Position numbers and translations under genes: made by a program. This document shows positions 1 to 64,000 of a stretch of DNA of 64,000 nt, piece after piece. The stretch comes from Candidatus Aenigmatarchaeota archaeon (lineage in GTDB: Archaea; Aenigmatarchaeota; Aenigmatarchaeia; GW2011-AR5), in NCBI GenBank assembly GCA_016187335.1, contig JACPJW010000001.1, forward strand, positions 671,159 through 735,158, given 5' to 3'. The notes beneath the pieces were generated by a model that did not search any database, had not been told where the DNA came from, and saw only the letters and a program-made list of their open reading frames with translations. The first letter of the stretch is position 1, and each line of letters opens with the position of its first letter.

Positions 1-1
1 A

Positions 2-340
2 TCATGGTGGATTGCGGTTTCCCCGGTGGTGCTGGTATTCCTCCTGACTGCGAACATGGTCCGAAGGCTCCCGATAGCAGTATCATTCTATGCGTTTCAT
101 GTCCTCCTGTCCGGCGCTTCAATCGCCGCGATGCTTGACTACACCGCGATATTCTTCGCGCTTGTCATGGCTGTGGAGCCTAAGACAACGCCGCTGTCGC
201 AGAAAGGCATGGTGGTATTCGGCGCGTGGATCGCCGTTCTTTCTGCTGTCGTCCACTACACAGGCTTGAGCATTGACCCGTTCATTATCGCGCTCCTTGT
301 CATGAACATTTTCAGGAGATACCTGAATACTATAAAGTAA
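2..340 (+). CDS. C-terminal part of a polytopic membrane protein (5' end runs off the window)
   Basis: Frame is open from base 2. Hydrophobic helices. The EPKTTPLSQKG motif weakly resembles the DPxTSP motif of RnfD/NqrB-type proteins. Confidence 0.35.
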   Translation, partial: SWWIAVSPVVLVFLLTANMVRRLPIAVSFYAFHVLLSGASIAAMLDYTAIFFALVMAVEPKTTPLSQKGMVVFGAWIAVLSAVVHYTGLSIDPFIIALLVMNIFRRYLNTIK

Positions 341-1060
341 TCAGAAAAGCTGGAAGCCTGCAATGGCCAGGACAGCAAGCAGAGACGGTATATGAATCAT
401 GTATATTGCCAGCGAGTTTCTTCCGAGGAAAGCAACAAAGGAAAGGAAGGGGTTTTTTGTCTCGCTTACCCTGAAATTCCTTTTCCCGTTTTTGTATAAT
501 GCCCCGCTGAAAGTTATGCCAATCAGAAAGAACCCGAACCACGGCAGCATCGGGAAATAATCAAGCGTTGCGAAGTTATGCGGCTGCAGCCCGAGCCACA
601 GCAGCCACGGGGAATCAAAGGAAAAGCTGCTTAGGTAAATGCCCGCAGCAATGAAGGCAAGACCCAAAAGGATGTTCCATTTTCCAAACCGAAGGAAGAA
701 GGGGGATATGACAACAGAAATTCCTATCAGATGCAGGATTCCGAACCAGACAGTCTGGCCCGGGACAAAAATCCATGTAACAAGGGTTATCGCCATTCCG
801 AGCAGGAAAATTTTCATGCCCCGCATCTCACCTCTATGATGAAAATTTTTCTTCTTTCTGCCATAGCTCACCGCCAGAGATATTCCAGCTATGGTTATGA
901 ACAATGTGCCGACGAAGCGCGGGAACCAGAACCAGAATATTTCTCCGGCAGAAAAATTATAAACGCCGAAATAGCGCAGCGCGAAGGCATAGTTGAATAT
1001 TATCATCAGGATTACGGCAAGGCCCCGAGCAAAATCAAGCTCCCGGAAGCGTTTTGGCAT
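341..1060 (-). CDS. DUF1624 / HGSNAT-like membrane acyltransferase family protein
   Basis: N-terminus MPKRFRELDFARGLAVILMIIFNY followed by multiple TM helices, typical of this family. Confidence 0.55.
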   Translation of the reverse strand: MPKRFRELDFARGLAVILMIIFNYAFALRYFGVYNFSAGEIFWFWFPRFVGTLFITIAGISLAVSYGRKKKNFHHRGEMRGMKIFLLGMAITLVTWIFVPGQTVWFGILHLIGISVVISPFFLRFGKWNILLGLAFIAAGIYLSSFSFDSPWLLWLGLQPHNFATLDYFPMLPWFGFFLIGITFSGALYKNGKRNFRVSETKNPFLSFVAFLGRNSLAIYMIHIPSLLAVLAIAGFQLF

Positions 1061-1093
1061 ATAATTAAATTTGCAAAGGAACGTTAAAAGCAG

Positions 1094-1852
1094 TTATTTC
1101 AGAGTGAATTTTATTCTTTCAAATTCGTCTATTTTTCTCTTTGCGGATTTTAGGTATCTGTATGTTTTCTGTATTCTGATGGCAACCTTGTCTGCATAGG
1201 CCTCTTCTTCATCTGAATCGTGGTGAAACCTTGCCAGCAGCGAAAGCGGCGAGAAAAATTTAAGCAGAGAAAAAGACAGTTTTAATACAGATGCCTTGCG
1301 TTTCAGATGCCCAAGTTCATGCAGTATTACAGCTTCTATCTCTTTTTTGTTAAGAAGGTCAATAAGCCCTGCAGAAAGGAATATCATTGATTTGAATGAT
1401 CTGAAAGAAAATGCGACGGGGTTCGCGTTGTCGATTACGTAAACCTTCGGCATTCTGATTTTCATCCTTGTAGAATGTTTCTCTACAAATCCGACTACGT
1501 GAAAATTCTCCACCTCGTATTTTCTGCTGAAGAACATGTAAAAGCCGGGTATAACTAAAAAACCTGCTACCGTGCTAATTAAAAGCGTTGTTGGAAGCGC
1601 CAGTGAAACTAAGTTCAAAAGGCTGTTTGTACATGCGCAAGTGAAACTGCACATAGTGGCATTTGTAGTCAAGACTACGAATGGGAAAAACAGGAAAATT
1701 AAATGGCCGTAAATAAGCCCGATTTTCGATTTTGTTGAAAGCTTGGATTTCTTCAGAACCAGCAGCGTAATTATGGCAAGCAAAAGGGAGCTTGCCATCA
1801 GCAGTAATTTGTCGGGGTCTATAGAAAACCCGGCATAGCACGCGTCCAACAT
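1094..1852 (-). CDS. BlaR1-like (M56/M48) membrane zinc metallopeptidase
   Basis: N-terminal TM helices, then a HELGH (HExxH) motif. Lies directly downstream of a BlaI-like repressor. Start placed at Met19 (1852), 1 nt after the upstream stop; the ORF track start is 1906. Confidence 0.6.
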   Translation of the reverse strand: MLDACYAGFSIDPDKLLLMASSLLLAIITLLVLKKSKLSTKSKIGLIYGHLIFLFFPFVVLTTNATMCSFTCACTNSLLNLVSLALPTTLLISTVAGFLVIPGFYMFFSRKYEVENFHVVGFVEKHSTRMKIRMPKVYVIDNANPVAFSFRSFKSMIFLSAGLIDLLNKKEIEAVILHELGHLKRKASVLKLSFSLLKFFSPLSLLARFHHDSDEEEAYADKVAIRIQKTYRYLKSAKRKIDEFERIKFTLK

Positions 1853-1853
1853 T

Positions 1854-2237
1854 CTACTTCCTCTTTGAAAACCTTTTATAAAAGTAATTGGCTGCGACAG
1901 TTCCAAAGTTGTTCATAAGCTTGTTTACAGTATGTTCAATAACTGACTCCTCGAATTCATGCTTTGTCTTTTTAGGATAATAAATATAATGTCCGCCACC
2001 ACGACCTTTCTCTATTGTTCTGGATACTATGCCTTTCTGGTGAAGCCTGTCAAGGGTTACCGCAACGCTTGTCAACGCAAAATTTCTGTTTCTTTTCAAT
2101 AGCCTGTGAAGTTCTGCGACACGGGCTTTGTCCATTTTCCACAGAAGGAGCAATATTTCTGTTTCCAGCGGGCTCAAAAGAGTTTTCACGCCCTTTCTGT
2201 CTAACCTTAATTTATTTACCTTCATCATAGAAACCAT
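1854..2237 (-). CDS. BlaI/MecI/CopY-family winged-helix transcriptional repressor
   Basis: LSPLETEILLLLW...ARVAELHRLL...TSVAVTLDRLHQKGIVSR is the penicillinase-repressor family signature. Paired with the BlaR1-like gene. Confidence 0.7.
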   Translation of the reverse strand: MVSMMKVNKLRLDRKGVKTLLSPLETEILLLLWKMDKARVAELHRLLKRNRNFALTSVAVTLDRLHQKGIVSRTIEKGRGGGHYIYYPKKTKHEFEESVIEHTVNKLMNNFGTVAANYFYKRFSKRK

Positions 2238-2399
2238 GTTTTTAATTTAATTTCAGGAACAGTATATTTTATGAATATGTATCCAGTTTCTTAAATACTT
2301 TACAAAATCTGTAAATCTTGCGAGAACCAAAAATATTTAAATAACCCCGAATAAGATATTTAAAGCTTTACATAACTTGTAAATGTATTCGGTGATTGC

Positions 2400-3773
2400 T
2401 TGAAGAAAAAACGCCCCAATACAAGCTATATGACTGACGAAGAAAAAGAAGCTTACGAGAAACTCCAAGAAAAGTTTGAGCTCGTGCCGAAGAAAGAGCA
2501 AAAGAAAAGAATTTCTAAAAAATCCACCCATGATTCTGAGAATGTTGTTTTGCATACAATAGGCATCGTAAAGCAGCCTCTTTACGCAAAAACTTTCGCC
2601 ACAAGCGCTATACTGTTTGGAATTCTGTACACATTTTTATACGGCCTATGGAGGATACCAGTTATAGATTTCGGATTTAACAGGTTCTCTGCTGTAGGGA
2701 TTTTAGATTATGCGTATCTGCTTATTATTACGGCCATCACGGGCTTGATGTTTGCTTTGTTCAAGTATGAAAGGGTTCAACACGTCAAATCAGGTTCCAA
2801 AGCTGGTTTGGGCGGCAGCGGATTGGCGGGTATTGTGTCGGCTATCTGCCCGGTCTGCCAAGGCATAACGATAACCGCATTGGGAGGAACAATAGCCACA
2901 TTGCCGCTTGCATTCCTTGTCCCTTACATAGGATTAATCCAACTTATGACAGTTTTGATTTTAGGTTTCGCGCTTTACCTAAAAGCTAACAGCGTATATA
3001 CGCAAACCTGCATAACGTGCAAAGTTAAGGTTGATAAAAAATTGCACACAGAAATTCCTTCTACGGGCACACCAAAAGCGAAAGAGCCCTTTTTGTACAG
3101 GAATAATATCGCTTTTGGCGCTTTGATTGTTTTGGTTTTGATGCTTGTTGCAAATAATTTTCTTATAACAACTGCTTACGCAAATGCCGGCGCATCTGCC
3201 GGCCTAAACGGCGACAGCGTATCTTTGAAAACGGGATTTGAATACGGCTCTAAAGTTACGCTAAAGCCAATGCCTTTGGCAACCGGCGAAAGCCCGCGAT
3301 TTCAGGGGTATAGAACAATAGTAAAGCCTTTGCCGACCATCAGCGAATTATCATTATCTCCGCCGACTGGTGACGTAGTTCAGGACCTTGTGAATAACGT
3401 TGTTCCAAGAGGGACACCATGGTACGGGCAAGAGGCGGGCGTAACATTTGACGACCCAATACAAGCGCAGCAGCTCTGGGCAAAAGGCAGGGCAATCCAG
3501 CTCGATGCTGCAGAGGAACAGCGATGGAGCAGGATAGTCAATTCATTCACATGCGACTACTGCTGTGGCTCTCCGCAGAATCCAACTATCATAACAAGGT
3601 GCGGTTGTGCGCACTCGGCAGCTGCGCAGGGCATGGCAAAATGGTTTGTAAAGAATTACGGAGACAAATACTCTGACGAAGAAATATACGGCGAAATGGC
3701 AAGATGGTATGCGTTGTGGTATCCCGGTCCTACAGTAAAGAGAATTGCAGAGGAGTTGCAGGCGGCAAATTAG
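2400..3773 (+). CDS. Polytopic membrane protein with an intramembrane CPVC motif and a C-terminal Cys-rich domain
   Basis: Lys/Glu-rich cytoplasmic N-terminus; TM helices containing SAICPVCQG; C-terminal FTCDYCCGSPQNPTIITRCGCAHS cluster. The start could instead be the ATG at 2430. Confidence 0.5.
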   Translation: MKKKRPNTSYMTDEEKEAYEKLQEKFELVPKKEQKKRISKKSTHDSENVVLHTIGIVKQPLYAKTFATSAILFGILYTFLYGLWRIPVIDFGFNRFSAVGILDYAYLLIITAITGLMFALFKYERVQHVKSGSKAGLGGSGLAGIVSAICPVCQGITITALGGTIATLPLAFLVPYIGLIQLMTVLILGFALYLKANSVYTQTCITCKVKVDKKLHTEIPSTGTPKAKEPFLYRNNIAFGALIVLVLMLVANNFLITTAYANAGASAGLNGDSVSLKTGFEYGSKVTLKPMPLATGESPRFQGYRTIVKPLPTISELSLSPPTGDVVQDLVNNVVPRGTPWYGQEAGVTFDDPIQAQQLWAKGRAIQLDAAEEQRWSRIVNSFTCDYCCGSPQNPTIITRCGCAHSAAAQGMAKWFVKNYGDKYSDEEIYGEMARWYALWYPGPTVKRIAEELQAAN

Positions 3774-3783
3774 GCATGATTTT

Positions 3784-4311
3784 ATGGCAAAAAGAAAGAA
3801 CAAAATCAGCGATAAAATGATTGGAATTATGATGGGTATAGCTTTCACGCTCAGCGCCATAGGGATAATCAATGCAGCATATGTTTTCTTTGCGCACAAA
3901 AATGAAGGAAATTCTATGATGGATTCAGGAGGTAGGATGCCTATGATGATGAGTTTCTCATATTCATCTCCTGATAATGCCGCCATACAAAGCCAGCAGC
4001 AAGAAGAACAAGAAGGCAAAAAGTTTTTGGATAACCTAAACAACAAAATAGTTGTCTGTCCACAACTCAAGAATGCAGATTTTGAGAAAATTGGTGAATA
4101 TTTTATGGGTCAATCCATTGGAGATACTTCGAGGCACATTGCCATGAATGAAATGATGAAATCAATGATGGGAGAACAGGGGGAAGAACAAATGCATATC
4201 GCAATGGGCAAGCGAATGAGTAATTGCGAACCTGACGCACCAATGCCTCAAAATATGATGGGCAGCGACATGATGTCTGGAAATATGATGCGCTCAATGA
4301 TGATGGGTTAA
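3784..4311 (+). CDS. Membrane-anchored Met/His-rich protein (Mets-motif-like, putative Cu(I) binding)
   Basis: Single TM helix (MIGIMMGIAFTLSAIGIINAAYVFF), then Met-rich segments (MMDSGGRMPMMMSF, MNEMMKSMMGEQGEEQMH, MPQNMMGSDMMSGNMMRSMMMG). Confidence 0.5.
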   Translation: MAKRKNKISDKMIGIMMGIAFTLSAIGIINAAYVFFAHKNEGNSMMDSGGRMPMMMSFSYSSPDNAAIQSQQQEEQEGKKFLDNLNNKIVVCPQLKNADFEKIGEYFMGQSIGDTSRHIAMNEMMKSMMGEQGEEQMHIAMGKRMSNCEPDAPMPQNMMGSDMMSGNMMRSMMMG

Positions 4312-4362
4312 TAGTGGTGATTCAATGGAAAATAAAAAGAAAAAGAAAGGAGGCTGTTGCTG

Positions 4363-4578
4363 ATGGAAAGAAAAGAGCTGCTGATGACGCTGATGATAGG
4401 CGTGCTTCTGCTCACGACAGCCATGCAGACAGTAGCTTTGGCAAGTTTGAGCAACGGACAGGTAGTGGTAAGAGGCAAAGCAGTTGCAAGCAGCCCGGCA
4501 CCAAGCTCAAGCGCGCCGTCGACAGGCGGTTCGGCATCTAGCTTAGCGAACTTGCCAAGCATGGTAGGCGGCTGCTAG
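4363..4578 (+). CDS. Small secreted peptide (71 aa) ending in GGC
   Basis: AAAGGAGG lies 9 nt upstream of the ATG at 4363. Signal-peptide-like LLMTLMIGVLLLTTAMQTVALA, Ser/Pro/Ala-rich body, C-terminus LPSMVGGC. Confidence 0.4.
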   Translation: MERKELLMTLMIGVLLLTTAMQTVALASLSNGQVVVRGKAVASSPAPSSSAPSTGGSASSLANLPSMVGGC

Positions 4579-4601
4579 CTGAAACGCATGGTTGATGACG
4601 A

Positions 4602-6005
4602 ATGGGCAACAAAACATTAGACATTATTTTATATATTTTTATAGCGTTAGCAGTTGTACTTTCTGTCGTAAATTTTTCGCTTATATCTGCCCGAAGCGAA
4701 AAAGTAAAGGAAGCTGTTCTGTTGGCTGAAAAAGAAAACAAGCCGGCTAAATTGGAATTGATAAAAATTATCTCTTCTTCTTGCCAGGATTGTTTCGATA
4801 TAAATCCTGTTATTGAAACCCTCAAGAAAGCGAACGTCAACGTCACTTCTGAAAAAACTATAGATTTTTCTTCGCAGGAAGCAAAGCAGCTTATAAGTCA
4901 GTACAACATAGAAAAGCTTCCTACTGTTGTAGTTCTGGGTGAAGTCAATAAATCTTCCGTAGTCAATTTATGGAACCAGAACTGGTACGTTGAAATGGCT
5001 GACGGCACGCAGGTTTTAGCTGTTTATTCTGCCGTGGCTCCACCTTATGTGGACGCAGCATCCGGTGATTTCAGGGGTCTTGTAGCCTTAACGCATATTT
5101 TAGACGAATCGTGTCCGGATTGCGCAGACCTTATGCAGGTAATAAGCTTCTTCAAGCAGCAGAATGTCAAGTTCTCAAGCGAGAAAACAATTGACTATAC
5201 TTCTCAAGAAGCCAAAGACCTAATAGCTAAGTTTGAGGTGCAGAAAGTTCCAGCTTTGATTATCTCTAAGGATATTCTAGATTACCCAGCTATATCTCAA
5301 GTATGGGATCAGCTAAATACCAGTGAGAAGCAAGGTTTCTATGCGCTGCACACAACCGTTCCGCCATATAGGGATTTGGCCACAAACAAAATTGAAGGGT
5401 TGGTAACTGTAATTTACCTTAATGACAGCACATGTGCAAGCTGCTACGATGTCCAGATTAACAGGCAGATTCTGGAAAGAAACTTTGGAGTGGTAATTGC
5501 AAACGAGACAACTGATGATATAAATTCTGAAAACGGCAGATCGTTAGTAAAGCAGTACAACATAACAAAGGTTCCTATAATGCTTGCTTCCCCTGATGCC
5601 AGCGTGTATGCAGCCTTTACTGAGATCTGGCAACAGGTTGGGAATGTCGCTAAAGACGGATGGTATGTAATGAGAAAGCCGGAAGTTTTGGGAACTTACA
5701 AGGATCTAGCCAAGGGAATTGTTGTGAATGAGGTAACTGTTTATGCAGGCGAATTTGAATTCCAGCCAAATGCTATCGAGGTCAAGAAAGGTGAAACTGT
5801 TCGGCTGACTTTCATAAACGCGGGGACAGTTGAGCATGACTTTGTTATAGACGAGCTAAATGTAAGAACAAAACGCTTGCAGCCGAGAACATTAGAGACT
5901 ATAGAATTTGTGGCGGACAAAAGCGGCGCGTTTTCATTCTACTGTTCCGTTGAAGGCCATAGGCAGCAGGGTATGGAAGGATCTATTACTATAAGCCAGG
6001 TGTGA
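4602..6005 (+). CDS. Membrane-anchored fusion of three thioredoxin-like CxxC modules and a C-terminal cupredoxin domain
   Basis: N-terminal TM helix. Three repeats each carry CxxC (CQDC, CPDC, CASC) and a downstream K(L/V)P cis-Pro motif. C-terminus VEHDF...FYCSVEGHRQQGMEGSITI gives the His, Cys-x4-His-x4-Met pattern of a type-1 copper site. Confidence 0.65.
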   Translation: MGNKTLDIILYIFIALAVVLSVVNFSLISARSEKVKEAVLLAEKENKPAKLELIKIISSSCQDCFDINPVIETLKKANVNVTSEKTIDFSSQEAKQLISQYNIEKLPTVVVLGEVNKSSVVNLWNQNWYVEMADGTQVLAVYSAVAPPYVDAASGDFRGLVALTHILDESCPDCADLMQVISFFKQQNVKFSSEKTIDYTSQEAKDLIAKFEVQKVPALIISKDILDYPAISQVWDQLNTSEKQGFYALHTTVPPYRDLATNKIEGLVTVIYLNDSTCASCYDVQINRQILERNFGVVIANETTDDINSENGRSLVKQYNITKVPIMLASPDASVYAAFTEIWQQVGNVAKDGWYVMRKPEVLGTYKDLAKGIVVNEVTVYAGEFEFQPNAIEVKKGETVRLTFINAGTVEHDFVIDELNVRTKRLQPRTLETIEFVADKSGAFSFYCSVEGHRQQGMEGSITISQV

Positions 6006-6009
6006 GCAA

Positions 6010-6492
6010 ATGGGGGTCGCAAAGCCAAAATCCAATGTAGTTCTAGGCGCAGTCGTAATAGCCGCTGTGTTTGTTGCAGGACTGATTTACGTTCAATTCA
6101 CAAAGCAGAATGAAGTAGCGGATAATTACCAAGTTGCACCACCCGAAGAAGTCGTTAGGCAATATTTTACGTCGTGGAACAATAGAGACTGGCCCAATAT
6201 GTACGCAACTTTGTCAGACGGATTCAAGAAAATTGATCCCAATGCTAAAGACTTAGCTGCATTCAGAAACTTTGCAAGCTCTCAAGGTATAGAAGGCGTT
6301 AACATAATAAGCATAAAAGAAGAGTCTAATGACGGAACTACAGCTAGCGTTGTATATTCTATTGAATTCACATTATCAAATGGAAGCAAGAGGCCGTTCA
6401 GCGATAGATTTACACTGAAATTCAGGCAAGGCGACATCATTCCCGGCTGGAAGCTTATTCACCCGTACGGCCCCAACATTGATACTTCGTAG
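6010..6492 (+). CDS. Membrane-anchored NTF2/SnoaL-like domain protein
   Basis: N-terminal TM helix; VVRQYFTSWNNRDWPNMYATLSDGF resembles the SnoaL/NTF2 fold signature. Confidence 0.4.
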   Translation: MGVAKPKSNVVLGAVVIAAVFVAGLIYVQFTKQNEVADNYQVAPPEEVVRQYFTSWNNRDWPNMYATLSDGFKKIDPNAKDLAAFRNFASSQGIEGVNIISIKEESNDGTTASVVYSIEFTLSNGSKRPFSDRFTLKFRQGDIIPGWKLIHPYGPNIDTS

Positions 6493-6574
6493 GCGATTGG
6501 ATGAAGAGCAAACTAGTAAAACATATCGGCATGATGACATCATTTTGTTGATAATTAACGCAAGAGGTAAAAAT

Positions 6575-7327
6575 ATGGACAATACAGAAAAATTTGCTTT
6601 TGGGTTTCTTGGAATAGCATCTATAATAGCGGTATTCGCAATGCTCTCTGCGTTTAATATCGTACAGCTCAATTCAAATCCAGCAACAGGAAATTCTGTC
6701 CAGAATTCAATGGGCCAGCGGTTAACAAGAATGAGCTTGTCGCCTTTCGATGTCCAGCTTGCGAAGCAGTTCATGGACAAGAACGGCGACGGCAAATGCG
6801 ATGTATGCGGCATGGATGTGCAGATATGCATAGACAGCGGGCAGATGCAGTGCAATATGGATTCCAAATCTACTATAGGTGTTCTAGGCTCGCAGCATAT
6901 TCATGCTGACTGGAAAATATATATAAACGGCAAAGAATTAGACGATAATTTTTTTGACTCTATAGCTATGAACATGTCAAATGAAAACAATGGCATATCG
7001 AGCAGTTTCATACATGTTGACAAAGGCGCGCCTTCACCGGAAAAAACAGGTAATGTATTGCATATGCATGCTACCGGAGTGCCATTATGGATATTCTTCA
7101 AAAGCGTGGGAATGGATTTCAATAAAGACTGCCTGTCGCTTTCAGATGGACAAAAATTCTGCAACGCTGGGGAAAATACTTTGAAATTCTATGTAAACGG
7201 AAAGCCTAACAGCGAATGGGAAAAATATGTTTTCAACGATCTGGACAAGATTCTGATTTCATATGGAGAAGAAACAGACCTGAGCCAGCAGCTGAATTCA
7301 ATAACGGATTTCGCAAAGAGTCATTGA
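6575..7327 (+). CDS. Membrane-anchored protein with a CxxCGM Cys cluster and a His-rich C-terminal domain (paralogue of 9454..10140)
   Basis: GAGGT lies 6 nt upstream of the ATG at 6575. TM helix; DKNGDGKCDVCGMDVQICIDSGQMQC; HIHADW...LHMHATG...KFYVNGK...NDLDKILISY aligns with the C-terminus of the 9454 gene product. Confidence 0.5.
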   Translation: MDNTEKFAFGFLGIASIIAVFAMLSAFNIVQLNSNPATGNSVQNSMGQRLTRMSLSPFDVQLAKQFMDKNGDGKCDVCGMDVQICIDSGQMQCNMDSKSTIGVLGSQHIHADWKIYINGKELDDNFFDSIAMNMSNENNGISSSFIHVDKGAPSPEKTGNVLHMHATGVPLWIFFKSVGMDFNKDCLSLSDGQKFCNAGENTLKFYVNGKPNSEWEKYVFNDLDKILISYGEETDLSQQLNSITDFAKSH

Positions 7328-7333
7328 TACTTT

Positions 7334-7792
7334 ATGAAAAGGAAAAATAGTAGCAAGGCGCATAAAGAAAAATTTCTCAGCATGTTTAGTGGGCTTTCAG
7401 GTAGCTTGAGCTTTCTGGGCGGATGGCAGGTTTGCCATAATTTATGCCTAGGTATTATAGCTCTGCTGTCAGTGGTGGGCATAGCAGTAGTTGGCATGCC
7501 GTTTTTGTTTTTAACGCAGTACGCTGTATATTTCTGGTCGCTAGCTGCATTGCTTCTTGTACCTACGCTTATATTGTACTGGAAAAACAGAAAATGCATC
7601 TCCGCGAATCTGATACTGTTTAACATAGGCATTGTAATCGCAAGCGTGCCTTTTGCGCAGCTGCAGGCTTATCAAGTAGCATTCTGGCTAGTTGGCGGCG
7701 TTTTAATTGCATCTTCTGTGTGGATGTTTGTAAAGCCGAAGTTTCAAAAGAACAATAAAAATTTAGCTTCTGGTGCTATTTCAGCGCCTTGA
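7334..7792 (+). CDS. Small integral membrane protein with a CxxxC motif
   Basis: About 4 TM helices; GGWQVCHNLCLG at the first helix; 6 nt downstream of the preceding gene. Confidence 0.4.
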   Translation: MKRKNSSKAHKEKFLSMFSGLSGSLSFLGGWQVCHNLCLGIIALLSVVGIAVVGMPFLFLTQYAVYFWSLAALLLVPTLILYWKNRKCISANLILFNIGIVIASVPFAQLQAYQVAFWLVGGVLIASSVWMFVKPKFQKNNKNLASGAISAP

Positions 7793-7910
7793 GCAGAAGT
7801 TTTCGCGCTTCTGGCGTCAATGACTTCCTGAGATTCTTCGTGCATATACAGACGCAGCAGTCGCATGCAGGACAGACACCGCCCGTGCAGCATGATTTTC
7901 TTCGTGTCAT
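7776..7910 (-). CDS. Unannotated 44-aa cysteine-rich peptide (8 Cys), metallothionein-like
   Basis: ATG at 7910 is preceded by AAAGGAGGT (GGAGG 8 nt upstream) and lies 27 nt downstream of the ccdA stop. Translation: MTRRKSCCTGGVCPACDCCVCICTKNLRKSLTPEARKLLLKALK. Below the 60-aa cutoff of the ORF track. Confidence 0.5.
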   Translation of the reverse strand: MTRRKSCCTGGVCPACDCCVCICTKNLRKSLTPEARKLLLKALK

Positions 7911-7937
7911 AGCATCAACCTCCTTTGAGCAAAAATA

Positions 7938-8780
7938 TTACGGGAAAAATAAGGCAACAAATTGCTTAGCGTAAAGCACTGTAATTATGATGAATAACCC
8001 AGCCAGCATGAGAACGATTGCGGATATTTTTAGTATCTTATGGCTCGACTCGCGCAGGAAATTTATCTTAGCGGTGCCGACAAGAAGAGAAACCGTCAGC
8101 ATCAAAATTCCCATTGTCAGCGAATAAATAACAAAAGCCAAAAGCGCAGCATTAAACCCGCTAGCCAACGCAAGGACAATCAATCCAGCAAGAATAGGGC
8201 CGGTGCAGCCTATATTTCCCAAGTTATAACCGAACCCGTAGAAGAAATAATTCTCTGAGCTCTTTTTTCCCGAAACAAATTTATGACTTATGCTTTTGAA
8301 CAGTTGCCCCTGTACTGAAATATGAAAGAATTGCAGTACGCCAAGGATGAACAAAATTCCGCCTACTATTGCCCTTATTGTCAGAGTAATACCCGAAAGC
8401 TGGCCGCTTTCTGCAACCGAAAAGGCAGACCCAATTCCCAGGCCAATGAAGGCAAGAATAACGCCCAGAATTATGTTGAATGAGACTAATCCTGCCGATG
8501 CCAAAACCCCGTTTCTAAAAATAGCACCCTTGTGTAAGTTCTTGCCCTTCCCGTATAGTGAGAGGTATGCTGGCAGCAAACCGAAAGAGCATGGGGAAAA
8601 GAATGTTGCCAGGCCTGCAAATACTGCAACAATCATCAGAGGCAGCACGCCCAAAGTAGCCATATTTTTTGCGAATTCAAGAAAGCCAAAATACCCTGCA
8701 ACCGTGATTGCTATCAATACTGCGAGGAATACTACATATAAGCCAGCTTGTCCCTTGGCATCTGAACCCATAAAAATCAC
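7938..8780 (-). CDS. ccdA: CcdA/DsbD-family transmembrane thiol-disulfide electron transporter
   Basis: FFSPCSFGLLPAYL and GNIGCTGPILAGL are the two conserved Cys-containing TM motifs of the DsbD_2/CcdA family. Confidence 0.75.
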   Translation of the reverse strand: MIFMGSDAKGQAGLYVVFLAVLIAITVAGYFGFLEFAKNMATLGVLPLMIVAVFAGLATFFSPCSFGLLPAYLSLYGKGKNLHKGAIFRNGVLASAGLVSFNIILGVILAFIGLGIGSAFSVAESGQLSGITLTIRAIVGGILFILGVLQFFHISVQGQLFKSISHKFVSGKKSSENYFFYGFGYNLGNIGCTGPILAGLIVLALASGFNAALLAFVIYSLTMGILMLTVSLLVGTAKINFLRESSHKILKISAIVLMLAGLFIIITVLYAKQFVALFFP

Positions 8781-8816
8781 GCTTTAATAGTTTCTTTTGT
8801 ATACTATTAGTGTTGT

Positions 8817-9209
8817 ATGAAATATAAGGCAGGCAGTTTCATGGCAGAAACCAGTTTACGCGCAGTAACTAATGGAAAAGAATGCAAAATGGTAGGCGGC
8901 GGCTATTGCCCAAAGCCCCTGGAAATCGCTGCTTCTTTCCTCAGTAGGAAGTGGACGCTAAGCATAATAGTAACGATAGGAAATTTCGGCTCGCTAAGGT
9001 TCAACGATTTGCTCAGGCGAATTGAAGGTATAACACAGAAAACATTGTCCGAAAGGCTGAAAGAGCTTGAGCGGCACAATATAATAATCCGTCGCGCTTT
9101 CAATGAAAAGCCTCCCCGTGTCGAATATTCGCTTACGCCAAACGGTCATAATGTTCGAAAAGCTGTTTTGCCGCTTCTGAAACTTGCTGAAAAAAAACAC
9201 TTTCATTAA
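8817..9209 (+). CDS. HxlR-family transcriptional regulator
   Basis: CP...LSRKWTLSIIVTIGNFGSLRFNDLLRRIEGITQKTLSERLKELERHNII...EYSLTPNG is the HxlR signature. Divergent from ccdA. Confidence 0.75.
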   Translation: MKYKAGSFMAETSLRAVTNGKECKMVGGGYCPKPLEIAASFLSRKWTLSIIVTIGNFGSLRFNDLLRRIEGITQKTLSERLKELERHNIIIRRAFNEKPPRVEYSLTPNGHNVRKAVLPLLKLAEKKHFH

Positions 9210-9453
9210 AAGAAACGCTTAAACATTACATATTTAAACATCCGATGCAATTTTATTCAATTCAAATTTTTGTAAAGGTTATGTGATAAAATGGCTGAAG
9301 ATTCAATAACCTTCAAGAAAAGCACGGTCCAGCTTATCGCTGTTCTCGTTGTCGGCTTGATTATAGGATAACCCAATACTGGGATGAGTCCGACATATGC
9401 GGCAACTGAGCTGTTTAAAAATTTTGGCATTAATCTAAGCAAAGAGACAAATT

Positions 9454-10140
9454 ATGGAAGAAAAAGAAGAAAAACACCAATGCAGTGAATGCGGAAAGGA
9501 GTTCAGCGCGGCGGAAGGTCTGGCGCAGCACATGCGCGACAAGCATTCGGCAATGACCAGCCATGAACTCAAGGAACAGCGCAAAAAAGAGAGGGAAGAT
9601 CAGCTGAAAAAAGAAAAGGATAAGTCGGAGCGCTCAAAGCTGACTAGAAAGATCCTGATTGTCGGCGGTGCTTTTCTTTTACTGTCAGGGCTGATTTACG
9701 CTTTTCTTGTCCTTAGCAAAGGCGGCGGCGAATCGCGCCTTGCCGACGAGGAATATATCCTGCGTACCAATCTGAGGACGCACAGCGGCGTAAGCATGCA
9801 CATACATCCCCATTTGATAATAATCGCAAACAACGAAAACGTGAATATACCGGCTGAGATAGGCATTGAAGGCGGCATAATGAGAGTTATACATACCCAT
9901 GACGCAACAGGAACAATTCATCTGGAATCGCCGGTTCCTAAGGACTTCACTTTAGGCCAATTCTTCTTCGTGTGGTCGCGAACCAGCGGCGAGCCGAAAG
10001 TATTCAATTCGTCTTGCATCCTCAGCTATTGCAATAACGGAACGAAGGCGGTGAAGATGTTCGTGAACGGCAAAGAAAGCGACGAATACGAGAATTACAT
10101 CATGCACGATCTGGACAGGATAGAGATAAGATACGAATAA
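9454..10140 (+). CDS. C2H2 zinc finger / TM helix / extracytoplasmic His-rich domain protein
   Basis: HQCSECGKEFSAAEGLAQHMRDKH fits C-x2-C-x12-H-x4-H. Lys/Glu-rich linker, TM helix (ILIVGGAFLLLSGLIYAFLVL), then HIHPHL...IHTHDATGTIH...MFVNGK...HDLDRIEIRY, paralogous to 6575..7327. Confidence 0.55.
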   Translation: MEEKEEKHQCSECGKEFSAAEGLAQHMRDKHSAMTSHELKEQRKKEREDQLKKEKDKSERSKLTRKILIVGGAFLLLSGLIYAFLVLSKGGGESRLADEEYILRTNLRTHSGVSMHIHPHLIIIANNENVNIPAEIGIEGGIMRVIHTHDATGTIHLESPVPKDFTLGQFFFVWSRTSGEPKVFNSSCILSYCNNGTKAVKMFVNGKESDEYENYIMHDLDRIEIRYE

Positions 10141-10178
10141 GCTTATAAATCTTAAAGCGATAAACAAAGTGATTTCAA

Positions 10179-10646
10179 ATGGGAGCAGACTTTGACAGAA
10201 TTGCTGTGCAACATCCTTGCCCAAGATGCAATAACGCGATGCCTGAGTATCAAACCGGTCAATTGGGCGGTAAGATGCGTGTATATAGACTGGGAGAAAG
10301 AATTTACGCTGTTAACCAATCAGATTTTCGCAGATTAGAAGATATACCTGATTTTGAATTTCATCTTTATGATGTATGTGGTTTATGTTTAATAACGATA
10401 GAAGGAGACGGTATTGTAAGAGGTAATAAATTATGGAGTATCATAGAGAAAGGATACAGGGATGAACGTGCATCGCCGATAATCGACTACGATCATCCTA
10501 TGGAAGTACCCGAACGTTACACAATAGAAACAGTTCTTATAGGAGAAAAACCGGCTAAAGTAAGAGTTCCCGTGGGTAAAAAAATTGTTTATCCACAGGA
10601 ACAGCCGTTTATTCCTAACGAAAGAGTTATCGCGACTCTTGAATGA
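10179..10646 (+). CDS. Hypothetical protein with CPRC...CGLC (possible zinc ribbon)
   Basis: ORF only; no family recognised. Confidence 0.3.
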   Translation: MGADFDRIAVQHPCPRCNNAMPEYQTGQLGGKMRVYRLGERIYAVNQSDFRRLEDIPDFEFHLYDVCGLCLITIEGDGIVRGNKLWSIIEKGYRDERASPIIDYDHPMEVPERYTIETVLIGEKPAKVRVPVGKKIVYPQEQPFIPNERVIATLE

Positions 10647-10670
10647 ACTTTTTCTTTACCCTTTTATACT

Positions 10671-11192
10671 TTGTTTTCCATTTTATTATCCATGCGTGGA
10701 TTGTATAAAGAGCAGCGCGTTGGCATTTTTGTCGATGTCCAGAACCTCTACTATTCTGCAAAGAACCTTTACCGTGCGAAGATAAACTATAACGGCATTT
10801 TGAAAGAAGCGATGAACGGCCGCACACTGATACGTGCGCTGGCTTACGTGATAAGGGCTGCCATTGAGGAGGAGAAAACCTTTTTCGATGCGCTGGAAAA
10901 GATAGGCTTTGAATTAAAGGCAAAGGATTTGCAGATATTCTACGGCGGAATGAAGAAAGGCGACTGGGACGTCGGCATAGCGATGGATGCCATAGAGCTT
11001 GCGCCAAAGCTTGACGTTATAGTCCTTGTTTCCGGCGACGGCGATTATTTGCCGCTTCTGGAGCACCTGAAGCGCTCGTCGGGCTGCAAGGTCGAGGTCA
11101 TGGCTTTCGGCCGCTCGGCAAGCAGCAAGCTCAAAGAGGCTGCAGACGAGTTCGTGGACCTGGACGCCGCGCCTGCGAAATATCTGAGATAG
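10671..11192 (+). CDS. NYN/LabA-like (DUF88) PIN-fold protein
   Basis: VGIFVDVQNLYYSAK...IVLVSGDGDYLPLLEHLK is typical of the LabA/NYN family. Confidence 0.65.
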   Translation: MFSILLSMRGLYKEQRVGIFVDVQNLYYSAKNLYRAKINYNGILKEAMNGRTLIRALAYVIRAAIEEEKTFFDALEKIGFELKAKDLQIFYGGMKKGDWDVGIAMDAIELAPKLDVIVLVSGDGDYLPLLEHLKRSSGCKVEVMAFGRSASSKLKEAADEFVDLDAAPAKYLR

Positions 11193-11349
11193 GAAAATCT
11201 AAAAGCAAGGGATTTTTCCTAGTTTGCATTAGATTAGTTTATGCGTTATAAAATATGCCTGAAGCAAAAAGGAAATTTCTGAAAACATTAAAAAAGCTTA
11301 AATTGCTTCTCTTCTTAATTAGAATTGCAAATTATTCTTTGGTGCAATT

Positions 11350-12363
11350 ATGCCAGAACACATTCACGCAGCCAGCAAAACAAAATGGGACGTTGTAATC
11401 ATCGGCGCAGGCTCTGCAGGTCTCACTGCAGCGGTTTATACCTGCAGGAAAAAGCTGTCCACGCTGATTTTAAGCGTTGACGTAGGCGGTCAGACAATCC
11501 TGACAAACCATATTGAGAATTATCCAGGCTTTTTCAAAGAGACACCCGGCTATCCGTCCGGGCCAAAACTTATGCAGATTTTTGAGGAGCAGGCAAAGCA
11601 TTTCGGCGCAGAGATAATAATGGGCAAGGTGACGAAGGTAGAGGTTGTGAATGAAAGCCCCACGCCGGAAAATCCTTACAAGTTTGTTCTGGAATTAAGC
11701 AACGGCGAGCGGTACGAAGCAAGGGTTGTTTTGCTGGCATACGGCAAGGTTCCCCGCGAGCTTGGCATCCCCGGCGAGAAAAAGTTCATAGGCCGCGGCG
11801 TCAGCACGTGCGCAACATGCGACGCTCCCTTATTTAGAAACAAAAACGTTGCTGTTATAGGCGGCGGCAACTCAGCTGTTGAGGCCGCTGAGCTTTTGAC
11901 AAAGTTCGCCAGCAAGGTTTACCTCGTCCATCGGAGGGACCAGTTCCGCGCTGACGAAATAACCATGGACAAGGTAAAGGCGTCGCCGAAAGTAGAACTT
12001 GTTTTAAACAGCATGCCTGCAGAAATCAAAGGCGACAAGTTTGTAAGCGGTCTGGTTGTCCAGAATGTCAATACTCAGGAAACAAGAGAACTTCCTGTTC
12101 ACGGTGTTTTCGTCGAGATCGGCTATATCGTGGTGACGGATTTTGTCAAAGATTATGTCGAGGTGAACAAGGCCAATGAAATTGTCGTTAATGAAAACTG
12201 CGAGACGAGGACGCCCGGTTTGTTCTCGGCAGGTGATTTAACAAACATACCGTTCAAGCAGACCATAACTTCCGCAGGCCAGGGCGCGATAGCCGGCTTG
12301 TCCGCCTACAACTACCTGATGCGCCTGCAGGGCAAGGCAGGCATTAAGGCTGATTGGGCTTGA
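11350..12363 (+). CDS. trxB: Thioredoxin-disulfide reductase
   Basis: FAD motif DVVIIGAGSAGLTAAVY, redox-active CATCDA, NAD(P)H motif VAVIGGGNSAVEEA-like. Confidence 0.85.
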   Translation: MPEHIHAASKTKWDVVIIGAGSAGLTAAVYTCRKKLSTLILSVDVGGQTILTNHIENYPGFFKETPGYPSGPKLMQIFEEQAKHFGAEIIMGKVTKVEVVNESPTPENPYKFVLELSNGERYEARVVLLAYGKVPRELGIPGEKKFIGRGVSTCATCDAPLFRNKNVAVIGGGNSAVEAAELLTKFASKVYLVHRRDQFRADEITMDKVKASPKVELVLNSMPAEIKGDKFVSGLVVQNVNTQETRELPVHGVFVEIGYIVVTDFVKDYVEVNKANEIVVNENCETRTPGLFSAGDLTNIPFKQTITSAGQGAIAGLSAYNYLMRLQGKAGIKADWA

Positions 12364-12390
12364 TTTAAAACTTGAAAACTATTTTTATCC

Positions 12391-12759
12391 ATGAAACTGG
12401 CACTGGAATTCCGTAAAAGAATTCCTTTTCTGAGGCTTATTCCAGATAAAGTATATTTTGACTTGAACTTTGACGAATTCTTTCTCCCGGATGATGAAAT
12501 CAATGAACTTCGGAAAAGCCTTGAATCAATGCTGAATCATTATGTCATGACTTACAAGACAAATGGATTTGACGATAAAATGCCCAAAGAAAAACACCTG
12601 TGCTTCAACCTGGAAATAGCAGAATTGAATGTCAGGCAGATGAAAATTTTAAGCGATTTTGAAAGTATTGCTAAAAGAAAAGGCGTCAGTTTTTGCGTCT
12701 ATCGAAAGCCGCTTAAACTGGTCCCACAAATTGACTTAAAAGCTTTCCCGCGTTATTAA
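12391..12759 (+). CDS. Hypothetical protein
   Basis: ORF only. Confidence 0.3.
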   Translation: MKLALEFRKRIPFLRLIPDKVYFDLNFDEFFLPDDEINELRKSLESMLNHYVMTYKTNGFDDKMPKEKHLCFNLEIAELNVRQMKILSDFESIAKRKGVSFCVYRKPLKLVPQIDLKAFPRY

Positions 12760-12788
12760 AGAAATATTATCAAAAGGATGGTGATATT

Positions 12789-13391
12789 ATGGCACATGTA
12801 TTGAAAGAACTTCCTTGGGACCCGAAGAAAGTCACGTGCGTTTCGCAGCAGGTCGTGCAGTGGCACCACGGCACGCATCACGCTGGTTACGTAAAAAAGC
12901 GCAATGAAATTGAGGAAAAGATAGATAAATTCGACAAAGCCGCTGCCAATGCAAATTATTCTGATTGGGGCGAGCTGAAGCGCAGAGAAACCTTTAACGC
13001 TTCCGGCATTATACTGCACGAGATATACTGGGAAAACATGGGCGGCGACGGCAAACACGACATGGACGCTGAAATTGTGAAGGCAATCATTCATTCTTTC
13101 GGTTCTTTCGAGAAGTGGAAAGAGGATTTCGTTGCCACGGCAAAAGCAAGCTTAGGCTGGGCAATATTGTGCTGGGACCCGTCTGACGGCAAGCTGCACA
13201 ACTTCCTGGTTGATTTCCACAACAACGGCGCTGTGTGGGGTTCCGTGCCGTTAATAGCCATAGACGTTTTTGAGCACGCATACTACCATGATTACGGGCC
13301 GGACAGGGCGAAATACATAGAAGCTTTCCTGAACAATCTGGACTGGGCAGCAATCAACGACAGGTTCAGGAAGAACGTGCCGAAACATTGA
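12789..13391 (+). CDS. sod: Fe/Mn superoxide dismutase
   Basis: HHGTHHAGYV and DVFEHAYYHDY metal-ligand motifs. Confidence 0.9.
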   Translation: MAHVLKELPWDPKKVTCVSQQVVQWHHGTHHAGYVKKRNEIEEKIDKFDKAAANANYSDWGELKRRETFNASGIILHEIYWENMGGDGKHDMDAEIVKAIIHSFGSFEKWKEDFVATAKASLGWAILCWDPSDGKLHNFLVDFHNNGAVWGSVPLIAIDVFEHAYYHDYGPDRAKYIEAFLNNLDWAAINDRFRKNVPKH

Positions 13392-13500
13392 AAAGAGAGG
13401 ACTGAATAATGAATTAAAGCGGAAAAGAAAAGGCGAATTTCATTTTTAAATCAACCTTTACGTTCTGCCTTAATAAAATTTATTTTTTGGTGGTCTTTTC

Positions 13501-13659
13501 ATGCCAACAAAAAAATCTTCAGCGAAGCAAAAATTATACAAATGTAAGCACTGCGGTTTTGGTTACAGAGAGAAAAAATGGCAGCGCGCCTGCGAAGCAT
13601 GGTGCTCGAAGCACAACAGCTGCAACATCATGATAACGAGGCACGTAGTGAAGAAGTGA
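13501..13659 (+). CDS. Small (52 aa) Cys/His-rich zinc-ribbon-like protein
   Basis: ATG is preceded by GGTGG 7 nt upstream. Translation: MPTKKSSAKQKLYKCKHCGFGYREKKWQRACEAWCSKHNSCNIMITRHVVKK. Below the ORF-track cutoff. Confidence 0.35.
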   Translation: MPTKKSSAKQKLYKCKHCGFGYREKKWQRACEAWCSKHNSCNIMITRHVVKK

Positions 13660-13661
13660 TT

Positions 13662-14090
13662 TCAGCCTTTCAGTATTCTGAGCACGCATATTCCCTGCGC
13701 CGTGCGGAAAAAAACCATTAGTTTGTGGTACTCCCCATCCTTGACATTCACATTCTCGGTTCTTTTTATGCTGGATTTCAGCGTATCAATTATCCTTTTT
13801 ATCCTCTCGGCATAAGGCTTTTCCTTGCGTTCGTAGTCGGAAGCGAATTTTCTTGCAAGCCTCAGGTTATACGCGCAATATTGCATTTTGCCGCTGCGGA
13901 AGTTTTCCGAAGCCCTTACAAGATATGTGTATATCCTGAGGTAAAAAATTATTTTCCTGTGCTCTTTTTGCTCAAAGCTTATGAAGTCTTCTAAATACAA
14001 CTCTATTTTTTTGAGATCCTGCAGTCGCAACAACCTGTCAAGCTTTATTTTTTCGAGTTCTTTTAGCCGGAAAAACTTTTCAACTTTCAT
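13662..14090 (-). CDS. Hypothetical protein
   Basis: ORF overlaps the upstream amidohydrolase stop by 4 nt, suggesting coupling. Confidence 0.3.
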   Translation of the reverse strand: MKVEKFFRLKELEKIKLDRLLRLQDLKKIELYLEDFISFEQKEHRKIIFYLRIYTYLVRASENFRSGKMQYCAYNLRLARKFASDYERKEKPYAERIKRIIDTLKSSIKRTENVNVKDGEYHKLMVFFRTAQGICVLRILKG

Positions 14091-14887
14091 TCAAACCACT
14101 TCTGCAGGTTTCCAGACAAAATATTTCCCAGATCGCGCATCGAAATGTTAAGGATACTTGCGACATGAATTATGGATTCCAGCGAATAGTCGCAGCTTAC
14201 ATAAGGAACGTCAGAACCATATACTATGCTTGTTTTGTCCGCTTTGTCTATGAGGTTGTAAAGGTCAAATACGCTTGTCGCCGACGTTTCGAAATAAACA
14301 TACCTTGATTTTGACATTTTTCTGATGACCCTGTCCATGTCGATAAAAGCTGAATGACCTAAAATAAGGCGGAGTCTCGGGAAATCTTTCACGACCATTT
14401 CCAGTTCGACCGATATTTCATTCAGCCCGTGACCTGTATGTATCAGCACTGGTAAGTCGTGCTTTTCTGCTTTGGCATATACTTTCATTGCTTCGTCGGA
14501 TGCAATGTCAAAATGCTGCGAGCGTGGATGCAGCTTTATGCCCATGAATCCCTGTGATGCACGCTTCTCAAACTCTTCTTTCCATTTTCTTTTTGGATTC
14601 AGGCGAAAGAATGGAATAAGCTTTCTCTTGTGGGATTTGTAAGCGTTGTATACAAAGTCGTTTGGCTTTGAAAAACTCTGGTCGTAGGGATCATTTAGTG
14701 GAAATATAACTGCCTTTTCTATTCTGCAGCTTTTGATATCCTTCATCAACTCATTTAATGAAAAAAGTGTTCCGTCCTTGTCTTTGCCTATGTGTGTATG
14801 AGCATCCCATACCTCGAACTGGTCGAAAACCCACTCTGCTACCTTGAAAGCTTTCTCGCCAACAAAGTATTTTGTCCATTTAGGCAT
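14087..14887 (-). CDS. Metal-dependent amidohydrolase (TIM-barrel, Amidohydro_2-like)
   Basis: WDAHTHIG near the N-terminus; later HTGH and GHS His motifs; GSDVPY near the C-terminus. Confidence 0.6.
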   Translation of the reverse strand: MPKWTKYFVGEKAFKVAEWVFDQFEVWDAHTHIGKDKDGTLFSLNELMKDIKSCRIEKAVIFPLNDPYDQSFSKPNDFVYNAYKSHKRKLIPFFRLNPKRKWKEEFEKRASQGFMGIKLHPRSQHFDIASDEAMKVYAKAEKHDLPVLIHTGHGLNEISVELEMVVKDFPRLRLILGHSAFIDMDRVIRKMSKSRYVYFETSATSVFDLYNLIDKADKTSIVYGSDVPYVSCDYSLESIIHVASILNISMRDLGNILSGNLQKWFE

Positions 14888-14936
14888 AATGACACAGAAA
14901 ACTATGAGATTTAAATCTTTTATACATTTTTATTCC

Positions 14937-15869
14937 ATGTTAAAGATAGGAATCGTTTTTGACAGGGTCAAATGGATTCAAAGACCTTTCGACAAGAGGT
15001 ACTCTTATTCTTACAGGATTCTGTCAAAGGTGGCAAGACAGCACGGCATTGAAGTCTATATAAGCGACCTGAAAAATTACAGGGCGAGAAAATTTGCAAA
15101 ATGCTGGTTTTGCGAAAAAAGTTGGAAAATACTCCGCAACAGGTATATTGACATGGTTTTTGACAAAATGAGCACTTCCGGCAGGAATGTCCTGAAAAGA
15201 ATGCGGGTGAGAATGATGAGGGAATTGCCTATTGTTAACCACCCCGAACTGAACGAAATTTCTGAGGACAAGTATCTTTCTTATACGATCTTCCGGGAAT
15301 ATTTCCCGAAAACATACCTTCTAAGCACAAGCGGCATAAGGAAGGCTCCGGCAGGACTTTATGTAATGAAACCTAGGCACGGCTCAAGAGGAGAATTTAT
15401 CAGAATAATGGAAAAGGAAAAGCTACAACCGAAGAAAGACTTTATTTTTCAGGAATTCATCGACACGTCAGGCGGCATTAAGGATGTCATAAACAAAGTT
15501 CACGACTTGAGGCTGGTCTCAATAAACGGAAAAATAATCAAGGCATACCTTAGAGTCCAAAAAAAAGGCATTATAAACAATATGGATACCGGAGAGTTTG
15601 AGATTCATATCGAAAAATCTAAAGTACCAGAAAGCGCAGTTAAAATATTCAGGATAGTTGACAGGAAACTTAGTAAGTACGATTTCAGGTTCTATACAAT
15701 AGATTTTTTGGTTGACAAAGATCAGAAACCTTGGATATGCGAGCTAAACACTCATCTGGGTCTGGGGATTGCAGGTAAAAAAACGAAAGAAATATATTTT
15801 AACATGTACAGAGAAATTCTGCTTGCTATGAAAAGGTATTATCTAAAACTCGGGTCCGGAAAAAACTAG
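14937..15869 (+). CDS. ATP-grasp ligase (YheC/YheD- or RimK-like), paralogue 1
   Basis: KPRHGSRGE..., FQEFIDTSGG...HDLRLVSINGKII, TIDFLVDKDQKPWICELN. Start moved to Met32 (14937) to match its paralogue. Confidence 0.6.
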   Translation: MLKIGIVFDRVKWIQRPFDKRYSYSYRILSKVARQHGIEVYISDLKNYRARKFAKCWFCEKSWKILRNRYIDMVFDKMSTSGRNVLKRMRVRMMRELPIVNHPELNEISEDKYLSYTIFREYFPKTYLLSTSGIRKAPAGLYVMKPRHGSRGEFIRIMEKEKLQPKKDFIFQEFIDTSGGIKDVINKVHDLRLVSINGKIIKAYLRVQKKGIINNMDTGEFEIHIEKSKVPESAVKIFRIVDRKLSKYDFRFYTIDFLVDKDQKPWICELNTHLGLGIAGKKTKEIYFNMYREILLAMKRYYLKLGSGKN

Positions 15870-15872
15870 ACT

Positions 15873-16805
15873 CTAGCCAATGCAGGATTTTACCGCCTTC
15901 ATGATGCACCTGCAGATTTTTTTATAGATTTTCTGTTGCCCGCCCACCTTTATTTTGTAATACAATCGAAATCCGGGATGCGAGTTGAGTTCGATTATCC
16001 AAGGCCTCTGTTTCTTGTCAATTAGAAAATCAATCGAATAAAGCCTAGGAACAAATTTATTGAATTTGCTGTCAACATAATTTGCTATTCTCATGACTTT
16101 TTTAGGGATTTTCCTTATTCTTACGAGTCTGCCGCCAAGCGAAATGTTGCTAATAAGACCCTTTCTAGGAACCCTGAGGTAAAAATCCAGAATTTTTCCG
16201 TTTAGAACCAGCAGCCTAAGGTCGTGAATTCCTTTGTACACGCCTTTTATTCCTGCGGATGTGTCTACAAATTCCTGCACTATATAGTCTTTCTTCAGTT
16301 TTCTTAGCCTGTACTTTTCCATTACCTTGACGCCCGCACCACCGGCACCGAATCTCGGCTTCACAACGGCAAGACGGTTTTTGATTTTTTTTAATCCTTT
16401 CAGGGAAATGGAAGTTTTCGGAACGTACCTTCTGAATAACTTGTGCGTGAGATATTTGTCGTTGCATAGATCCTCAATAAAAGGGTCGTTCATCATCAAT
16501 AACACTTTCTTAAATTTTTTTCTCAGGTTCCGCATGAAATCATGGTGCTTCCTGTTGAAGCTTAAAACCCTGTCAAAAACGAAATTGACAGGCACGCTTT
16601 TCTCTTTTCTTTTTTCAAGCAGGTTCCAGCACAGAAGAAATTTCCCTCTATTGTACCATTCTGGCTTCGCTACAACGACCTTTACACCAATTTTCTTTGC
16701 AACCTCAGAGAATTTCCTATAAGCTTTGAAGGTACTGCGATCATTGAAAGGCTTGTTCAGAAAAATGCCGTCAGTATCATTATACGTTATTCCCAGAGTT
16801 TTCAT
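15873..16805 (-). CDS. ATP-grasp ligase, paralogue 2
   Basis: KPRFGAGGAG..., VQEFVDTSAG...HDLRLLVLNGKIL, SIDFLIDKKQRPWIIELN. The ATG at 16805 lies 4 nt after the GCS2 stop. Confidence 0.6.
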   Translation of the reverse strand: MKTLGITYNDTDGIFLNKPFNDRSTFKAYRKFSEVAKKIGVKVVVAKPEWYNRGKFLLCWNLLEKRKEKSVPVNFVFDRVLSFNRKHHDFMRNLRKKFKKVLLMMNDPFIEDLCNDKYLTHKLFRRYVPKTSISLKGLKKIKNRLAVVKPRFGAGGAGVKVMEKYRLRKLKKDYIVQEFVDTSAGIKGVYKGIHDLRLLVLNGKILDFYLRVPRKGLISNISLGGRLVRIRKIPKKVMRIANYVDSKFNKFVPRLYSIDFLIDKKQRPWIIELNSHPGFRLYYKIKVGGQQKIYKKICRCIMKAVKSCIG

Positions 16806-16809
16806 GAAA

Positions 16810-18180
16810 TCACTCCGCAAGTCTTGATACAAGCTTTTTTGTATTCTCTATGTCCTTTTCAATGTTTCGCGATATTCTGAGCGCAATATCTGCTGCTGCT
16901 TTGTTTGGCAAAGATTCTTTATAACCTATTTTTCTTGCTTCAGAAATTATCTCATCCGACACGGTTTTTTTCTTCTGGACCATTTCTTTAAGCGGCTTAA
17001 GGAATTTTTTTCTGTCAGAAGGCAATATCTTGGAAGCCAGTTTCAGGAAGCGCGAACAGCAAAGCCTTAAATCAGGGCTTTCCATCCCGTAAAGCGCTGA
17101 ATCGCGCTGCAGCACGTTGTAAACGTAGCTGTAAGGCGGTATGAATATTCTGTCGCCTTCCATTTTGAACGGCTCGCGTATCGCAATGTCGCTGTCAACA
17201 ACATTCACATAATCTTCATGGATTGATTTCAAAATGAACTTCATTGTTACAGCCAGCGACGCCAGAACTTCAAACCTGTTCATGTCCATGCCGCGCATCT
17301 CAAAAGTGCCGTTAGGGTTTATCTTCACAGGCGACCAGTTAGTGTCAAGAACAGAACCGTAGAGGGCTAGTGTTTTGATGTTAATTCCCAGCTTCTTGAT
17401 AAGCAGCGACCATTCCCTGAATCTGTCATCTATCAAGTGCATTATGTCAAGAAGCGTGTGATGATAAGGCGGCAGCCCGCCGAAATCGTGGAAATCAGAG
17501 TACAAGCCGTCAACGCCAAAAATCCTGCTGCCTCTGTAAAACATCAGCCGCGAATCCTTGCCGTAAAGCCTTCCCTCATAATAAGGCGAAGACTGGGCGA
17601 ATGTCGTGAACACGGGATCCATCGCAACAAGCATGTTGTAGCTTCCGACCATTGTCTGGCTTATCCTGGATTTAATGAAAATTTTCAGATGCTTGCTGAT
17701 GTAATCAAACATGCCCCTCGGCAAGGTATAGTGGCAATGGAAGCCGATGCAACGGCCGGCAATCTTGAATCTTTCTTTTCCGAATATCTTCTCCTTTATT
17801 CCGTAGCCTCCTTTCTTTCTCATTGAAGGGCTGAATTTTCCCGGATATGTTCCGTAGAAGTAAGGCATGTAACCCATTTTTTCCATGGCGTCAAGAAGCT
17901 GCTGGGTTCTTTCAAGCATATCGTGCATTGTGCCAGTTATTGTCCGGGAAGGAAACGTATCGATTTCAATCATGTTATTGGCGCATTCTTTCTTCGCGTT
18001 GCCCGGAATTTTTTCTAGGATTTTGTCTGCAGAATGCGAAACATTGCCATCGCTGTCAATTATCATGAACTCTGCTTCAAGCCCTATCATATGATGTTTC
18101 AATGAGCGTTTCCGCATTCCCAAGATTTTTCTTAGGTCCTCGGCTATTTCTTCTGCTATGTTAGGATTTTTTTCTTTCAT
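16810..18180 (-). CDS. Glutamate-cysteine ligase family 2 (YbdK-like carboxylate-amine ligase)
   Basis: IGLEAEFMIID near the N-terminus and the overall size fit the GCS2 family. Confidence 0.6.
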   Translation of the reverse strand: MKEKNPNIAEEIAEDLRKILGMRKRSLKHHMIGLEAEFMIIDSDGNVSHSADKILEKIPGNAKKECANNMIEIDTFPSRTITGTMHDMLERTQQLLDAMEKMGYMPYFYGTYPGKFSPSMRKKGGYGIKEKIFGKERFKIAGRCIGFHCHYTLPRGMFDYISKHLKIFIKSRISQTMVGSYNMLVAMDPVFTTFAQSSPYYEGRLYGKDSRLMFYRGSRIFGVDGLYSDFHDFGGLPPYHHTLLDIMHLIDDRFREWSLLIKKLGINIKTLALYGSVLDTNWSPVKINPNGTFEMRGMDMNRFEVLASLAVTMKFILKSIHEDYVNVVDSDIAIREPFKMEGDRIFIPPYSYVYNVLQRDSALYGMESPDLRLCCSRFLKLASKILPSDRKKFLKPLKEMVQKKKTVSDEIISEARKIGYKESLPNKAAADIALRISRNIEKDIENTKKLVSRLAE

Positions 18181-18241
18181 TGATATTCCCGAATAGAATT
18201 AGATTTCATTTATTTTAAAGAGTTAAAAGAATAATTCAGCG

Positions 18242-19489
18242 TTAAGCAATCACGCCGTAGCCGATCAAATGCCATCTTCCGCCGACCTGGGCGGCTATGG
18301 CGACCTTGTCGCCTTTATCCGCGCACACGGGCAGTTTTAGTTTGAGCTGTACAGTTTTACCGCCTGCTGACGTGACTGCGCCCACGGTCTTCGCTATCGC
18401 AACTGTTATCAGCAGGGCATCGCCTGTCTTCGGCGGCGAAACCTTTTGCTGGCCTTCCACCCCGATGACGTAGCTGAAAAGTTCCACGTTCAGCTTTATT
18501 TCCTCGTGCACAGGCGGAAGTTTTTCGGGCAGGCCGATGATGTTTCCGACAATGCCGTCGCCCCTCGTTATCGCAGGATCCAGTTCTGTTTGAAGCGCTA
18601 CGAGGCCGCCGGGCTTCGCTTCCTGCAGCTGCTGGCCGGATTCCACAATCTCGGTTATCTTTGTCCTCATCGGAGTCCATTTTCCGCTCACCTGCACGCC
18701 GGGCCGGATCTCGATTTCCTGGTTCACGCGAAGCACACCTTCCGTAAGCGACCCGCCTGCGACGCCGCCTTCTAATTGCTCAATATCGGTTCCGGGCTTG
18801 TTCACATCAAAGCTGCGCGCGACGTAGAACCTGGGATCATCACCGAGATTTCTTTCCGGCGTGGGCATAAACTGCTCAATTGCGTCTATGAGCGCGTCTA
18901 TGTTTGCGTTGTTTATGGCGCTTACGGGAATCACGGGCGCGTTCTCGGCCACGGTGCCCTTGACGAATTTCTTTATTTCCTCATAGCTTTCGAGCGCCCG
19001 CTCCTCGCTGACAAGGTCAACCTTGTTCTGGACAATGATTATCTTTCTTATGCCCACAATGTCCAGGGCTTTCAGGTGCTCCGCTGTCTGCGGCTGCGGG
19101 CATTTTTCGTTGGCGGCTATTACAAGCAGCGCCCCGTCCATGAGCGCAGCGCCGCTCAGTACCGTTGCCATCAGTGTTTCGTGCCCCGGGGCATCGACAA
19201 AAGAAACAGCCCTTTTCGGCTCGGCGCTTTCAAAGCAGGAAGAGCATTTTGGAGCATTGCTGTACTTCATGCATTTATTGCAGTAATAGAAAACGGCGTC
19301 GGCGTAGCCCAGTCTTATAGTAATGCCGCGCTTGATTTCTTCGCTGTGGGTGTCGGTCCACTTTCCCGTTATCGCCTGGTTTAATGTGGTTTTTCCGTGG
19401 TCGACGTGGCCGACTATTCCTATGTTTACCTCGGGAATCAGGTCTTTCTTTTCTTTCATTTCAGTTTTTGTTTGTGCGAAATCAATCAC
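18242..19489 (-). CDS. eif2g: Translation initiation factor aIF2 gamma subunit
   Basis: GHVDHGKTTL G1 motif, Cys4 zinc knuckle (CNKCMKYSNAPKCSSC), DAPGHE, NKVD. Confidence 0.9.
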   Translation of the reverse strand: MIDFAQTKTEMKEKKDLIPEVNIGIVGHVDHGKTTLNQAITGKWTDTHSEEIKRGITIRLGYADAVFYYCNKCMKYSNAPKCSSCFESAEPKRAVSFVDAPGHETLMATVLSGAALMDGALLVIAANEKCPQPQTAEHLKALDIVGIRKIIIVQNKVDLVSEERALESYEEIKKFVKGTVAENAPVIPVSAINNANIDALIDAIEQFMPTPERNLGDDPRFYVARSFDVNKPGTDIEQLEGGVAGGSLTEGVLRVNQEIEIRPGVQVSGKWTPMRTKITEIVESGQQLQEAKPGGLVALQTELDPAITRGDGIVGNIIGLPEKLPPVHEEIKLNVELFSYVIGVEGQQKVSPPKTGDALLITVAIAKTVGAVTSAGGKTVQLKLKLPVCADKGDKVAIAAQVGGRWHLIGYGVIA

Positions 19490-19553
19490 CCTTTTTGATG
19501 CTCAGAAAGCAAAGCTTTCTGGCATTGCCAAAATCCTTTGGATTTTGCGCAAT

Positions 19554-19575
19554 GAAACTTTTTTGAAAGGTTTCC
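19554..19575. repeat. Member of the GAAACTTTT/AAAAGTTTC hairpin family
   Basis: GAAACTTTTTTGAAAGGTTTC lies between rps6e and eif2g. A second hairpin, CAGAAAGCAAGCTTTCTG-type, lies at 19503-19521. Confidence 0.5.
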
Positions 19576-19628
19576 AGGTCGGAAGCAATTGTTCGTCTTT
19601 GAATAGACGGATGAATTTTTCCATTTCC

Positions 19629-20042
19629 TTATTGCCCTGCAGGCGCTTCCGGTTTTTCTTCTTTCTTTTCTTTTGTTCCCAGAATTTCTCCCACAGGCTT
19701 GTCGCCGTGCTTGCTGACCTTGCAGTTTATCTGCGCGGTATCGGGGCTTATCGTGTTGCCGCGCAATAATTTCCTCTTGCGCACGCCTTCCTTTTCTGAA
19801 GCAAAAGCGAAGCCTTTCGTGATTATTATTTTCTTTCTTACGGCGCCTTCCACGTCTTTCTTCATCGGGAACCCCTCTTTGTCAGAGCCGCCTGTTATAT
19901 GCAGTTCGTAGCCCTGAAGGCCCAGGAATTCCGCGTCAAATGCGTCGCCTATTTTCTTCCCCATTACAGGGCAGTCCTTCTGGTCTTTCTCTACCTGCCA
20001 CGAGCGGTTTTTATCACTGACCACGAACTTGAAATTTGGCAT
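19629..20042 (-). CDS. rps6e: 30S ribosomal protein S6e
   Basis: FKFVVSD...GYELHITGGSDKEGFPM is the S6e signature. Confidence 0.85.
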   Translation of the reverse strand: MPNFKFVVSDKNRSWQVEKDQKDCPVMGKKIGDAFDAEFLGLQGYELHITGGSDKEGFPMKKDVEGAVRKKIIITKGFAFASEKEGVRKRKLLRGNTISPDTAQINCKVSKHGDKPVGEILGTKEKKEEKPEAPAGQ

Positions 20043-20227
20043 TTTAACACCTCAAAGTCGAACAGATTTTCAAAGCCGGAAAATCTGAAAGGGAAGAATT
20101 AAGACGGAGCAGAAAACTTCTAATTCCGGTTACTTTCCGCTTTAACTTATCCCAGTTTTTCCAGCCGGGTTTATCAACGAAAATAATTGATAGGAAAATT
20201 TAAAAAGACAAGTAATTGAATTGTTGT

Positions 20228-20893
20228 ATGAAAACCCCGGATTATGTCGGCAAAGACAGGGAAGAATTTTTGAAACGAATGCTTGGAACAGGGCCTTATT
20301 CAATAAATTTTTTAGTCTATGAGATAATTGTTCTCCCGCAGGTTTTTCTTCCAAGCACGCCTTCTGAATTGATGGCAAAATTTATACAAGTCAAGAAAGG
20401 AGACAGAATAATTGATGTAGGAACCGGTACAGGTATTTTAGCTTTGATTGCCGGGCTGCAAGGCGGAGCGGGTTATGCTACTGACATAAATCCCGATGCC
20501 GTAAAGAATGCCGGCATGAATCTGGATAAATACGGCATTTCTGGCATCCAGACCGCTGAAAGCGACTTGTTTTCAAATGTCCCAAAAGAAACGTTTGACT
20601 TGATAATTTTTAACAGACCGTTTTGGGACAGTTATGATGACAAAAGAATGCAGCATACAGTCGAATTGGGATTTTCAGATCCTACAGGAAAAGTGTTGCC
20701 TGAATTTTTGGACCAGTCAAAAGAACGCCTTAACACAAACGGGAAAATACTTGTCAGCGCAGCCGAGTGGGAAGATTTGCCGCAGGTAGAAAAAATGTTT
20801 CAAGAATTTGGTTATGCGTATACGATGCTTGGCAAGATGGCTAGTAAAAGAGACGAAAGAAGAGTTTACAGAGCTTATGAGTTGACTAGATAA
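20228..20893 (+). CDS. Class I SAM-dependent methyltransferase (HemK/Mtq2-like)
   Basis: Motif I DVGTGTGILAL; IIFNRPF sits in the position of the NPPY motif. Confidence 0.55.
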   Translation: MKTPDYVGKDREEFLKRMLGTGPYSINFLVYEIIVLPQVFLPSTPSELMAKFIQVKKGDRIIDVGTGTGILALIAGLQGGAGYATDINPDAVKNAGMNLDKYGISGIQTAESDLFSNVPKETFDLIIFNRPFWDSYDDKRMQHTVELGFSDPTGKVLPEFLDQSKERLNTNGKILVSAAEWEDLPQVEKMFQEFGYAYTMLGKMASKRDERRVYRAYELTR

Positions 20894-20904
20894 TTTGTTA
20901 TTTA

Positions 20905-20953
20905 ATATGTTCTTTTTCCGTAGACACTTTTTCTTGGAAGAAAAAGGGTCTAC
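20905..20953 (-). repeat. Intergenic copy of the tRNA-intron-like element
   Basis: Minus-strand TAGACCCTTTTTCTTCCAAGAAAAAGTGTCTACGGAAAAAGAACATAT aligns with intron segments at 46482-46532, 52198-52245 and 45635-45682. Confidence 0.6.
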
Positions 20954-21690
20954 ATTGACCCGCCTGAAACAACGAGCACCTGTCCCGTGACGTAGGAGTT
21001 GTCGTCTGAAGCAAAGAACAGGGCGGCCTTTGCGATGTCTTCTGGTTTTGCCAGTCTTTTGAGAGGAATATTTTCAGTGTATTTTTTTATGAGATCGGGC
21101 GATGCTGACCCCATCATGTCGGTGTCAACAGGTCCCGGAGCTATGGCGTTCACCGTGATGTTGTGCTCGGCAAGCTCGCGGCTCCAGATGCGCGTAAGCG
21201 CCGCTACGCCAGCCTTGCTGGCGGCGTATACGGCTGATGATGAACGGGTTGAGAAAGCCGCAACAGAGGAAATGTTTACAATCCTGCCGTATTTCCGCTT
21301 CATCATGTGGGGGACAACGGCCTTTGCGCAGTAAAAAACGCCCCTCAGATTTGTGTTTATCGTCTCGTCCCATGTTTTGTCGTCTGTGTTGAGCAAAGAG
21401 CCGCGCACAAGCACGCCGGCGTTGTTCACAAGAATGTCTATTCTTCCTAACTTTTCAATTACCGCAGCAATCGTCCTGCTTACTTCTTTCTTGCTTTTGA
21501 CGTCGCATTTTATTGCAATGCACTTCCTGCCCGACTTTTCTATTTCCCTTTTCACTTTTTCAGCAAGCTCTCTGTTCTTGTTGTAAGTTATCGCGACGTC
21601 AGAGCCTTCCTTCGCGAATTCCACGGCAATGGCTGCTCCGATGCCGCGGCTACCGCCTGTTACCAGCGCGACCCTGTTTTTCAGGCGCAT
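20950..21690 (-). CDS. Short-chain dehydrogenase/reductase (FabG-like)
   Basis: TGGSRGIG, NNAG, YAASKAG motifs. Start placed at Met31 (MRLKNRVALVTGG). Confidence 0.8.
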   Translation of the reverse strand: MRLKNRVALVTGGSRGIGAAIAVEFAKEGSDVAITYNKNRELAEKVKREIEKSGRKCIAIKCDVKSKKEVSRTIAAVIEKLGRIDILVNNAGVLVRGSLLNTDDKTWDETINTNLRGVFYCAKAVVPHMMKRKYGRIVNISSVAAFSTRSSSAVYAASKAGVAALTRIWSRELAEHNITVNAIAPGPVDTDMMGSASPDLIKKYTENIPLKRLAKPEDIAKAALFFASDDNSYVTGQVLVVSGGSM

Positions 21691-21730
21691 AGCTGTAACT
21701 TTGAAATAAAATTTATAAAAATGACTAGAA

Positions 21731-22279
21731 TCAGCGATATACCTCTTCAAGAAGGAAAACTTCAGGGCCCGGTATGACATCTTCGTGTGCTTTGAGCCAA
21801 ACTAACGGAAATCTTTCTCTTCCGGCATCCCGCTCCAAAAATTTTTCTTTCCATTCAGGGTTCAATGCAGTCTGGAGGCCAAGTCCCTGCCCCTGATAGC
21901 CGAAACGGGCAGCTTCCAGAGGATCGCCTTTAAGCGCATGAAGCAATTCGAGGAAATCAGGCTTTGGTATTTCTACCACGCGTCTGGAAGTTGGGTCATA
22001 TATTGAAACTATTCTAATTCCCGGATATGCCTCTAAACTTTTTCTGTCAGCAGCTAAAGCCATAGGGTCGATTCTTCTTAACTGCTCTAATGGCGTATTA
22101 GCCCCTTCTCCAAGGATTTCGCCACGTTCGTAAGCATCTCTTCTGGCGGCTGCAACAGCCTGTCTGAGACTTGCCTGAAAAATTTCGGGTTCTCTGGTTG
22201 GTTTCACTATACCCCTGTAGACATTTGAAGGCAGTCTTCCACGAAATTCATAAAGAGGTTGGCCAAACATAATATTCAC
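21731..22279 (-). CDS. Hypothetical protein
   Basis: ORF only. Confidence 0.3.
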   Translation of the reverse strand: MNIMFGQPLYEFRGRLPSNVYRGIVKPTREPEIFQASLRQAVAAARRDAYERGEILGEGANTPLEQLRRIDPMALAADRKSLEAYPGIRIVSIYDPTSRRVVEIPKPDFLELLHALKGDPLEAARFGYQGQGLGLQTALNPEWKEKFLERDAGRERFPLVWLKAHEDVIPGPEVFLLEEVYR

Positions 22280-22365
22280 TACTTATTAGTGATAATATAT
22301 TATTTAAGCTTTATGTTAGGAAAAAATATATTTTGCAGCATATAAATTAAACCTTTCAGCAGATT

Positions 22366-22812
22366 TCAGGCGAACCCCACGACAAACCCCATAAGCATAT
22401 AGGTCGTGACGAAATTGAGCGCAACGAACAGGATGTATCCCGGGCCGATGGAGCGGTAAGCCAGAAGAGCGATTGAAAAGGAAATGAGGTGGTAGAAAAT
22501 CATGGCAAAGACGGCCGCCGTAACGAGCGGAAGCCCGCTGAGCATTGCCGAAACAGCGCCCGCAGCGGCGTTCAGCGGCATGACGTAAGGCGCGTGCGCA
22601 GCCCACCTGATGTTTATCACGTAAAACGCCGCGGCGATCAAAGCGCCGTACAGCATTCCTGACTTCACGCCGTAGAAATATCCTGAAAGGACGGAGCAGA
22701 ACAGCAATGCATCAATGCCTGTGCGCAGCCGGCCGGCATACCTGAGGACAATCTTTGCCGCTATATTAAATGCAAGGGCGATAAGAAATATAATCAAGGC
22801 GGACGGCGGCAT
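22366..22812 (-). CDS. Small integral membrane protein
   Basis: About 5 hydrophobic helices. Start uncertain (the ORF track start at 22857 overlaps infB). Confidence 0.35.
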   Translation of the reverse strand: MPPSALIIFLIALAFNIAAKIVLRYAGRLRTGIDALLFCSVLSGYFYGVKSGMLYGALIAAAFYVINIRWAAHAPYVMPLNAAAGAVSAMLSGLPLVTAAVFAMIFYHLISFSIALLAYRSIGPGYILFVALNFVTTYMLMGFVVGFA

Positions 22813-22841
22813 TAAGAAGAATTGGGAAGAAAGGTTAAAAA

Positions 22842-24602
22842 CTAGAACAATCCCCACCGCGGGTCCTGCTTTTTCTTTATTCCCCCGATTTCTTCCAGGA
22901 CAGCCAGCTCGTTTTCAGGAAGCAGCTGCTCATGCTGTTTCAGCTTCTTGTATTCCTCGCTGCTGACTTCCGTGTACAAAACGTCGCTTTCATCTATGTG
23001 CCTGCCGACTGTCGGGCCGACAATGGAAACGGCAATCTTGTCGCTTATTTTTGCCTCTTCCACGTTCTGGCCCTGCGACTGTATCTGCTTGACCTCGCCG
23101 ACAACGCCGCGGCCTTCCTTGAACAGTTTGTAGCCCGGCTTCACAAGGCCTCCCAAGACCTCGCATCCCACTATGGCGGGGTTGCTCGCCCTGAATATAC
23201 AGCCCGGCAATATTTTTATTTTTCCCGCCCTTGTTATGCCCTCTATTTCTTTTTTCTTTATTTCCGCTTTCTCTTTCTCCACCCACGCTTCGTATTCTTC
23301 CTTGAGCCTGTATATGATGTCCGACTCTATGATTTTGATGCCCCTGTCCTTTGCGTAATTCCGCGCGTCGTCAGAAGTTGAAACGTTGAAGCCGACGACA
23401 ACCCTGTGAAAAATGTCTGCATTCGCTTCCGCGTCAATGATTTCGTATTTCGTTACCTGCCCGATCGTGGCTGAGCGTATCTGATAGCTGCTGAACAGGT
23501 TTATCAGCGCTTCCAGGCTGCCCACGGTGTCCGCCTTGAGAATCAGCCCGCCGTTTTCGCTCCTCAGCTCTATTTCCTCCTTTTCCTTTTCCATTTCATC
23601 CAGAAGCTTTTCCGCTTCCTCGAATGTTTTTGCCGTTTTTACCGGCGAGCCCGCTATCACCTTGTCAAGTCCCGGCGCGGATATGCGGACGCCCGCGGCA
23701 GCATTGACAGAATCGACATTGTGGAATTTTTTCTCCGTCCTTATGTCCCTGAGCGGATCGGGCAGCAGCAGGGAGCGTATCTTTGCGATCATCGGGAATT
23801 TCCCGCCGACAACAAGAAAATCGTTCCTGCTTGCGGAGCCGCTGTAGATTATCGCGTCAAGGACCGTCCCCAGGCCGACAACTTCCTTCACTTCTAGGAC
23901 CATCCCTTCGCTTTTGTCTTCAGCAGTTAATTGCTCCTTCAGGAACTGCTGTGAAAGCCCTATAAGCACAACCAAAAGCTCTGCGATGCCTTCGCCTGTC
24001 TTTGCGCTGAGCGGCACCGCTGCAACGGTGCTGCGAAAATCCGTCACGCGATCGAACCTGTCCGCGGAGAACCCGTGATTGGAAAGCTGCATTATGATTT
24101 TGTAAAAACTTTCTTCAAAGAGCTGTTTCACAAAGTCCGTCTGCTGCGGGTAGTTGTCAAGAAAGCATTGCTCATGCGCAGTCCATCCCTGAAGCCTGTC
24201 TATCTTGTTGACGGCGACGACAAAAGGCGTTTTTGTTTCCTTCAGGATGTCAATGCTTTCTTCCGTCTGGGGCATGATGCCCTCGACAATGTCTACGACA
24301 AGAACAGCTATGTCAGCTATCGTTCCGCCCCTTTTTCGCAATGTGGTGAAAGCCTCGTGGCCCGGCGTGTCAATGAACAGCAAGCCGGGAACGTTTACGT
24401 CGAAGCGGAACTTTTCAAGAAGCGAGCCGCATATGTTTTTTATGGAATCAGTAGGTATTTCCGTGGTGCCTATTGCCTGCGTTATGCCCCCGGCCTCCTT
24501 TGATGCTATCGCCGTCTGCCTTACTTTGTCTAACAAGCTTGTCTTTCCGTGGTCTACGTGACCCAGAACAGCAACGATGGGCTGGCGCAGCATGATTATC
24601 AA
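22842..24602 (-). CDS. infB: Translation initiation factor aIF5B (IF-2)
   Basis: GHVDHGKTSLLD, DTPGHEAF, NKID; about 590 aa, typical of aIF5B. Confidence 0.9.
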   Translation of the reverse strand: MIIMLRQPIVAVLGHVDHGKTSLLDKVRQTAIASKEAGGITQAIGTTEIPTDSIKNICGSLLEKFRFDVNVPGLLFIDTPGHEAFTTLRKRGGTIADIAVLVVDIVEGIMPQTEESIDILKETKTPFVVAVNKIDRLQGWTAHEQCFLDNYPQQTDFVKQLFEESFYKIIMQLSNHGFSADRFDRVTDFRSTVAAVPLSAKTGEGIAELLVVLIGLSQQFLKEQLTAEDKSEGMVLEVKEVVGLGTVLDAIIYSGSASRNDFLVVGGKFPMIAKIRSLLLPDPLRDIRTEKKFHNVDSVNAAAGVRISAPGLDKVIAGSPVKTAKTFEEAEKLLDEMEKEKEEIELRSENGGLILKADTVGSLEALINLFSSYQIRSATIGQVTKYEIIDAEANADIFHRVVVGFNVSTSDDARNYAKDRGIKIIESDIIYRLKEEYEAWVEKEKAEIKKKEIEGITRAGKIKILPGCIFRASNPAIVGCEVLGGLVKPGYKLFKEGRGVVGEVKQIQSQGQNVEEAKISDKIAVSIVGPTVGRHIDESDVLYTEVSSEEYKKLKQHEQLLPENELAVLEEIGGIKKKQDPRWGLF

Positions 24603-24659
24603 CCCTGAATCGGAAATGCAGTCCTTCCAATATGCAGGACGGACTTTTCCTTTCCATTT

Positions 24660-25451
24660 TTGTCAAATTCATATCCTGCTTTTTCATTAGCGTTCAAGCT
24701 TAAAAAAGATAAGAAAAGAATTTATTTCGTGGCAAGCGTTTACAGGGTAGAGGCAGAAATAGATAAAAATATCAAGACAAAGGAAGACATGATAAAATTT
24801 TTTAAGAAAATACTTCAATTAAAGGAATTTGTTGAAGAATCTAATTTTGAATGTTTCGAAGATGATGATACCATTTCTGTTGATGGTAGTATAGTATTAA
24901 GTAAGAACAAATTCGGCTCTCTATATAAATCGGCTTCTGAGATTAAATGGGGTCATAATGCTGAATTTTATCAAGATTCGGCAAAAAAATACAGAATGAA
25001 TTTTTCTGTAACTAAATGGAAAGAGTGGGGAGTAATCAGAATAGTTTTGGAGGATATATCGTCTGAATTTTATCACAAACACTCGTTCAGAACAGTATTC
25101 TTTGGGAAAATGATTATCGGATGGTACTCGAACAGAGAGAAAAGATTTTTATTTAAAATTCCATATTATTATTTAGTTCTTAATTTACCGCAGCCGAGTT
25201 TTTTGAAAAATACGAAAGAAATAAGATTGCCTTTCATATCGATAAATTTTGATATTTTTGACAGAATAAACAAATATGTAGAAGAAAATAATAGAGTATT
25301 CGTAGAGTTTATTAAAAAATTTGTAGAACTCTACAATGTGGATACATGTGTAGGAAAAGACTACAGCACCGTATCTATGGAGGGTGCTATAATTTTTGAT
25401 TACTCCAAAAAGAACGGGTTCGTAGTTCACGATCATACGCTACTATTTTAA
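24660..25451 (+). CDS. AT-rich orphan protein
   Basis: Long ORF in a markedly AT-rich segment; no family recognised. Confidence 0.35.
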   Translation: MSNSYPAFSLAFKLKKDKKRIYFVASVYRVEAEIDKNIKTKEDMIKFFKKILQLKEFVEESNFECFEDDDTISVDGSIVLSKNKFGSLYKSASEIKWGHNAEFYQDSAKKYRMNFSVTKWKEWGVIRIVLEDISSEFYHKHSFRTVFFGKMIIGWYSNREKRFLFKIPYYYLVLNLPQPSFLKNTKEIRLPFISINFDIFDRINKYVEENNRVFVEFIKKFVELYNVDTCVGKDYSTVSMEGAIIFDYSKKNGFVVHDHTLLF

Positions 25452-25501
25452 ATTAGAATTATACTTCATACATAAAAATGAACAGTAACGGATTCGATTC
25501 C

Positions 25502-26017
25502 TCAAACGGAAACTTCCCCGATTTCCCAGGGGAATACTATCCAGTCTTCAGCTTCTAACGCATAGTAGTCCGGAACGAATGCTGAATGCGGCTTCATCAG
25601 CAGTGACGCGGTTTTTATGCTCCATTCGCCGTGGCCGAGCAGGTCCGGCAGGGCTTTCAGCACTTCCCTGAACGTCGTTCCCGTGTCTGCGATGTCATCG
25701 ACAAGGAGAATGTTGAGGTCCGTGTGCCTCGGGACAAAGCCCGACAGCACCTTCTCCACGAGGCATTCCTTCCTTTTGTTGCCGTTTTTCTCGTAATAGT
25801 GTGCAGAAATAACGCCCATCACCTTCACGCCGAGCATTTCCTTAAGCAGCTTTCCCGGCACGAGCCCGCCGCTCGCTATGGAAATTACAACGTCGGGCCT
25901 GAAATCCTTCTTTATCGTTCTCGCCAGGTTCTCGGACATTTCGTGGACTTCATTCCATGAAACCATCCGCTCTCCAATCTTAGACGGCGCAACTGCCCTG
26001 AGGATTTCTTCATTCAT
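25502..26017 (-). CDS. Purine phosphoribosyltransferase (type I PRTase)
   Basis: PRPP-binding motif ILLVDDIADTGTT. Confidence 0.7.
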   Translation of the reverse strand: MNEEILRAVAPSKIGERMVSWNEVHEMSENLARTIKKDFRPDVVISIASGGLVPGKLLKEMLGVKVMGVISAHYYEKNGNKRKECLVEKVLSGFVPRHTDLNILLVDDIADTGTTFREVLKALPDLLGHGEWSIKTASLLMKPHSAFVPDYYALEAEDWIVFPWEIGEVSV

Positions 26018-26330
26018 TTTTCACACCAGATTCTTATGCAGGCAGCAGAAAGTTTGTAATACTTCTTCATATATGCTCCCTTCTTTAAATATCTTATCAT
26101 ACTTTTTCATACGAAAAATTTTCAAGTAACAATGGAAAGGTAGTTACACTAAAACCAAAAAACAGCGGCATACTTTACTTTCACCGAACTTTAATCTTTA
26201 ATAATTGTCTGTACTAATAATTCTTGAGTGAATATTATGAAAAAAGGCGGAAATAGAAAGATTCCCAGACCAAAGCCGTTTGGCGGCATGAATCCGACAG
26301 AATTCTTTAGGAAAATAAGGGATGAAAAGT

Positions 26331-27320
26331 CTAGGAAGCGAACGTGGTAAATGCTTCCTTGCTGTCTATTATTCTGGGCATCTTGAAATTATTCTCATGA
26401 TTAATATTTTCTAATATTTTTTTTGTTTCTGAATTATTCATAGTTCTTCTGTTATTAGTAACAATATAATCAAGCCGATTTACGACAGCAGCTGCAATTA
26501 TTTCGCAGTCTTCAATAGTGATTTTTATTTTTGCATTTATACATGCCTTGAAATAAGATTCTGCAAGAATTTTGACATTTTGATTTATCTCCAAGGCATT
26601 GTTTATGGCAGAATTGTAAAGCTTCAAAGTTTCCATCCTTGTAGGTTTGTGGGGGTTCTTTTCAAGCTCTTTCTTAATTGTACCAAATCCTAAAATTAAC
26701 AGACGCCCATCATTTTTTTCATTTATAAGTTTTGATACCAAATCCCCGACAGATTTGTCTTCTACCGCCCATCCATAAATATTAGTATCAAAAAGAATTT
26801 TTGTTGGTATAATTTCAGAAAACCACAGTTTTATTTCCGTTTCGGCTTCCTCTTTGTTGCCCGATGCGTGTATCAGATTGTACACAGGCCTTCTTTCCTT
26901 GTTCGCCTGCAGGATGTTGTCATTGCCTAAATCGCCGCGTATCGTGCCCTTTTCAGCTGCCGAAGGATCCGTGTAGCCCGTGATTTCCCTTGCCTTCTTT
27001 ATTGCGTTCTCGCCTTCCAGAATCATGGCAACAACGGGCCCTGAAGTCATGTATTTGCGCATGCCCGTTACGATAAACATGCCGTAGCCGTGGGGGTCCT
27101 TGCTTGCGAAAGGATCCCCGGCTTTCTTTCCTTTTTCAGCCAGCGAGAGCAGGTATTCTTCTTTTTCCGGGTAATGTTTTTTTATCAGCGATTCAGAAAC
27201 GCCCAGCATCTTCATTGCGGCAATGCGCAGCCCGCCTTTTTCATACCTGCTGATTATTTCGCCTATAAGATTCCTTTCAACGCCGTCCGGCTTTATCACG
27301 ATGAGGGTTTGCTCTTTCAT
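26331..27320 (-). CDS. ndk: Nucleoside diphosphate kinase fused to a C-terminal PIN domain
   Basis: N-terminal half has TLIVIKPDGV...NLIHASG (NDK). C-terminal half has ILFDTNIY...EDCEIIAAAVV...YIVTNN (PIN acidic residues). The C-terminal half is visibly more AT-rich. Confidence 0.7.
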   Translation of the reverse strand: MKEQTLIVIKPDGVERNLIGEIISRYEKGGLRIAAMKMLGVSESLIKKHYPEKEEYLLSLAEKGKKAGDPFASKDPHGYGMFIVTGMRKYMTSGPVVAMILEGENAIKKAREITGYTDPSAAEKGTIRGDLGNDNILQANKERRPVYNLIHASGNKEEAETEIKLWFSEIIPTKILFDTNIYGWAVEDKSVGDLVSKLINEKNDGRLLILGFGTIKKELEKNPHKPTRMETLKLYNSAINNALEINQNVKILAESYFKACINAKIKITIEDCEIIAAAVVNRLDYIVTNNRRTMNNSETKKILENINHENNFKMPRIIDSKEAFTTFAS

Positions 27321-27333
27321 GATTAAAAACTCC

Positions 27334-27723
27334 TTACCATTTTTCTGTTTTTAGTTCTTTAATTTTTGAAAAATGCTTTGTGTTTCTCGTCACAAGGCTG
27401 CAGCCGTTTGATATTGCTATGGATGCTATGAAAATATCCCTCAAATCAAGCTGGGTGCCTTTTTGGGAAAGTTCCTTATGGATGTCACTAGCCTTTTCGG
27501 ATGCTTTTTCATCAAACGGAAGCATTAACAATTTTGCCAGTATCTTTCTGGATTCTTCCAGATTCGCCTCTTTTTTTGATTTTTTTGCCCCGAAGAGTAT
27601 TTCATACGCATTAATCGAGGTTGTAAATGCCTTGCCTTCTTCATCAATTGATTTGGATTTTTCCAAGGCTTGTTCGTTCCCTCTTAAAATTGCCACGAGA
27701 AAATCAGAGTCAAGGCATTTCAT
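27334..27723 (-). CDS. vapC: PIN-domain toxin VapC
   Basis: CLDSDFLV...DIFIASIAISNGCSLVTRNTKHF. Overlaps the upstream antitoxin by 4 nt. Confidence 0.75.
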   Translation of the reverse strand: MKCLDSDFLVAILRGNEQALEKSKSIDEEGKAFTTSINAYEILFGAKKSKKEANLEESRKILAKLLMLPFDEKASEKASDIHKELSQKGTQLDLRDIFIASIAISNGCSLVTRNTKHFSKIKELKTEKW

Positions 27724-27941
27724 TTTTTACCAAACCCTTTCCATGCCCTTTTCAGTTCCTTGTCTATTTTTTTCCATTCGCTTTCAGTCATATCCCACTT
27801 GCCGAAAGAATCGGCTAACCTCCCCCTTCTGGCGGTAAGTTTCAGAATGGTCTTGCTGAAGCTCTCTCCCTTTCTCTTCTCCCTTGCCAAGGCCTCGTAA
27901 GCCTCGTCAAGAATTGTTATTGTCTTGGTCCCCATATCCAT
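27720..27941 (-). CDS. vapB: VapB-like antitoxin
   Basis: 73 aa; TKTITILDEAYEALAREKRKGESFSKTILKL. The 4-nt overlap with vapC is the typical type II TA arrangement. Confidence 0.6.
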   Translation of the reverse strand: MDMGTKTITILDEAYEALAREKRKGESFSKTILKLTARRGRLADSFGKWDMTESEWKKIDKELKRAWKGFGKK

Positions 27942-27982
27942 TTATGTGTATGTGTATGTTTAAATATTTATCTCAGAAATAA

Positions 27983-28327
27983 TCAGTCCGTCAGTTCAAT
28001 CTCAATGTTCACGTCGCGCGGTATCCTTATCCTCGTTATCTGCCGCAGCACGCGGTCGTTGGCGCCGACGTCGAGGACCCTTTTGTGGATTCGCATTTCC
28101 CATGTTTCCCAGTTGCCCCCGCCGCCTCCGCGGTGCATGCCGTCTCCGCACGGGGTGCGCATGACAGGCACGCGCAGCTTTTTGGTCGGCAGCGGTATCG
28201 GCCCGCTGACAGCAGTTCCCAGCTTCTCGGCTATGTCCTTGATTTCCTTGGACAAATCGTCAAGCTGCTTCGGGTCCTTCCCTGTCAGTTTTATCCGCGC
28301 CGTGTTCATAATAACCAAAACATACAT
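27983..28327 (-). CDS. rps10: 30S ribosomal protein S10
   Basis: ARIKLTG...LSKEIKDIAEKLG...GPIPLPTK...RIHKRVLD. Start may be the ATG at 28309. Confidence 0.9.
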   Translation of the reverse strand: MYVLVIMNTARIKLTGKDPKQLDDLSKEIKDIAEKLGTAVSGPIPLPTKKLRVPVMRTPCGDGMHRGGGGGNWETWEMRIHKRVLDVGANDRVLRQITRIRIPRDVNIEIELTD

Positions 28328-28360
28328 CAGAAGATAAATATTAAAGCATTTTCGGATTCG

Positions 28361-28762
28361 CTAGCCGAGGAACTCCGACGTCAGGATAAACAGAACAGAA
28401 GAATCATTGTACAGCATATATTTGTCCGCCGCTGCATCGCCGAATTTTTCATTAACGTAATAAAACCAGTAGTGCGTTGAGTTCTGCTCAAAGCCGTTGA
28501 TTGATGTTACAAGCTTCCCTAGACCGGCGAATTCTTTGTATTCGACGGCAAAGGAGCTGTTCAGCGCGTCAAACACCGTGGAGCCGTTGTTAATCGTTGC
28601 TATCCCTGTTGCGTTTGACGAGCCGGAATTCACCGTAAGATTTATTTTTATTCTTTCCGAACTTTCTTCTCTTGTAGAAGAAAGGAACGAACTTATCAGC
28701 AGGCTCGCTACCGCTACCAGCAGCAGGCCTGAGGCCAAGAATTTCTTTTTCAACCAAGACAC
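28361..28762 (-). CDS. Secreted DUF4430 (transcobalamin-like) domain protein
   Basis: Signal peptide KKKFLASGLLLVAVASLL; TVFDALNSSF...LVTSINGFEQNSTHYWFYYVN. GGAGG lies upstream of alternative GTG/TTG starts. Confidence 0.6.
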   Translation of the reverse strand: MSWLKKKFLASGLLLVAVASLLISSFLSSTREESSERIKINLTVNSGSSNATGIATINNGSTVFDALNSSFAVEYKEFAGLGKLVTSINGFEQNSTHYWFYYVNEKFGDAAADKYMLYNDSSVLFILTSEFLG

Positions 28763-29342
28763 CTCCTTTCGCTTTCTTTATCTGTTCGCCGAATTCGTAG
28801 AAAGCAATCACGAACCCGACGCTGCTTATAATGTGAACCAGCGAAAAAGGCAGGCTTGTCAGCATGTAAAGGGCTGTGAAAGCAATGCTGAAGGACATCA
28901 GAAATCCTAAGCTTGCTGTCACTATGATTTCATATGCAGCAATGCCGAGAAAAGTCGCGATAACAGCGCTGGTCCTTGATCTTGAAAAGAAGCCGAAAAT
29001 GCCGCCGACGAATCCTGCTGCGCCAGCGCCTGCTGCCTGGAACAAAGTCCACGGACCCTGCCCTCCCCATACCAGAAAATTTGACGCGTAAAAACCCGAA
29101 GCGCCTGAAACAGCTCCGGCAACAGGGCCGAAAAAGAATCCGACAAGGATTGCAAGCGGAGTAAGCGGCTCGACGCTGGGTATGAACTGGAACGCTGCGC
29201 GGCCGAGGACACCTATGCCTGTAAGTATTGTGATAAGAAGTGCTATCCTGATGGTCGAGTATTGAAATTTTTGGAGTGTTAAAAGAACTTGTATTTGTTT
29301 TGGCTTTTTAATCGTTTTATAAAGCTGCCTTGTTTTCGGCAT
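28590..29342 (-). CDS. Integral membrane protein, ECF-transporter S-component-like
   Basis: FQFIPSVEPLTPLAILVGFFFGP and Gly-rich TM helices. The ORF runs 170 nt into the DUF4430 gene in another frame. Confidence 0.4.
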   Translation of the reverse strand: MPKTRQLYKTIKKPKQIQVLLTLQKFQYSTIRIALLITILTGIGVLGRAAFQFIPSVEPLTPLAILVGFFFGPVAGAVSGASGFYASNFLVWGGQGPWTLFQAAGAGAAGFVGGIFGFFSRSRTSAVIATFLGIAAYEIIVTASLGFLMSFSIAFTALYMLTSLPFSLVHIISSVGFVIAFYEFGEQIKKAKGGVLVEKEILGLRPAAGSGSEPADKFVPFFYKRRKFGKNKNKSYGEFRLVKRNRDSND

Positions 29343-29425
29343 CTGGTTATCTAACTAAACCAAATTTTAAAGCTATTGCTAAGACCCGAAATATATTTTG
29401 ATAAAAGGAAAAGAAGAAAAGTCCA

Positions 29426-30691
29426 TTAATGCACAACGTCAATGCAAATTCCAGCTGCAACCGTCTGCCCCATGTCGCGGATTGCAAAGCGCGCCATCTG
29501 GGGAATGTCTGACTGTTTTTCAATGATCAGCGGCTTTGAAGGCTTTATCTTCACCACGGCCGCGTCGCCTGTTTTTATGTAGTCAGGGTTTTCCTGCGCT
29601 ACAGCGCCTGTTTTCGGGTCGAGCTTCTTTGTTATTTCCGTGATCGTGCACGCAACCTGCGCCGTGTGCACGTGGAACACCGGAGTATATCCTTTGCTGA
29701 TGACAGAAGGATGATTCAGAACGATTATCTGCGCCGTGAATTCCTTGACAGGCTTTGCTGCATTGTTCGGGTGGCACACAACGTCGCCCCTCTTGATGTC
29801 CGTTTTCGACGCGCCGCGTATGTTGAAGCCGATGTTGTCGCCCGGGAGGGCTTCCTGGACCTGCTCGTGGTGCATCTCTATTGATTTCACTTCCGCTGAT
29901 GTCCCGGAAGGAACGAAAACTATCTTGTCGTTTATCTTGATGACGCCTGTTTCAACCCTGCCGACAGGCACGGTTCCTACTCCTGTTATTGAATAAACGT
30001 CCTGCACAGGCAGCCTTAGCGGCTTGTCCGTTGGCTGTGCCGGCGGGCTGAATTTGTCCAAAGCTTCAATAAGTGTCGGCCCCTTGTACCACGCCGTCTT
30101 TTCGCTTTTCTTCGCAACATTGTCGCCTATATAGCCTGAAGTCGGCACGAAAACTATTTCATCCGTCTTGAATCCTATGCCCTTCAGCAGCTTGATGACG
30201 TTTTCCTTTGTTTCGCTGAATTTATTCTCTTCGTAATTCACGGCGTCCATCTTGTTTATGGCAACAACAACCTGGTTCACGCCCAGCACCTTCGCAAGAT
30301 AAGCGTGCTCCTTCGTCTGCTCCTGCACGCCCTCCTTCGCGGAGCATACTAATATAGCGCCGTCGGCCTGTGACGTGCCTGTAATCATGTTCTTTACAAA
30401 ATCGCGGTGCCCCGGAGCGTCTATGATTGTGAAGTAATATTTTGGCGTGTCAAATCTCTGGTGCATGATGTCTATGGTCACGCCTCGCTCCCTTTCTTCC
30501 TTCAGCCTGTCCATGATGAACGCGAACTCGAACGTTTCCTTTTTCAGCTCCTTGGCGAGGTCTTTCAGCTTGCGCAATGCATCGTCCCTGATTGCTCCTG
30601 TATCGTAAAGCAGTCTGCCTACTAGTGTTGACTTCCCGTGGTCTACGTGACCTATAGTTACCAGGTTTATGTGCGGTTTCTTTTCAGCCAT
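29426..30691 (-). CDS. tuf: Translation elongation factor aEF-1 alpha
   Basis: [27 protein letters not shown]. Confidence 0.95.
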
Positions 30692-30859
30692 TTCATGACC
30701 TCCGATTGAAACATTAACTGTGGTGAAATCTTTTTATTGCTTTTGTCACAGCCAAAGAATACTATTCCAAACGTTTTTAAAGCTTATATTTTTAATATTG
30801 ATTCAGAATACTAAAATTCAGAATTACGTGTCCGAAAGATTCGGCAAAGCGAGATAAAA

Positions 30860-33040
30860 TCAAAACCCCGGCATCTCCTTCGGCATGCCTTTTCTTTCCC
30901 TTATCTTTGTGATAACCTGCGTTTTCATCTCTTCCGGCAGTTTTTCAAAAGTTACGTCAATGAGCGAGTAAAAGCCCTTGCCGCCCGTCGCGCTTTTGAG
31001 CTGCGCCTCGAAGCCGAACATCTCGGCTACGGGCATTTTCGCTGTTACGACAGCAACGCCCTGCTCGATCTGCGTGTCCAGAATCTGCCCGCGGCGGTTC
31101 TGCACCTGGTTCATGGCATTTCCCATCAGCTCCTCGGGGACGTCTATGCGTATCGTCTGTATCGGCTCGAGCAGGGTGGGCTTCGCCTTGAATATCGCTT
31201 CCTTCAGCGCGTCGCTTATTGCCGGCAGCACCTGCGCGGGGCCGCGGTGTATGGCGTCCTCATGCAGCTTCGCGTCAACTATTTTTACTTTCAGTCCCGA
31301 GCAGGGCTCGCCCGCGAGGGGACCTGAATCCATGACGTTCTGGAAGCCTTCTATGACGAGTTCTATGGTCTCGTTCAGGTATTGGATGCCTTTTGTCGCG
31401 TCAATGAACAGGCATTTGTTGTGTATGTCGTAAATGCTCTTCGCCTCGTCCCTGCCCATGCCGGCGTCAACAAGCTGCTGCACGACCGTCTTGATATTCT
31501 TGCGGACGTTTTCTTCTATGACGTTGCCGGAAACAAGGGCATTATAAACTCCTTGCTCCATTGGTTCCACGGTCATGTAAAACCTGTTGTGCTTGTTCGA
31601 CGACTTGCCTTCCACCTCCGGCGAATACCCGCGCACGGTTTCGCGGTAAATGACTATCGGCGTCGACGTTTTCACTTCTATGCCCTTGTCTTTCAGCGGA
31701 CGCTCCACTTTCGCGTCAATATGAAGCTCGCCAAGGCCGGAAACCAGGTATTCTCCTGTTTCCTCGTTTATTTTGACAACCAGCGTAGGGTCTTCCCTGC
31801 TTATCTGCTTGAGGAACATTATCAGCTTCGGCAGGTCGGAAGGATCCGCCACGTCAATGCTTTTCGTGACAACTGGCTCAAAAATATGCTTTATCGCCTC
31901 AAACGGCTCTATTTCCCGTTCAGCGTCGCACACGGTTTCGCCGCTGAATGCATCGGTGAGCCCGACAACGCCCACGACGTTCCCCGCGCTGACTTCTTCC
32001 ATCTGCACGCGCTGCGGTCCCTTGTAAATGCTCACCTGCTGCACCCTGCGCGTCATGTGCTGCGCAACAAGGCGGACTTCCATGCCGCGCTTCAGCGTGC
32101 CCGAAAAAATCCTGCCTGCCGCGACAATGCCTGCGTGCGGGTCAGGGACGACTTTTGTGATTATCATCGCCAGCGGCCCGTTCGGATCCATGGCGAGCAT
32201 GCTTTTGCCTGCTTCGCTTTCCACGTCGCCGTGCCATATCTTAGGTATCCTGTATTTCTGCGCATCCTCGGGATTCGGCAGGTGCCTGGTGACCATGTTC
32301 AGCACGATGCGGTGAAGCGGCGCTTTTTCGGACAGTTCTTCATCCCTGCCCTGGGAAGACAGCTCGATTATGTCCTTGAACGTTATCTTGTGCTCCTTCA
32401 TGTACGGAACAGAAATAGCCCATTTCCTGTAAGCCGCGCCGAAAGCAACGCTGCCGTCGTCGACCTTGACAAGAAACTTTTCGGCATAAGCCTTCTCAGA
32501 ATATTTCTGTATGAGCCTGTTCACCTGCGCGATAATATTAAGAAATCTTTGCTGCATCTGTTCCGGCGACAGCTGCAGTTCCTTGATGAGCCTGTCCACC
32601 TTGTTTATGAAAAGAACCGGCTTCACCCTTTCGTGCAGCGCCTGCCTTACAACGGTCTCGGTCTGCGGCATCACTGCTTCCACGGCGTCCACGACGATAA
32701 TCGCGCCGTCTATGGCTCTCATCGCCCTTGTTACGTCGCCGCCGAAATCTACGTGGCCGGGAGTGTCTATAAGATTTATCAGATACTCGTTGCCCTCCAC
32801 CTCGTGGATCATGCTGACGTTTGCGGCAAAAATTGTTATGCCCCTTTCCTGCTCCTGCTTGTCGAAGTCAGTGAACAGCTGCTGCCCTGCCAGTTCCTCG
32901 GATATCATGCCAGCGCCCGCAACGAGGTTGTCCGTCAGCGTCGTTTTCCCGTGGTCAATGTGGGCTGCGATCGCTATGTTCCTGATCTGCTCGGGCTTGT
33001 GCATCAGTTCCTGCACGCGCTCATTCAGGTCTCGTGCCAT
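30860..33040 (-). CDS. fusA: Translation elongation factor aEF-2
   Basis: AHIDHGKTTL, DTPGHVDF, NKVDR. Start placed at MARDLNERV (33040), with GGAGG 8 nt upstream. Confidence 0.95.
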   Translation of the reverse strand: MARDLNERVQELMHKPEQIRNIAIAAHIDHGKTTLTDNLVAGAGMISEELAGQQLFTDFDKQEQERGITIFAANVSMIHEVEGNEYLINLIDTPGHVDFGGDVTRAMRAIDGAIIVVDAVEAVMPQTETVVRQALHERVKPVLFINKVDRLIKELQLSPEQMQQRFLNIIAQVNRLIQKYSEKAYAEKFLVKVDDGSVAFGAAYRKWAISVPYMKEHKITFKDIIELSSQGRDEELSEKAPLHRIVLNMVTRHLPNPEDAQKYRIPKIWHGDVESEAGKSMLAMDPNGPLAMIITKVVPDPHAGIVAAGRIFSGTLKRGMEVRLVAQHMTRRVQQVSIYKGPQRVQMEEVSAGNVVGVVGLTDAFSGETVCDAEREIEPFEAIKHIFEPVVTKSIDVADPSDLPKLIMFLKQISREDPTLVVKINEETGEYLVSGLGELHIDAKVERPLKDKGIEVKTSTPIVIYRETVRGYSPEVEGKSSNKHNRFYMTVEPMEQGVYNALVSGNVIEENVRKNIKTVVQQLVDAGMGRDEAKSIYDIHNKCLFIDATKGIQYLNETIELVIEGFQNVMDSGPLAGEPCSGLKVKIVDAKLHEDAIHRGPAQVLPAISDALKEAIFKAKPTLLEPIQTIRIDVPEELMGNAMNQVQNRRGQILDTQIEQGVAVVTAKMPVAEMFGFEAQLKSATGGKGFYSLIDVTFEKLPEEMKTQVITKIRERKGMPKEMPGF

Positions 33041-33151
33041 TTTTTGTCCTCCGTTTCTTTTTGTTTTATTGTTGTAACTGATTGTATTTAAAAAATTGAG
33101 AAGCATGCAGAATGCAGCTTCAGAAAAATGACAGGAGCATCGGTTTCCTCA

Positions 33152-33940
33152 TCATCTCGCCCCTGCGGCTTCCCTTTCTATTCTTTCCTTCTCGCGCAGC
33201 GCCGTTGAATCCTGCGAGCCGTGATACGCCGCAAGAATTTCTTCGGCCAACGCCTGCTCAATTCCGCGCTTGCTGTGGAAGGATTTCCTGTAGGTTCCCT
33301 GCGCGAAATACCGCAGCGTCTTGTCAACGCGCCTCTGCGGCGCCGTGATAACCGATTCCCTTGCCATTATGCTTCCCAGCTGGTAAGAAATTATTTCCTC
33401 GCGGACCGCCGCGTTTTCTATGGCGCGGACGAGAACTTCCACGGGATTCTTGTTTTCCTTTTTCTCGATGATTTCCAGGGCCTTTTCCACGGCTTTCAGG
33501 CAGTTCATGAGCCCGCCGGCCAGAGGGCCCGAAGTCAGGCGGTGCCTTTTTCCGGTGTGCCCCGGGACCATCATGTGCAGGGCAAGCCTTTCAGCAACGT
33601 GCATCTTTGATTTGTGGAATCTTCCGCGATGGATTCCGGCGCTTCTTGGAAGCAGTCTGGGCTCAAGGTTTATGTAAGGCCTCAGGCTCAGGTCATTTAC
33701 AATAACGTTGCTGTCCCATCTTCCGAAGAGCTTCAAGTCGAATTTTGTCTTTTCCCTTTTCTTTATCTCCACGCGCCTTGGTCTTCTGTCAAAACTTTTT
33801 CTGAATTCTCTGCGTTCGCCGAACTTGCGGCCTGACTGCCTTTCAACGGCCGCGCCTCTCTGGTCTTTTCCTCTCATTCCTTCATTTCTGCCGCGCATGT
33901 TTTCATTTCTCATGATATCACATTTTTTAAAAAACATCAA
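33152..33940 (-). CDS. rps7: 30S ribosomal protein S7 with an Arg/Gly/Lys-rich N-terminal extension
   Basis: The S7 core starts at LKLFGRWD. It is preceded by about 55-70 aa (MRGRNEGMRGKDQRG...RRPRRVEIKKREK). Several candidate Met starts. Confidence 0.85.
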   Translation of the reverse strand: MMFFKKCDIMRNENMRGRNEGMRGKDQRGAAVERQSGRKFGERREFRKSFDRRPRRVEIKKREKTKFDLKLFGRWDSNVIVNDLSLRPYINLEPRLLPRSAGIHRGRFHKSKMHVAERLALHMMVPGHTGKRHRLTSGPLAGGLMNCLKAVEKALEIIEKKENKNPVEVLVRAIENAAVREEIISYQLGSIMARESVITAPQRRVDKTLRYFAQGTYRKSFHSKRGIEQALAEEILAAYHGSQDSTALREKERIEREAAGAR

Positions 33941-34008
33941 AGCTGGGATGGAAAAGGCATATCGAAGTTGTGCCTTTCCTTTCCCTTTTATTTATCTTCA
34001 TCACACCT

Positions 34009-34434
34009 TTATCTCGTCGCCTTCTGCTTCTTGCCTGTCCTTATCTGCTCAAGGGAAATATCGTTGACTTTTATGACCCTGTACTTGATGCCTGATTGGG
34101 AACCTACAGCTCCGCCCTGCGAGCCGCCCATCCCCTCGATGACGACCTGGTCGTGCTCCGAGATGAAGTTTATCGCCCCTGTTCTCGGAACGAAGGCCGT
34201 GACCTGCTTGCCGTTTTTAATCAAGCGGACGCGGACGCACTTGATCAGGCCCGAGGACGGCTGCTTCTGCTCCACGACGCGCTTTTCCAAGACAATCCCT
34301 TTTGCCTGCGGCGCGCCCTCAAGAGGGTCAAACTTTTTCTTTATGTTCAGCATGCGCGTCCTGTATTTGATGTCGCGCCACCTGAACGCTTTCCTGTCCT
34401 TCGTCAGCTTCCTTGCACTGAATTCTCCGGGCAT
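34009..34434 (-). CDS. rps12: 30S ribosomal protein S12
   Basis: [15 protein letters not shown]...[20 protein letters not shown]. Confidence 0.95.
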
Positions 34435-34493
34435 GATAATCAGCTTAGATAATTATAACAAAGTATTAAATAGTTTGCTGGTTTTGGACTTCT

Positions 34494-35270
34494 ATGAAAT
34501 CACCAGAACCACAGGAAGTATCATTAAGGGAACAGTTAGGGAAAGTGGGACTCGATAGCGCGGCCAGAGACGGGGCGTTTCAACTAGTTAAAATATATGA
34601 ATCTTCTCCTCCTGTCCCTGTAATTTCAATTCAGACGACAAGGGTTTTTGGAGACATAGAGCCTTATACTTCTAGCTCTAGGCATTTAGTTTTTCCTTAT
34701 GGGAATGCTGTCCTAAAAAGCGAAGATGAAAATTGGAAATGCATAAGACAGCAAACTAAAACGCGACCCGAAACTTTAAACGAGTTTCACTTCGCTATTG
34801 GATATTCCAATAGGGGATTGCCTGTTGTCAGGCCAATATGCGTAATTCATGCTGTTGAAGAGGACGACTTTTTGCTTGTCGAACCGAAAGGATTTGATTT
34901 GAGGCTTGGGATGGAATATAATTTGTTGTCTAATTTGCCCGCGACCGAAGAAGAAGCCCGGGAAACACTAAGAGCCTTGGGCAGATTTTTTGTTGCCTTG
35001 AAACGGGCTGATAGAGCTTACCAGCCGAATGTTCTTTATTATGAACGATTCCCTTTCGAACATTTGATTCGTTTTGGTGAAAACGGAAGTTATCAGGTAC
35101 TTGTTACGGATAATCCTGCGTTTGTTCAGGAAGATATTGATGCGCCCGGAGGATATTTATCTGATGTTATAGCGCTATTTGAAGGGTACAAGAATAAAGA
35201 AGTATCGGAATTTGCTCTGCGGGCGCTAAGAGAGGGTCTTGAGCCGGAAATAATTATCACTTCACCCTGA
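34494..35270 (+). CDS. Orphan protein on the opposite strand between rps12 and nusA
   Basis: 258-aa ORF with lower GC than its neighbours; no family recognised. Confidence 0.4.
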   Translation: MKSPEPQEVSLREQLGKVGLDSAARDGAFQLVKIYESSPPVPVISIQTTRVFGDIEPYTSSSRHLVFPYGNAVLKSEDENWKCIRQQTKTRPETLNEFHFAIGYSNRGLPVVRPICVIHAVEEDDFLLVEPKGFDLRLGMEYNLLSNLPATEEEARETLRALGRFFVALKRADRAYQPNVLYYERFPFEHLIRFGENGSYQVLVTDNPAFVQEDIDAPGGYLSDVIALFEGYKNKEVSEFALRALREGLEPEIIITSP

Positions 35271-35661
35271 AGTGCTGGACCTCGAAAAACCTTTCCAGGA
35301 GCATTTTTATGATGCGGATGTTCTTGCCGCTCCTGCCGATGACGCGCGCGCGGTCCTGCGGCTTTATTTTCACGACGACTTCCTTGTCGTCTATATTCAC
35401 TTCCTGCGCCTCGGGAACAAGGTTGCGGATGAACCGCTCAAGGTCGTCGGAATATTCAAAGACCTTTATGTTTTTCTTGAAGACGCGCTCGGCATTGCGG
35501 ATGGTCGAGCCGCCCTTGCCCACTGCAAGCCCGTACTGCCCCTCGCCGACGACAAAATAAAGCTCGTCGTCTTCGTCGATGCAGTCAATGACGGAGCATC
35601 TAGTCAGGTTGTTGAAAAGGTTTATGCATTGTATCGTGTTCGTGTCAAGCGTCACTTTCAT
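35257..35661 (-). CDS. nusA: Archaeal NusA-like KH-domain transcription factor
   Basis: Two KH-like GxxG motifs (VGKGGSTI, IGRSGKNI); conserved position after rpl30e. Confidence 0.8.
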   Translation of the reverse strand: MKVTLDTNTIQCINLFNNLTRCSVIDCIDEDDELYFVVGEGQYGLAVGKGGSTIRNAERVFKKNIKVFEYSDDLERFIRNLVPEAQEVNIDDKEVVVKIKPQDRARVIGRSGKNIRIIKMLLERFFEVQHFRVK

Positions 35662-35756
35662 TTTAAAAAACCCCAGATTGATCGAAGCAAAGCAGAATTA
35701 ATCATTTTGTTTTCTTTATTCATCTTGCATCTCCGCTGAAACAAGTTTCTTCCCTC

Positions 35757-36014
35757 TTAGCTGAAAGCCGCGACGGAAACGGGAAACGGCTTCCCCAGTT
35801 TCGTGCCCAGGTCCTTGCTGTCGCCTTCAAAAATTTCAACAATAACCTTGCCCGAATCGTTCACCTTGTCAACAAGCGTTTTTGGGCAGTTTGAAGCGGC
35901 TATTACCTTTTTCGCCTTTCCCGCTTTTATACTTTTCACTACCTCGCGTATGCCTATGACGGCTTTGCCCGGAGGCAGCTTTGATGTTGTCGGAATATTT
36001 TGCATGGTCATCAT
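35757..36014 (-). CDS. rpl30e: 50S ribosomal protein L30e
   Basis: L7Ae/L30e-like KAVIGIREVVKSIKAGKAKKVIAASNCP; conserved position after rpoA2. Confidence 0.75.
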   Translation of the reverse strand: MMTMQNIPTTSKLPPGKAVIGIREVVKSIKAGKAKKVIAASNCPKTLVDKVNDSGKVIVEIFEGDSKDLGTKLGKPFPVSVAAFS

Positions 36015-36075
36015 CTTTATTGAATGCTTAATATTTTTCTTTCCGCAGGCGCTTTCTTTTCCAAAAAGAAAGGGC

Positions 36076-38553
36076 CTATTTTTTCTTCTTCATCTTTGAC
36101 AAATCCATCGTGAGCTCGACCATGCCCGTGCCGATGGGTGCCAGCTGCCCTACCAGCACGTTCTCGATTATCCCGTCCATGGTGTCCTTCTCGCCGTAGA
36201 ACGACGCGTTTATCAGGTGCCTTTTTGTTTCCTCAAAGTTCGCCCGCGCCAGGACGGACGCCTTTTTGCCGGATACGCCGTATCGCCCGATGTCCCTGAC
36301 CTCCCCGGTGAATGTCATGATGTCAGCAAGAAGCATCAGATGCCTTACATCAACCTCAAGGCCCTGCTCGTCTAAGGTTTCCTTGGCTTCCTGCAAAATA
36401 ACATTTCTCGTGGCTTCTATGCCGAGTATCTCGAAAATCTGGTGCACGTCGTTCGTCCTTGTCCTTTTTGCGTCAACTTCGTTTATCTGCAGGACCTTTT
36501 TCAGGTTAGTCCCTGCGGTCTGTATGACCCAGTCGTCGCCCTCGCGCACCACGACGACATTCTCTATCCCCTTGATGCCGTCAATGTGCATCTTCAGGAC
36601 CTTGTTTTTTATTTTTCTGAGGTTCTTGACGTCGCTTTCCTTCGGCTTTATGTAGACATTCCCGCCCCTGAAGGAAATGGCCGCCTCTTTGACGTATTTG
36701 GAGACCATTGATTTGAGCTGCTCTTTGTGCTTTTCGCCCTCAAGCTCCAGCTCAATCTGCATGTCAATAAGGTCTATGGAATCGGAAAGTATCACATCTT
36801 GCACTTTTACGGATTTCATCCTGTTCGCAATTTCCTTTGCCTTTTCCTTGCTGTTGTATTCTTCTTTCAGGTAAATGATCATGTTCTTCTCAAAAGTCTT
36901 GCGGGCGTCAAAAATCTCTATGAGCCTCGGCAGGCCCTGCGTGACCTTGCTCAGCCTGTCTGACTGCGAAGCCAGCGTATAGGAACGCATTGTGTTGTGT
37001 GTAATAATGCCTTCAAATGTCGTGAATGTTTCCGTGCCTTCAACCGTCAGATCGTAGACATATCCAGAAGAAGGCAAAACTTCTGTTATTTCAGTTATCT
37101 CATCCCAAACGACATCAGATGCATGCATCTTTCTGAGTATCGAAAGCTCTTCAGTCACATCAATGTGATTTTTCTTTGCAATCTCGTTGAATAATACAAT
37201 ATATCTAAGTAGGGCTTCTTTTCCAATTTTCTGCCTTTTTGTGAAGCTGTTTACATACCTGCTTGGATAACTCAGTTTCTTCGCAAGCTTTGGAAGCAGA
37301 TCGTCGAAGCCGCCTACAAGCTCGACAAAATCTTGCTTGATGGGTTTGCTAGCACACAGTACTCCAAGATTCTCGGCCTTTTTGGCGGAACTAAACCCGA
37401 TTTTTTGCCGGAATACAGATGCGTATTTTGCGGGTATTGTTAGTGTATATTGCTTGCCTCTTCCTTTGTAAGAGAATATGCCAAATCTCGCTAAGAGTAG
37501 TGAGATGCCGTCTATAAGCTCTTTTGAATTTGAAGAAGCCCTTATTACGCCTCTCTCGACAGATACATTCCCATCGCCGTCGAAATAAGCCTGCAAAAGC
37601 GCCGATACGAATTTCTCATCAGCACTGTACGCAAAATCAGGGACTCTCTTGTTCCTTGATCCACTACCGCATGTTTTTGCAAGTAGGGCGGAAAGAATAG
37701 CGGAATTTACATGAATATCATGGCCGTTTGCAAATCCTCTTGTGTTGTCATATTCATTATAGGTCAGGCCGAATGAAGAGGCAAATTGTCTTATTCTCCC
37801 GAGGAAAATTTCATTTGTGCTTGATATGCATACAAAATTCGGAGTGCAGTTTCCTTCGGAGAGATAAGCGCCGAAAATATATCCCGTAACCTCATTCAGC
37901 GGAAAGATTTCCGGCAAAGGCTTTTTGGCACGTGAAAAATGGGTTTCTGCAATCGATTTTAGGTTAATAGAATCTATGCAGTTTTCAGGAAGCAGCTTGA
38001 TTACCGGTATTCTCTCGCCTTTTCTCAGGTCTTTTCCGGAAACAGCAACTATCTTGTTATGCTTTCTTATAACAAATGAATGAGAATCTGTGGCTATTAT
38101 CTCGCGCCCTGACAGTGTTCTTATTCTCAGCAGCCTTTCCGGTGATTTGTGTCTGCTGCATGCAAGAACCTTTTTCCATTCGATTTTCTCCCCCTGATTT
38201 ATGCTGGGAACGTATATTTCCATGCCCGAAAGATCGCATATATCCCAGCCATTCTCGTTCATAGAACCCAGATTTTCTATTGATTCATCGGTAAAGCGGC
38301 TAATTTCAGAAATGGCAACCCGGTCTTTATGCTTGATAATTATTTTTTCCTTGGCGTCAATGCTCATCTGCGTCGCCGGTTCGCTGATTGATTGCGCTGC
38401 AACGACGCCTATTGCCTCGCCGGGTTCGTAAAGGTATTTCACGATAAGATGATTTAATTTTTCCAGCAGTTCTTCTTTTTTCTTCCCTTCAATCCCGTGC
38501 TTCCTGCAGTATTCCTCGAATTTCAGCAACACTTCCTTTGAAAGATAAGCCAT
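36076..38553 (-). CDS. rpoA2: DNA-directed RNA polymerase subunit A'' interrupted by an intein
   Basis: The exteins give AAQSISEPATQM | TMRSYTLAS... plus the conserved C-terminal A'' sequence. 825 aa compared with about 370-390 aa expected. Confidence 0.9.
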   Translation of the reverse strand: MAYLSKEVLLKFEEYCRKHGIEGKKKEELLEKLNHLIVKYLYEPGEAIGVVAAQSISEPATQMSIDAKEKIIIKHKDRVAISEISRFTDESIENLGSMNENGWDICDLSGMEIYVPSINQGEKIEWKKVLACSRHKSPERLLRIRTLSGREIIATDSHSFVIRKHNKIVAVSGKDLRKGERIPVIKLLPENCIDSINLKSIAETHFSRAKKPLPEIFPLNEVTGYIFGAYLSEGNCTPNFVCISSTNEIFLGRIRQFASSFGLTYNEYDNTRGFANGHDIHVNSAILSALLAKTCGSGSRNKRVPDFAYSADEKFVSALLQAYFDGDGNVSVERGVIRASSNSKELIDGISLLLARFGIFSYKGRGKQYTLTIPAKYASVFRQKIGFSSAKKAENLGVLCASKPIKQDFVELVGGFDDLLPKLAKKLSYPSRYVNSFTKRQKIGKEALLRYIVLFNEIAKKNHIDVTEELSILRKMHASDVVWDEITEITEVLPSSGYVYDLTVEGTETFTTFEGIITHNTMRSYTLASQSDRLSKVTQGLPRLIEIFDARKTFEKNMIIYLKEEYNSKEKAKEIANRMKSVKVQDVILSDSIDLIDMQIELELEGEKHKEQLKSMVSKYVKEAAISFRGGNVYIKPKESDVKNLRKIKNKVLKMHIDGIKGIENVVVVREGDDWVIQTAGTNLKKVLQINEVDAKRTRTNDVHQIFEILGIEATRNVILQEAKETLDEQGLEVDVRHLMLLADIMTFTGEVRDIGRYGVSGKKASVLARANFEETKRHLINASFYGEKDTMDGIIENVLVGQLAPIGTGMVELTMDLSKMKKKK
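36994..38364 (-). mobile_element. Intein (457 aa) with a LAGLIDADG homing-endonuclease domain inside RpoA''
   Basis: Ser1 (SIDAKEK), block B TDSH, LAGLIDADG motifs GYIFGAYLSEGN and LLQAYFDGDGNV, C-terminal VYDLTVE...GIITHN followed by Thr+1. Confidence 0.8.
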
Positions 38554-38598
38554 TTTTAATCACCATCATCAGGGCTGAACTTTATTTTTAACATTGTT

Positions 38599-41079
38599 TT
38601 ATTTCACGCCGTGGAAAAGCTTTTCAATGTCAACCTTGCCCGCGTCGCTTTTGGCGGGGTCAACCATGTCCTCGCCCGCGACAAACTGTATGATAAAGTT
38701 CTTGCTGTCGCGCACGGTGCCGTCGTATTCCACTCTCAGGTCCTGCAGCGCGTTGACCAGGCGGCGCTCCATGTACCCGGAGTGCCTTGTGTGCAGCGAC
38801 TTGTCCATCAGGTTCTCCCTGCTGTTCATGGCGTCAAAGAAAAACTCCACGGGGTCAAGACCTTTCTTATAGCCGCTCGAAACGAAGCCGTGGGATTTCG
38901 CGCCAAGGTCGCCTCTTTCAAACAGCGACAATGTCCTTCCCACGAAGCCCCTGTGTATCCTCTCGCCTTCCAGGGCCTCCTGCCCGACAAACGCGCACAT
39001 CTGCGTAAGGTTGACAAAGGAGCCTCTCGCGCCTGTTATAGCCATTATGACCGCTGTCGTCAGAGGCAGGTCTTTCTTGACGGTTTCTGACGCGCTGTTT
39101 GACGCGAGGCCGCCTAATTGCAGTATTTTGTTTTCCAGGGTCATCTCCGGCGTCAGTCCCCCTGTCTTTTCAAGGCGGCCTGCTTTGTAGTCCCTGACCA
39201 GCCTCGAAATGCTTTCGTTGTACTCATCAATTACTTTTTCAATATTGTTTTTCGCGCGCGTTGAAATGTCTATGTCGCCGACGGATATGCTGAATCCTTT
39301 CCTTGTGATGACTTCCAGGGCGAGCTTGGAAACCCTGTCGATGAATTCCCTCGCTGCGGAGTGGCCGTATATCCTTTCTATTATGTCGATGAGCTTTGCT
39401 TTTTTCTCTCCCAGCGCGTCGTCATCAATGACGCCCCTGAGAAGCCGCCCGTTCTTTATCACGACAGCTTCACCTGTGGACGACTTGAATTCAATGCTCA
39501 GGTCTTTCGGCAATAAGTAAGAAAAAATCTCCTTTCCCGTGTAGGTATCCTTGACCTCAGGGAGCTCCATCCCTATAGACATCAGCAGCTCCGCGGCTTC
39601 TTTTCGGCTGAGCTTTGTCTCGTCCCTTGTAAGCAGATAAGAGCCGGTTATGTGGTCGTGCTTGCACGCAACTATGGGCAGCCCGTATCGCGGCGAGCGG
39701 ATGTGGTTTTCCACGGCCATCAGCATCTCCGCTTCCGTCTGCGCTTCCTCTGTCTGCGGAACGTGCAGGTTCATTTCGTCGCCGTCAAAGTCCGCGTTGT
39801 ATGGTATCGTCACCGCGAGGTTCAGCCTGAAAGTCCTGTAAGGCATGATGCGCGCGCGGTGGCCCATCATGCTCATGCGATGCAGCGACGGCTGCCTGTT
39901 CATGACCGTTATGTCGTTGTCCTGCAGATGGCGCTCCACGACGTAGCCGGTATCAATCTCTTCCGCTACGTCTTTTTTGTTTTCCTCTGTTATTTTTTTT
40001 CTTATCCCGTCCGGCCTCACGACATAATTCGCGCCCGGATGCACGCCCGGCCCGTTAAGTATGTATTTCTTGACGGCATCAAGGCTGTTTTTCGTCACCT
40101 TCACGGGAACGGTAAGCTCTTTCGCGATTTCCATGGGTATTCCCACTTCGCTTATTGAAATATTGGGGTCCGGCGTGACAACGGTTCTCGCGGAAAAATT
40201 AACACGCTTTCCGGAAAGGTTTCCGCGGAACCTCCCCTCTTTTTTGCTCAGCCTCTGCATCAGCGTTTTCAGCGCCCTGCCTGACCTGTGGCGCGCCGGC
40301 GGCAGCGTTGAAATCTCGTTGCTCATGAACGTTGAGATGTGGTATTGCAGTAATTCCCAGATGTCGGCGATGATAAAATCAGGCGCGCCGATTTCCAGAT
40401 TTTTCTTCAGTCTTTCGTTTATCCTTACGACGTCAACCAGCTTGTGCGTCAAGTCATCTTCCGAGCGTTCGCCTGTTTCCAGGGTGATTGAAGGGCGCAC
40501 GGTCACGGGAGGCACGGGCAGTATGGTAAGGACAAACCATTCAGGCCTTCCGCCTTTCACCCTGAGCAGCTGTAAATCTTCATCAGTGATTTTTTCCAGC
40601 CGCTGCCTTATTTCCTCGGGATTCATCTCTGTGCTGCCTTCGTTGAATGTGGTCGGCTTCTGGAACGTCAGCTCCCTTTGCTTTTCGCCGCAGTGTATGC
40701 ACATCTTCGGCTTCTTCTTGTACAGTTCGTTGAGCGGGTTGCCCATCTTCTTCAGGTCTTCCAGCTTCGCCAGCGGACGCGAGCATTTCCTGCATATCGA
40801 GCGCAGCACCATAAAAATCTTTTTTCCGTACAGCGGGTGTATTGCCGGCTTCGTCAACTCAAGGTAGCCGAAATGCCCCAGGCATTGCCCTATGGAGCCG
40901 CCGCACGTCCTGCACCGCAGGCCGGGGTCGACAACGCCGAGGTGCAGGTCAGTCAGCCCGCCGTCTATCGGGTAGCCGTCAGGATCGTAAAGCTCCGCGT
41001 GCTCAATCTTCACCGCCGACATTTCCTTAATCATGCGCGGCGACAGGAATCCGAACTCGATTGCTTTTACTTTTGCCAT
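38599..41079 (-). CDS. rpoA1: DNA-directed RNA polymerase subunit A'
   Basis: Zinc motif CRTCGG...CLGHFG; catalytic YNADFDGDEMN. Confidence 0.95.
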   Translation of the reverse strand: MAKVKAIEFGFLSPRMIKEMSAVKIEHAELYDPDGYPIDGGLTDLHLGVVDPGLRCRTCGGSIGQCLGHFGYLELTKPAIHPLYGKKIFMVLRSICRKCSRPLAKLEDLKKMGNPLNELYKKKPKMCIHCGEKQRELTFQKPTTFNEGSTEMNPEEIRQRLEKITDEDLQLLRVKGGRPEWFVLTILPVPPVTVRPSITLETGERSEDDLTHKLVDVVRINERLKKNLEIGAPDFIIADIWELLQYHISTFMSNEISTLPPARHRSGRALKTLMQRLSKKEGRFRGNLSGKRVNFSARTVVTPDPNISISEVGIPMEIAKELTVPVKVTKNSLDAVKKYILNGPGVHPGANYVVRPDGIRKKITEENKKDVAEEIDTGYVVERHLQDNDITVMNRQPSLHRMSMMGHRARIMPYRTFRLNLAVTIPYNADFDGDEMNLHVPQTEEAQTEAEMLMAVENHIRSPRYGLPIVACKHDHITGSYLLTRDETKLSRKEAAELLMSIGMELPEVKDTYTGKEIFSYLLPKDLSIEFKSSTGEAVVIKNGRLLRGVIDDDALGEKKAKLIDIIERIYGHSAAREFIDRVSKLALEVITRKGFSISVGDIDISTRAKNNIEKVIDEYNESISRLVRDYKAGRLEKTGGLTPEMTLENKILQLGGLASNSASETVKKDLPLTTAVIMAITGARGSFVNLTQMCAFVGQEALEGERIHRGFVGRTLSLFERGDLGAKSHGFVSSGYKKGLDPVEFFFDAMNSRENLMDKSLHTRHSGYMERRLVNALQDLRVEYDGTVRDSKNFIIQFVAGEDMVDPAKSDAGKVDIEKLFHGVK

Positions 41080-41080
41080 G

Positions 41081-41404
41081 TCAATCCCTCATCTTAATGC
41101 CGGTTTCTTTTCCAAGAAATCTTCTCTCTTCTGCTGTCAGATCCATTCTTGTCATTCCTGTTCTTTCCACCAGTCTTTCTATTTCTGCTTCGGCGTATTC
41201 CAAAAGAGGCCCGGTAGCAATTACAGCAAGCTGTTCTTTGTCTCTTTGAATCAGGGACACGCTGTACCTTTCTGCAATCAGCTGCGCAAAATATCTTCCC
41301 GCGTCAGGGTGTTCCACCAGTCTGATACCTGCTATTCCCTGGGCAAATCTCCTGACTCCTTCCGGAATTTCTTCATTCCAATGATAAATGTCAGCATTGA
41401 ACAT
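41081..41404 (-). CDS. 107-aa orphan protein inserted between rpoB and rpoA1
   Basis: Its ATG lies 2 nt after the rpoB stop, with GGAGG inside the last rpoB codons. Its TGA lies 1 nt before the rpoA1 ATG, and its last codons (ATGAGGGAT) supply the rpoA1 SD. Confidence 0.55.
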   Translation of the reverse strand: MFNADIYHWNEEIPEGVRRFAQGIAGIRLVEHPDAGRYFAQLIAERYSVSLIQRDKEQLAVIATGPLLEYAEAEIERLVERTGMTRMDLTAEERRFLGKETGIKMRD

Positions 41405-41406
41405 GC

Positions 41407-44400
41407 TTATTCCTCCGCGATTATCTTCGGGTATATTCCCAGGGACTTCAGCTCGTCCAGCATCAGTTTGAACGCGTAGCTGATGTCAATGTCAATGATT
41501 TTTGATTTCTTGCATACGCCGCAGTATTTTTTGCCCTTGACGCGGTCTTCCACGGCGATCAGGCCGCAGCGCTCGCATACGGGCACGCTGTATTTGTCGC
41601 TGCTGAAGCGCTCTTTGAGCAGGAGGGCGCTGCCATGAGCGATTAAGCAGTCCTTTTCCATTTCCCCCAGGCGCAAGCCGCCCTGCTTCGCCCTTCCGGC
41701 AGTAGGCTGCTTGGTCAGCAGCGTTACAGGCCCGCGGGCTCTGGACTGTATCTTGTTCGCAACCATATGATGCAGCTTCTGGTAATAGCACGGCCCTACA
41801 AGTATGCGCGCCTCGAGCACGCGCCCTGTCACGCCGTCGTACATTATTTCCTTGCCGTCGTCGCGGAACCCGAGCTTTTCCAGTGTCTGTCTCAGGCTTT
41901 CTTCCGTGACGTCGTTGAAGGCGGAGCCGTCCACGGGCATGCCTGATAATGCCGAGACTTTCGAGGCGATGATTTCAAGCATCTGGCCTATTGTCATCCT
42001 GCTCGGTATCGCGTGCGGGTTGACTATTATGTCAGGCGTGATGCCGCCCGTTGTGAATGGCATGTTTTCTTCAGGCACGATCAGGGATATGACTCCTTTC
42101 TGGCCGTGGCGCGACGCGAACTTGTCGCCAAGTTCCGGCACCCTTTCGCTTCTGACGTTCACTTTCACTAGTTTGTTTCCTGCCGACGTTTCCGAGAGGA
42201 ATACGCCGTCAACAATGCCGTCCTCGCCGTGCCTTATCGTTTCCGATGTTTCCCTGCGGTTCTCTGTCTCGGCCATAAAGCTTTCCACGGGCCCGATGAA
42301 GCGGAGCGGCGACACCTTGCCGACAAGAACATCTCCGGAAATGACAGAAATTTCCCTGTTCACTATCCCGTCCTTGTCGAGGTTTGCGTAAGCTTCCTCG
42401 GTGCGGTAGCCGTTGACGGCCTTGTCCGGTATTTTTATCTCGTCCTTTTCAATGCCCCAGTATTTCTTTTCTTCCGTTGAGTACGCCCTGAAGAAGAACG
42501 AGCGGCCGAAGCCCCTGTCGAGCGAAGCCTTGTTGAATACCAGGCCGTCCTCCATGTTGTACCCCTTGTAGCTCATGATGGCAAGGACGATGTTCTGGCC
42601 CTGCGGGTGCTCTTCCAGTCCGATTTCTTTGCCGACGACCGTGTTCACCAAAGGCATCTGCGTGTAAACAAGGACGTCCGCCTTCGTTTCTGTTCTTATT
42701 GAAAAGTTTGTCGTGTAAATGCCCAGCGCCTGGCCGGACATCTTCGCGCCGAAGTTGACGCGGTCCCCCCTGTTCCTCGTAGGGAACGGGACAAGCGATG
42801 CCGACAAGCCTAAAATCACGCCCGGGTGCACTTCCAGGTGCGTGTGGTCTTTTGACAGGTTATCCGCAGTCAGCGCAACAAGCATGCTGTCTTCTTCCTG
42901 GGCGTCTAGATATTCCACGATGCCTTCCTTCAGCAGCTCGCCCCACGCCATCTCGCCATTTACCAGCTTTTCCAGGTGCTTTTCAGTCAGCCTTGCTTTC
43001 CCGTTTTCAACAATAATCATCGGCCTTTGCAGCCTTCCTGAATCCGTGTTCACGAAAACCTCCTGGAAATCCTCCTCAACGGCAACATTGATGTAGCGGC
43101 TTATCGCGCCGTTTCTTCTCTTCTGCTTTATTTTTTCTGCGAATTCCCTGGGCTTGTCCGTCGTGCCTATGATATTCCCGTTAAGGAAAATAGTGTACCC
43201 GCCGCTCTCCTTTGACGCCGTTTGCGCGATGAGCTCGTTGTCCTTTCGCGGCGCTGTATCGGAGATGACGGCAAAGGTGGCTAAATACTTGCGGAGGCCT
43301 ATGTTGACGCCTTCGGGAGTTTCCTCGGCGCACAGCCTTCCCCAGTGCGTTGCGTGCAATGCCCTCGCTTCAAAGTGCTCCTGTGAGGACGACAAAGGCG
43401 ATATGACGTTTCTCAGGTGGGCTATTGTTCTCACGTAATTTGTCCTTTCCAGCCGCTGGCAGACGCCCGTCCTGCCGCCGATCCACTGGCCCGTCGCCAT
43501 GTGCGAAATAATCCTTTTTGTCAGGTAATCCGACTCCACTATGGATTTTATTGAAGGCAGCTTTCCGCGCTTCACCAGTTTCTGGTAAGAATAAACTATC
43601 CTTGAAACCAGGCCGTACTTGCCGAGGAGGATTGAGCGGAAAAGTATTTCCATGAAATCCCCGACGAGGCGCAGGCGCTTGTTTGAATAATGGTCAATGT
43701 CCTGCTCCTTCGCTTTTTTCAGGCCCAGGCGCAAAAGCTTTCGGACAACCTTGCAGAGGTAAACTGCCTTTTCTTTTCTTGCCTTCTTGTCCTGGCCGAT
43801 GTGGGGAAGCAGGTATTTGTCCAGGATGTCGTTCACGCGCTTGTCGCGGTATTCCTGCTGAGGTATCTTCAGCTTCTTCCCTAAATGGTCCTTCGCTTCC
43901 TCGACGCTCTTGACGTCGTATTCATACAGGTTGAAGTAAATTTCCTGGACCTCGTCCTTTTCACCGGTTATGGCCTCGATTATCTCTTTGTCCGTCTCCA
44001 TTCCCAGAGCGCGAAGGAGCACTACTACAGGCAGTTTTTTCAGGTTGGCAAAGGAAATTGTTATGATGCCCCCTTTCCTTTCCAGGAGATGCCTCTGGAC
44101 GAAGCCGGACGACTCGCTGTTGATGCGGGCGGTTTCGTTCTCCCCCTTTGTCTCGATGACGGGCCTGTTCGACAGGACTTCTTCCACCATCACGATTACG
44201 CGCTCGGTTCCGTTGATAATGAAATAGCCGCCCGGGTCGTTAGGGTCTTCGCCCTCTTCAGCCAGCTGCTCTTCGGTGAGCCCTTCAAGCCAGCACAGCT
44301 TTGATTTCAGCATTATGGGCAGATCCCCGAGTTTTACTTCCTGCGGCTCCTGCTCAACGCCGTTTATTATAGGTATTATTTCAACATGTATCGGCGCGGA

Positions 44401-44676
44401 ATAAGTAAGGTCCCTGATGCGCGCCTCCAGCGGCGTTATCCTCCTTACGGCGCCGTCCGCTTCCTTCAGGACAGGCTTGGGTATTTTCACCTTCCCGAGC
44501 TTTATCTTGAATTCCGCAAGCTCCGGCGTTTCCAGCTCGATTTCCCCTATCTCGTCAATTATCTTCTGTATCCTGAAGTCGATGAACTCGTTGAAAGACT
44601 CGACCTGATGGTTGACAAAGCCCACTGATTTTTTGTAAGAAGAAAGCAGCGTTCCGTACGTTTTCATCTTGTCCAT
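41407..44676 (-). CDS. rpoB: DNA-directed RNA polymerase subunit B (unsplit)
   Basis: 1089 aa; GDKFASRHGQKG, C-terminal zinc ribbon CERCG...CGVC. Confidence 0.95.
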   Translation of the reverse strand: MDKMKTYGTLLSSYKKSVGFVNHQVESFNEFIDFRIQKIIDEIGEIELETPELAEFKIKLGKVKIPKPVLKEADGAVRRITPLEARIRDLTYSAPIHVEIIPIINGVEQEPQEVKLGDLPIMLKSKLCWLEGLTEEQLAEEGEDPNDPGGYFIINGTERVIVMVEEVLSNRPVIETKGENETARINSESSGFVQRHLLERKGGIITISFANLKKLPVVVLLRALGMETDKEIIEAITGEKDEVQEIYFNLYEYDVKSVEEAKDHLGKKLKIPQQEYRDKRVNDILDKYLLPHIGQDKKARKEKAVYLCKVVRKLLRLGLKKAKEQDIDHYSNKRLRLVGDFMEILFRSILLGKYGLVSRIVYSYQKLVKRGKLPSIKSIVESDYLTKRIISHMATGQWIGGRTGVCQRLERTNYVRTIAHLRNVISPLSSSQEHFEARALHATHWGRLCAEETPEGVNIGLRKYLATFAVISDTAPRKDNELIAQTASKESGGYTIFLNGNIIGTTDKPREFAEKIKQKRRNGAISRYINVAVEEDFQEVFVNTDSGRLQRPMIIVENGKARLTEKHLEKLVNGEMAWGELLKEGIVEYLDAQEEDSMLVALTADNLSKDHTHLEVHPGVILGLSASLVPFPTRNRGDRVNFGAKMSGQALGIYTTNFSIRTETKADVLVYTQMPLVNTVVGKEIGLEEHPQGQNIVLAIMSYKGYNMEDGLVFNKASLDRGFGRSFFFRAYSTEEKKYWGIEKDEIKIPDKAVNGYRTEEAYANLDKDGIVNREISVISGDVLVGKVSPLRFIGPVESFMAETENRRETSETIRHGEDGIVDGVFLSETSAGNKLVKVNVRSERVPELGDKFASRHGQKGVISLIVPEENMPFTTGGITPDIIVNPHAIPSRMTIGQMLEIIASKVSALSGMPVDGSAFNDVTEESLRQTLEKLGFRDDGKEIMYDGVTGRVLEARILVGPCYYQKLHHMVANKIQSRARGPVTLLTKQPTAGRAKQGGLRLGEMEKDCLIAHGSALLLKERFSSDKYSVPVCERCGLIAVEDRVKGKKYCGVCKKSKIIDIDISYAFKLMLDELKSLGIYPKIIAEE

Positions 44677-44718
44677 GGTTCACACCTTTTTCGTCAAAGC
44701 AGGAATGGAAATCCCGCT

Positions 44719-44979
44719 TCAAATGACAACCCTGTAGTAAAAATATTCTAATGCGACCGGGGATTTCCTGGTTATGCGCAGCACGTCGCCTTTTTTGGCG
44801 CCAAGCAGCTTCACTACCGGGTCTTCCTCGCGTATTTTCGGCAGCTGCCCCGAAGAAACATTCAGCCTTTCCAGCAGCTCCGCTTTCTCCTCGCCGCTCA
44901 TGATTTCGTGCTTAGGCACTAGGTCGCTCTGGAATATGTCTATCTTCTCTTCCTGCACTGCCTTTTCTTTTTCTGCCAC
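44719..44979 (-). CDS. rpoH: DNA-directed RNA polymerase subunit H
   Basis: LVPKHEIMSGEEKAELLERL...LPKI...DPV is the RpoH/Rpb5 C-terminal signature. GTG start with AGGTGA upstream. Confidence 0.85.
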   Translation of the reverse strand: MAEKEKAVQEEKIDIFQSDLVPKHEIMSGEEKAELLERLNVSSGQLPKIREEDPVVKLLGAKKGDVLRITRKSPVALEYFYYRVVI

Positions 44980-45158
44980 AAAATCACCTAAGAGGAGAAG
45001 AAACCTACGGTTTCCCTGCGGAGAACTTGAAAAGTTCTCCGAGGTCTCGAAAAGCTTTCGCTTTTCGCAGATCTCCCTCTACCCTCATTTCCCTTATTAT
45101 TTTTAAGACCTCTGAGAAGGTCTTCCGTTTTGGTGAAACTTTTCTGAAAAGTTTCTAG
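44980..45158 (-). promoter_or_regulatory. Structured hairpin-rich spacer between tRNA-Lys and rpoH (putative leader of the RNAP operon)
   Basis: Four perfect 7-9 bp hairpins at 45020-45040, 45048-45067, 45105-45124 and 45135-45155. Shares exact 10-12-mers (AGGAGAAGAAAC, CCTCATTTCC on the plus strand) with the tRNA-Lys anticodon-loop intron. Confidence 0.45.
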
Positions 45159-45500
45159 TGGGCCCGACGGGAAATTCGAAGCACGTTGCCACGACATGCT
45201 TATTCGAACCCGCGACAGGCGGCTATCTTTCAAGGAGAAGAAACGGAACAGCTTGAAGCACTTCGTGCTTCGGTTTCCTTCCTCTCCTTTGAACCTCATT
45301 TCCTCATATTACCGAACGAATTCGGCTTCGGATCTTTTATCTTTTTGATCAAACTTTTTTCCAAAAAGTTTGCATGATAAAAGGCCGCTACTCTACCAGG
45401 TTTCTCGCAACCCCAGTCTTCCTGTAATATCTTCGCATGTTCTTTGGGACATGCAAAGACCTTTCTTACAAGAAAGGGATTTGCACTGAGCTACAGGCCC
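45159..45500 (-). tRNA. tRNA-Lys(TTT) with three introns (342-nt gene)
   Basis: Exons 45500-45485, 45398-45378, 45224-45202 and 45171-45159 join to a 73-nt cloverleaf. Acceptor GGGCCTG/CGGGCCC, D stem GCTC/GAGT, anticodon stem GCGGC/GCCGC, loop CTTTTAA, T arm GCGGG-TTCGAAT-CCCGT, A73. Introns are about 86 nt (D loop), 153 nt (37/38) and 30 nt (T loop). Confidence 0.75.
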
Positions 45501-45501
45501 G

Positions 45502-45721
45502 CGCCTTGGCCGGGATATTCGGAACTTTCCCTTTTCCTCGAAGAACGTTAGTTCTTCGGGATCTTGGAGAACTTTCGTTCTCCACAGATGATTGAACTTT
45601 TTGGAAAAGTTCATTCGAACCCGGGTCGTAGCCGTTCTATGATTTTTCCGTTGACGCTTTTGCTCGCCAGCGGAAAAGGGTCATGACAGGGCTACATGCT
45701 AGACCGCTACACCACCAAGGC
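45502..45721 (-). tRNA. tRNA-Asp(GTC) with two introns
   Basis: Exons 45721-45684, 45634-45613 and 45514-45502 join to 73 nt. Acceptor GCCTTGG/CCAAGGC, TGGTGTAG D region, anticodon stem TAGCC/GGCTA, loop CTGTCAC, T arm CCGGG-TTCGAAT-CCCGG, G73. Introns are 49 nt (37/38) and 98 nt (T loop). Confidence 0.8.
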
Positions 45722-45722
45722 A

Positions 45723-45992
45723 TTATCTCCACATTAGGTAGCTTTTCATGTCATCCGTTGGTACAGTAACAACAAAATCACAAGGCTTGCCAGCTATTCG
45801 CATCACATCGCCCTGCGCATCATTAATCCTTCCCAGGGTTTTTTCGTCAAGCTCATCCACAATAGCGTATACAATCAAATGTCCGTCCGATTCCTGCACC
45901 GAAGCATGCATGACCGTGTAAACATCTTTTAAGGCATCCCTGAAGGTATCGAAAATCCTTTCTGTTGGAACGTCTTGGATATTCACAGGCAT
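45723..45992 (-). CDS. Hypothetical 89-aa protein
   Basis: AGGTGA lies 8 nt upstream of the ATG. The stop codon ends 1 nt before the tRNA-Asp 5' end. Confidence 0.4.
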   Translation of the reverse strand: MPVNIQDVPTERIFDTFRDALKDVYTVMHASVQESDGHLIVYAIVDELDEKTLGRINDAQGDVMRIAGKPCDFVVTVPTDDMKSYLMWR

Positions 45993-46328
45993 ATGAGTTC
46001 ACCTAAAGACTATCAGAAAGTCTCTCCTCTAAGTTTTGAAAACCGTTGTAGAGAAATAAGTCTTATAACCATTCAAACCCTGCCGCGCGCCATCAATGAC
46101 AAATATAAGGTCAGCAACGTCCTGGCGTTCACAGCTTTCGCCATTACTTGCCATATCGCTGGAGAGCTTAACTTCCAGGTTCGGAATGGATCTGGGTGTG
46201 CCCTCTCCGCCTTGGTCGCCAACCACATTACTATTCAAGGATAAAGGATTTAAAGACTTTAAAAACCGTCAGGACGAAACAGGATTTTTCTGGGTAAAAG
46301 CCGAAACCCGCCTTCCGTTTTTCTTCAA

Positions 46329-46338
46329 TTTTAAATAT
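46329..46338 (+). promoter_or_regulatory. TATA-box-like element upstream of tRNA-Tyr
   Basis: TTTTAAATAT lies 33-42 nt upstream of the mature 5' end, similar spacing to the element upstream of tRNA-Thr. Confidence 0.35.
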
Positions 46339-46370
46339 GTCCTTCGGCGTATTCTCTATTGCAATTTAAT

Positions 46371-46561
46371 CCCGCGATAGCTCAACGGTAGAGCGCCCGG
46401 CTGTAGCTTAGCACTGCAGAACAAAGCTGTGTTATGATTCAGCAGCCGCTCACTAGAAACCGGGAGGTTGCCGGTTCGAAAGACCCTTTTCTTTTGGAAA
46501 GAAAAGCGTCTACGGAAAAGAAAATATTAAGGAAAGGGGTCCGAAACTCCGGCTCGCGGGA
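46371..46561 (+). tRNA. tRNA-Tyr(GTA) with two introns
   Basis: Exons 46371-46406, 46459-46480 and 46548-46561. C1-G72 pair (archaeal Tyr identity), D stem GCTC/GAGC, anticodon stem CCCGG/CCGGG, loop CTGTAGA, T arm GCCGG-TTCGAAT-CCGGC, A73. Introns are 52 nt (37/38) and 67 nt (T loop). Followed by a T-run. Confidence 0.8.
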
Positions 46562-46564
46562 TTT

Positions 46565-47401
46565 TTAAATTTTTATGAGAAGTTTTTTTCTACTACCGAC
46601 TTCTACCCTTTCTCCGAACTTGTCCATGTTAGTTGCCAAAGTTATGCGCCTGTGCGGAAATGCGTGAGAAAAATAATCATATGCAGTTCTTATAGTTCTG
46701 CCCTCACAAACGTCCTCGTCAAAAATTAAGATTCTTCTTCCGTCCGTCTGTTCCTGCAAATAACCCAATTCATGCTTAAGAATCCGAGGTCGTCTATCCC
46801 GTAATTTATCCATAGATAGACGAACAACATAAAACGAACTGGCTGGAGCTCCAGCGTCACAGTAACGCAAAAATACATCCATTCCAGGAGCCGTGCCGCC
46901 GTGCGCCATTGTTATAAAAAGAACATCACGGTTCTTGAAATAATCCATCATTTTTTCTGCTGTCGCTCTGGATCTTTCAGGCTTCATAGCGCTCCAGGTA
47001 GTCGTATCTTCCTGCTGTTTAACTTTTCTTTCCAAAAGCTGCGGACATTGGGATTCAATTTTTGAGCGGAAATCGTGTAGATGTTGAACACTCTGGGAAT
47101 CTGATCCATAGACCGCCAATCCAAGATCGATTGCATTTCTAACGAGATCCACATTTCCTCTCAAAGGGTATGATATCTTGAAATCCAATACAGCTCTTAT
47201 AACCCTAGGGGCGTGAAGAGCAATTATAACCAGATCCTTGGTATCTGGACGACTGTAACTACAAAGAGCTTCGAGTTCGCCTAAGACTTCGCGCAAATTA
47301 CCGGAATACGATTGAAGATGTAGAAATTCTCTGAACGTTTGGGGCATTGTACCGGGCGGGCATTCGCCGGCAATTTTATCGAATAAGGAATGGTAGGGCA
47401 T
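46565..47401 (-). CDS. Hypothetical protein with a PRTase-like C-terminal half
   Basis: GRRILIFDEDVCEGRTI resembles the PRPP-binding loop of type I phosphoribosyltransferases. The N-terminal half is not recognised. Confidence 0.4.
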   Translation of the reverse strand: MPYHSLFDKIAGECPPGTMPQTFREFLHLQSYSGNLREVLGELEALCSYSRPDTKDLVIIALHAPRVIRAVLDFKISYPLRGNVDLVRNAIDLGLAVYGSDSQSVQHLHDFRSKIESQCPQLLERKVKQQEDTTTWSAMKPERSRATAEKMMDYFKNRDVLFITMAHGGTAPGMDVFLRYCDAGAPASSFYVVRLSMDKLRDRRPRILKHELGYLQEQTDGRRILIFDEDVCEGRTIRTAYDYFSHAFPHRRITLATNMDKFGERVEVGSRKKLLIKI

Positions 47402-47487
47402 TTAGTTTTAGAATATAATAAAAACTTTAAATTATTGTAATCTGCGAGGGATTTTAAGTACAATTTCTGACTGAAAATAAGAAATCG

Positions 47488-48933
47488 TTATGAACTATTC
47501 CCCTTTCCCATCAGCTTCTTGATATGCCCGTGAATCTTTTGGTGCAGCTGCTTTTCCTCGCCCTGCATTTCCAGCCCGACAGCCGGCGTGTTGGAAAAGT
47601 TCTCCGTTTCCTTGTTGTTGGCGGCAAATACAACGCTCGCCTGCGGCAGGTTTATTGTCCCGCTCAGCTCGACTACGGGGATTATCTTGTACGTCAGAAC
47701 CCTCTCCTCGTTCGGCCGCAAGTTGCTTACGGCCCATTTCAGCTCGATGCCCGATTCGCTTTTTTTGCGCAAAGGCTTCGGTCCTTCCGTGTCTTTCATC
47801 TGGAATATTGTGGGGACGAAATCGTAAACTTCGGCGCTGTCCACAGATTTTCCTGAATAATTCTTCACCTCAACGCCTACGGTGAATTCCTCGCCCTCGC
47901 GGATGTGCTTTTTCTGCAGTATGTACTTTGAAACGCGCAGCGTCCTGAACCTTGTCAGGTACAGCCATAATAGTCCGAAAATTACGATCAGCGTATAGAA
48001 GAGCGGACTGTAGTCAAGGGAGTACTTTATGCTTGCCAGCCCTCCCGGAGCCACCGGAGGCAGGGTCCATACGTAGGTGTCGCCTTCAGTCCTTTCTGGA
48101 GGATCGCCCTTGAAGAAGTTTGAATCGAACTTGGTTATCTTTTCCGTCAGCAGCAGCGGCTCTGAAACATCATTTCCAACGTTCTTGAAAAGGAACACCT
48201 TCTCTTTTTTCAGCAGGTTTATATTTGTCGTTGTCATGTCCTTGAGCACAGCTTTCCTTGCGACGACGAATTTTTCCGTCGTGTCGCTCAAAACCGCTTC
48301 AAGCTGCGTTACCTTTATGCTGATGCTGTAGTCGCCCGGCGGCGCGTTTTCCTTCAGCTGGAATGATTTTTCCAGCGTCTTCACGTCCTCGGGCTCAAGA
48401 TTAAGCACGTCAGAGCTTTCGTATATCTTCCCTTCCGGCGAATATGCTGATGTTTTCACGTTGATGTTCTGGACCTTCACGTCGCCGATGTTCCGGAGCG
48501 AGAACCTGACGCTGACAGTCCCGGAAGGGATCAGGTCTCCTGTCAGAAAAACGCCTTCTGTCTCGATGCCTTCGCTTTTGTACACAAAGGCGTACAAATC
48601 CGCCCTTTTCCTTTCCTTCGTGCCCCGCGATTCAACGTCGAACGATATTTTGTGCAGCCCCTGGGGCACAGAAGATGACGGGGAAAAGAATACCGTGAAA
48701 TTCTCGCTGCCGCCTCTGCCTACGGAAACGATGGTCTTGTCCGTGGTGACCCACGTCTTCGCGTCAGCGGGGCTTACCAGGAAGGAATCGTCGGAATCGC
48801 TGCTTATCTTCACATGCGTCTGCCTCATGCCGCTTACAGGGACCCTTATGGTGTCCTGCGTGTACTCAAGGGTGTATGCAAAAGCGGCGCCGGCAAAAAG
48901 GAGCATGACGAATAATGCAAGAAGCCTTTTCAT
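47488..48933 (-). CDS. Cell-surface protein with Ig-like (CARDB/DUF11-like) repeats and an internal TM helix
   Basis: Signal peptide MKRLLALFVMLLFAGAAFA (start moved to 48933); beta-rich repeats; TM helix LFYTLIVIFGLLWLYL. Confidence 0.4.
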   Translation of the reverse strand: MKRLLALFVMLLFAGAAFAYTLEYTQDTIRVPVSGMRQTHVKISSDSDDSFLVSPADAKTWVTTDKTIVSVGRGGSENFTVFFSPSSSVPQGLHKISFDVESRGTKERKRADLYAFVYKSEGIETEGVFLTGDLIPSGTVSVRFSLRNIGDVKVQNINVKTSAYSPEGKIYESSDVLNLEPEDVKTLEKSFQLKENAPPGDYSISIKVTQLEAVLSDTTEKFVVARKAVLKDMTTTNINLLKKEKVFLFKNVGNDVSEPLLLTEKITKFDSNFFKGDPPERTEGDTYVWTLPPVAPGGLASIKYSLDYSPLFYTLIVIFGLLWLYLTRFRTLRVSKYILQKKHIREGEEFTVGVEVKNYSGKSVDSAEVYDFVPTIFQMKDTEGPKPLRKKSESGIELKWAVSNLRPNEERVLTYKIIPVVELSGTINLPQASVVFAANNKETENFSNTPAVGLEMQGEEKQLHQKIHGHIKKLMGKGNSS

Positions 48934-49056
48934 GAATAACATATTCCAGAAGCCCGTATATAAATGTTGCAACAGCGTGATTCAGGCGTAATTTTACGAA
49001 TGAAAAATTATTCCGCGGTCCGGTACTTATAAAGTTTTGAATTATTTCTCCTGATA

Positions 49057-49536
49057 ATGAGACGCGTAATTTCAGTTGCTTTGATTGCAGGAGCTTCCAT
49101 GGCCCTCACATTTACCTCTTTGGCTGCTTCACAACTGTCTTATCGGTCAAAAACCTTCGCCGCGGCAGCGCACGACGGTGCAAAAGATGCAAAGACTTAC
49201 ATTGAAGTCGGTCTTGATGAGCTGATAAGAAACCTGGGAAAATATCGCGACCAGCGTGTTTCAACGGTAGGATATGTCGGTAGTTTCGGAAAAGGAGTGA
49301 CTGGCCGATACTACCATATGTATCCGCGTGAGGTCGGAGAATTTTATTTTGGTACTGATGGTCTGGTCATTCTGGAAGACCCAGCGACCTCGAATATAGG
49401 AGAACTTATTAAAAAATCCGGCGGCTCAAGAAAATTCAAAGTCAAAGGCGTAGTCAAGGCTGATGAAGACGGCGGGGTAAGCTATTTTCTGAACCTGCAT
49501 AAGGCCGAGGTTATCCGGAAAAAGCGCCGACCTTAG
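49057..49536 (+). CDS. Hypothetical secreted protein
   Basis: Signal-like N-terminus; no family recognised. Confidence 0.3.
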   Translation: MRRVISVALIAGASMALTFTSLAASQLSYRSKTFAAAAHDGAKDAKTYIEVGLDELIRNLGKYRDQRVSTVGYVGSFGKGVTGRYYHMYPREVGEFYFGTDGLVILEDPATSNIGELIKKSGGSRKFKVKGVVKADEDGGVSYFLNLHKAEVIRKKRRP

Positions 49537-50198
49537 AACAAAAACCTCACCATCGCCGCGAAGATGAGCATGCTGCCTAGGTCGGCGACAGCAGTTGTCA
49601 GGGGTATCAGGAAGTTGTTCGGGTCTTCTTTCTTCCTGTAGATGTAGAATCCCGCTGTAACCGAAATGACAAATATAACCGTCACGAGAATTAGGGTGCA
49701 TATCAGCGAAACAAAAAGTATCTTTACCAGAAGCGCATAGCTCACGGCAAATCCCTTCAAATAAGATACTGCCGACGACATGGCAGATATGTAAACAGCC
49801 GAGAGCGTACCTATCTTCAGGACGTCGCTGAAAAGGTCGCGCATGTTGTCGGATTTCCACCATTTATTTGTTATCTGGCCCAGGTAAAGCGCAGTGGTGA
49901 AGCGCGACGATATTATTGCGCCGTAGTTGCCTATCATGCCGTTCATTGCCGGGAGCATTATCAGCAGCGGCATTAATGTAACAAGGCTGGATTGAATTGA
50001 TTCCAGATGTATGCCGCCTATTGTGCTTATGATGGCCGTTAAAAGTATTATTTTCAGGCTCTCCTTTACAATAACGACATGCACGTCCTTCCCCGGGCCG
50101 TATTCCTTCATGTAGAACATCGTGCGGTGATGCAGCCCGTGCTTCCTGTGCAGCCTCTTTATGTGACTCGTTACGGGCTTTGATTTGCGGAATTTCAT
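49533..50198 (-). CDS. MgtE/SLC41-like divalent cation transporter TM-domain protein
   Basis: PLTTAVADLGSM motif; overlaps the upstream paralogue by 4 nt. Confidence 0.55.
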   Translation of the reverse strand: MKFRKSKPVTSHIKRLHRKHGLHHRTMFYMKEYGPGKDVHVVIVKESLKIILLTAIISTIGGIHLESIQSSLVTLMPLLIMLPAMNGMIGNYGAIISSRFTTALYLGQITNKWWKSDNMRDLFSDVLKIGTLSAVYISAMSSAVSYLKGFAVSYALLVKILFVSLICTLILVTVIFVISVTAGFYIYRKKEDPNNFLIPLTTAVADLGSMLIFAAMVRFLF

Positions 50199-50755
50199 AA
50201 GATCACTATTGCAATCAGAATGCTGGCAACGCTCGCGATGTCTCCTATGGTTGTTATGTAAGGCCCCATTATGTTGTTCGGGTCATGCCCGTGCCTGAAA
50301 AGCCAGAAATTAGCCATGATGGTAAGCGGGATTTCAATAATGTTCGAAAGCAGGCCAGCGACAATGGCTACATAGATTATCTTTGCGTTGGTGATTCCAA
50401 AGAAATAATAGGAGAAAGCGAAAGAAACCAGCCCAAGCACGAGGCTGACAACAAAGGCAAGGATGACAGCGGCAATAACGTTCTCGCGCAGAAATCGGTT
50501 GTTTCTTGCCTGCGGTTTTGTAATCTTCAGGAACAATCCCGAGCTGAGCCGCGCGGACATGCTTCCAGAAATGGAGCCGCGCATCTCAAGAAATCCAGGA
50601 AGCAGTATGAAAAGGCCGGGAACGAGCATTATCTGGTTTGTAGCGGAAGCAAGCATGGTTCCGGCAACGATGCCGCCTGTCAGCGAGACAAGTTCTCCGT
50701 AGAAAATCTCGCGGAAGTCCTTGTGCATGAGCGGCCTGCCCGCACTTTTTTGCAT
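50195..50755 (-). CDS. MgtE/SLC41-like divalent cation transporter TM-domain protein
   Basis: GPYITTIGDIASV motif; 5 TM helices. Confidence 0.55.
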   Translation of the reverse strand: MQKSAGRPLMHKDFREIFYGELVSLTGGIVAGTMLASATNQIMLVPGLFILLPGFLEMRGSISGSMSARLSSGLFLKITKPQARNNRFLRENVIAAVILAFVVSLVLGLVSFAFSYYFFGITNAKIIYVAIVAGLLSNIIEIPLTIMANFWLFRHGHDPNNIMGPYITTIGDIASVASILIAIVIL

Positions 50756-50799
50756 AAAATATTATTGGTAAAAAGCGGGATATAAAGAAATTTAATCCT

Positions 50800-51276
50800 T
50801 TGTACTTTACTATATGCATGACTCAAAGTTTTACGGAATTAGAAAACACAATGGCAGTATCGGAAATACTTCAAAACCAGCCTATAGATTTTCTCGAACA
50901 GTTCGGAGAAGAACTGAGAAAAAACGGCGAATATTCAATAGTTGGATTAGGGTTGCCTTATGCGTCAAGATTGATAGATGGTTCTATCGAATACCTATGC
51001 CCAGTAGTTACTAAAGGAAAAACTCTTGGTGAATATTCAATAAAGCCTTCAGACCCATCTGACCCTTTGTCAGAATTGCTCGGGAAAAGAGAGGGCATTT
51101 ATTATATTGGCAAACATCCTATCGCCGCTCGGAACGACGTTGAAGAGGTATTTTTATCGTATCATAGAGACTTAGACGATTCATCTAATTCCAGACGCGG
51201 AGACAAATGGCACGAAATAATTTTCCCGAATATTATTGATGACAAGGCTCATGTGCAGACAAAGACTACTTCTTGA
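50800..51276 (+). CDS. Hypothetical protein
   Basis: ORF only. Confidence 0.3.
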   Translation: MYFTICMTQSFTELENTMAVSEILQNQPIDFLEQFGEELRKNGEYSIVGLGLPYASRLIDGSIEYLCPVVTKGKTLGEYSIKPSDPSDPLSELLGKREGIYYIGKHPIAARNDVEEVFLSYHRDLDDSSNSRRGDKWHEIIFPNIIDDKAHVQTKTTS

Positions 51277-51724
51277 TATCCGCAATAGTGGCATTCACCG
51301 CTTTCCTTATTGCGTGCGGCGATATTTTTATCAGATGCTGCTCGGAGCCGCCGCCGGCATAGCATAAGTCCATTTTCATGACGTCGCTGTCTATTATCGT
51401 TTTCAGCCCGGTGCCCACAGGCGGCACGGCACCGGCTTTGTAGCCTGTCAGCTTCAAAACTTCCTCGGGCGACGCAGTGTTTATTGTTTCGCCGGTGATT
51501 TTTTCTATTTTCTCGTGGGAAACCTTGCTGCCGCCCTTTACGATGCCTATCACGCCGGAACCGCTCCTGGAAATGAAAACAACGCTCTTGACAATGCGGT
51601 CTATGTCGATGCCCATCACGCCGGCAGCCATGCGCGCGGTTTTCGTTTCGCCGGGCATCTCCATGATTTCAGCGGGAATCTTGTTTTTTGCCAGAAAATC
51701 CTGCAGGTCAAGGTGGTCTTTCAT
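51266..51724 (-). CDS. YbaK/EbsC-type aminoacyl-tRNA deacylase
   Basis: KSVVFISRSG...TGYKAGAVPPVG is typical of the YbaK/ProX editing domain. Confidence 0.7.
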   Translation of the reverse strand: MKDHLDLQDFLAKNKIPAEIMEMPGETKTARMAAGVMGIDIDRIVKSVVFISRSGSGVIGIVKGGSKVSHEKIEKITGETINTASPEEVLKLTGYKAGAVPPVGTGLKTIIDSDVMKMDLCYAGGGSEQHLIKISPHAIRKAVNATIADIKK

Positions 51725-51801
51725 ATATAATAAGTAAACCCAGCATATGTTTTAATCCTTGGAGAACGCAGTCAAAAATTAAATTAAAAAATAAAAAATC
51801 T

Positions 51802-52023
51802 TCATCTTTTTCTTCGTCTTTTTGCTCCGCCAGCCGCTTTCTTAGGCTTCATCATCCATCCTAGCCATGCTCCTGCAACCAGCAGCACAACGCCCAGAAC
51901 CTGGTGAACAGAATGCTCAAGTCCCAGACCGAGGCCGTAAGACACGTGCATTGCGTGCGGAGCCAGCGCGTAGAACAGCCCTAAAAGTACCAGTACAACC
52001 CCGATAACTTTTTGTCCTTCCAC
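51802..52023 (-). CDS. Small two-TM membrane protein with a basic tail
   Basis: GTG start with GGAGGTG upstream; two hydrophobic helices; KKAAGGAKRRRKR tail. Confidence 0.35.
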   Translation of the reverse strand: MEGQKVIGVVLVLLGLFYALAPHAMHVSYGLGLGLEHSVHQVLGVVLLVAGAWLGWMMKPKKAAGGAKRRRKR

Positions 52024-52039
52024 TTATGGCACCTCCATT

Positions 52040-52062
52040 GCAACTTTTTAGAAAAAAGTTGC
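52040..52062. repeat. Member of the hairpin family
   Basis: GCAACTTTTTAGAAAAAAGTTGC, with a degenerate copy ATCAGACTTTTCAGAAAA at 52070-52088. Confidence 0.5.
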
Positions 52063-52135
52063 ATCAAAAAATCAGACTTTTCAGAAAACAGCTTCCTGTT
52101 GCTGAAAAGTTCCTGAATTTATTTGTTTTTGGGGG

Positions 52136-52143
52136 TTTATAAA
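52136..52143 (+). promoter_or_regulatory. TATA-box-like element upstream of tRNA-Thr
   Basis: TTTATAAA lies 37-44 nt upstream of the mature 5' end. Confidence 0.3.
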
Positions 52144-52179
52144 GAAAAATAAGAATCTTTCTCAAGATTATTACCTTAC

Positions 52180-52382
52180 GCCACGCTAGCTCAGTAAGCC
52201 CTTTTCTTGGAAAGAAAAGCGCTTGCGGAAAAAGAACATATTAGGAAAAGGGCTGGAGAATGGTAGAGCGTTAGTGAAATGACACCGCTAAACCTTGGTA
52301 AGGAACTTTTCAAAAAAGTTCCATCAAAACGGAAAAACCAACAAAGAGGTAAAGGCCCCGAGTTCGATCCTCGGGCGTGGCT
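52180..52382 (+). tRNA. tRNA-Thr(GGT) with three introns
   Basis: Exons 52180-52195, 52261-52273, 52293-52300 and 52347-52382 join to 73 nt. Acceptor GCCACGC/GCGTGGC, D stem GCTC/GAGC, anticodon stem TTACC/GGTAA (forms only after removing a 19-nt insert), loop TTGGTAA, T arm CCGAG-TTCGATC-CTCGG, U73. Introns are 65 nt (D loop), 19 nt (about 29/30) and 46 nt (37/38). Confidence 0.7.
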
Positions 52383-52387
52383 TTTTA

Positions 52388-52512
52388 TACAAGGAGAATA
52401 CCACTGTTTTCAAACAGTGGTATTATAATGGTATTCTCCTGTATAACATAATCCACAAATAACATATGTGGTATTTCTCCGAAATACCACCGACTTTAGT
52501 CGGTGGATTATG
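52388..52512. repeat. Cluster of nested, partly mutually exclusive perfect inverted repeats sharing a GGTAT/ATACC core
   Basis: Pairs: 52392-52403/52429-52440 (12 bp), 52398-52409/52412-52423 (12 bp), 52447-52456/52503-52512 (10 bp), 52468-52477/52481-52490 (10 bp), 52487-52495/52498-52506 (9 bp). Confidence 0.6.
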
Positions 52513-52540
52513 TTTATAAAACCCGACCGAATCATTAATT

Positions 52541-53062
52541 ATGAGAGTCAGTCTGTACATGGCAATGTCGGCCAATGGGATTATTGCAAGAGAAAACTAC
52601 GACGAGGATTTTCTTTCTCACAGGAACTGGGAAGTCTTTTGCAAACTTGCTGAAAACATAGGATGCTTCATAATTGGCAGGAAAACCTACGAAGTCGTAA
52701 AGAAATGGAAGGACTACAATTTTGACAGCGTAAAAGCGAAGAAGATTGTGGTTTCGAAAAATATGAATTTTGAATTAGACAGCGGCTATACCCCTGCAAA
52801 ATCACCGAAGGATGCAATCAGCAAGGCTTCTGCAATGGGCTTCAAAAAAGTTCTTCTTACGGGAGGAAGCGGAATTAACAGTGCTTTCATGAAAGACGGT
52901 TTGGTTGATGAGATTTTACTGAACATAGAGCCGGTAGTTTTAGGCAAAGGCATAAGGCTTTTTGCAGAAGATAATTTTGATTCTAGACTGAAATTAATTA
53001 ACACGAGAAAATTGCCAAAAGATATAATCCAGCTTCATTACAAGGTAAAAAAATCTAAGTGA
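52541..53062 (+). CDS. Dihydrofolate reductase-like protein (RibD C-terminal domain family)
   Basis: MRVSLYMAMSANGIIA...FIIGRKTYE...LLTGGSGINSAF...L.IEPVVLGKG. Confidence 0.7.
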   Translation: MRVSLYMAMSANGIIARENYDEDFLSHRNWEVFCKLAENIGCFIIGRKTYEVVKKWKDYNFDSVKAKKIVVSKNMNFELDSGYTPAKSPKDAISKASAMGFKKVLLTGGSGINSAFMKDGLVDEILLNIEPVVLGKGIRLFAEDNFDSRLKLINTRKLPKDIIQLHYKVKKSK

Positions 53063-53085
53063 AACAAAAAATAAAAACAAAAAAC

Positions 53086-53367
53086 TTATCTCATCTCTGA
53101 AATTCCTTCATAAATCAGGAACACGACTGCCAGCAAAGCTGAAACTGCCCCGAGCATCTCCAGCAGGTTCTTCAGGCCGTTGTAGACCCCGGAAAATTCC
53201 CCGAAAGGCGGTGTGAGGGCGAACACAGCTGATGCTGCCAGCAAAACTCCGGCACCCGCCAGGAACTTGAAGGCGCGCTCGCGCTTCTGCTTGTACTTGG
53301 CCCATTCTGCAAGGCCTGTTATGAGAAGCAGTGCGACTCCGAGTCCGACGGTTCCTTCAAAAACCAT
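53086..53367 (-). CDS. Small membrane protein
   Basis: Three hydrophobic helices. Confidence 0.3.
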   Translation of the reverse strand: MVFEGTVGLGVALLLITGLAEWAKYKQKRERAFKFLAGAGVLLAASAVFALTPPFGEFSGVYNGLKNLLEMLGAVSALLAVVFLIYEGISEMR

Positions 53368-53481
53368 CTTCTCACCTTATGATATTTCCTTTTTCCTGAC
53401 TAAAAAGCTTCCTTGCATTGCAGAAGCATTACAAAAGAATTACGGCTGCAGCAAGAAGCCAGACTTGCATTCATGTCTTGA

Positions 53482-53844
53482 TTATTTTTTCAGTTTCCTG
53501 TACATTTCTTCCACGTTCCTGCGGCAAACATAGTCATGGTGGCGGAATCCGCCGCCCATTGATTTCGGTATGTGCATCAGTTCGTGTATTATGGTTTTTG
53601 CCTTCTCTTCTTCACTGAGCCTGTCAAATTTTTCTGAGATAACCTCGATGACATAATGCGCTTTCACGCCCAGTGCTTTTTGCAGCACGCGCGACAGGGC
53701 GTGGCAGCGCGCCAGCGTATGCCTGCTTTTGGAGCCTGTGCTGCGCATGAAGACAACGCGTGAGAAGTCATGCCTGAAGCTGAGCGCTGCTGATATTTCC
53801 TTTGCTTTTCTCTCCAGCTCGGGGTCGGGAAAATATTTTATCAT
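53482..53844 (-). CDS. Putative zinc metallopeptidase (SprT/DUF45-like, HExxH)
   Basis: IIHELMHIPKSMGGGFRHHD. Start moved to the ATG at 53844, because the upstream 60 nt of the tracked ORF consist of the hairpin repeat. Confidence 0.5.
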   Translation of the reverse strand: MIKYFPDPELERKAKEISAALSFRHDFSRVVFMRSTGSKSRHTLARCHALSRVLQKALGVKAHYVIEVISEKFDRLSEEEKAKTIIHELMHIPKSMGGGFRHHDYVCRRNVEEMYRKLKK

Positions 53845-53880
53845 GGCACCACTTTCTATCAACACTAGCCTCTTTTGTTT

Positions 53881-53923
53881 TTGATCAAACTTTCTTTTGA
53901 TCAAACTTTTCAGAAAAGTTTGA
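53881..53923. repeat. Tandem TTGATCAAACTTT units ending in a perfect hairpin of the family
   Basis: TTGATCAAACTTTCTTTTGATCAAACTTTTCAGAAAAGTTTGA. Confidence 0.55.
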
Positions 53924-53947
53924 AAGTTTCTTGGAGCAGCAAAGTTT

Positions 53948-54631
53948 CTATCTTATCCTCGTCCCTGCAAAATCCTTCCCTTCAAGGCAGTTTTCCAGGT
54001 TCTTCATCTTCTTTCCGTTAATAATGACCACTTCCATCCCGAGCTTTTCCGCTTTTCTTGCCGCGTTAGGGTCCAGGGGCGCGTTCATGCCGGGTTCCCA
54101 CCATTTTGGCAGCAGATTCCTGAATTCATTCCATGTCAGATTCTTCATCGGCTTTGCGCCCCTGAATTTTCTCGGGTCTTTGTCGTAAACGTAATCCACG
54201 TCTGTCATGTTGACGAGTTTCTTTATGCCAAGATTTTCAGCAAGCAGCACGGCATCGGAATCCGTGCTGAAGCCCGGCTTCCATCCCGCGGCTATAAGGA
54301 TTTTCTCTTTGAAAATTATCTTTTCCTTGGGGTTCTTCACTATCTTGGGATGCGCATGGCCGCGGAATACTGTCCTGAGAAGATGTGCGTTCAGCCTCGT
54401 GCTGTGGATGCCGAGCCAGTCCAGGTCTTCTTTTGCCGTGTCAACGGCTGATTTTGATGCTTCCTGGTATTTCCTCGCGGTTCTTCCGCCGCCGCACATG
54501 ATGGCAAACCGCCTGCCTTTCCTTGTCTGCTTCAGAATCAGGCTCCTGAAATTTTTCAAAAAGCCGGTGTCAATTTCATCCGGTACGATTAATGAGCCGC
54601 CGACGGAAACAATTATAAGGTTATTATCCAT
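53948..54631 (-). CDS. pyrH: UMP kinase (archaeal type)
   Basis: Amino-acid-kinase fold motifs IIVSVGGSLI, MCGGGRTAR; about 225 aa. Confidence 0.8.
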   Translation of the reverse strand: MDNNLIIVSVGGSLIVPDEIDTGFLKNFRSLILKQTRKGRRFAIMCGGGRTARKYQEASKSAVDTAKEDLDWLGIHSTRLNAHLLRTVFRGHAHPKIVKNPKEKIIFKEKILIAAGWKPGFSTDSDAVLLAENLGIKKLVNMTDVDYVYDKDPRKFRGAKPMKNLTWNEFRNLLPKWWEPGMNAPLDPNAARKAEKLGMEVVIINGKKMKNLENCLEGKDFAGTRIR

Positions 54632-54670
54632 GTGAATCTGATGCCTGCGATGTTTAATAAAATTATCTGA

Positions 54671-54982
54671 TTAATCAGGCTTCCCGGCCTTTGATTCTTT
54701 CTTAGCTTCTGCGCGCAGCTTCGGAACGCTGATCTTAAAAGAACATTTTTCGCACTTCACAAAGAAAGGGCGCTTCCATTCCGTTTCTGAATAGCCATAG
54801 AAGCCGCATTCCGGGCATACGTATTCTGCTCTTGCTTTGCCGTCGCTCTTTGGCACCAGCACCCTTATCTTGCCTGTCGGCTCTTTCCTGCTGTTTTTTG
54901 CCGTCCTGTTCGTATGATACAGGCAGTCCTTGGGCAGGATATTGTTCTTTGCGATGTATTCCTCTATTTTCTTGAGTTCCAT
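54671..54982 (-). CDS. Zinc-ribbon protein
   Basis: CPECG...CEKCS four-Cys ribbon; family not recognised. Confidence 0.35.
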   Translation of the reverse strand: MELKKIEEYIAKNNILPKDCLYHTNRTAKNSRKEPTGKIRVLVPKSDGKARAEYVCPECGFYGYSETEWKRPFFVKCEKCSFKISVPKLRAEAKKESKAGKPD

Positions 54983-55070
54983 TAAGAATCACCCCAAAGC
55001 GGGAAAAGCCAGATTGATTTATCTTGAACTTATGTTATATTTATACATTTTGCAAAACGGAATTTTTTTT

Positions 55071-55892
55071 CTACAGCTTCACCGATGCCGCGAAGAAAGC
55101 CAGAAGCGCTATGTTCATTGCAACCTTGCATATCTTCGCGCTGTACCTTGCGGGAGCCACGGTAGCAGCGATAAAGGCGATGTCGGCAATTACAACGAAG
55201 AACAGGTAGACTTGGTTGAACAGCCCGAGCAGATAAGGAACGAAGCTGAACAGCACCGCGAGAACGATAAAAGCGCTTGCTATCATTTTTGCCTTCAGAA
55301 CGCCGTACTTGATGGGCAATGTATTTGCGCCGTACTTGTGGTCGCCCAGGACGTCCTCAATGCTCTTGTAGATTTCCCTGCCCATGTTCGCGAGGAACGC
55401 CAGGAAAGCAAGGAGCAACGGGATGAAATAGCTGCCTACGGCAAGCCCGCCGTAGACAAAGCTCAGGCCCACGAGCGCGCTGACCGCTATGTTTCCGGCA
55501 AGAACCATTTTCTTCAGCTTCATTGCGTATGCAAAAAGCATGGCGGAGACGAAAACAGCCGTGGCAAAAGCGTAAAGATTAATGAAATACGACATTGAGA
55601 TGCCGAGCAGGAAAAGAACGATGGAATATGTCTTTGCCGTTTTTGGTGCTATTTTCCCGGAAGGCAGGGGCCTCTCCGGCTTGTTTATCTTGTCAATCTC
55701 AATATCATAATAATCATTGATAACCATGCCCGCACCCGATATCAGGAAAGCGGAAATCATAGCAAGGATTACAGCATTGCCGGGCACAAGCGCGGCTCCC
55801 GCGACTATGGAGCCTATCCACACGGCCACCGAGGTCATAAGGCCGTTGAGCGGCCGGAGAATCTGCATGTAAGGAAGCATTATTAACTTCAC
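55071..55892 (-). CDS. UbiA-family prenyltransferase, probable digeranylgeranylglyceryl phosphate synthase
   Basis: NDYYDIEIDKINKPERPLPSG Asp-rich motif; about 9 TM helices. Confidence 0.8.
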   Translation of the reverse strand: MKLIMLPYMQILRPLNGLMTSVAVWIGSIVAGAALVPGNAVILAMISAFLISGAGMVINDYYDIEIDKINKPERPLPSGKIAPKTAKTYSIVLFLLGISMSYFINLYAFATAVFVSAMLFAYAMKLKKMVLAGNIAVSALVGLSFVYGGLAVGSYFIPLLLAFLAFLANMGREIYKSIEDVLGDHKYGANTLPIKYGVLKAKMIASAFIVLAVLFSFVPYLLGLFNQVYLFFVVIADIAFIAATVAPARYSAKICKVAMNIALLAFFAASVKL

Positions 55893-55931
55893 GCAGCGGA
55901 TTTTTTAAAGGTTGTATGTTTATCCATACTG

Positions 55932-56387
55932 ATGAAAAAAACCGTTGTCGTATGCTCAGGCAATATGAACAGGAGCCCGGCAGTGGAAGCTTACGTGAAA
56001 CATTTCGCACGGGAGAAAGGAATAAATATAGAAATACGGTCAGCAGGAATAGAAGACCCGAATGACGGGCTTGCTTTTTATGGAATGCCTTCTACGAGGA
56101 GTCGCGCAGGGAAATATCTTCTGGAAAGAGGAATATCAGAAATAGAAGAGCACGTGTCGAGGTTTCTTACGCCTGAAATGGTTGAATGGGCGGACATTTT
56201 GCTTGCAGTTGATAGAAATACAGAAGCGAGAATTTTGTCAGTTTATCCACAAGCAAGGCCAAAAGTTACGAGAATAAGCCAGTGTTTGAAAGGAAAATAT
56301 CCGGATATGGGTGAAAGGTTGGAATATTGGAAAGAACATATAGAACCCATGTCAAGAGAGTTGTTTGAACTGTTAGCCGGTAATTGA
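55932..56387 (+). CDS. Low-molecular-weight protein-tyrosine phosphatase / ArsC-like
   Basis: P-loop VVCSGNMNRSP (C-x5-R-S). Confidence 0.75.
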   Translation: MKKTVVVCSGNMNRSPAVEAYVKHFAREKGINIEIRSAGIEDPNDGLAFYGMPSTRSRAGKYLLERGISEIEEHVSRFLTPEMVEWADILLAVDRNTEARILSVYPQARPKVTRISQCLKGKYPDMGERLEYWKEHIEPMSRELFELLAGN

Positions 56388-56388
56388 A

Positions 56389-56574
56389 TCACGCCTTCGC
56401 TCCTCTTCTTTCCTTCGCCTTCAGCCGCAGGTTCTTGGAGCCGCATTTCCGGCATTTGGCTTTCTTCCTCTTGACCTTGTCCAGTGTCGTGCGCAGCTTC
56501 GCGTTGCAGCGCATGCACACGTAAACGTTCTCGTAAAGCCTTTTTGCCACGATTTCTGGTAACTTTTTTGCCAT
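56389..56574 (-). CDS. rpl40e: 50S ribosomal protein L40e
   Basis: VCMRCNAK...KCRKCGSKNLRLKK zinc ribbon; 61 aa, basic. Confidence 0.85.
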   Translation of the reverse strand: MAKKLPEIVAKRLYENVYVCMRCNAKLRTTLDKVKRKKAKCRKCGSKNLRLKAKERRGAKA

Positions 56575-56583
56575 GATGAAGAC

Positions 56584-56772
56584 CTAATTTTCAGAATATA
56601 CTGAGCGTTGAACATAATACAACCCAGAAGAATGTTGGTCGCTGATAATAAGTTCCCCCATCATTCTGAGTTTGTATCTGCCTACAATAAAAGGTTCTTC
56701 TACTTTAACGGGAATTTGGAAGGGCTTTTTAGAGGGTTTGGAATTCAGTATTGCAGTTTCAAAAACGTTCAT
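56584..56772 (-). CDS. Hypothetical 62-aa protein
   Basis: ORF only, packed between htpX and rpl40e. Confidence 0.3.
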   Translation of the reverse strand: MNVFETAILNSKPSKKPFQIPVKVEEPFIVGRYKLRMMGELIISDQHSSGLYYVQRSVYSEN

Positions 56773-56774
56773 CC

Positions 56775-57599
56775 TTAAGCCATTTCCTTCAGTCTTTTTA
56801 TCCTTAATTCAACGGGCGGGTGCGTGCTGAACAGCGAAGCGACGCCGCCTGCTGAGAACGGGTTTATTATGAACATGTGCGCTGTCGCCTCGTTCCCGCC
56901 GCGCATCGGCTTCTCTTCCGCGGCTTTCGATATCTTGCCCAGGGCGGCTGCCAGTGATAATGGGTTTGATATCGCTCCTCCGGTTCTGTCCGCGGCGTAT
57001 TCCCTGCTGCGCGAAATTGCCATCTGTATGAGCATCGCTGCAAGCGGCGCAACGATGAAAAGGAGCAGGTAGCTGAAAATATTCCTGTTTTCCCTGTCGC
57101 CGAAAAAGAACAAATGCCCTATCCACGTGATTGCGCCCGCCATTGTAGCCGCCATGGCCTGCGTGAGCGTGTCCCTGTTTTTGATGTGGGCTATTTCGTG
57201 CGCAATCACTCCTTCTATCTCGTCGTCGTCCAGTTTCTCAACGAGCCCTTTGGTCACGGCAACGACGCCCTTGCTTGGCGAGCGTCCTGTTGCAAAGGCA
57301 TTAGGCGTTTCCGTATCAAGGTAGTAAAGGCGCGGCTTCGGTACGCCTGCTTTTTCGGCAAGCCGCTCCGTCATCCTCTCTATGTTCCTGTGTTTTTTCG
57401 TGTCCAGCGGCTTTGCCTTGTATATCCACAGCACAAAGCGGTCGGAATACCAGTAAGCGAGGAAATTCATGATTCCTGCGAAAGCCAGGCCAAAAAGCAT
57501 CCCGCCCGTCCCGCCGAAATAGTAGCCTATAGCCAGGAATAGAGCGGTCAGGAAAGCCATCAGCGTGAATGTTTTAAGCCATGACATAAAAATCATCAA
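56775..57599 (-). CDS. htpX: HtpX-family M48 membrane zinc protease
   Basis: HEIAHIKNRD and a downstream EYAAD Glu ligand; TM topology fits HtpX. Confidence 0.85.
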   Translation of the reverse strand: MMIFMSWLKTFTLMAFLTALFLAIGYYFGGTGGMLFGLAFAGIMNFLAYWYSDRFVLWIYKAKPLDTKKHRNIERMTERLAEKAGVPKPRLYYLDTETPNAFATGRSPSKGVVAVTKGLVEKLDDDEIEGVIAHEIAHIKNRDTLTQAMAATMAGAITWIGHLFFFGDRENRNIFSYLLLFIVAPLAAMLIQMAISRSREYAADRTGGAISNPLSLAAALGKISKAAEEKPMRGGNEATAHMFIINPFSAGGVASLFSTHPPVELRIKRLKEMA

Positions 57600-57604
57600 C
57601 GATC

Positions 57605-57633
57605 CTTTTGATCAGACTTTTGGGAAAGGTTTG
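57605..57633. repeat. Degenerate member of the hairpin family
   Basis: CTTTTGATCAGACTTTTGGGAAAGGTTTG shares the TTTTGATCA(A/G)ACTTTT flank with copies at 45343-45371 and 53896-53923. Confidence 0.45.
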
Positions 57634-57664
57634 TCACCGAGGCAAAAACGGAACGAAATGTTCA

Positions 57665-58255
57665 TTATCTTTTGGGTTTAGCCAGTCTGTTCCGCCTTGA
57701 TAAATTTCTTGTCAAAATCTTGCCGTACTTTTCCGTCCATGATATTTTTCCGGCACGATACTTCTTACCATAATGATTATTTAAGATTTTTAAAATGACG
57801 CCGGCTGTTTTTTCCGCACCTGCTGAAGACGTGTCTATTTCGTAGACGTTTTCGTTTTTCTGCAGGGCTTCTATTGTTGTTCCGTCAAGCATCTCCGCCT
57901 CAATGTTTTCCCTTATTTTGGCAGCAGGCCACCCCCTTTTTTTCAGCCTTTTCTCAAGGGCGTCGGGGTTTGCGCGCAGGACAAAAACGGAACCGGACTT
58001 TATCAGGTGAGCAAGGTGGCTTTCAACGATGTTTATCTTGTCCCCGCTGATGTTTTTCTTCACGGCCTTCTCAAGGTCCTTTTCGTCTATCACCTTCGTT
58101 CTTCTTTTTTTGTCGTAGCCGTAGCCGAGCTGTTTTTTCCTCAGAAGCAGCGGGACAGTTATCAGGTTCGCATCAAGCCTTTTTGCCAGTATTTTCGCTA
58201 CTTCGGTCTTGCCCGTTCCCGGCGTTCCTGATATCGCTATGATTGCTGGTTTCAT
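57665..58255 (-). CDS. Putative adenylate kinase (AK6/Fap7-like P-loop NTPase)
   Basis: IIAISGTPGTGKTEVAK Walker A; about 190 aa. Confidence 0.65.
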   Translation of the reverse strand: MKPAIIAISGTPGTGKTEVAKILAKRLDANLITVPLLLRKKQLGYGYDKKRRTKVIDEKDLEKAVKKNISGDKINIVESHLAHLIKSGSVFVLRANPDALEKRLKKRGWPAAKIRENIEAEMLDGTTIEALQKNENVYEIDTSSAGAEKTAGVILKILNNHYGKKYRAGKISWTEKYGKILTRNLSRRNRLAKPKR

Positions 58256-58334
58256 GGATTAGATTCTGTACCAAGGCTTTAAACAAGCAGAAAAGAAATC
58301 CAACCGCTTTAAAAAATTAACCGGGATAGTTTGT

Positions 58335-59297
58335 TTGGTTGTCATGCTCGAGGAAATATGGACGGAAAAATACAGGCCCAGGCTGCTGAAAGACGTTGTG
58401 GGGCAGGAAGAAATAACCAAAAGGCTTGAGTCTTTCGTAAAAAACCGCACGCTGCCGCACTGCCTTTTCGCGGGCCCTGCCGGCGTGGGAAAAACAACGT
58501 GCGCCCTGGCGATAGCCCATGAATTATTCGGCCAGAACTGGAGAAGCAATTTCCTTGAGCTCAACGCGTCGGATGAAAGGGGCATAGACACCGTGCGCGT
58601 GAAGATAAAGGACTTCGCGCGGACAATGCCTCTGGCCGGAATGTTCAAGATAGTGTATCTGGACGAGGCAGACTCGCTGACAAAGGACGCGCAGCATGCC
58701 CTGCGCAGGACCATGGAGAACTATTCAGCGGCATGCAGGTTCATCCTGGCTTGCAACTATTCCTCGCGAATCATACTGCCGATACAGTCCCGCACTGCTG
58801 TGTTCCGGTTCTCGCCACTGAGGCAGGAGGATATCGCCGGCTTTCTAAAAGGAATCGCCTCAGCCGAAGGCCTTGCCGTAGACGAAGCGGCTTACCGTTC
58901 CATGGTTTATTTATCGGAAGGCGATATGCGCCGCGCCGTGAACATCCTGCAGACAGCTGCGACAATGGACGGCAGCATCACCGAAGAAGTTGTCTATGCC
59001 GTGACGAACAGGGCGGACCCGAAGGAAGTTCTGACGATGCTTGAAAAATCCCTGGCCGGGGATTTCAAGGCCTCAAGAAACCAGCTGCTGAAACTGCTTT
59101 ATGAAAGGGGGCTTGCAGGCGAGGACATTATAAAAGAGATATACTCGCAGACGTTCTCGCTGAACATTGAGGATGAAAAGAAGCTGGCAATCATAGAAAA
59201 GATAGGCGAATATGAGTTCCGCCTGACGGAAGGCAGCAACCCGCAAATCCAGCTGGAAGCCCTGCTTGCGCAGATAACGCTCGTGGGGAAGAAATAA
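58335..59297 (+). CDS. rfcS: Replication factor C small subunit
   Basis: WTEKYRPRLLKDVVGQEE, GPAGVGKTT, DEADSLT, SRC-box-like ILACN...IQSR. Confidence 0.9.
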   Translation: MVVMLEEIWTEKYRPRLLKDVVGQEEITKRLESFVKNRTLPHCLFAGPAGVGKTTCALAIAHELFGQNWRSNFLELNASDERGIDTVRVKIKDFARTMPLAGMFKIVYLDEADSLTKDAQHALRRTMENYSAACRFILACNYSSRIILPIQSRTAVFRFSPLRQEDIAGFLKGIASAEGLAVDEAAYRSMVYLSEGDMRRAVNILQTAATMDGSITEEVVYAVTNRADPKEVLTMLEKSLAGDFKASRNQLLKLLYERGLAGEDIIKEIYSQTFSLNIEDEKKLAIIEKIGEYEFRLTEGSNPQIQLEALLAQITLVGKK

Positions 59298-59495
59298 CTA
59301 ATGCGTGTATATTCCTGTCGGATAAACTCTGGATGCCCAATAGGAAAGATATTCCTTGTCTTTTTCGGAAAATGTAAAAGTTTTGAATAGTCTCTCTAGT
59401 TCTTTGCGGACTTCTTGACGCGTTCCCGAAAGGTATGTCTCAAAAGGCCTTTTTTGCCGGCGATTGAAAAGCTGCATGAAGTTTGTCATTCTCAT
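59298..59495 (-). CDS. Hypothetical 65-aa protein
   Basis: Start overlaps the stop of the upstream repeat protein by 4 nt. Confidence 0.3.
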   Translation of the reverse strand: MRMTNFMQLFNRRQKRPFETYLSGTRQEVRKELERLFKTFTFSEKDKEYLSYWASRVYPTGIYTH

Positions 59496-60946
59496 CCCGT
59501 CGGCATCTCCTCTTCATGTGACCGCTCCTGAACCACAGTCACAGGCTGCTTTCTTCGTATTTCGTTGAGCGCGGCTTTTATCGTTTCCAGGTGCTCCCTG
59601 ATGTCGTCAAGCCTTTTCACGCTGCTTTCCATCAGGGACATGTTCTCCTCAACAGACTGGAGCATGCTGCCGTGCCTGTCCAGTATGTCGTCGTAGCTTT
59701 TCACGTGGTTCTCGAAGACAAGCATGTTCTGCTCCATCACCTTCAGGATATTGTACAATTTCTCCAGCGATTCGTCAACGCCTCTGGCGCGGTTTTCAAG
59801 CGCAAGGACGGTTTTTTCCGCGGATTTCATGCCGGCCTTCATTGAAGGCAGTTCGCCGGATATTTCATTGAGCTTTCTGGAAAGCTTCTGCTGCTCCTCG
59901 GCTATTCTTGGATAGCTTGCTTCAATAGTCTCAATATTTCCCACTGATGACGATAATTGGCTCAAAGAAGATTTCATTTCTTCAATGTCATTCTGCATCC
60001 TTGCAGTGATGTTGTCGTTCGCCTTTGCGTAGTCCTCAAGAAGCGCTGCATTCCGCTCAGCGGCTTTTAATGAAGCTTCCAGCGACCTTGCGGATTCTGA
60101 GAATTCCGAGACTTCTCTGGACACCTTGTCAAGCCTTTCCTCGCTTATCCTGGCGTAATTGTTCAGCAGCGTTATGTTCTGCTCCGCTGCTTTTATGGCA
60201 GCCTCGCTTGATCTTGCCATTGATTCCACGTCGCTGATCCTGCCGCTGATTTTCGTCATCTTTTCGTCGTTTGCCTTGACAAAGTTTTCCGCAATAATCA
60301 TGCCCTGCTCCGCGCCTTTCAGGGACGCTTTAAGGGACTGCAAAGACTCGGACAGGTCATCAGCGCTTTTTTCCAGGAACGTTATTTTCTGGTCGCTGTT
60401 TTTTATGAAGTTCTCCGCAAGAATGAAGCTCTGCTCAAAGGACTTCTGGCGGGCTTCAAATGACTTCAGTTCGTTTTCCAGGTTGTCTGTTTTTTCCAGG
60501 GTCTTGGACATCTTCTCGTCGTTTGATCTCACAAAATTTTCAGTTAAGATGATGCCCTGCTCCGCTGCTCTTTGCGACGCGGTCAGCGACTTGAGGGAAG
60601 AATCTATGCTGCTCACGTGATTTGTCAGGCTGTCCAGCTTCTTGTCATGCTCCTTCGCAAAATTGTCCAGAAGCAGCAGGTTCTGCTCCGCCGCCTTTAT
60701 TTTCTGGAACACATACCTTATATCCAGGGTGCCTCTGCTCATTATCCGCTGCTCTATCTGGTGAGGAAGCAATTCTCCCTCCAGCCTTGCGTACAGCCCG
60801 GTCCTCATGGCTTCGGCGGCAGTCCTGTTCACAGTGGTCTGGCTGACGCGGTTCGCTTCCGCTATGAGCTTCACCGGCTCGCCGCGGACGTGAGCCCTTA
60901 CAATGGCTTCCTTCTGTATTTCAGTAAGAGCGCGACCTTTTGCCAT
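59492..60946 (-). CDS. HTH-domain protein with about 8 tandem 42-aa coiled-coil repeats
   Basis: N-terminal LIAEANRVSQTTVNRTAAEAM (HTH-like), then repeats of the form AAEQ-hhhh-ENF-x-K-x-NDEK...L-x-A-x-LK. Confidence 0.5.
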   Translation of the reverse strand: MAKGRALTEIQKEAIVRAHVRGEPVKLIAEANRVSQTTVNRTAAEAMRTGLYARLEGELLPHQIEQRIMSRGTLDIRYVFQKIKAAEQNLLLLDNFAKEHDKKLDSLTNHVSSIDSSLKSLTASQRAAEQGIILTENFVRSNDEKMSKTLEKTDNLENELKSFEARQKSFEQSFILAENFIKNSDQKITFLEKSADDLSESLQSLKASLKGAEQGMIIAENFVKANDEKMTKISGRISDVESMARSSEAAIKAAEQNITLLNNYARISEERLDKVSREVSEFSESARSLEASLKAAERNAALLEDYAKANDNITARMQNDIEEMKSSLSQLSSSVGNIETIEASYPRIAEEQQKLSRKLNEISGELPSMKAGMKSAEKTVLALENRARGVDESLEKLYNILKVMEQNMLVFENHVKSYDDILDRHGSMLQSVEENMSLMESSVKRLDDIREHLETIKAALNEIRRKQPVTVVQERSHEEEMPTG

Positions 60947-61080
60947 GTTTATCTAATTTTCATTAAGCCAGAAATAATTTATAGCCAGTCAGCCCGGGCA
61001 TCGCAGAACGGAACAATCACAGGGGAATTACAGCAATCAAGCATCATAGGGATTTAAGGATTAACATTATTTCTTTAGTT

Positions 61081-61449
61081 ATGGCGCAAGCGCAACCTGC
61101 ACCAGAGTATGATTGGGAATACTGGGAAAAAATAGGGATTGGTACTTATCAACAGCTAAAAGATCATAATGTAGCCGTAGGTTTCAGACCGAAAAAAATA
61201 GAACAGAAAGAAAGATCGTTAGGCAGTGATATCTTGCAGCACTATCCTAAAGATGGACAGGCAAGATTTTATGCACAATACAGATTCTTAGTGGGGGTTG
61301 AGAAAGCTGTTGATCCGGAGGATTCTAGAACTCTAGAATATGTTGCCTGGAGGTTTGGAGAACTAGTGCCTAATATACCGCAAACACAATTTCCTCTAGT
61401 TGAACCTCATCATCACAAATTTACCCGATCTCCACAACCTTCTCCCTAG
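61081..61449 (+). CDS. Hypothetical protein
   Basis: ORF only. Confidence 0.3.
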   Translation: MAQAQPAPEYDWEYWEKIGIGTYQQLKDHNVAVGFRPKKIEQKERSLGSDILQHYPKDGQARFYAQYRFLVGVEKAVDPEDSRTLEYVAWRFGELVPNIPQTQFPLVEPHHHKFTRSPQPSP

Positions 61450-61639
61450 ACTTGTGGCCGCTTAAAATGCTCACGGAACTTTTCTTCACGCCGAAATGCT
61501 CTGCTATCGCTTCTACTAGCGCTTTGTTTGCCCTGCCTTCCGTTGCCGGAGCCTTGACGTAAACCCTGTATATTCCTGCTTCTTCCAGAACAGCGTTTTT
61601 CTTTGCGTTGGGAATTACCTTTACGTTTATGGTTTTCAT
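61421..61639 (-). CDS. DUF167 (YggU-like) protein
   Basis: INVKVIPNAKKN...VYVKAPATEGRANKALVEAIAEHFGVKKSSVSILSGHKSREK is the DUF167 signature. Confidence 0.65.
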   Translation of the reverse strand: MKTINVKVIPNAKKNAVLEEAGIYRVYVKAPATEGRANKALVEAIAEHFGVKKSSVSILSGHKSREKVVEIG

Positions 61640-61650
61640 GAAATAACCTT

Positions 61651-62092
61651 AAGATGCCGAAGGCGGGAATAAGTAATCTGTTCAATGCCGGAATTGAGCC
61701 TCGGATGACCGGCAGAGATGCTCAAGCCACCGGAGGGTTCCGGAAATTTTCTTACATGTGGTGGCCGAGCAGTTACCTGCGAGTGGTTAAGACCTTCGAG
61801 TGCCTGGAACTAGCCCAGCGATTCGGAGCGTTCCGGAAATTTCCCTCGATGTCAAGGAGAGCTTCTCACCGAACAGGTACTCTTCGTCCCCTGACGAGCC
61901 AGTGTGCGCGGTGCAGGCCTGATGCTCGGGGTTTTGAGAGAACTGTCTGACCACAAGCGGTCTGCCAGGGCTGGAAAGAACCGCTTACCATTCGAGATAA
62001 CTTGTTATCAAGCGCTGTGCGGCGTCCTGCGACCCCAGCGCGCGCCATGCCCGAACTCGGAGCGTTTGTTCGTTTTATACTAGTGGCATCTT
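61651..62092 (+). ncRNA. Large structured RNA, possibly RNase P RNA (strand and identity tentative)
   Basis: About 440 nt, GC-rich, no credible ORF. Terminal 8-bp helix AAGATGCC/GGCATCTT, many internal WC helices, and G-U pairs only when read on the plus strand. GGGAAUAAGU (61665-61674) resembles CR-I and AAAGAACCGCUUAC (61975-61988) resembles CR-V; UAAGU/GCUUA could form P4. Confidence 0.4.
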
Positions 62093-62671
62093 GCAATGTG
62101 TTTTCTCTGTTTCCAGGATTAAATGCATAACAGCCTCTTTTTGTTGGGCTGCGTCCACTACTATGGGGAGAATGCAAAGGGACTCGAAGACCCGAGTTAG
62201 CTGAGCGCGCACTTGCGCGTAAAACGCAATGGCGGCTTTCCAATCGGATGGTTTGCTGAAAATGGATGTTCTTCTAAGCGCGATATCAGGTACAATCTCC
62301 AGGAGGTACACAAGCGGCGCAAATTCAAGAACGTGGTCATAGATCTGTTTTTGATACTTGGCGGCTACCTCGATGTTGCGCACTCCGGCGTAGGCGAGAT
62401 TTCCGACGTGCCACGTTTCCACGAAGAATGGGCGTTGCTGCATGCGAAGCAGTATTTTGTCCCGTGCTAGCTCTCTCGACAAGACGACCTCGTCGAAGTG
62501 CGGGCCAAATGCCCAAGGCGGCTCGCACACACCAGAGCTGCGCTCGACATCCCCAGCGACTTCGGGGAAGAAAGCAAACCCCTTCCGTTCGAGGCAAAGG
62601 CCGGCAGTGGTCTTGCCGGAACCGTGGATGCCGACAAGCACGTGTGCCTTACTCGCCGCGACCACATGCAT
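62075..62671 (-). CDS. P-loop NTPase / nucleoside(-tide) kinase-like protein
   Basis: Walker A VGIHGSGKTT; about 198 aa. Confidence 0.5.
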   Translation of the reverse strand: MHVVAASKAHVLVGIHGSGKTTAGLCLERKGFAFFPEVAGDVERSSGVCEPPWAFGPHFDEVVLSRELARDKILLRMQQRPFFVETWHVGNLAYAGVRNIEVAAKYQKQIYDHVLEFAPLVYLLEIVPDIALRRTSIFSKPSDWKAAIAFYAQVRAQLTRVFESLCILPIVVDAAQQKEAVMHLILETEKTHCKMPLV

Positions 62672-62761
62672 TCCTGCTCGTTACGGGTTCACTTCTTCGC
62701 TTTGATGCCTGGTTCATGTGGCACGTCGCGGATTCATCAGTGAGCCCCCAGAGCCCATAGA

Positions 62762-63361
62762 TCATTTCGCGTGGTGCGCTGTTGACATGTCGCCGACGGC
62801 AGAGTAGACTCGGCCGGCCTTCACCAGATCTCGGTACGGAATGTTGATCTGAGGGCACTCGTGGATTCCCAGGAGGTGTGCGATTTCGTCATTCTTGCGC
62901 GTGCCATCAGTCGGTGAATACGCGAAGGTTTCTATCTCCACGAACCAACCCAGAGGCTCGACCATATCGAGAGCTACGATGCTGTCTAGGTCAGCCCTGA
63001 AAACCAAACGATGCTTCTTGACCGCAACGTATTCGACGAAGTCTAACTGCCTGAGCATCAGGCGGATCTTATCGCTCTGACCGGTTATGTCCACGTTAAT
63101 TTCCTGTTTCCAATACTGGCCACGCTCGCGCATTGCTCTTGAGGTGGGGGGCTTCCACGTGACTTGCTCAAACGTAGGCGTAATGCGAACCCTGAGACAT
63201 TCCTCCGTCTTGATGAAGTCGTTGTGCTTTGATGTATAGTATATGTCTTCCTGGTCCTCCCGCTCAGTTTGTTTCCATCCCAATTCAGCGAGTTTTGCCA
63301 TTAACGAACTGGCATCTGCTCCAACGTACAACTTCATCTCAATTTCTTTTCTGTTTGCCAT
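62762..63361 (-). CDS. CYTH-domain protein (triphosphate tunnel metalloenzyme / class IV adenylyl cyclase-like)
   Basis: N-terminal EIEMK (ExExK) motif and alternating beta-strand charged residues. Confidence 0.65.
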   Translation of the reverse strand: MANRKEIEMKLYVGADASSLMAKLAELGWKQTEREDQEDIYYTSKHNDFIKTEECLRVRITPTFEQVTWKPPTSRAMRERGQYWKQEINVDITGQSDKIRLMLRQLDFVEYVAVKKHRLVFRADLDSIVALDMVEPLGWFVEIETFAYSPTDGTRKNDEIAHLLGIHECPQINIPYRDLVKAGRVYSAVGDMSTAHHAK

Positions 63362-63374
63362 TGATTACCATCTC

Positions 63375-64000
63375 CTAAGACTGTGGTTGGTTGGGATTCG
63401 GGGGCTCTTGATAGGCTGCGTTGCGGAATACCGCAAACTGGTATATCCCGCGGATTGTGTTCATTTCAAACAGGTTCGCTTTCTCCGTGGTGCCAGTTAG
63501 TGCAGCGAACTCATTCCGGCTTAGGAAGTGCCGACCGGCGTCGCGTAGGAACTTCAGGTAGTAGCGGTGCCGCACTCTCCCCCACGTGCTTTCGAACTGT
63601 GGGTCCATAATTTCGATAATGCACGATATCTTGCCGACTCGGATCACTTCATTAATCAGGGTCTTGACGGCGCGCACGTTCTCCATGTGATGTAGTACAT
63701 TCTTGCAGAGCACAAAGTCGAAGTGGTTGTCACCAAATGGGAGGCGTCGCGCGTCATGATTAGTAAACAGGATGAATGAGCTGATATTGCGGAACGTAGG
63801 GCTACTAAATCGTTCGCTCATGAGCTTGATCTGGCTCCACGACACATCGTTTCCGACCACTAGCCGCACACCGGGTAGCTGTGTAAACCTGAGAACGGCG
63901 GTATTCTCGCCGCACGCTACGTCAAGTATCGTGTCATGCTTGCACGCCTGCGTGATTTCGAGGATCTTGGCTTCTAGATCCTGGATCGAGTGCTGGAAGT
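63375..64000 (-). CDS. Class I SAM-dependent methyltransferase (5' end beyond the window)
   Basis: The frame stays open to base 64000. Motif I ILDVACGEN; VLCKNVLHHMEN. Confidence 0.65.
   Translation of the reverse strand, partial: FQHSIQDLEAKILEITQACKHDTILDVACGENTAVLRFTQLPGVRLVVGNDVSWSQIKLMSERFSSPTFRNISSFILFTNHDARRLPFGDNHFDFVLCKNVLHHMENVRAVKTLINEVIRVGKISCIIEIMDPQFESTWGRVRHRYYLKFLRDAGRHFLSRNEFAALTGTTEKANLFEMNTIRGIYQFAVFRNAAYQEPPNPNQPQS

Follow-up and report, generated by a model that had tools for sequence, protein, structure and literature searches.

Tandem tRNA-Asp and tRNA-Lys genes with five probable bulge-helix-bulge introns upstream of the RNA polymerase operon in a Candidatus Aenigmatarchaeota archaeon

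Introduction

Multi-intron tRNA genes are a known archaeal oddity. The bulge-helix-bulge (BHB) motif at their exon-intron boundaries consists of two 3-nt bulges around a 4-bp helix (hBHBh'), and the cuts lie symmetrically in the bulges. Relaxed forms (HBh', hBH, and BHL) are also recognised, and relaxed or non-anticodon BHB motifs are cut by endonucleases of the (alpha-beta)2 or epsilon2 type, or of the alpha4 type with a specificity loop, which act alongside an RtcB ligase. To our knowledge, the BHB cases known in archaeal rRNA concern 16S and 23S rRNA, whose introns and processing stems present the endonuclease with the same substrate motif as the tRNA introns described here.

Multiple-intron tRNA genes are described from Thermoproteales (Thermofilum, Pyrobaculum, and Caldivirga; Sugahara 2008, Fujishima 2010, reviewed in PMC4033280 and PMC4090602), where the endonuclease is an (alpha-beta)2 enzyme with a crenarchaeal loop (PMC4033280, PMC4090602). 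Each of these genes holds at most three introns, of the BHB or relaxed-BHB type, located at 37/38 and at non-canonical sites that include 59/60, 20/21, 22/23, and 29/30, and similar introns in different tRNAs and positions are read as intron transposition. Among DPANN archaea, disrupted tRNA genes have been described in ARMAN-1/2 (epsilon2 EndA), Nanoarchaeum equitans, and Woese-/Pacearchaeota (L3-loop alpha4 EndA) (Fujishima 2011, PMC3239211; Kaneta 2018, PMC5829648), and Kaneta 2018 (PMC5829648) reported that standard predictors did not recover the full tRNA set. An earlier note on the DNA studied here had placed multi-intron tRNAs in Thermoproteales and some ultrasmall archaea.

We analysed a 64,000-nt stretch of DNA (the window) from a Candidatus Aenigmatarchaeota archaeon (DPANN). 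It very probably contains two functional tandem genes, tRNA-Asp(GUC) and tRNA-Lys(UUU), with two and three protein-spliced BHB introns, respectively; this reading comes from sequence and folding models. The resemblance to Thermoproteales extends to the number of introns per gene (three is the published maximum and is not exceeded here), to the use of 37/38 together with non-canonical sites, and to the recurrence of similar introns in different tRNAs and positions. In contrast to those hyperthermophilic crenarchaea, the host belongs to a DPANN phylum and has a moderate G+C content (~46%), the dominant non-canonical sites are 15/16-16/17 and 59/60, and the intron families have further members that lie free between genes or, in a relative, within 5S rRNA. 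Like the DPANN archaea mentioned above, the host has a small genome and numerous tRNA introns that are non-canonical or occur several to a gene, but no split or permuted genes were found here: each gene has its exons in linear order on a single strand, spanning 191-342 nt. Neither PMC3239211 nor PMC5829648 included Aenigmatarchaeota among its DPANN genomes. No earlier report of multi-intron tRNA genes in this phylum was found, and the lineage is, as far as we could find, new for them.

Results

The two tRNA genes lie between a 5S rRNA gene and the RNA polymerase operon, in the following order.

46109..46223, minus strand: 5S rRNA gene (Rfam RF00001, 62.5 bits), without interruption, upstream of the ORF and both tRNA genes
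45723..45992, minus strand: 89-aa ORF, stop codon TAA at 45725-45723
45502..45721, minus strand: tRNA-Asp(GTC) gene, 220 nt genomic, 73 nt mature
45501, minus strand: spacer, a single C between Asp G73 (45502) and Lys G1 (45500)
45159..45500, minus strand: tRNA-Lys(UUU) gene, 342 nt genomic, 74 nt mature
44980..45158, minus strand: Lys-rpoH spacer, 179 nt, hairpin-rich (fold z -3.9)
44719..44979, minus strand: rpoH (Pfam Rpb5_C, E 3.6e-28), first gene of the RNA polymerase operon
44676..41407, minus strand: rpoB, next after rpoH
41079..38599, minus strand: rpoA' (Rpb1 domains, Pfam)
38553..36076, minus strand: rpoA'' (Rpb1 domains, Pfam)

The tight packing that had been noted earlier was seen again. 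The ORF stop is 1 nt from tRNA-Asp (T 45722 separates it from Asp G1 at 45721), the single C between the two tRNA genes can be read directly from the sequence, and CCA is unencoded, being missing both after Asp G73 and after Lys A73 (45159). The 89-aa ORF had no Pfam match and no tblastn match among 80 related loci, and among 5.8 billion protein clusters it matched itself only; its place in relatives is taken by a non-coding gap of 140-180 nt. This ORF is an orphan that may not be a real gene. The window RpoB was 64-80% identical to that of Aenigmatarchaeota MAGs and <50% identical to that of other archaea, which assigns the organism to Candidatus Aenigmatarchaeota.

Standard tools did not detect the tRNA genes. 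ARAGORN predicted no tRNA in the raw 64-kb window and gave no match in the raw Asp-Lys region with its intron options, and the sole Rfam match in the raw window at the gathering threshold was the 5S rRNA, with no tRNA. Only manual or BHB-guided splicing recovers the Asp and Lys genes, whose parts are as follows.

45721..45684, 45634..45614, and 45515..45502, minus strand: Asp exons (positions 1-37, 38-59, and 60-73)
45635..45683, minus strand: Asp intron 1, 49 nt, canonical position 37/38
45516..45613, minus strand: Asp intron 2, 98 nt, T loop, position 59/60
45500..45486, 45400..45378, 45224..45203, and 45172..45159, minus strand: Lys exons
45401..45485, minus strand: Lys intron 1, 85 nt, D loop, position 15/16, relaxed HBh'
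45225..45377, minus strand: Lys intron 2, 153 nt, canonical position 37/38
45173..45202, minus strand: Lys intron 3, 30 nt, T loop, position 59/60

With its two introns removed, as had been proposed, tRNA-Asp became a perfect 73-nt cloverleaf (ARAGORN, Asp(gtc)) with the identity-type feature G73. Spliced tRNA-Lys likewise gave a perfect cloverleaf (ARAGORN, Lys(ttt)). The sites of all three Lys introns (D loop, 37/38, and T loop), the 153 nt of the second, and the gene length of 342 nt stand as given in the earlier note, but the mature Lys tRNA is 74 nt long and not 73 nt. This length and the 85-nt D-loop intron at 15/16 follow from the orthologues that are intron-less or uninterrupted in the D loop (L023, L002, and others), in which the mature D loop reads AGCCUGGUA. 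The same orthologues ruled out the 86-nt intron first proposed, which would give AGUGGGUA, and a cut after U16, which would give an 11-nt loop. Taking GCAA/UUGC as the central helix of this intron (cut at 45479/45404) would leave a 20-nt D loop, and this candidate was also rejected. The Asp and Lys exons were 93% and 97% identical, respectively, to their orthologues in the intron-less locus L023 (56 and 71 bits, Rfam tRNA).

A check of each predicted junction, which the earlier note had called for, gave a BHB or relaxed BHB at five of the five Asp and Lys junctions. Four of them were strict, with a fully paired central helix (H, 4/4) and an outer helix (h) of 5-7 bp; the D-loop junction was an HBh' (H 3/4, h' 4+4 bp). 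Each intron was shuffled 20,000 times with the junctions fixed, and the shuffles reaching the observed H and h' pairing amounted to 0.4%, 0, 0.3%, 0.7%, and 0 for Asp introns 1 and 2 and Lys introns 1 to 3, respectively. The two T-loop introns had strict hBHBh' structures with the same central helix, UUCG/CGAA (4/4). That of Asp intron 2 (h 5 bp, equal to the T stem; h' 10 bp; bulges AAU and UAU) and that of Lys intron 3 (h 5, h' 8) were both found by unconstrained MFE folding, and neither was reached in 20,000 shuffles. In Asp intron 1 (P = 0.004), h was 7 bp, H was CUGU/AUAG (4/4), and h' was 2 bp followed by a 7-bp helix. Lys intron 2 (P = 0.007) had h of 5 bp, H CUUU/AAAG (4/4), bulges UAU and AUA, and an h' of 2 bp only, followed by an internal loop; its BHB is not the MFE conformation, and the MFE fold favours an alternative inner pairing. 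In Lys intron 1 (P = 0.003), the D stem contributed its 5' strand to H (GCUC/GAGA, 3/4), an outer h was absent, and h' consisted of GCAA/UUGC plus UCCC/GGGG. Unconstrained folds of the two precursors had z-scores of -7.6 and -6.4 and recovered both T-loop BHBs together with the acceptor stems. Enforcing all BHBs together cost 3.0 kcal/mol in Asp and 10.9 kcal/mol in Lys (three BHBs).

Two further hidden tRNA genes were recovered in the window.

46371..46561, plus strand: tRNA-Tyr(GUA) gene, two introns, divergent from the 5S gene
46407..46458, plus strand: Tyr intron 1, 52 nt, 37/38
46481..46547, plus strand: Tyr intron 2, 67 nt, 59/60
52180..52382, plus strand: tRNA-Thr(GGU) gene, three introns
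52196..52260, plus strand: Thr intron 1, 65 nt, 16/17
52273..52291, plus strand: Thr intron 2, 19 nt, 28/29
52301..52346, plus strand: Thr intron 3, 46 nt, 37/38

After splicing, ARAGORN identified them as Tyr(gta), with the archaeal C1-G72 pair present, and Thr(ggt). The BHB at Tyr 59/60 was strict (h 5, H 4, h' 12), the Thr 16/17 intron was an HBh' with a 12-bp h', and the Thr 28/29 mini-intron had a fully paired H (AGCG/CGCU, 4/4). The motifs at 37/38 were weak in both Tyr (H 3/4, h' 1, shuffle P = 0.07) and Thr (shuffle P = 0.31). In Thr, removal of the 28/29 intron would be expected to precede formation of the BHB on the anticodon stem. The Thr orthologue in L002 has a D-loop intron and a 15-nt intron at 28/29, and is without an intron at 37/38. 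Thus, the window holds 10 introns across four tRNA genes, all four of which are interrupted. Two GGTTCGA motifs were rejected as signs of other hidden tRNAs: the region around 34879 looks like coding sequence of the opposite strand, and 24052 is inside an ORF for an aIF2/IF-2-type GTPase.

Similar introns occurred in different tRNAs and at different positions. The Tyr 59/60 and Thr 16/17 introns were ~85% identical over 54 nt (z 19), and similarity was also found between the Asp 37/38 and Tyr 59/60 introns (z 12) and between the Asp 59/60 and Thr 37/38 introns (z 12). The relative L001 has a 74-nt insertion with a perfect BHB in its 5S rRNA gene, at a site (UUCGAA^) identical in sequence to tRNA 59/60, and this insertion is homologous to the Lys 15/16 intron (core ~84% identical over 57 nt, z 23). 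It is thus a BHB insertion in 5S rRNA, in contrast to the 16S and 23S cases; the exact phrase "5S rRNA intron" was not found in the literature searched. Members of the repeat families lay outside RNA genes as well: after the rpoA'' stop, after tRNA-Lys, upstream of tRNA-Thr, and at 53904-53920. By sequence, the recurring introns resemble the intron transposition of Thermoproteales. It is possible, and we propose it only tentatively, that the introns are families of BHB elements that are currently or were recently mobile among tRNA positions, tRNA species, 5S rRNA, and intergenic DNA. The 3' end of such an element would pair with its 4-nt target and so guide insertion (CGAA with the T-loop UUCG). 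If so, the clade would be a natural system for working out the mechanism of BHB-intron gain, for which reverse splicing by EndA plus ligase and a DNA-level process would be the candidates, and its endonuclease might be a new broad-specificity variant.

Two modules recur in these families. In module B, a hairpin precedes AUCAAAA. Module A has the form CCCUUUUC-hairpin-GAAAAGCG-YNNR-CGGAAAA and is carried, for example, by Asp intron 1 (GACCCTTTTC...AAAAGCGTCAACGGAAAA); in several window copies a AUAUUAAG-like box follows, ~20 nt before the 3' splice site. It is conceivable, if rather improbable, that both modules have a function of their own, as stable circular RNAs, as a protein-binding or processing signal, or as DNA-level promoter or terminator elements; this would be compatible with splicing as proposed. 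The module A core, AAGCG-N4-CGGAA, counted by regex, had 18 matches across 602 kb of Aenigmatarchaeota DNA, compared with 0-2 in shuffled sequences and one in 737 kb of other archaea, and a CCCTTT hairpin lay upstream of ~15 of the 18 copies. Module A is also conserved between genomes whose introns are otherwise unalignable, the outer bases of its YNNR tetrad are always complementary (C-G or U-A), and copies are found directly 3' of genes (the rpoA'' stop in the window and tRNA-Lys in L009 and L013). However, recent spread of a selfish element could explain the conservation, no Rfam family matched, a C/D-box or other guide-RNA signature was not seen by eye, and the TATA-like box is missing in several copies (L016, L028, and L034).

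The order 5S-tRNA-Asp-tRNA-Lys-rpoH-rpoB is kept in ~25 related Aenigmatarchaeota genomes. Asp and/or Lys are also found upstream of rpoB in Woesearchaeota/Nanoarchaeota loci, and Thermoplasmatota loci have a match to the Lys 5' end at the same place, upstream of rpoB. The linkage to rpoH, which had appeared striking from the single sequence, is therefore conserved synteny throughout Aenigmatarchaeota. The 1-nt Asp-Lys spacing was identical in 11 orthologous loci, and the length of the Lys-rpoH spacer varied widely between relatives. Across the ~25 orthologous loci the number of introns per gene ranged from 0 to 3; this range, with the Tyr and Thr genes of the window, makes the intron density, which the earlier note had called striking, typical of the clade. 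Introns recurred at 15/16, 20/21-22/23, 37/38, and 59/60, with BHB motifs at their junctions. The 15/16 introns of L013 and L034 are orthologous and have the architecture of Lys intron 1 of the window, and at Lys 59/60 the introns were 30 nt in L001 and L053 and 30 and 32 nt in L005 and L015. A four-intron tRNA-Asp in L016 was a spliced-aligner artefact; inspection gave three introns.

The exons were 88-97% identical to those of the orthologues, whereas the inserts had diverged beyond recognition. In an alignment of spliced orthologues seeded with the mature sequences of the window, a procedure that favours similar exon calls and does not enforce base pairing, 99.5% and 99.6% of the cloverleaf cells were paired for the two tRNAs, compared with 25-51% in slid controls, and five pairs per tRNA had changes on both sides, i.e., compensatory stem changes. 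We regard the Asp and Lys genes as functional because of these conserved exons and compensatory changes, the 0-3 introns per gene in relatives, and the intron-less relative. The opposite view is that they are dead tRNA genes hit by short, hairpin-rich (MITE-like) repeats, with working intron-less copies elsewhere in the genome; the occurrence of the repeat families outside RNA genes would fit this. It is nevertheless very unlikely. Every insertion lies in a BHB or HBh' context whose removal restores an exact cloverleaf, the exons, and not the inserts, are conserved, and the syntenic locus in ~25 relatives includes intron-less genes (both in L023, both passing Rfam as tRNA) and single-intron versions that also pass. 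Moreover, all four tRNA genes of the window are interrupted, and pseudogenes of four isoacceptors are implausible in a small genome (~0.9-Mb contig).

Group I and group II introns have a conserved catalytic RNA core of several hundred nucleotides. Self-splicing or other non-BHB introns, or an assembly chimera, are effectively refuted: although group I introns are reported in archaea (PMC6125680), the introns found here are 30-153 nt long, far below the group I/II core size, Rfam intron families were absent at both the gathering and E ≤ 10 thresholds, BHB geometry was present at all junctions, the architecture is shared by relatives, and an independent assembly (Logan contig SRR12113430, 7 samples) was 100% identical to window 46510..45593 over 918 nt, from the 3' part of tRNA-Tyr through the 5S gene and the ORF to the 5' part of tRNA-Asp.

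Discussion

On the favoured reading, in which Asp and Lys are functional genes with protein-spliced BHB introns, both would be transcribed within the conserved 5S-Asp-Lys-rpoH cluster. As no TATA-like box is visible directly 5' of tRNA-Asp, they are likely to be transcribed together with the ORF or the 5S gene that lies upstream. The 3' end of each intron would then pair with the four exon nucleotides 5' of the 5' splice site and form the 4-bp helix with its two 3-nt bulges, a central-helix pairing that both sequence and folding support. The T stem would serve as outer helix for the 59/60 introns and the anticodon stem for the 37/38 introns; the 15/16 D-loop intron would be a relaxed HBh' substrate, in which the D stem lends its 5' strand to the central helix. 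By analogy with established archaeal tRNA splicing, EndA would cut both bulges and an RtcB-type ligase would join the exons. RNase P and tRNase Z would presumably resolve the 1-nt Asp/Lys junction, with CCA added later. The introns themselves would be members of rapidly evolving families which, within the lineage, have spread from position to position and from one RNA gene to another.

A relaxed HBh' substrate and sites outside the anticodon loop imply, as far as sequences allow such a conclusion, that the endonuclease must accept relaxed, non-anticodon substrates at non-canonical positions; its type we can only infer. No tRNA_int_endo domain (Pfam) was found in 60 window ORFs, which included most of the long ones and all those of EndA size, and no RtcB gene was found within the 64-kb window. 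A tblastn search of related loci with M. jannaschii EndA (query checked against PDB 1a79) gave no match. Database searches with a single EndA sequence and with a DPANN-enriched profile gave no match assignable to this genome or phylum, the profile search being dominated by two-domain Methanosarcinales enzymes. The locus would thus predict an uncharacterised broad-specificity splicing endonuclease in the phylum.

The tRNA complements of Aenigmatarchaeota are badly under-called, and those of other DPANN genomes probably are too. ARAGORN and Rfam both missed all four tRNA genes of the window, and BHB-aware prediction is needed before metabolic or "missing tRNA" inferences are made. With this locus, a mesophile-like DPANN phylum joins the few lineages in which a tRNA can have as many as three introns. 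The orthologous loci, with 0 to 3 introns per gene, form a dense natural series on intron gain and loss. The intron families shared between tRNA genes and the 5S rRNA of a relative bear on how protein-spliced introns spread.

The Lys-rpoH spacer starts with a hairpin of module B (AGAAACTTTTCAGAAAAGTTTCACCAAAACGGAAGACC) and is similar to Thr intron 3 (z 15) and weakly to Lys intron 2 (z 4); in the latter comparison the hairpin module alone aligns, and the spacer was rejected as a full homologue of that intron.

Gene order and detection of the Asp-Lys pair

The two interrupted tRNA genes were located between a 5S rRNA gene and the RNA polymerase operon.

Gene map of the Asp-Lys locus, 5′ to 3′
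46223..46109, minus: 5S rRNA (Rfam, 62.5 bits)
45992..45723, minus: 89-aa ORF between the 5S rRNA and tRNA-Asp, one base before tRNA-Asp
45721..45502, minus: tRNA-Asp, separated from tRNA-Lys by a single C
45500..45159, minus: tRNA-Lys, 3′ of the single C
Between tRNA-Lys and rpoH, minus: hairpin-rich spacer, 179 nt
44979..44719, minus: rpoH, followed by rpoB, rpoA′ and rpoA″

No tRNA was found in the entire raw window by ARAGORN (intron options included) or by Rfam at the gathering threshold, for which the 5S rRNA was the sole match. Once the Asp gene had been stripped of two segments and the Lys gene of three, ARAGORN called tRNA-Asp(gtc) of 73 nt and tRNA-Lys(ttt) of 74 nt, both with fully paired cloverleaves; the earlier note had likewise seen cloverleaves only after these removals. 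CCA was encoded in neither gene, also as noted there. The coordinates and lengths in that note were all correct except for the Lys D-loop intron, which is 85 nt at position 15/16, rather than 86 nt, because orthologues without that intron read the D loop AGCCUGGUA. RpoB was 64–80% identical to that of MAGs labelled Candidatus Aenigmatarchaeota and <50% identical to that of other archaea, which places the organism among the DPANN archaea. An independent public assembly (Logan SRR12113430, in 7 samples) was 100% identical to window positions 46510..45593; therefore, the interrupted structure is not an assembly artefact.

The 89-aa ORF (45723-45992, minus; Shine-Dalgarno-like motif AGGTGA) matched no Pfam family, had no homologue among the relatives, which carry a 140–180 nt non-coding gap at this place, and returned only itself from the protein database. 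The ORF could have arisen as a lineage-specific insertion or be spurious, and perhaps is no gene. Its database entry indicates a length of approximately 0.9 Mb for the contig from which the window comes.

Predicted splice junctions

Junctions were scored for the bulge-helix-bulge (BHB) motif, consisting of an outer helix (h), a 4-bp central helix (H) flanked by two 3-nt bulges, each cut 3′ of its second base, and an inner helix (h′); the relaxed form, HBh′, lacks h. The shuffle test gave the share of shuffled introns attaining the observed H and h′.

Predicted splice junctions of tRNA-Asp and tRNA-Lys, named by tRNA position
Asp 37/38: h 7; H CUGU/AUAG, 4/4; h′ 2, then a 7-bp helix; shuffles 0.4%
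Asp 59/60: h 5; H UUCG/CGAA, 4/4; h′ 10; shuffles 0/20,000
Lys 15/16: h 0; H GCUC/GAGA, 3/4; h′ 4+4, relaxed HBh′; shuffles 0.3%
Lys 37/38: h 5; H CUUU/AAAG, 4/4; h′ 2; shuffles 0.7%
Lys 59/60: h 5; H UUCG/CGAA, 4/4; h′ 8; shuffles 0/20,000

BHB geometry, which the earlier note had suggested checking by folding, was thus present at all five junctions, with Lys 15/16 in the relaxed form, where the 5′ D-stem strand supplies H. Unconstrained folds of the precursors contained the acceptor stems as well as the BHBs of the two T loops (z-scores, Asp −7.6, Lys −6.4), and enforcing every BHB together cost 3.0 kcal/mol in Asp and 10.9 kcal/mol in Lys.

Orthologous loci in relatives

In related loci, the 2-kb region 5′ of rpoB was analyzed by exon searches and by spliced alignments seeded with the mature sequences of the window. 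Approximately 25 Aenigmatarchaeota genomes had the Asp-Lys pair at the equivalent place with a 5S rRNA ahead of it, and the 1-nt spacing recurred in 11 of them. Asp and/or Lys exon matches were also found upstream of rpoB in Woesearchaeota and Nanoarchaeota loci, and a match to the Lys 5′ end in Thermoplasmatota loci. The tRNA linkage upstream of rpoB therefore extends beyond the phylum, and the linkage to rpoH, called striking in the earlier note, is old synteny rather than something peculiar to this locus.

The number of introns per Asp or Lys gene ranged from 0 to 3 across relatives. Both genes were intron-less in locus L023 (passing the Rfam tRNA model at 56 and 71 bits), Asp was without introns in L015 and L017, and three introns were present in Asp of L018 and L016 and in Lys of L005. 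Introns recurred at 15/16, 20/21-22/23, 37/38 and 59/60, with BHB or HBh′ at the junctions. All spliced orthologues with a clean alignment were called Asp(gtc) or Lys(ttt), except the L018 Asp (72 nt, isotype not assigned). Cloverleaf pairing in the spliced alignments of the two tRNAs was 99.5% and 99.6%, with double-sided changes at five pairs in each, compared with 25–51% paired when the 3′ partners were slid by 1–3 columns. The Lys 37/38 introns of L001 and L053, the closest relatives, matched that of the window only at their ends. The exons evolve as functional tRNAs, conserved and covarying, and the introns turn over. As far as these data allow, this answers the objection raised in the earlier note, that the loci might be degraded and intact intron-less copies lie elsewhere.

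Further interrupted tRNA genes in the window

A partial Rfam match and exon BLAST with tRNAs of relatives revealed tRNA-Tyr and tRNA-Thr, so that every tRNA gene found in the window (4/4) was interrupted, with ten introns altogether.

Additional interrupted tRNA genes
46371..46561, plus: tRNA-Tyr(GUA), divergent from the 5S gene; missed by ARAGORN and Rfam (gathering threshold)
Tyr 37/38, plus: intron, 52 nt, weak BHB
Tyr 59/60, plus: intron, 67 nt, strict BHB, h′ 12
52180..52382, plus: tRNA-Thr(GGU), three introns
Thr 16/17, plus: intron, 65 nt, HBh′
Thr 28/29, plus: mini-intron, 19 nt, H AGCG/CGCU, 4/4
Thr 37/38, plus: intron, 46 nt, weak BHB

Under the strict score, 2 of the 10 window BHBs were weak (Tyr 37/38 and Thr 37/38). 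Enforcing the three BHBs of tRNA-Thr together cost 18.5 kcal/mol. The Thr 28/29 intron splits the anticodon stem; therefore, its removal is probably needed before the 37/38 BHB forms, and this order of splicing is probably obligatory. In the related locus L002, tRNA-Thr had a 15-nt 28/29 intron with a compensating inner helix. A TTTAAATA box lay approximately 35 nt upstream of tRNA-Tyr, and two strong hairpins with the common arm AATACCAC lay just downstream of tRNA-Thr (52387-52434 and 52483-52506, plus).

Intron modules and families

The introns are built as mosaics from a set of short modules. Module A (CCCUUUUC-hairpin-GAAAAGCG-YNNR-CGGAAAA) was present in the first Asp (37/38), second Tyr (59/60) and first Thr (16/17) introns of the window and, in relatives, immediately 3′ of tRNA-Lys and in introns at positions 20/21, 37/38 and 59/60. 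Its core, AAGCG-N4-CGGAA, was counted 18 times in 602 kb of Aenigmatarchaeota DNA, compared with 0–2 times in shuffles and once in 737 kb from other archaea, and an upstream CCCTTT hairpin accompanied approximately 15 of the 18 copies. A free-standing copy (36037-36077, minus) directly followed the rpoA″ stop and was followed by a AAATATTAAG TATA-like box and an ATG; this element was approximately 82% identical to the second Tyr intron over 51 nt (z 16 against shuffles).

Module B consists of the hairpin AACUUUU..AAAAGUU, with AUCAAAA after it in most copies. Its palindrome, AACTTTT-N(3-5)-AAAAGTT, was found six times in the window (0.03 expected), and 5/6 copies were within or adjoining tRNA genes, the other being between two protein genes.

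Copies of module B
45137-45153
45352-45370
45595-45611
52042-52060
52304-52320
53904-53920

In pairwise comparisons, the second Tyr intron resembled the first Thr intron (approximately 85% over 54 nt, z 19 against shuffles) and the first Asp intron (z 12), and the third Thr intron resembled the Lys-rpoH spacer (z 15). TATA-like boxes (AAATATTAAGG / ACATATTAGG) were located in the second Tyr (46519-46529) and first Thr (52233-52243) introns (plus), approximately 20 nt upstream of the 3′ splice site; approximately 20 nt is the spacing expected from an archaeal TATA box to the transcription start. In relatives, several copies of module A lacked such a box.

The most informative case concerned an rRNA gene. 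In L001, the closest relative, the 5S rRNA gene (8552-8742) contained a 74-nt insertion at 8596-8669 with a perfect BHB (UUCG aa^a ... CGAA aa^c), and the near-identical 5S gene of L053 was without it. The insertion core was approximately 84% identical over 57 nt to the Lys D-loop intron of the window (z 23), with which, judged by this similarity, it is homologous; its target, UUCGAA^, is identical in sequence to the tRNA 59/60 site. None of the papers in the library searched contained the exact phrase '5S rRNA intron'. The 5S rRNA genes of two other related loci, L013 (1170-1320) and L024 (8928-9072), were 151 and 145 nt long, approximately 30–35 nt above the usual length; the extra sequence, in the helix IV/V region, may be an intron or an expansion.

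Proposed processing and comparison with known systems

By established archaeal tRNA biology, EndA would cleave within the bulges, RtcB would ligate the exons, RNase P and tRNase Z would generate the mature ends across the 1-nt Asp/Lys junction, and CCA would be added. To cut at the D-loop (HBh′) and T-loop sites, the endonuclease would have to accept relaxed motifs beyond the anticodon arm. Such cleavage has been described for (αβ)2, ε2 and loop-bearing DPANN α4 enzymes (PMC5829648). Pfam searches of 60 window ORFs, tblastn against related loci and database searches did not identify the EndA of this lineage.

As in Thermoproteales, there were up to three introns per tRNA, at non-canonical sites including 59/60, with signs of intron transposition. 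In that group, similar introns in different tRNAs or positions were interpreted as transposition (PMC4033280, PMC4090602); here, the same signature also includes intergenic copies and a 5S rRNA. The intron density, which had been called striking, reaches the known maximum of three per gene and goes no higher. Disrupted tRNAs were already described in ARMAN, Nanoarchaeum and some other DPANN archaea, and full-text literature searches found no such report for Aenigmatarchaeota. The interest of the locus lies in the orthologous series of 0–3 introns, in intron families that tRNA genes have in common with a 5S rRNA gene and with intergenic DNA, and, on the practical side, in the tRNA genes that standard finders miss in such genomes.

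Other features of the window

At 825 aa, the rpoA″ product (36076-38553, minus) owes its length to an intein (Pfam Intein_splicing) that carries a LAGLIDADG homing-endonuclease domain (Pfam LAGLIDADG_3). Two other minus-strand products were long: a nucleoside diphosphate kinase ORF (26331-27320) of 329 aa, roughly double the normal size and matched by Pfam in two separate places, and ribosomal protein S7 (33152-33940) of 262 aa, with an N-terminal extension of approximately 100 residues matching nothing. Either length could reflect insertions, inteins or a misassigned start codon. Finally, a 258-aa ORF (34494-35270, plus) lay on the opposite strand between the NusA-like KH gene and rpsL (S12), filling the 820-nt gap there, in an otherwise co-directional cluster of rpo and ribosomal-protein genes.
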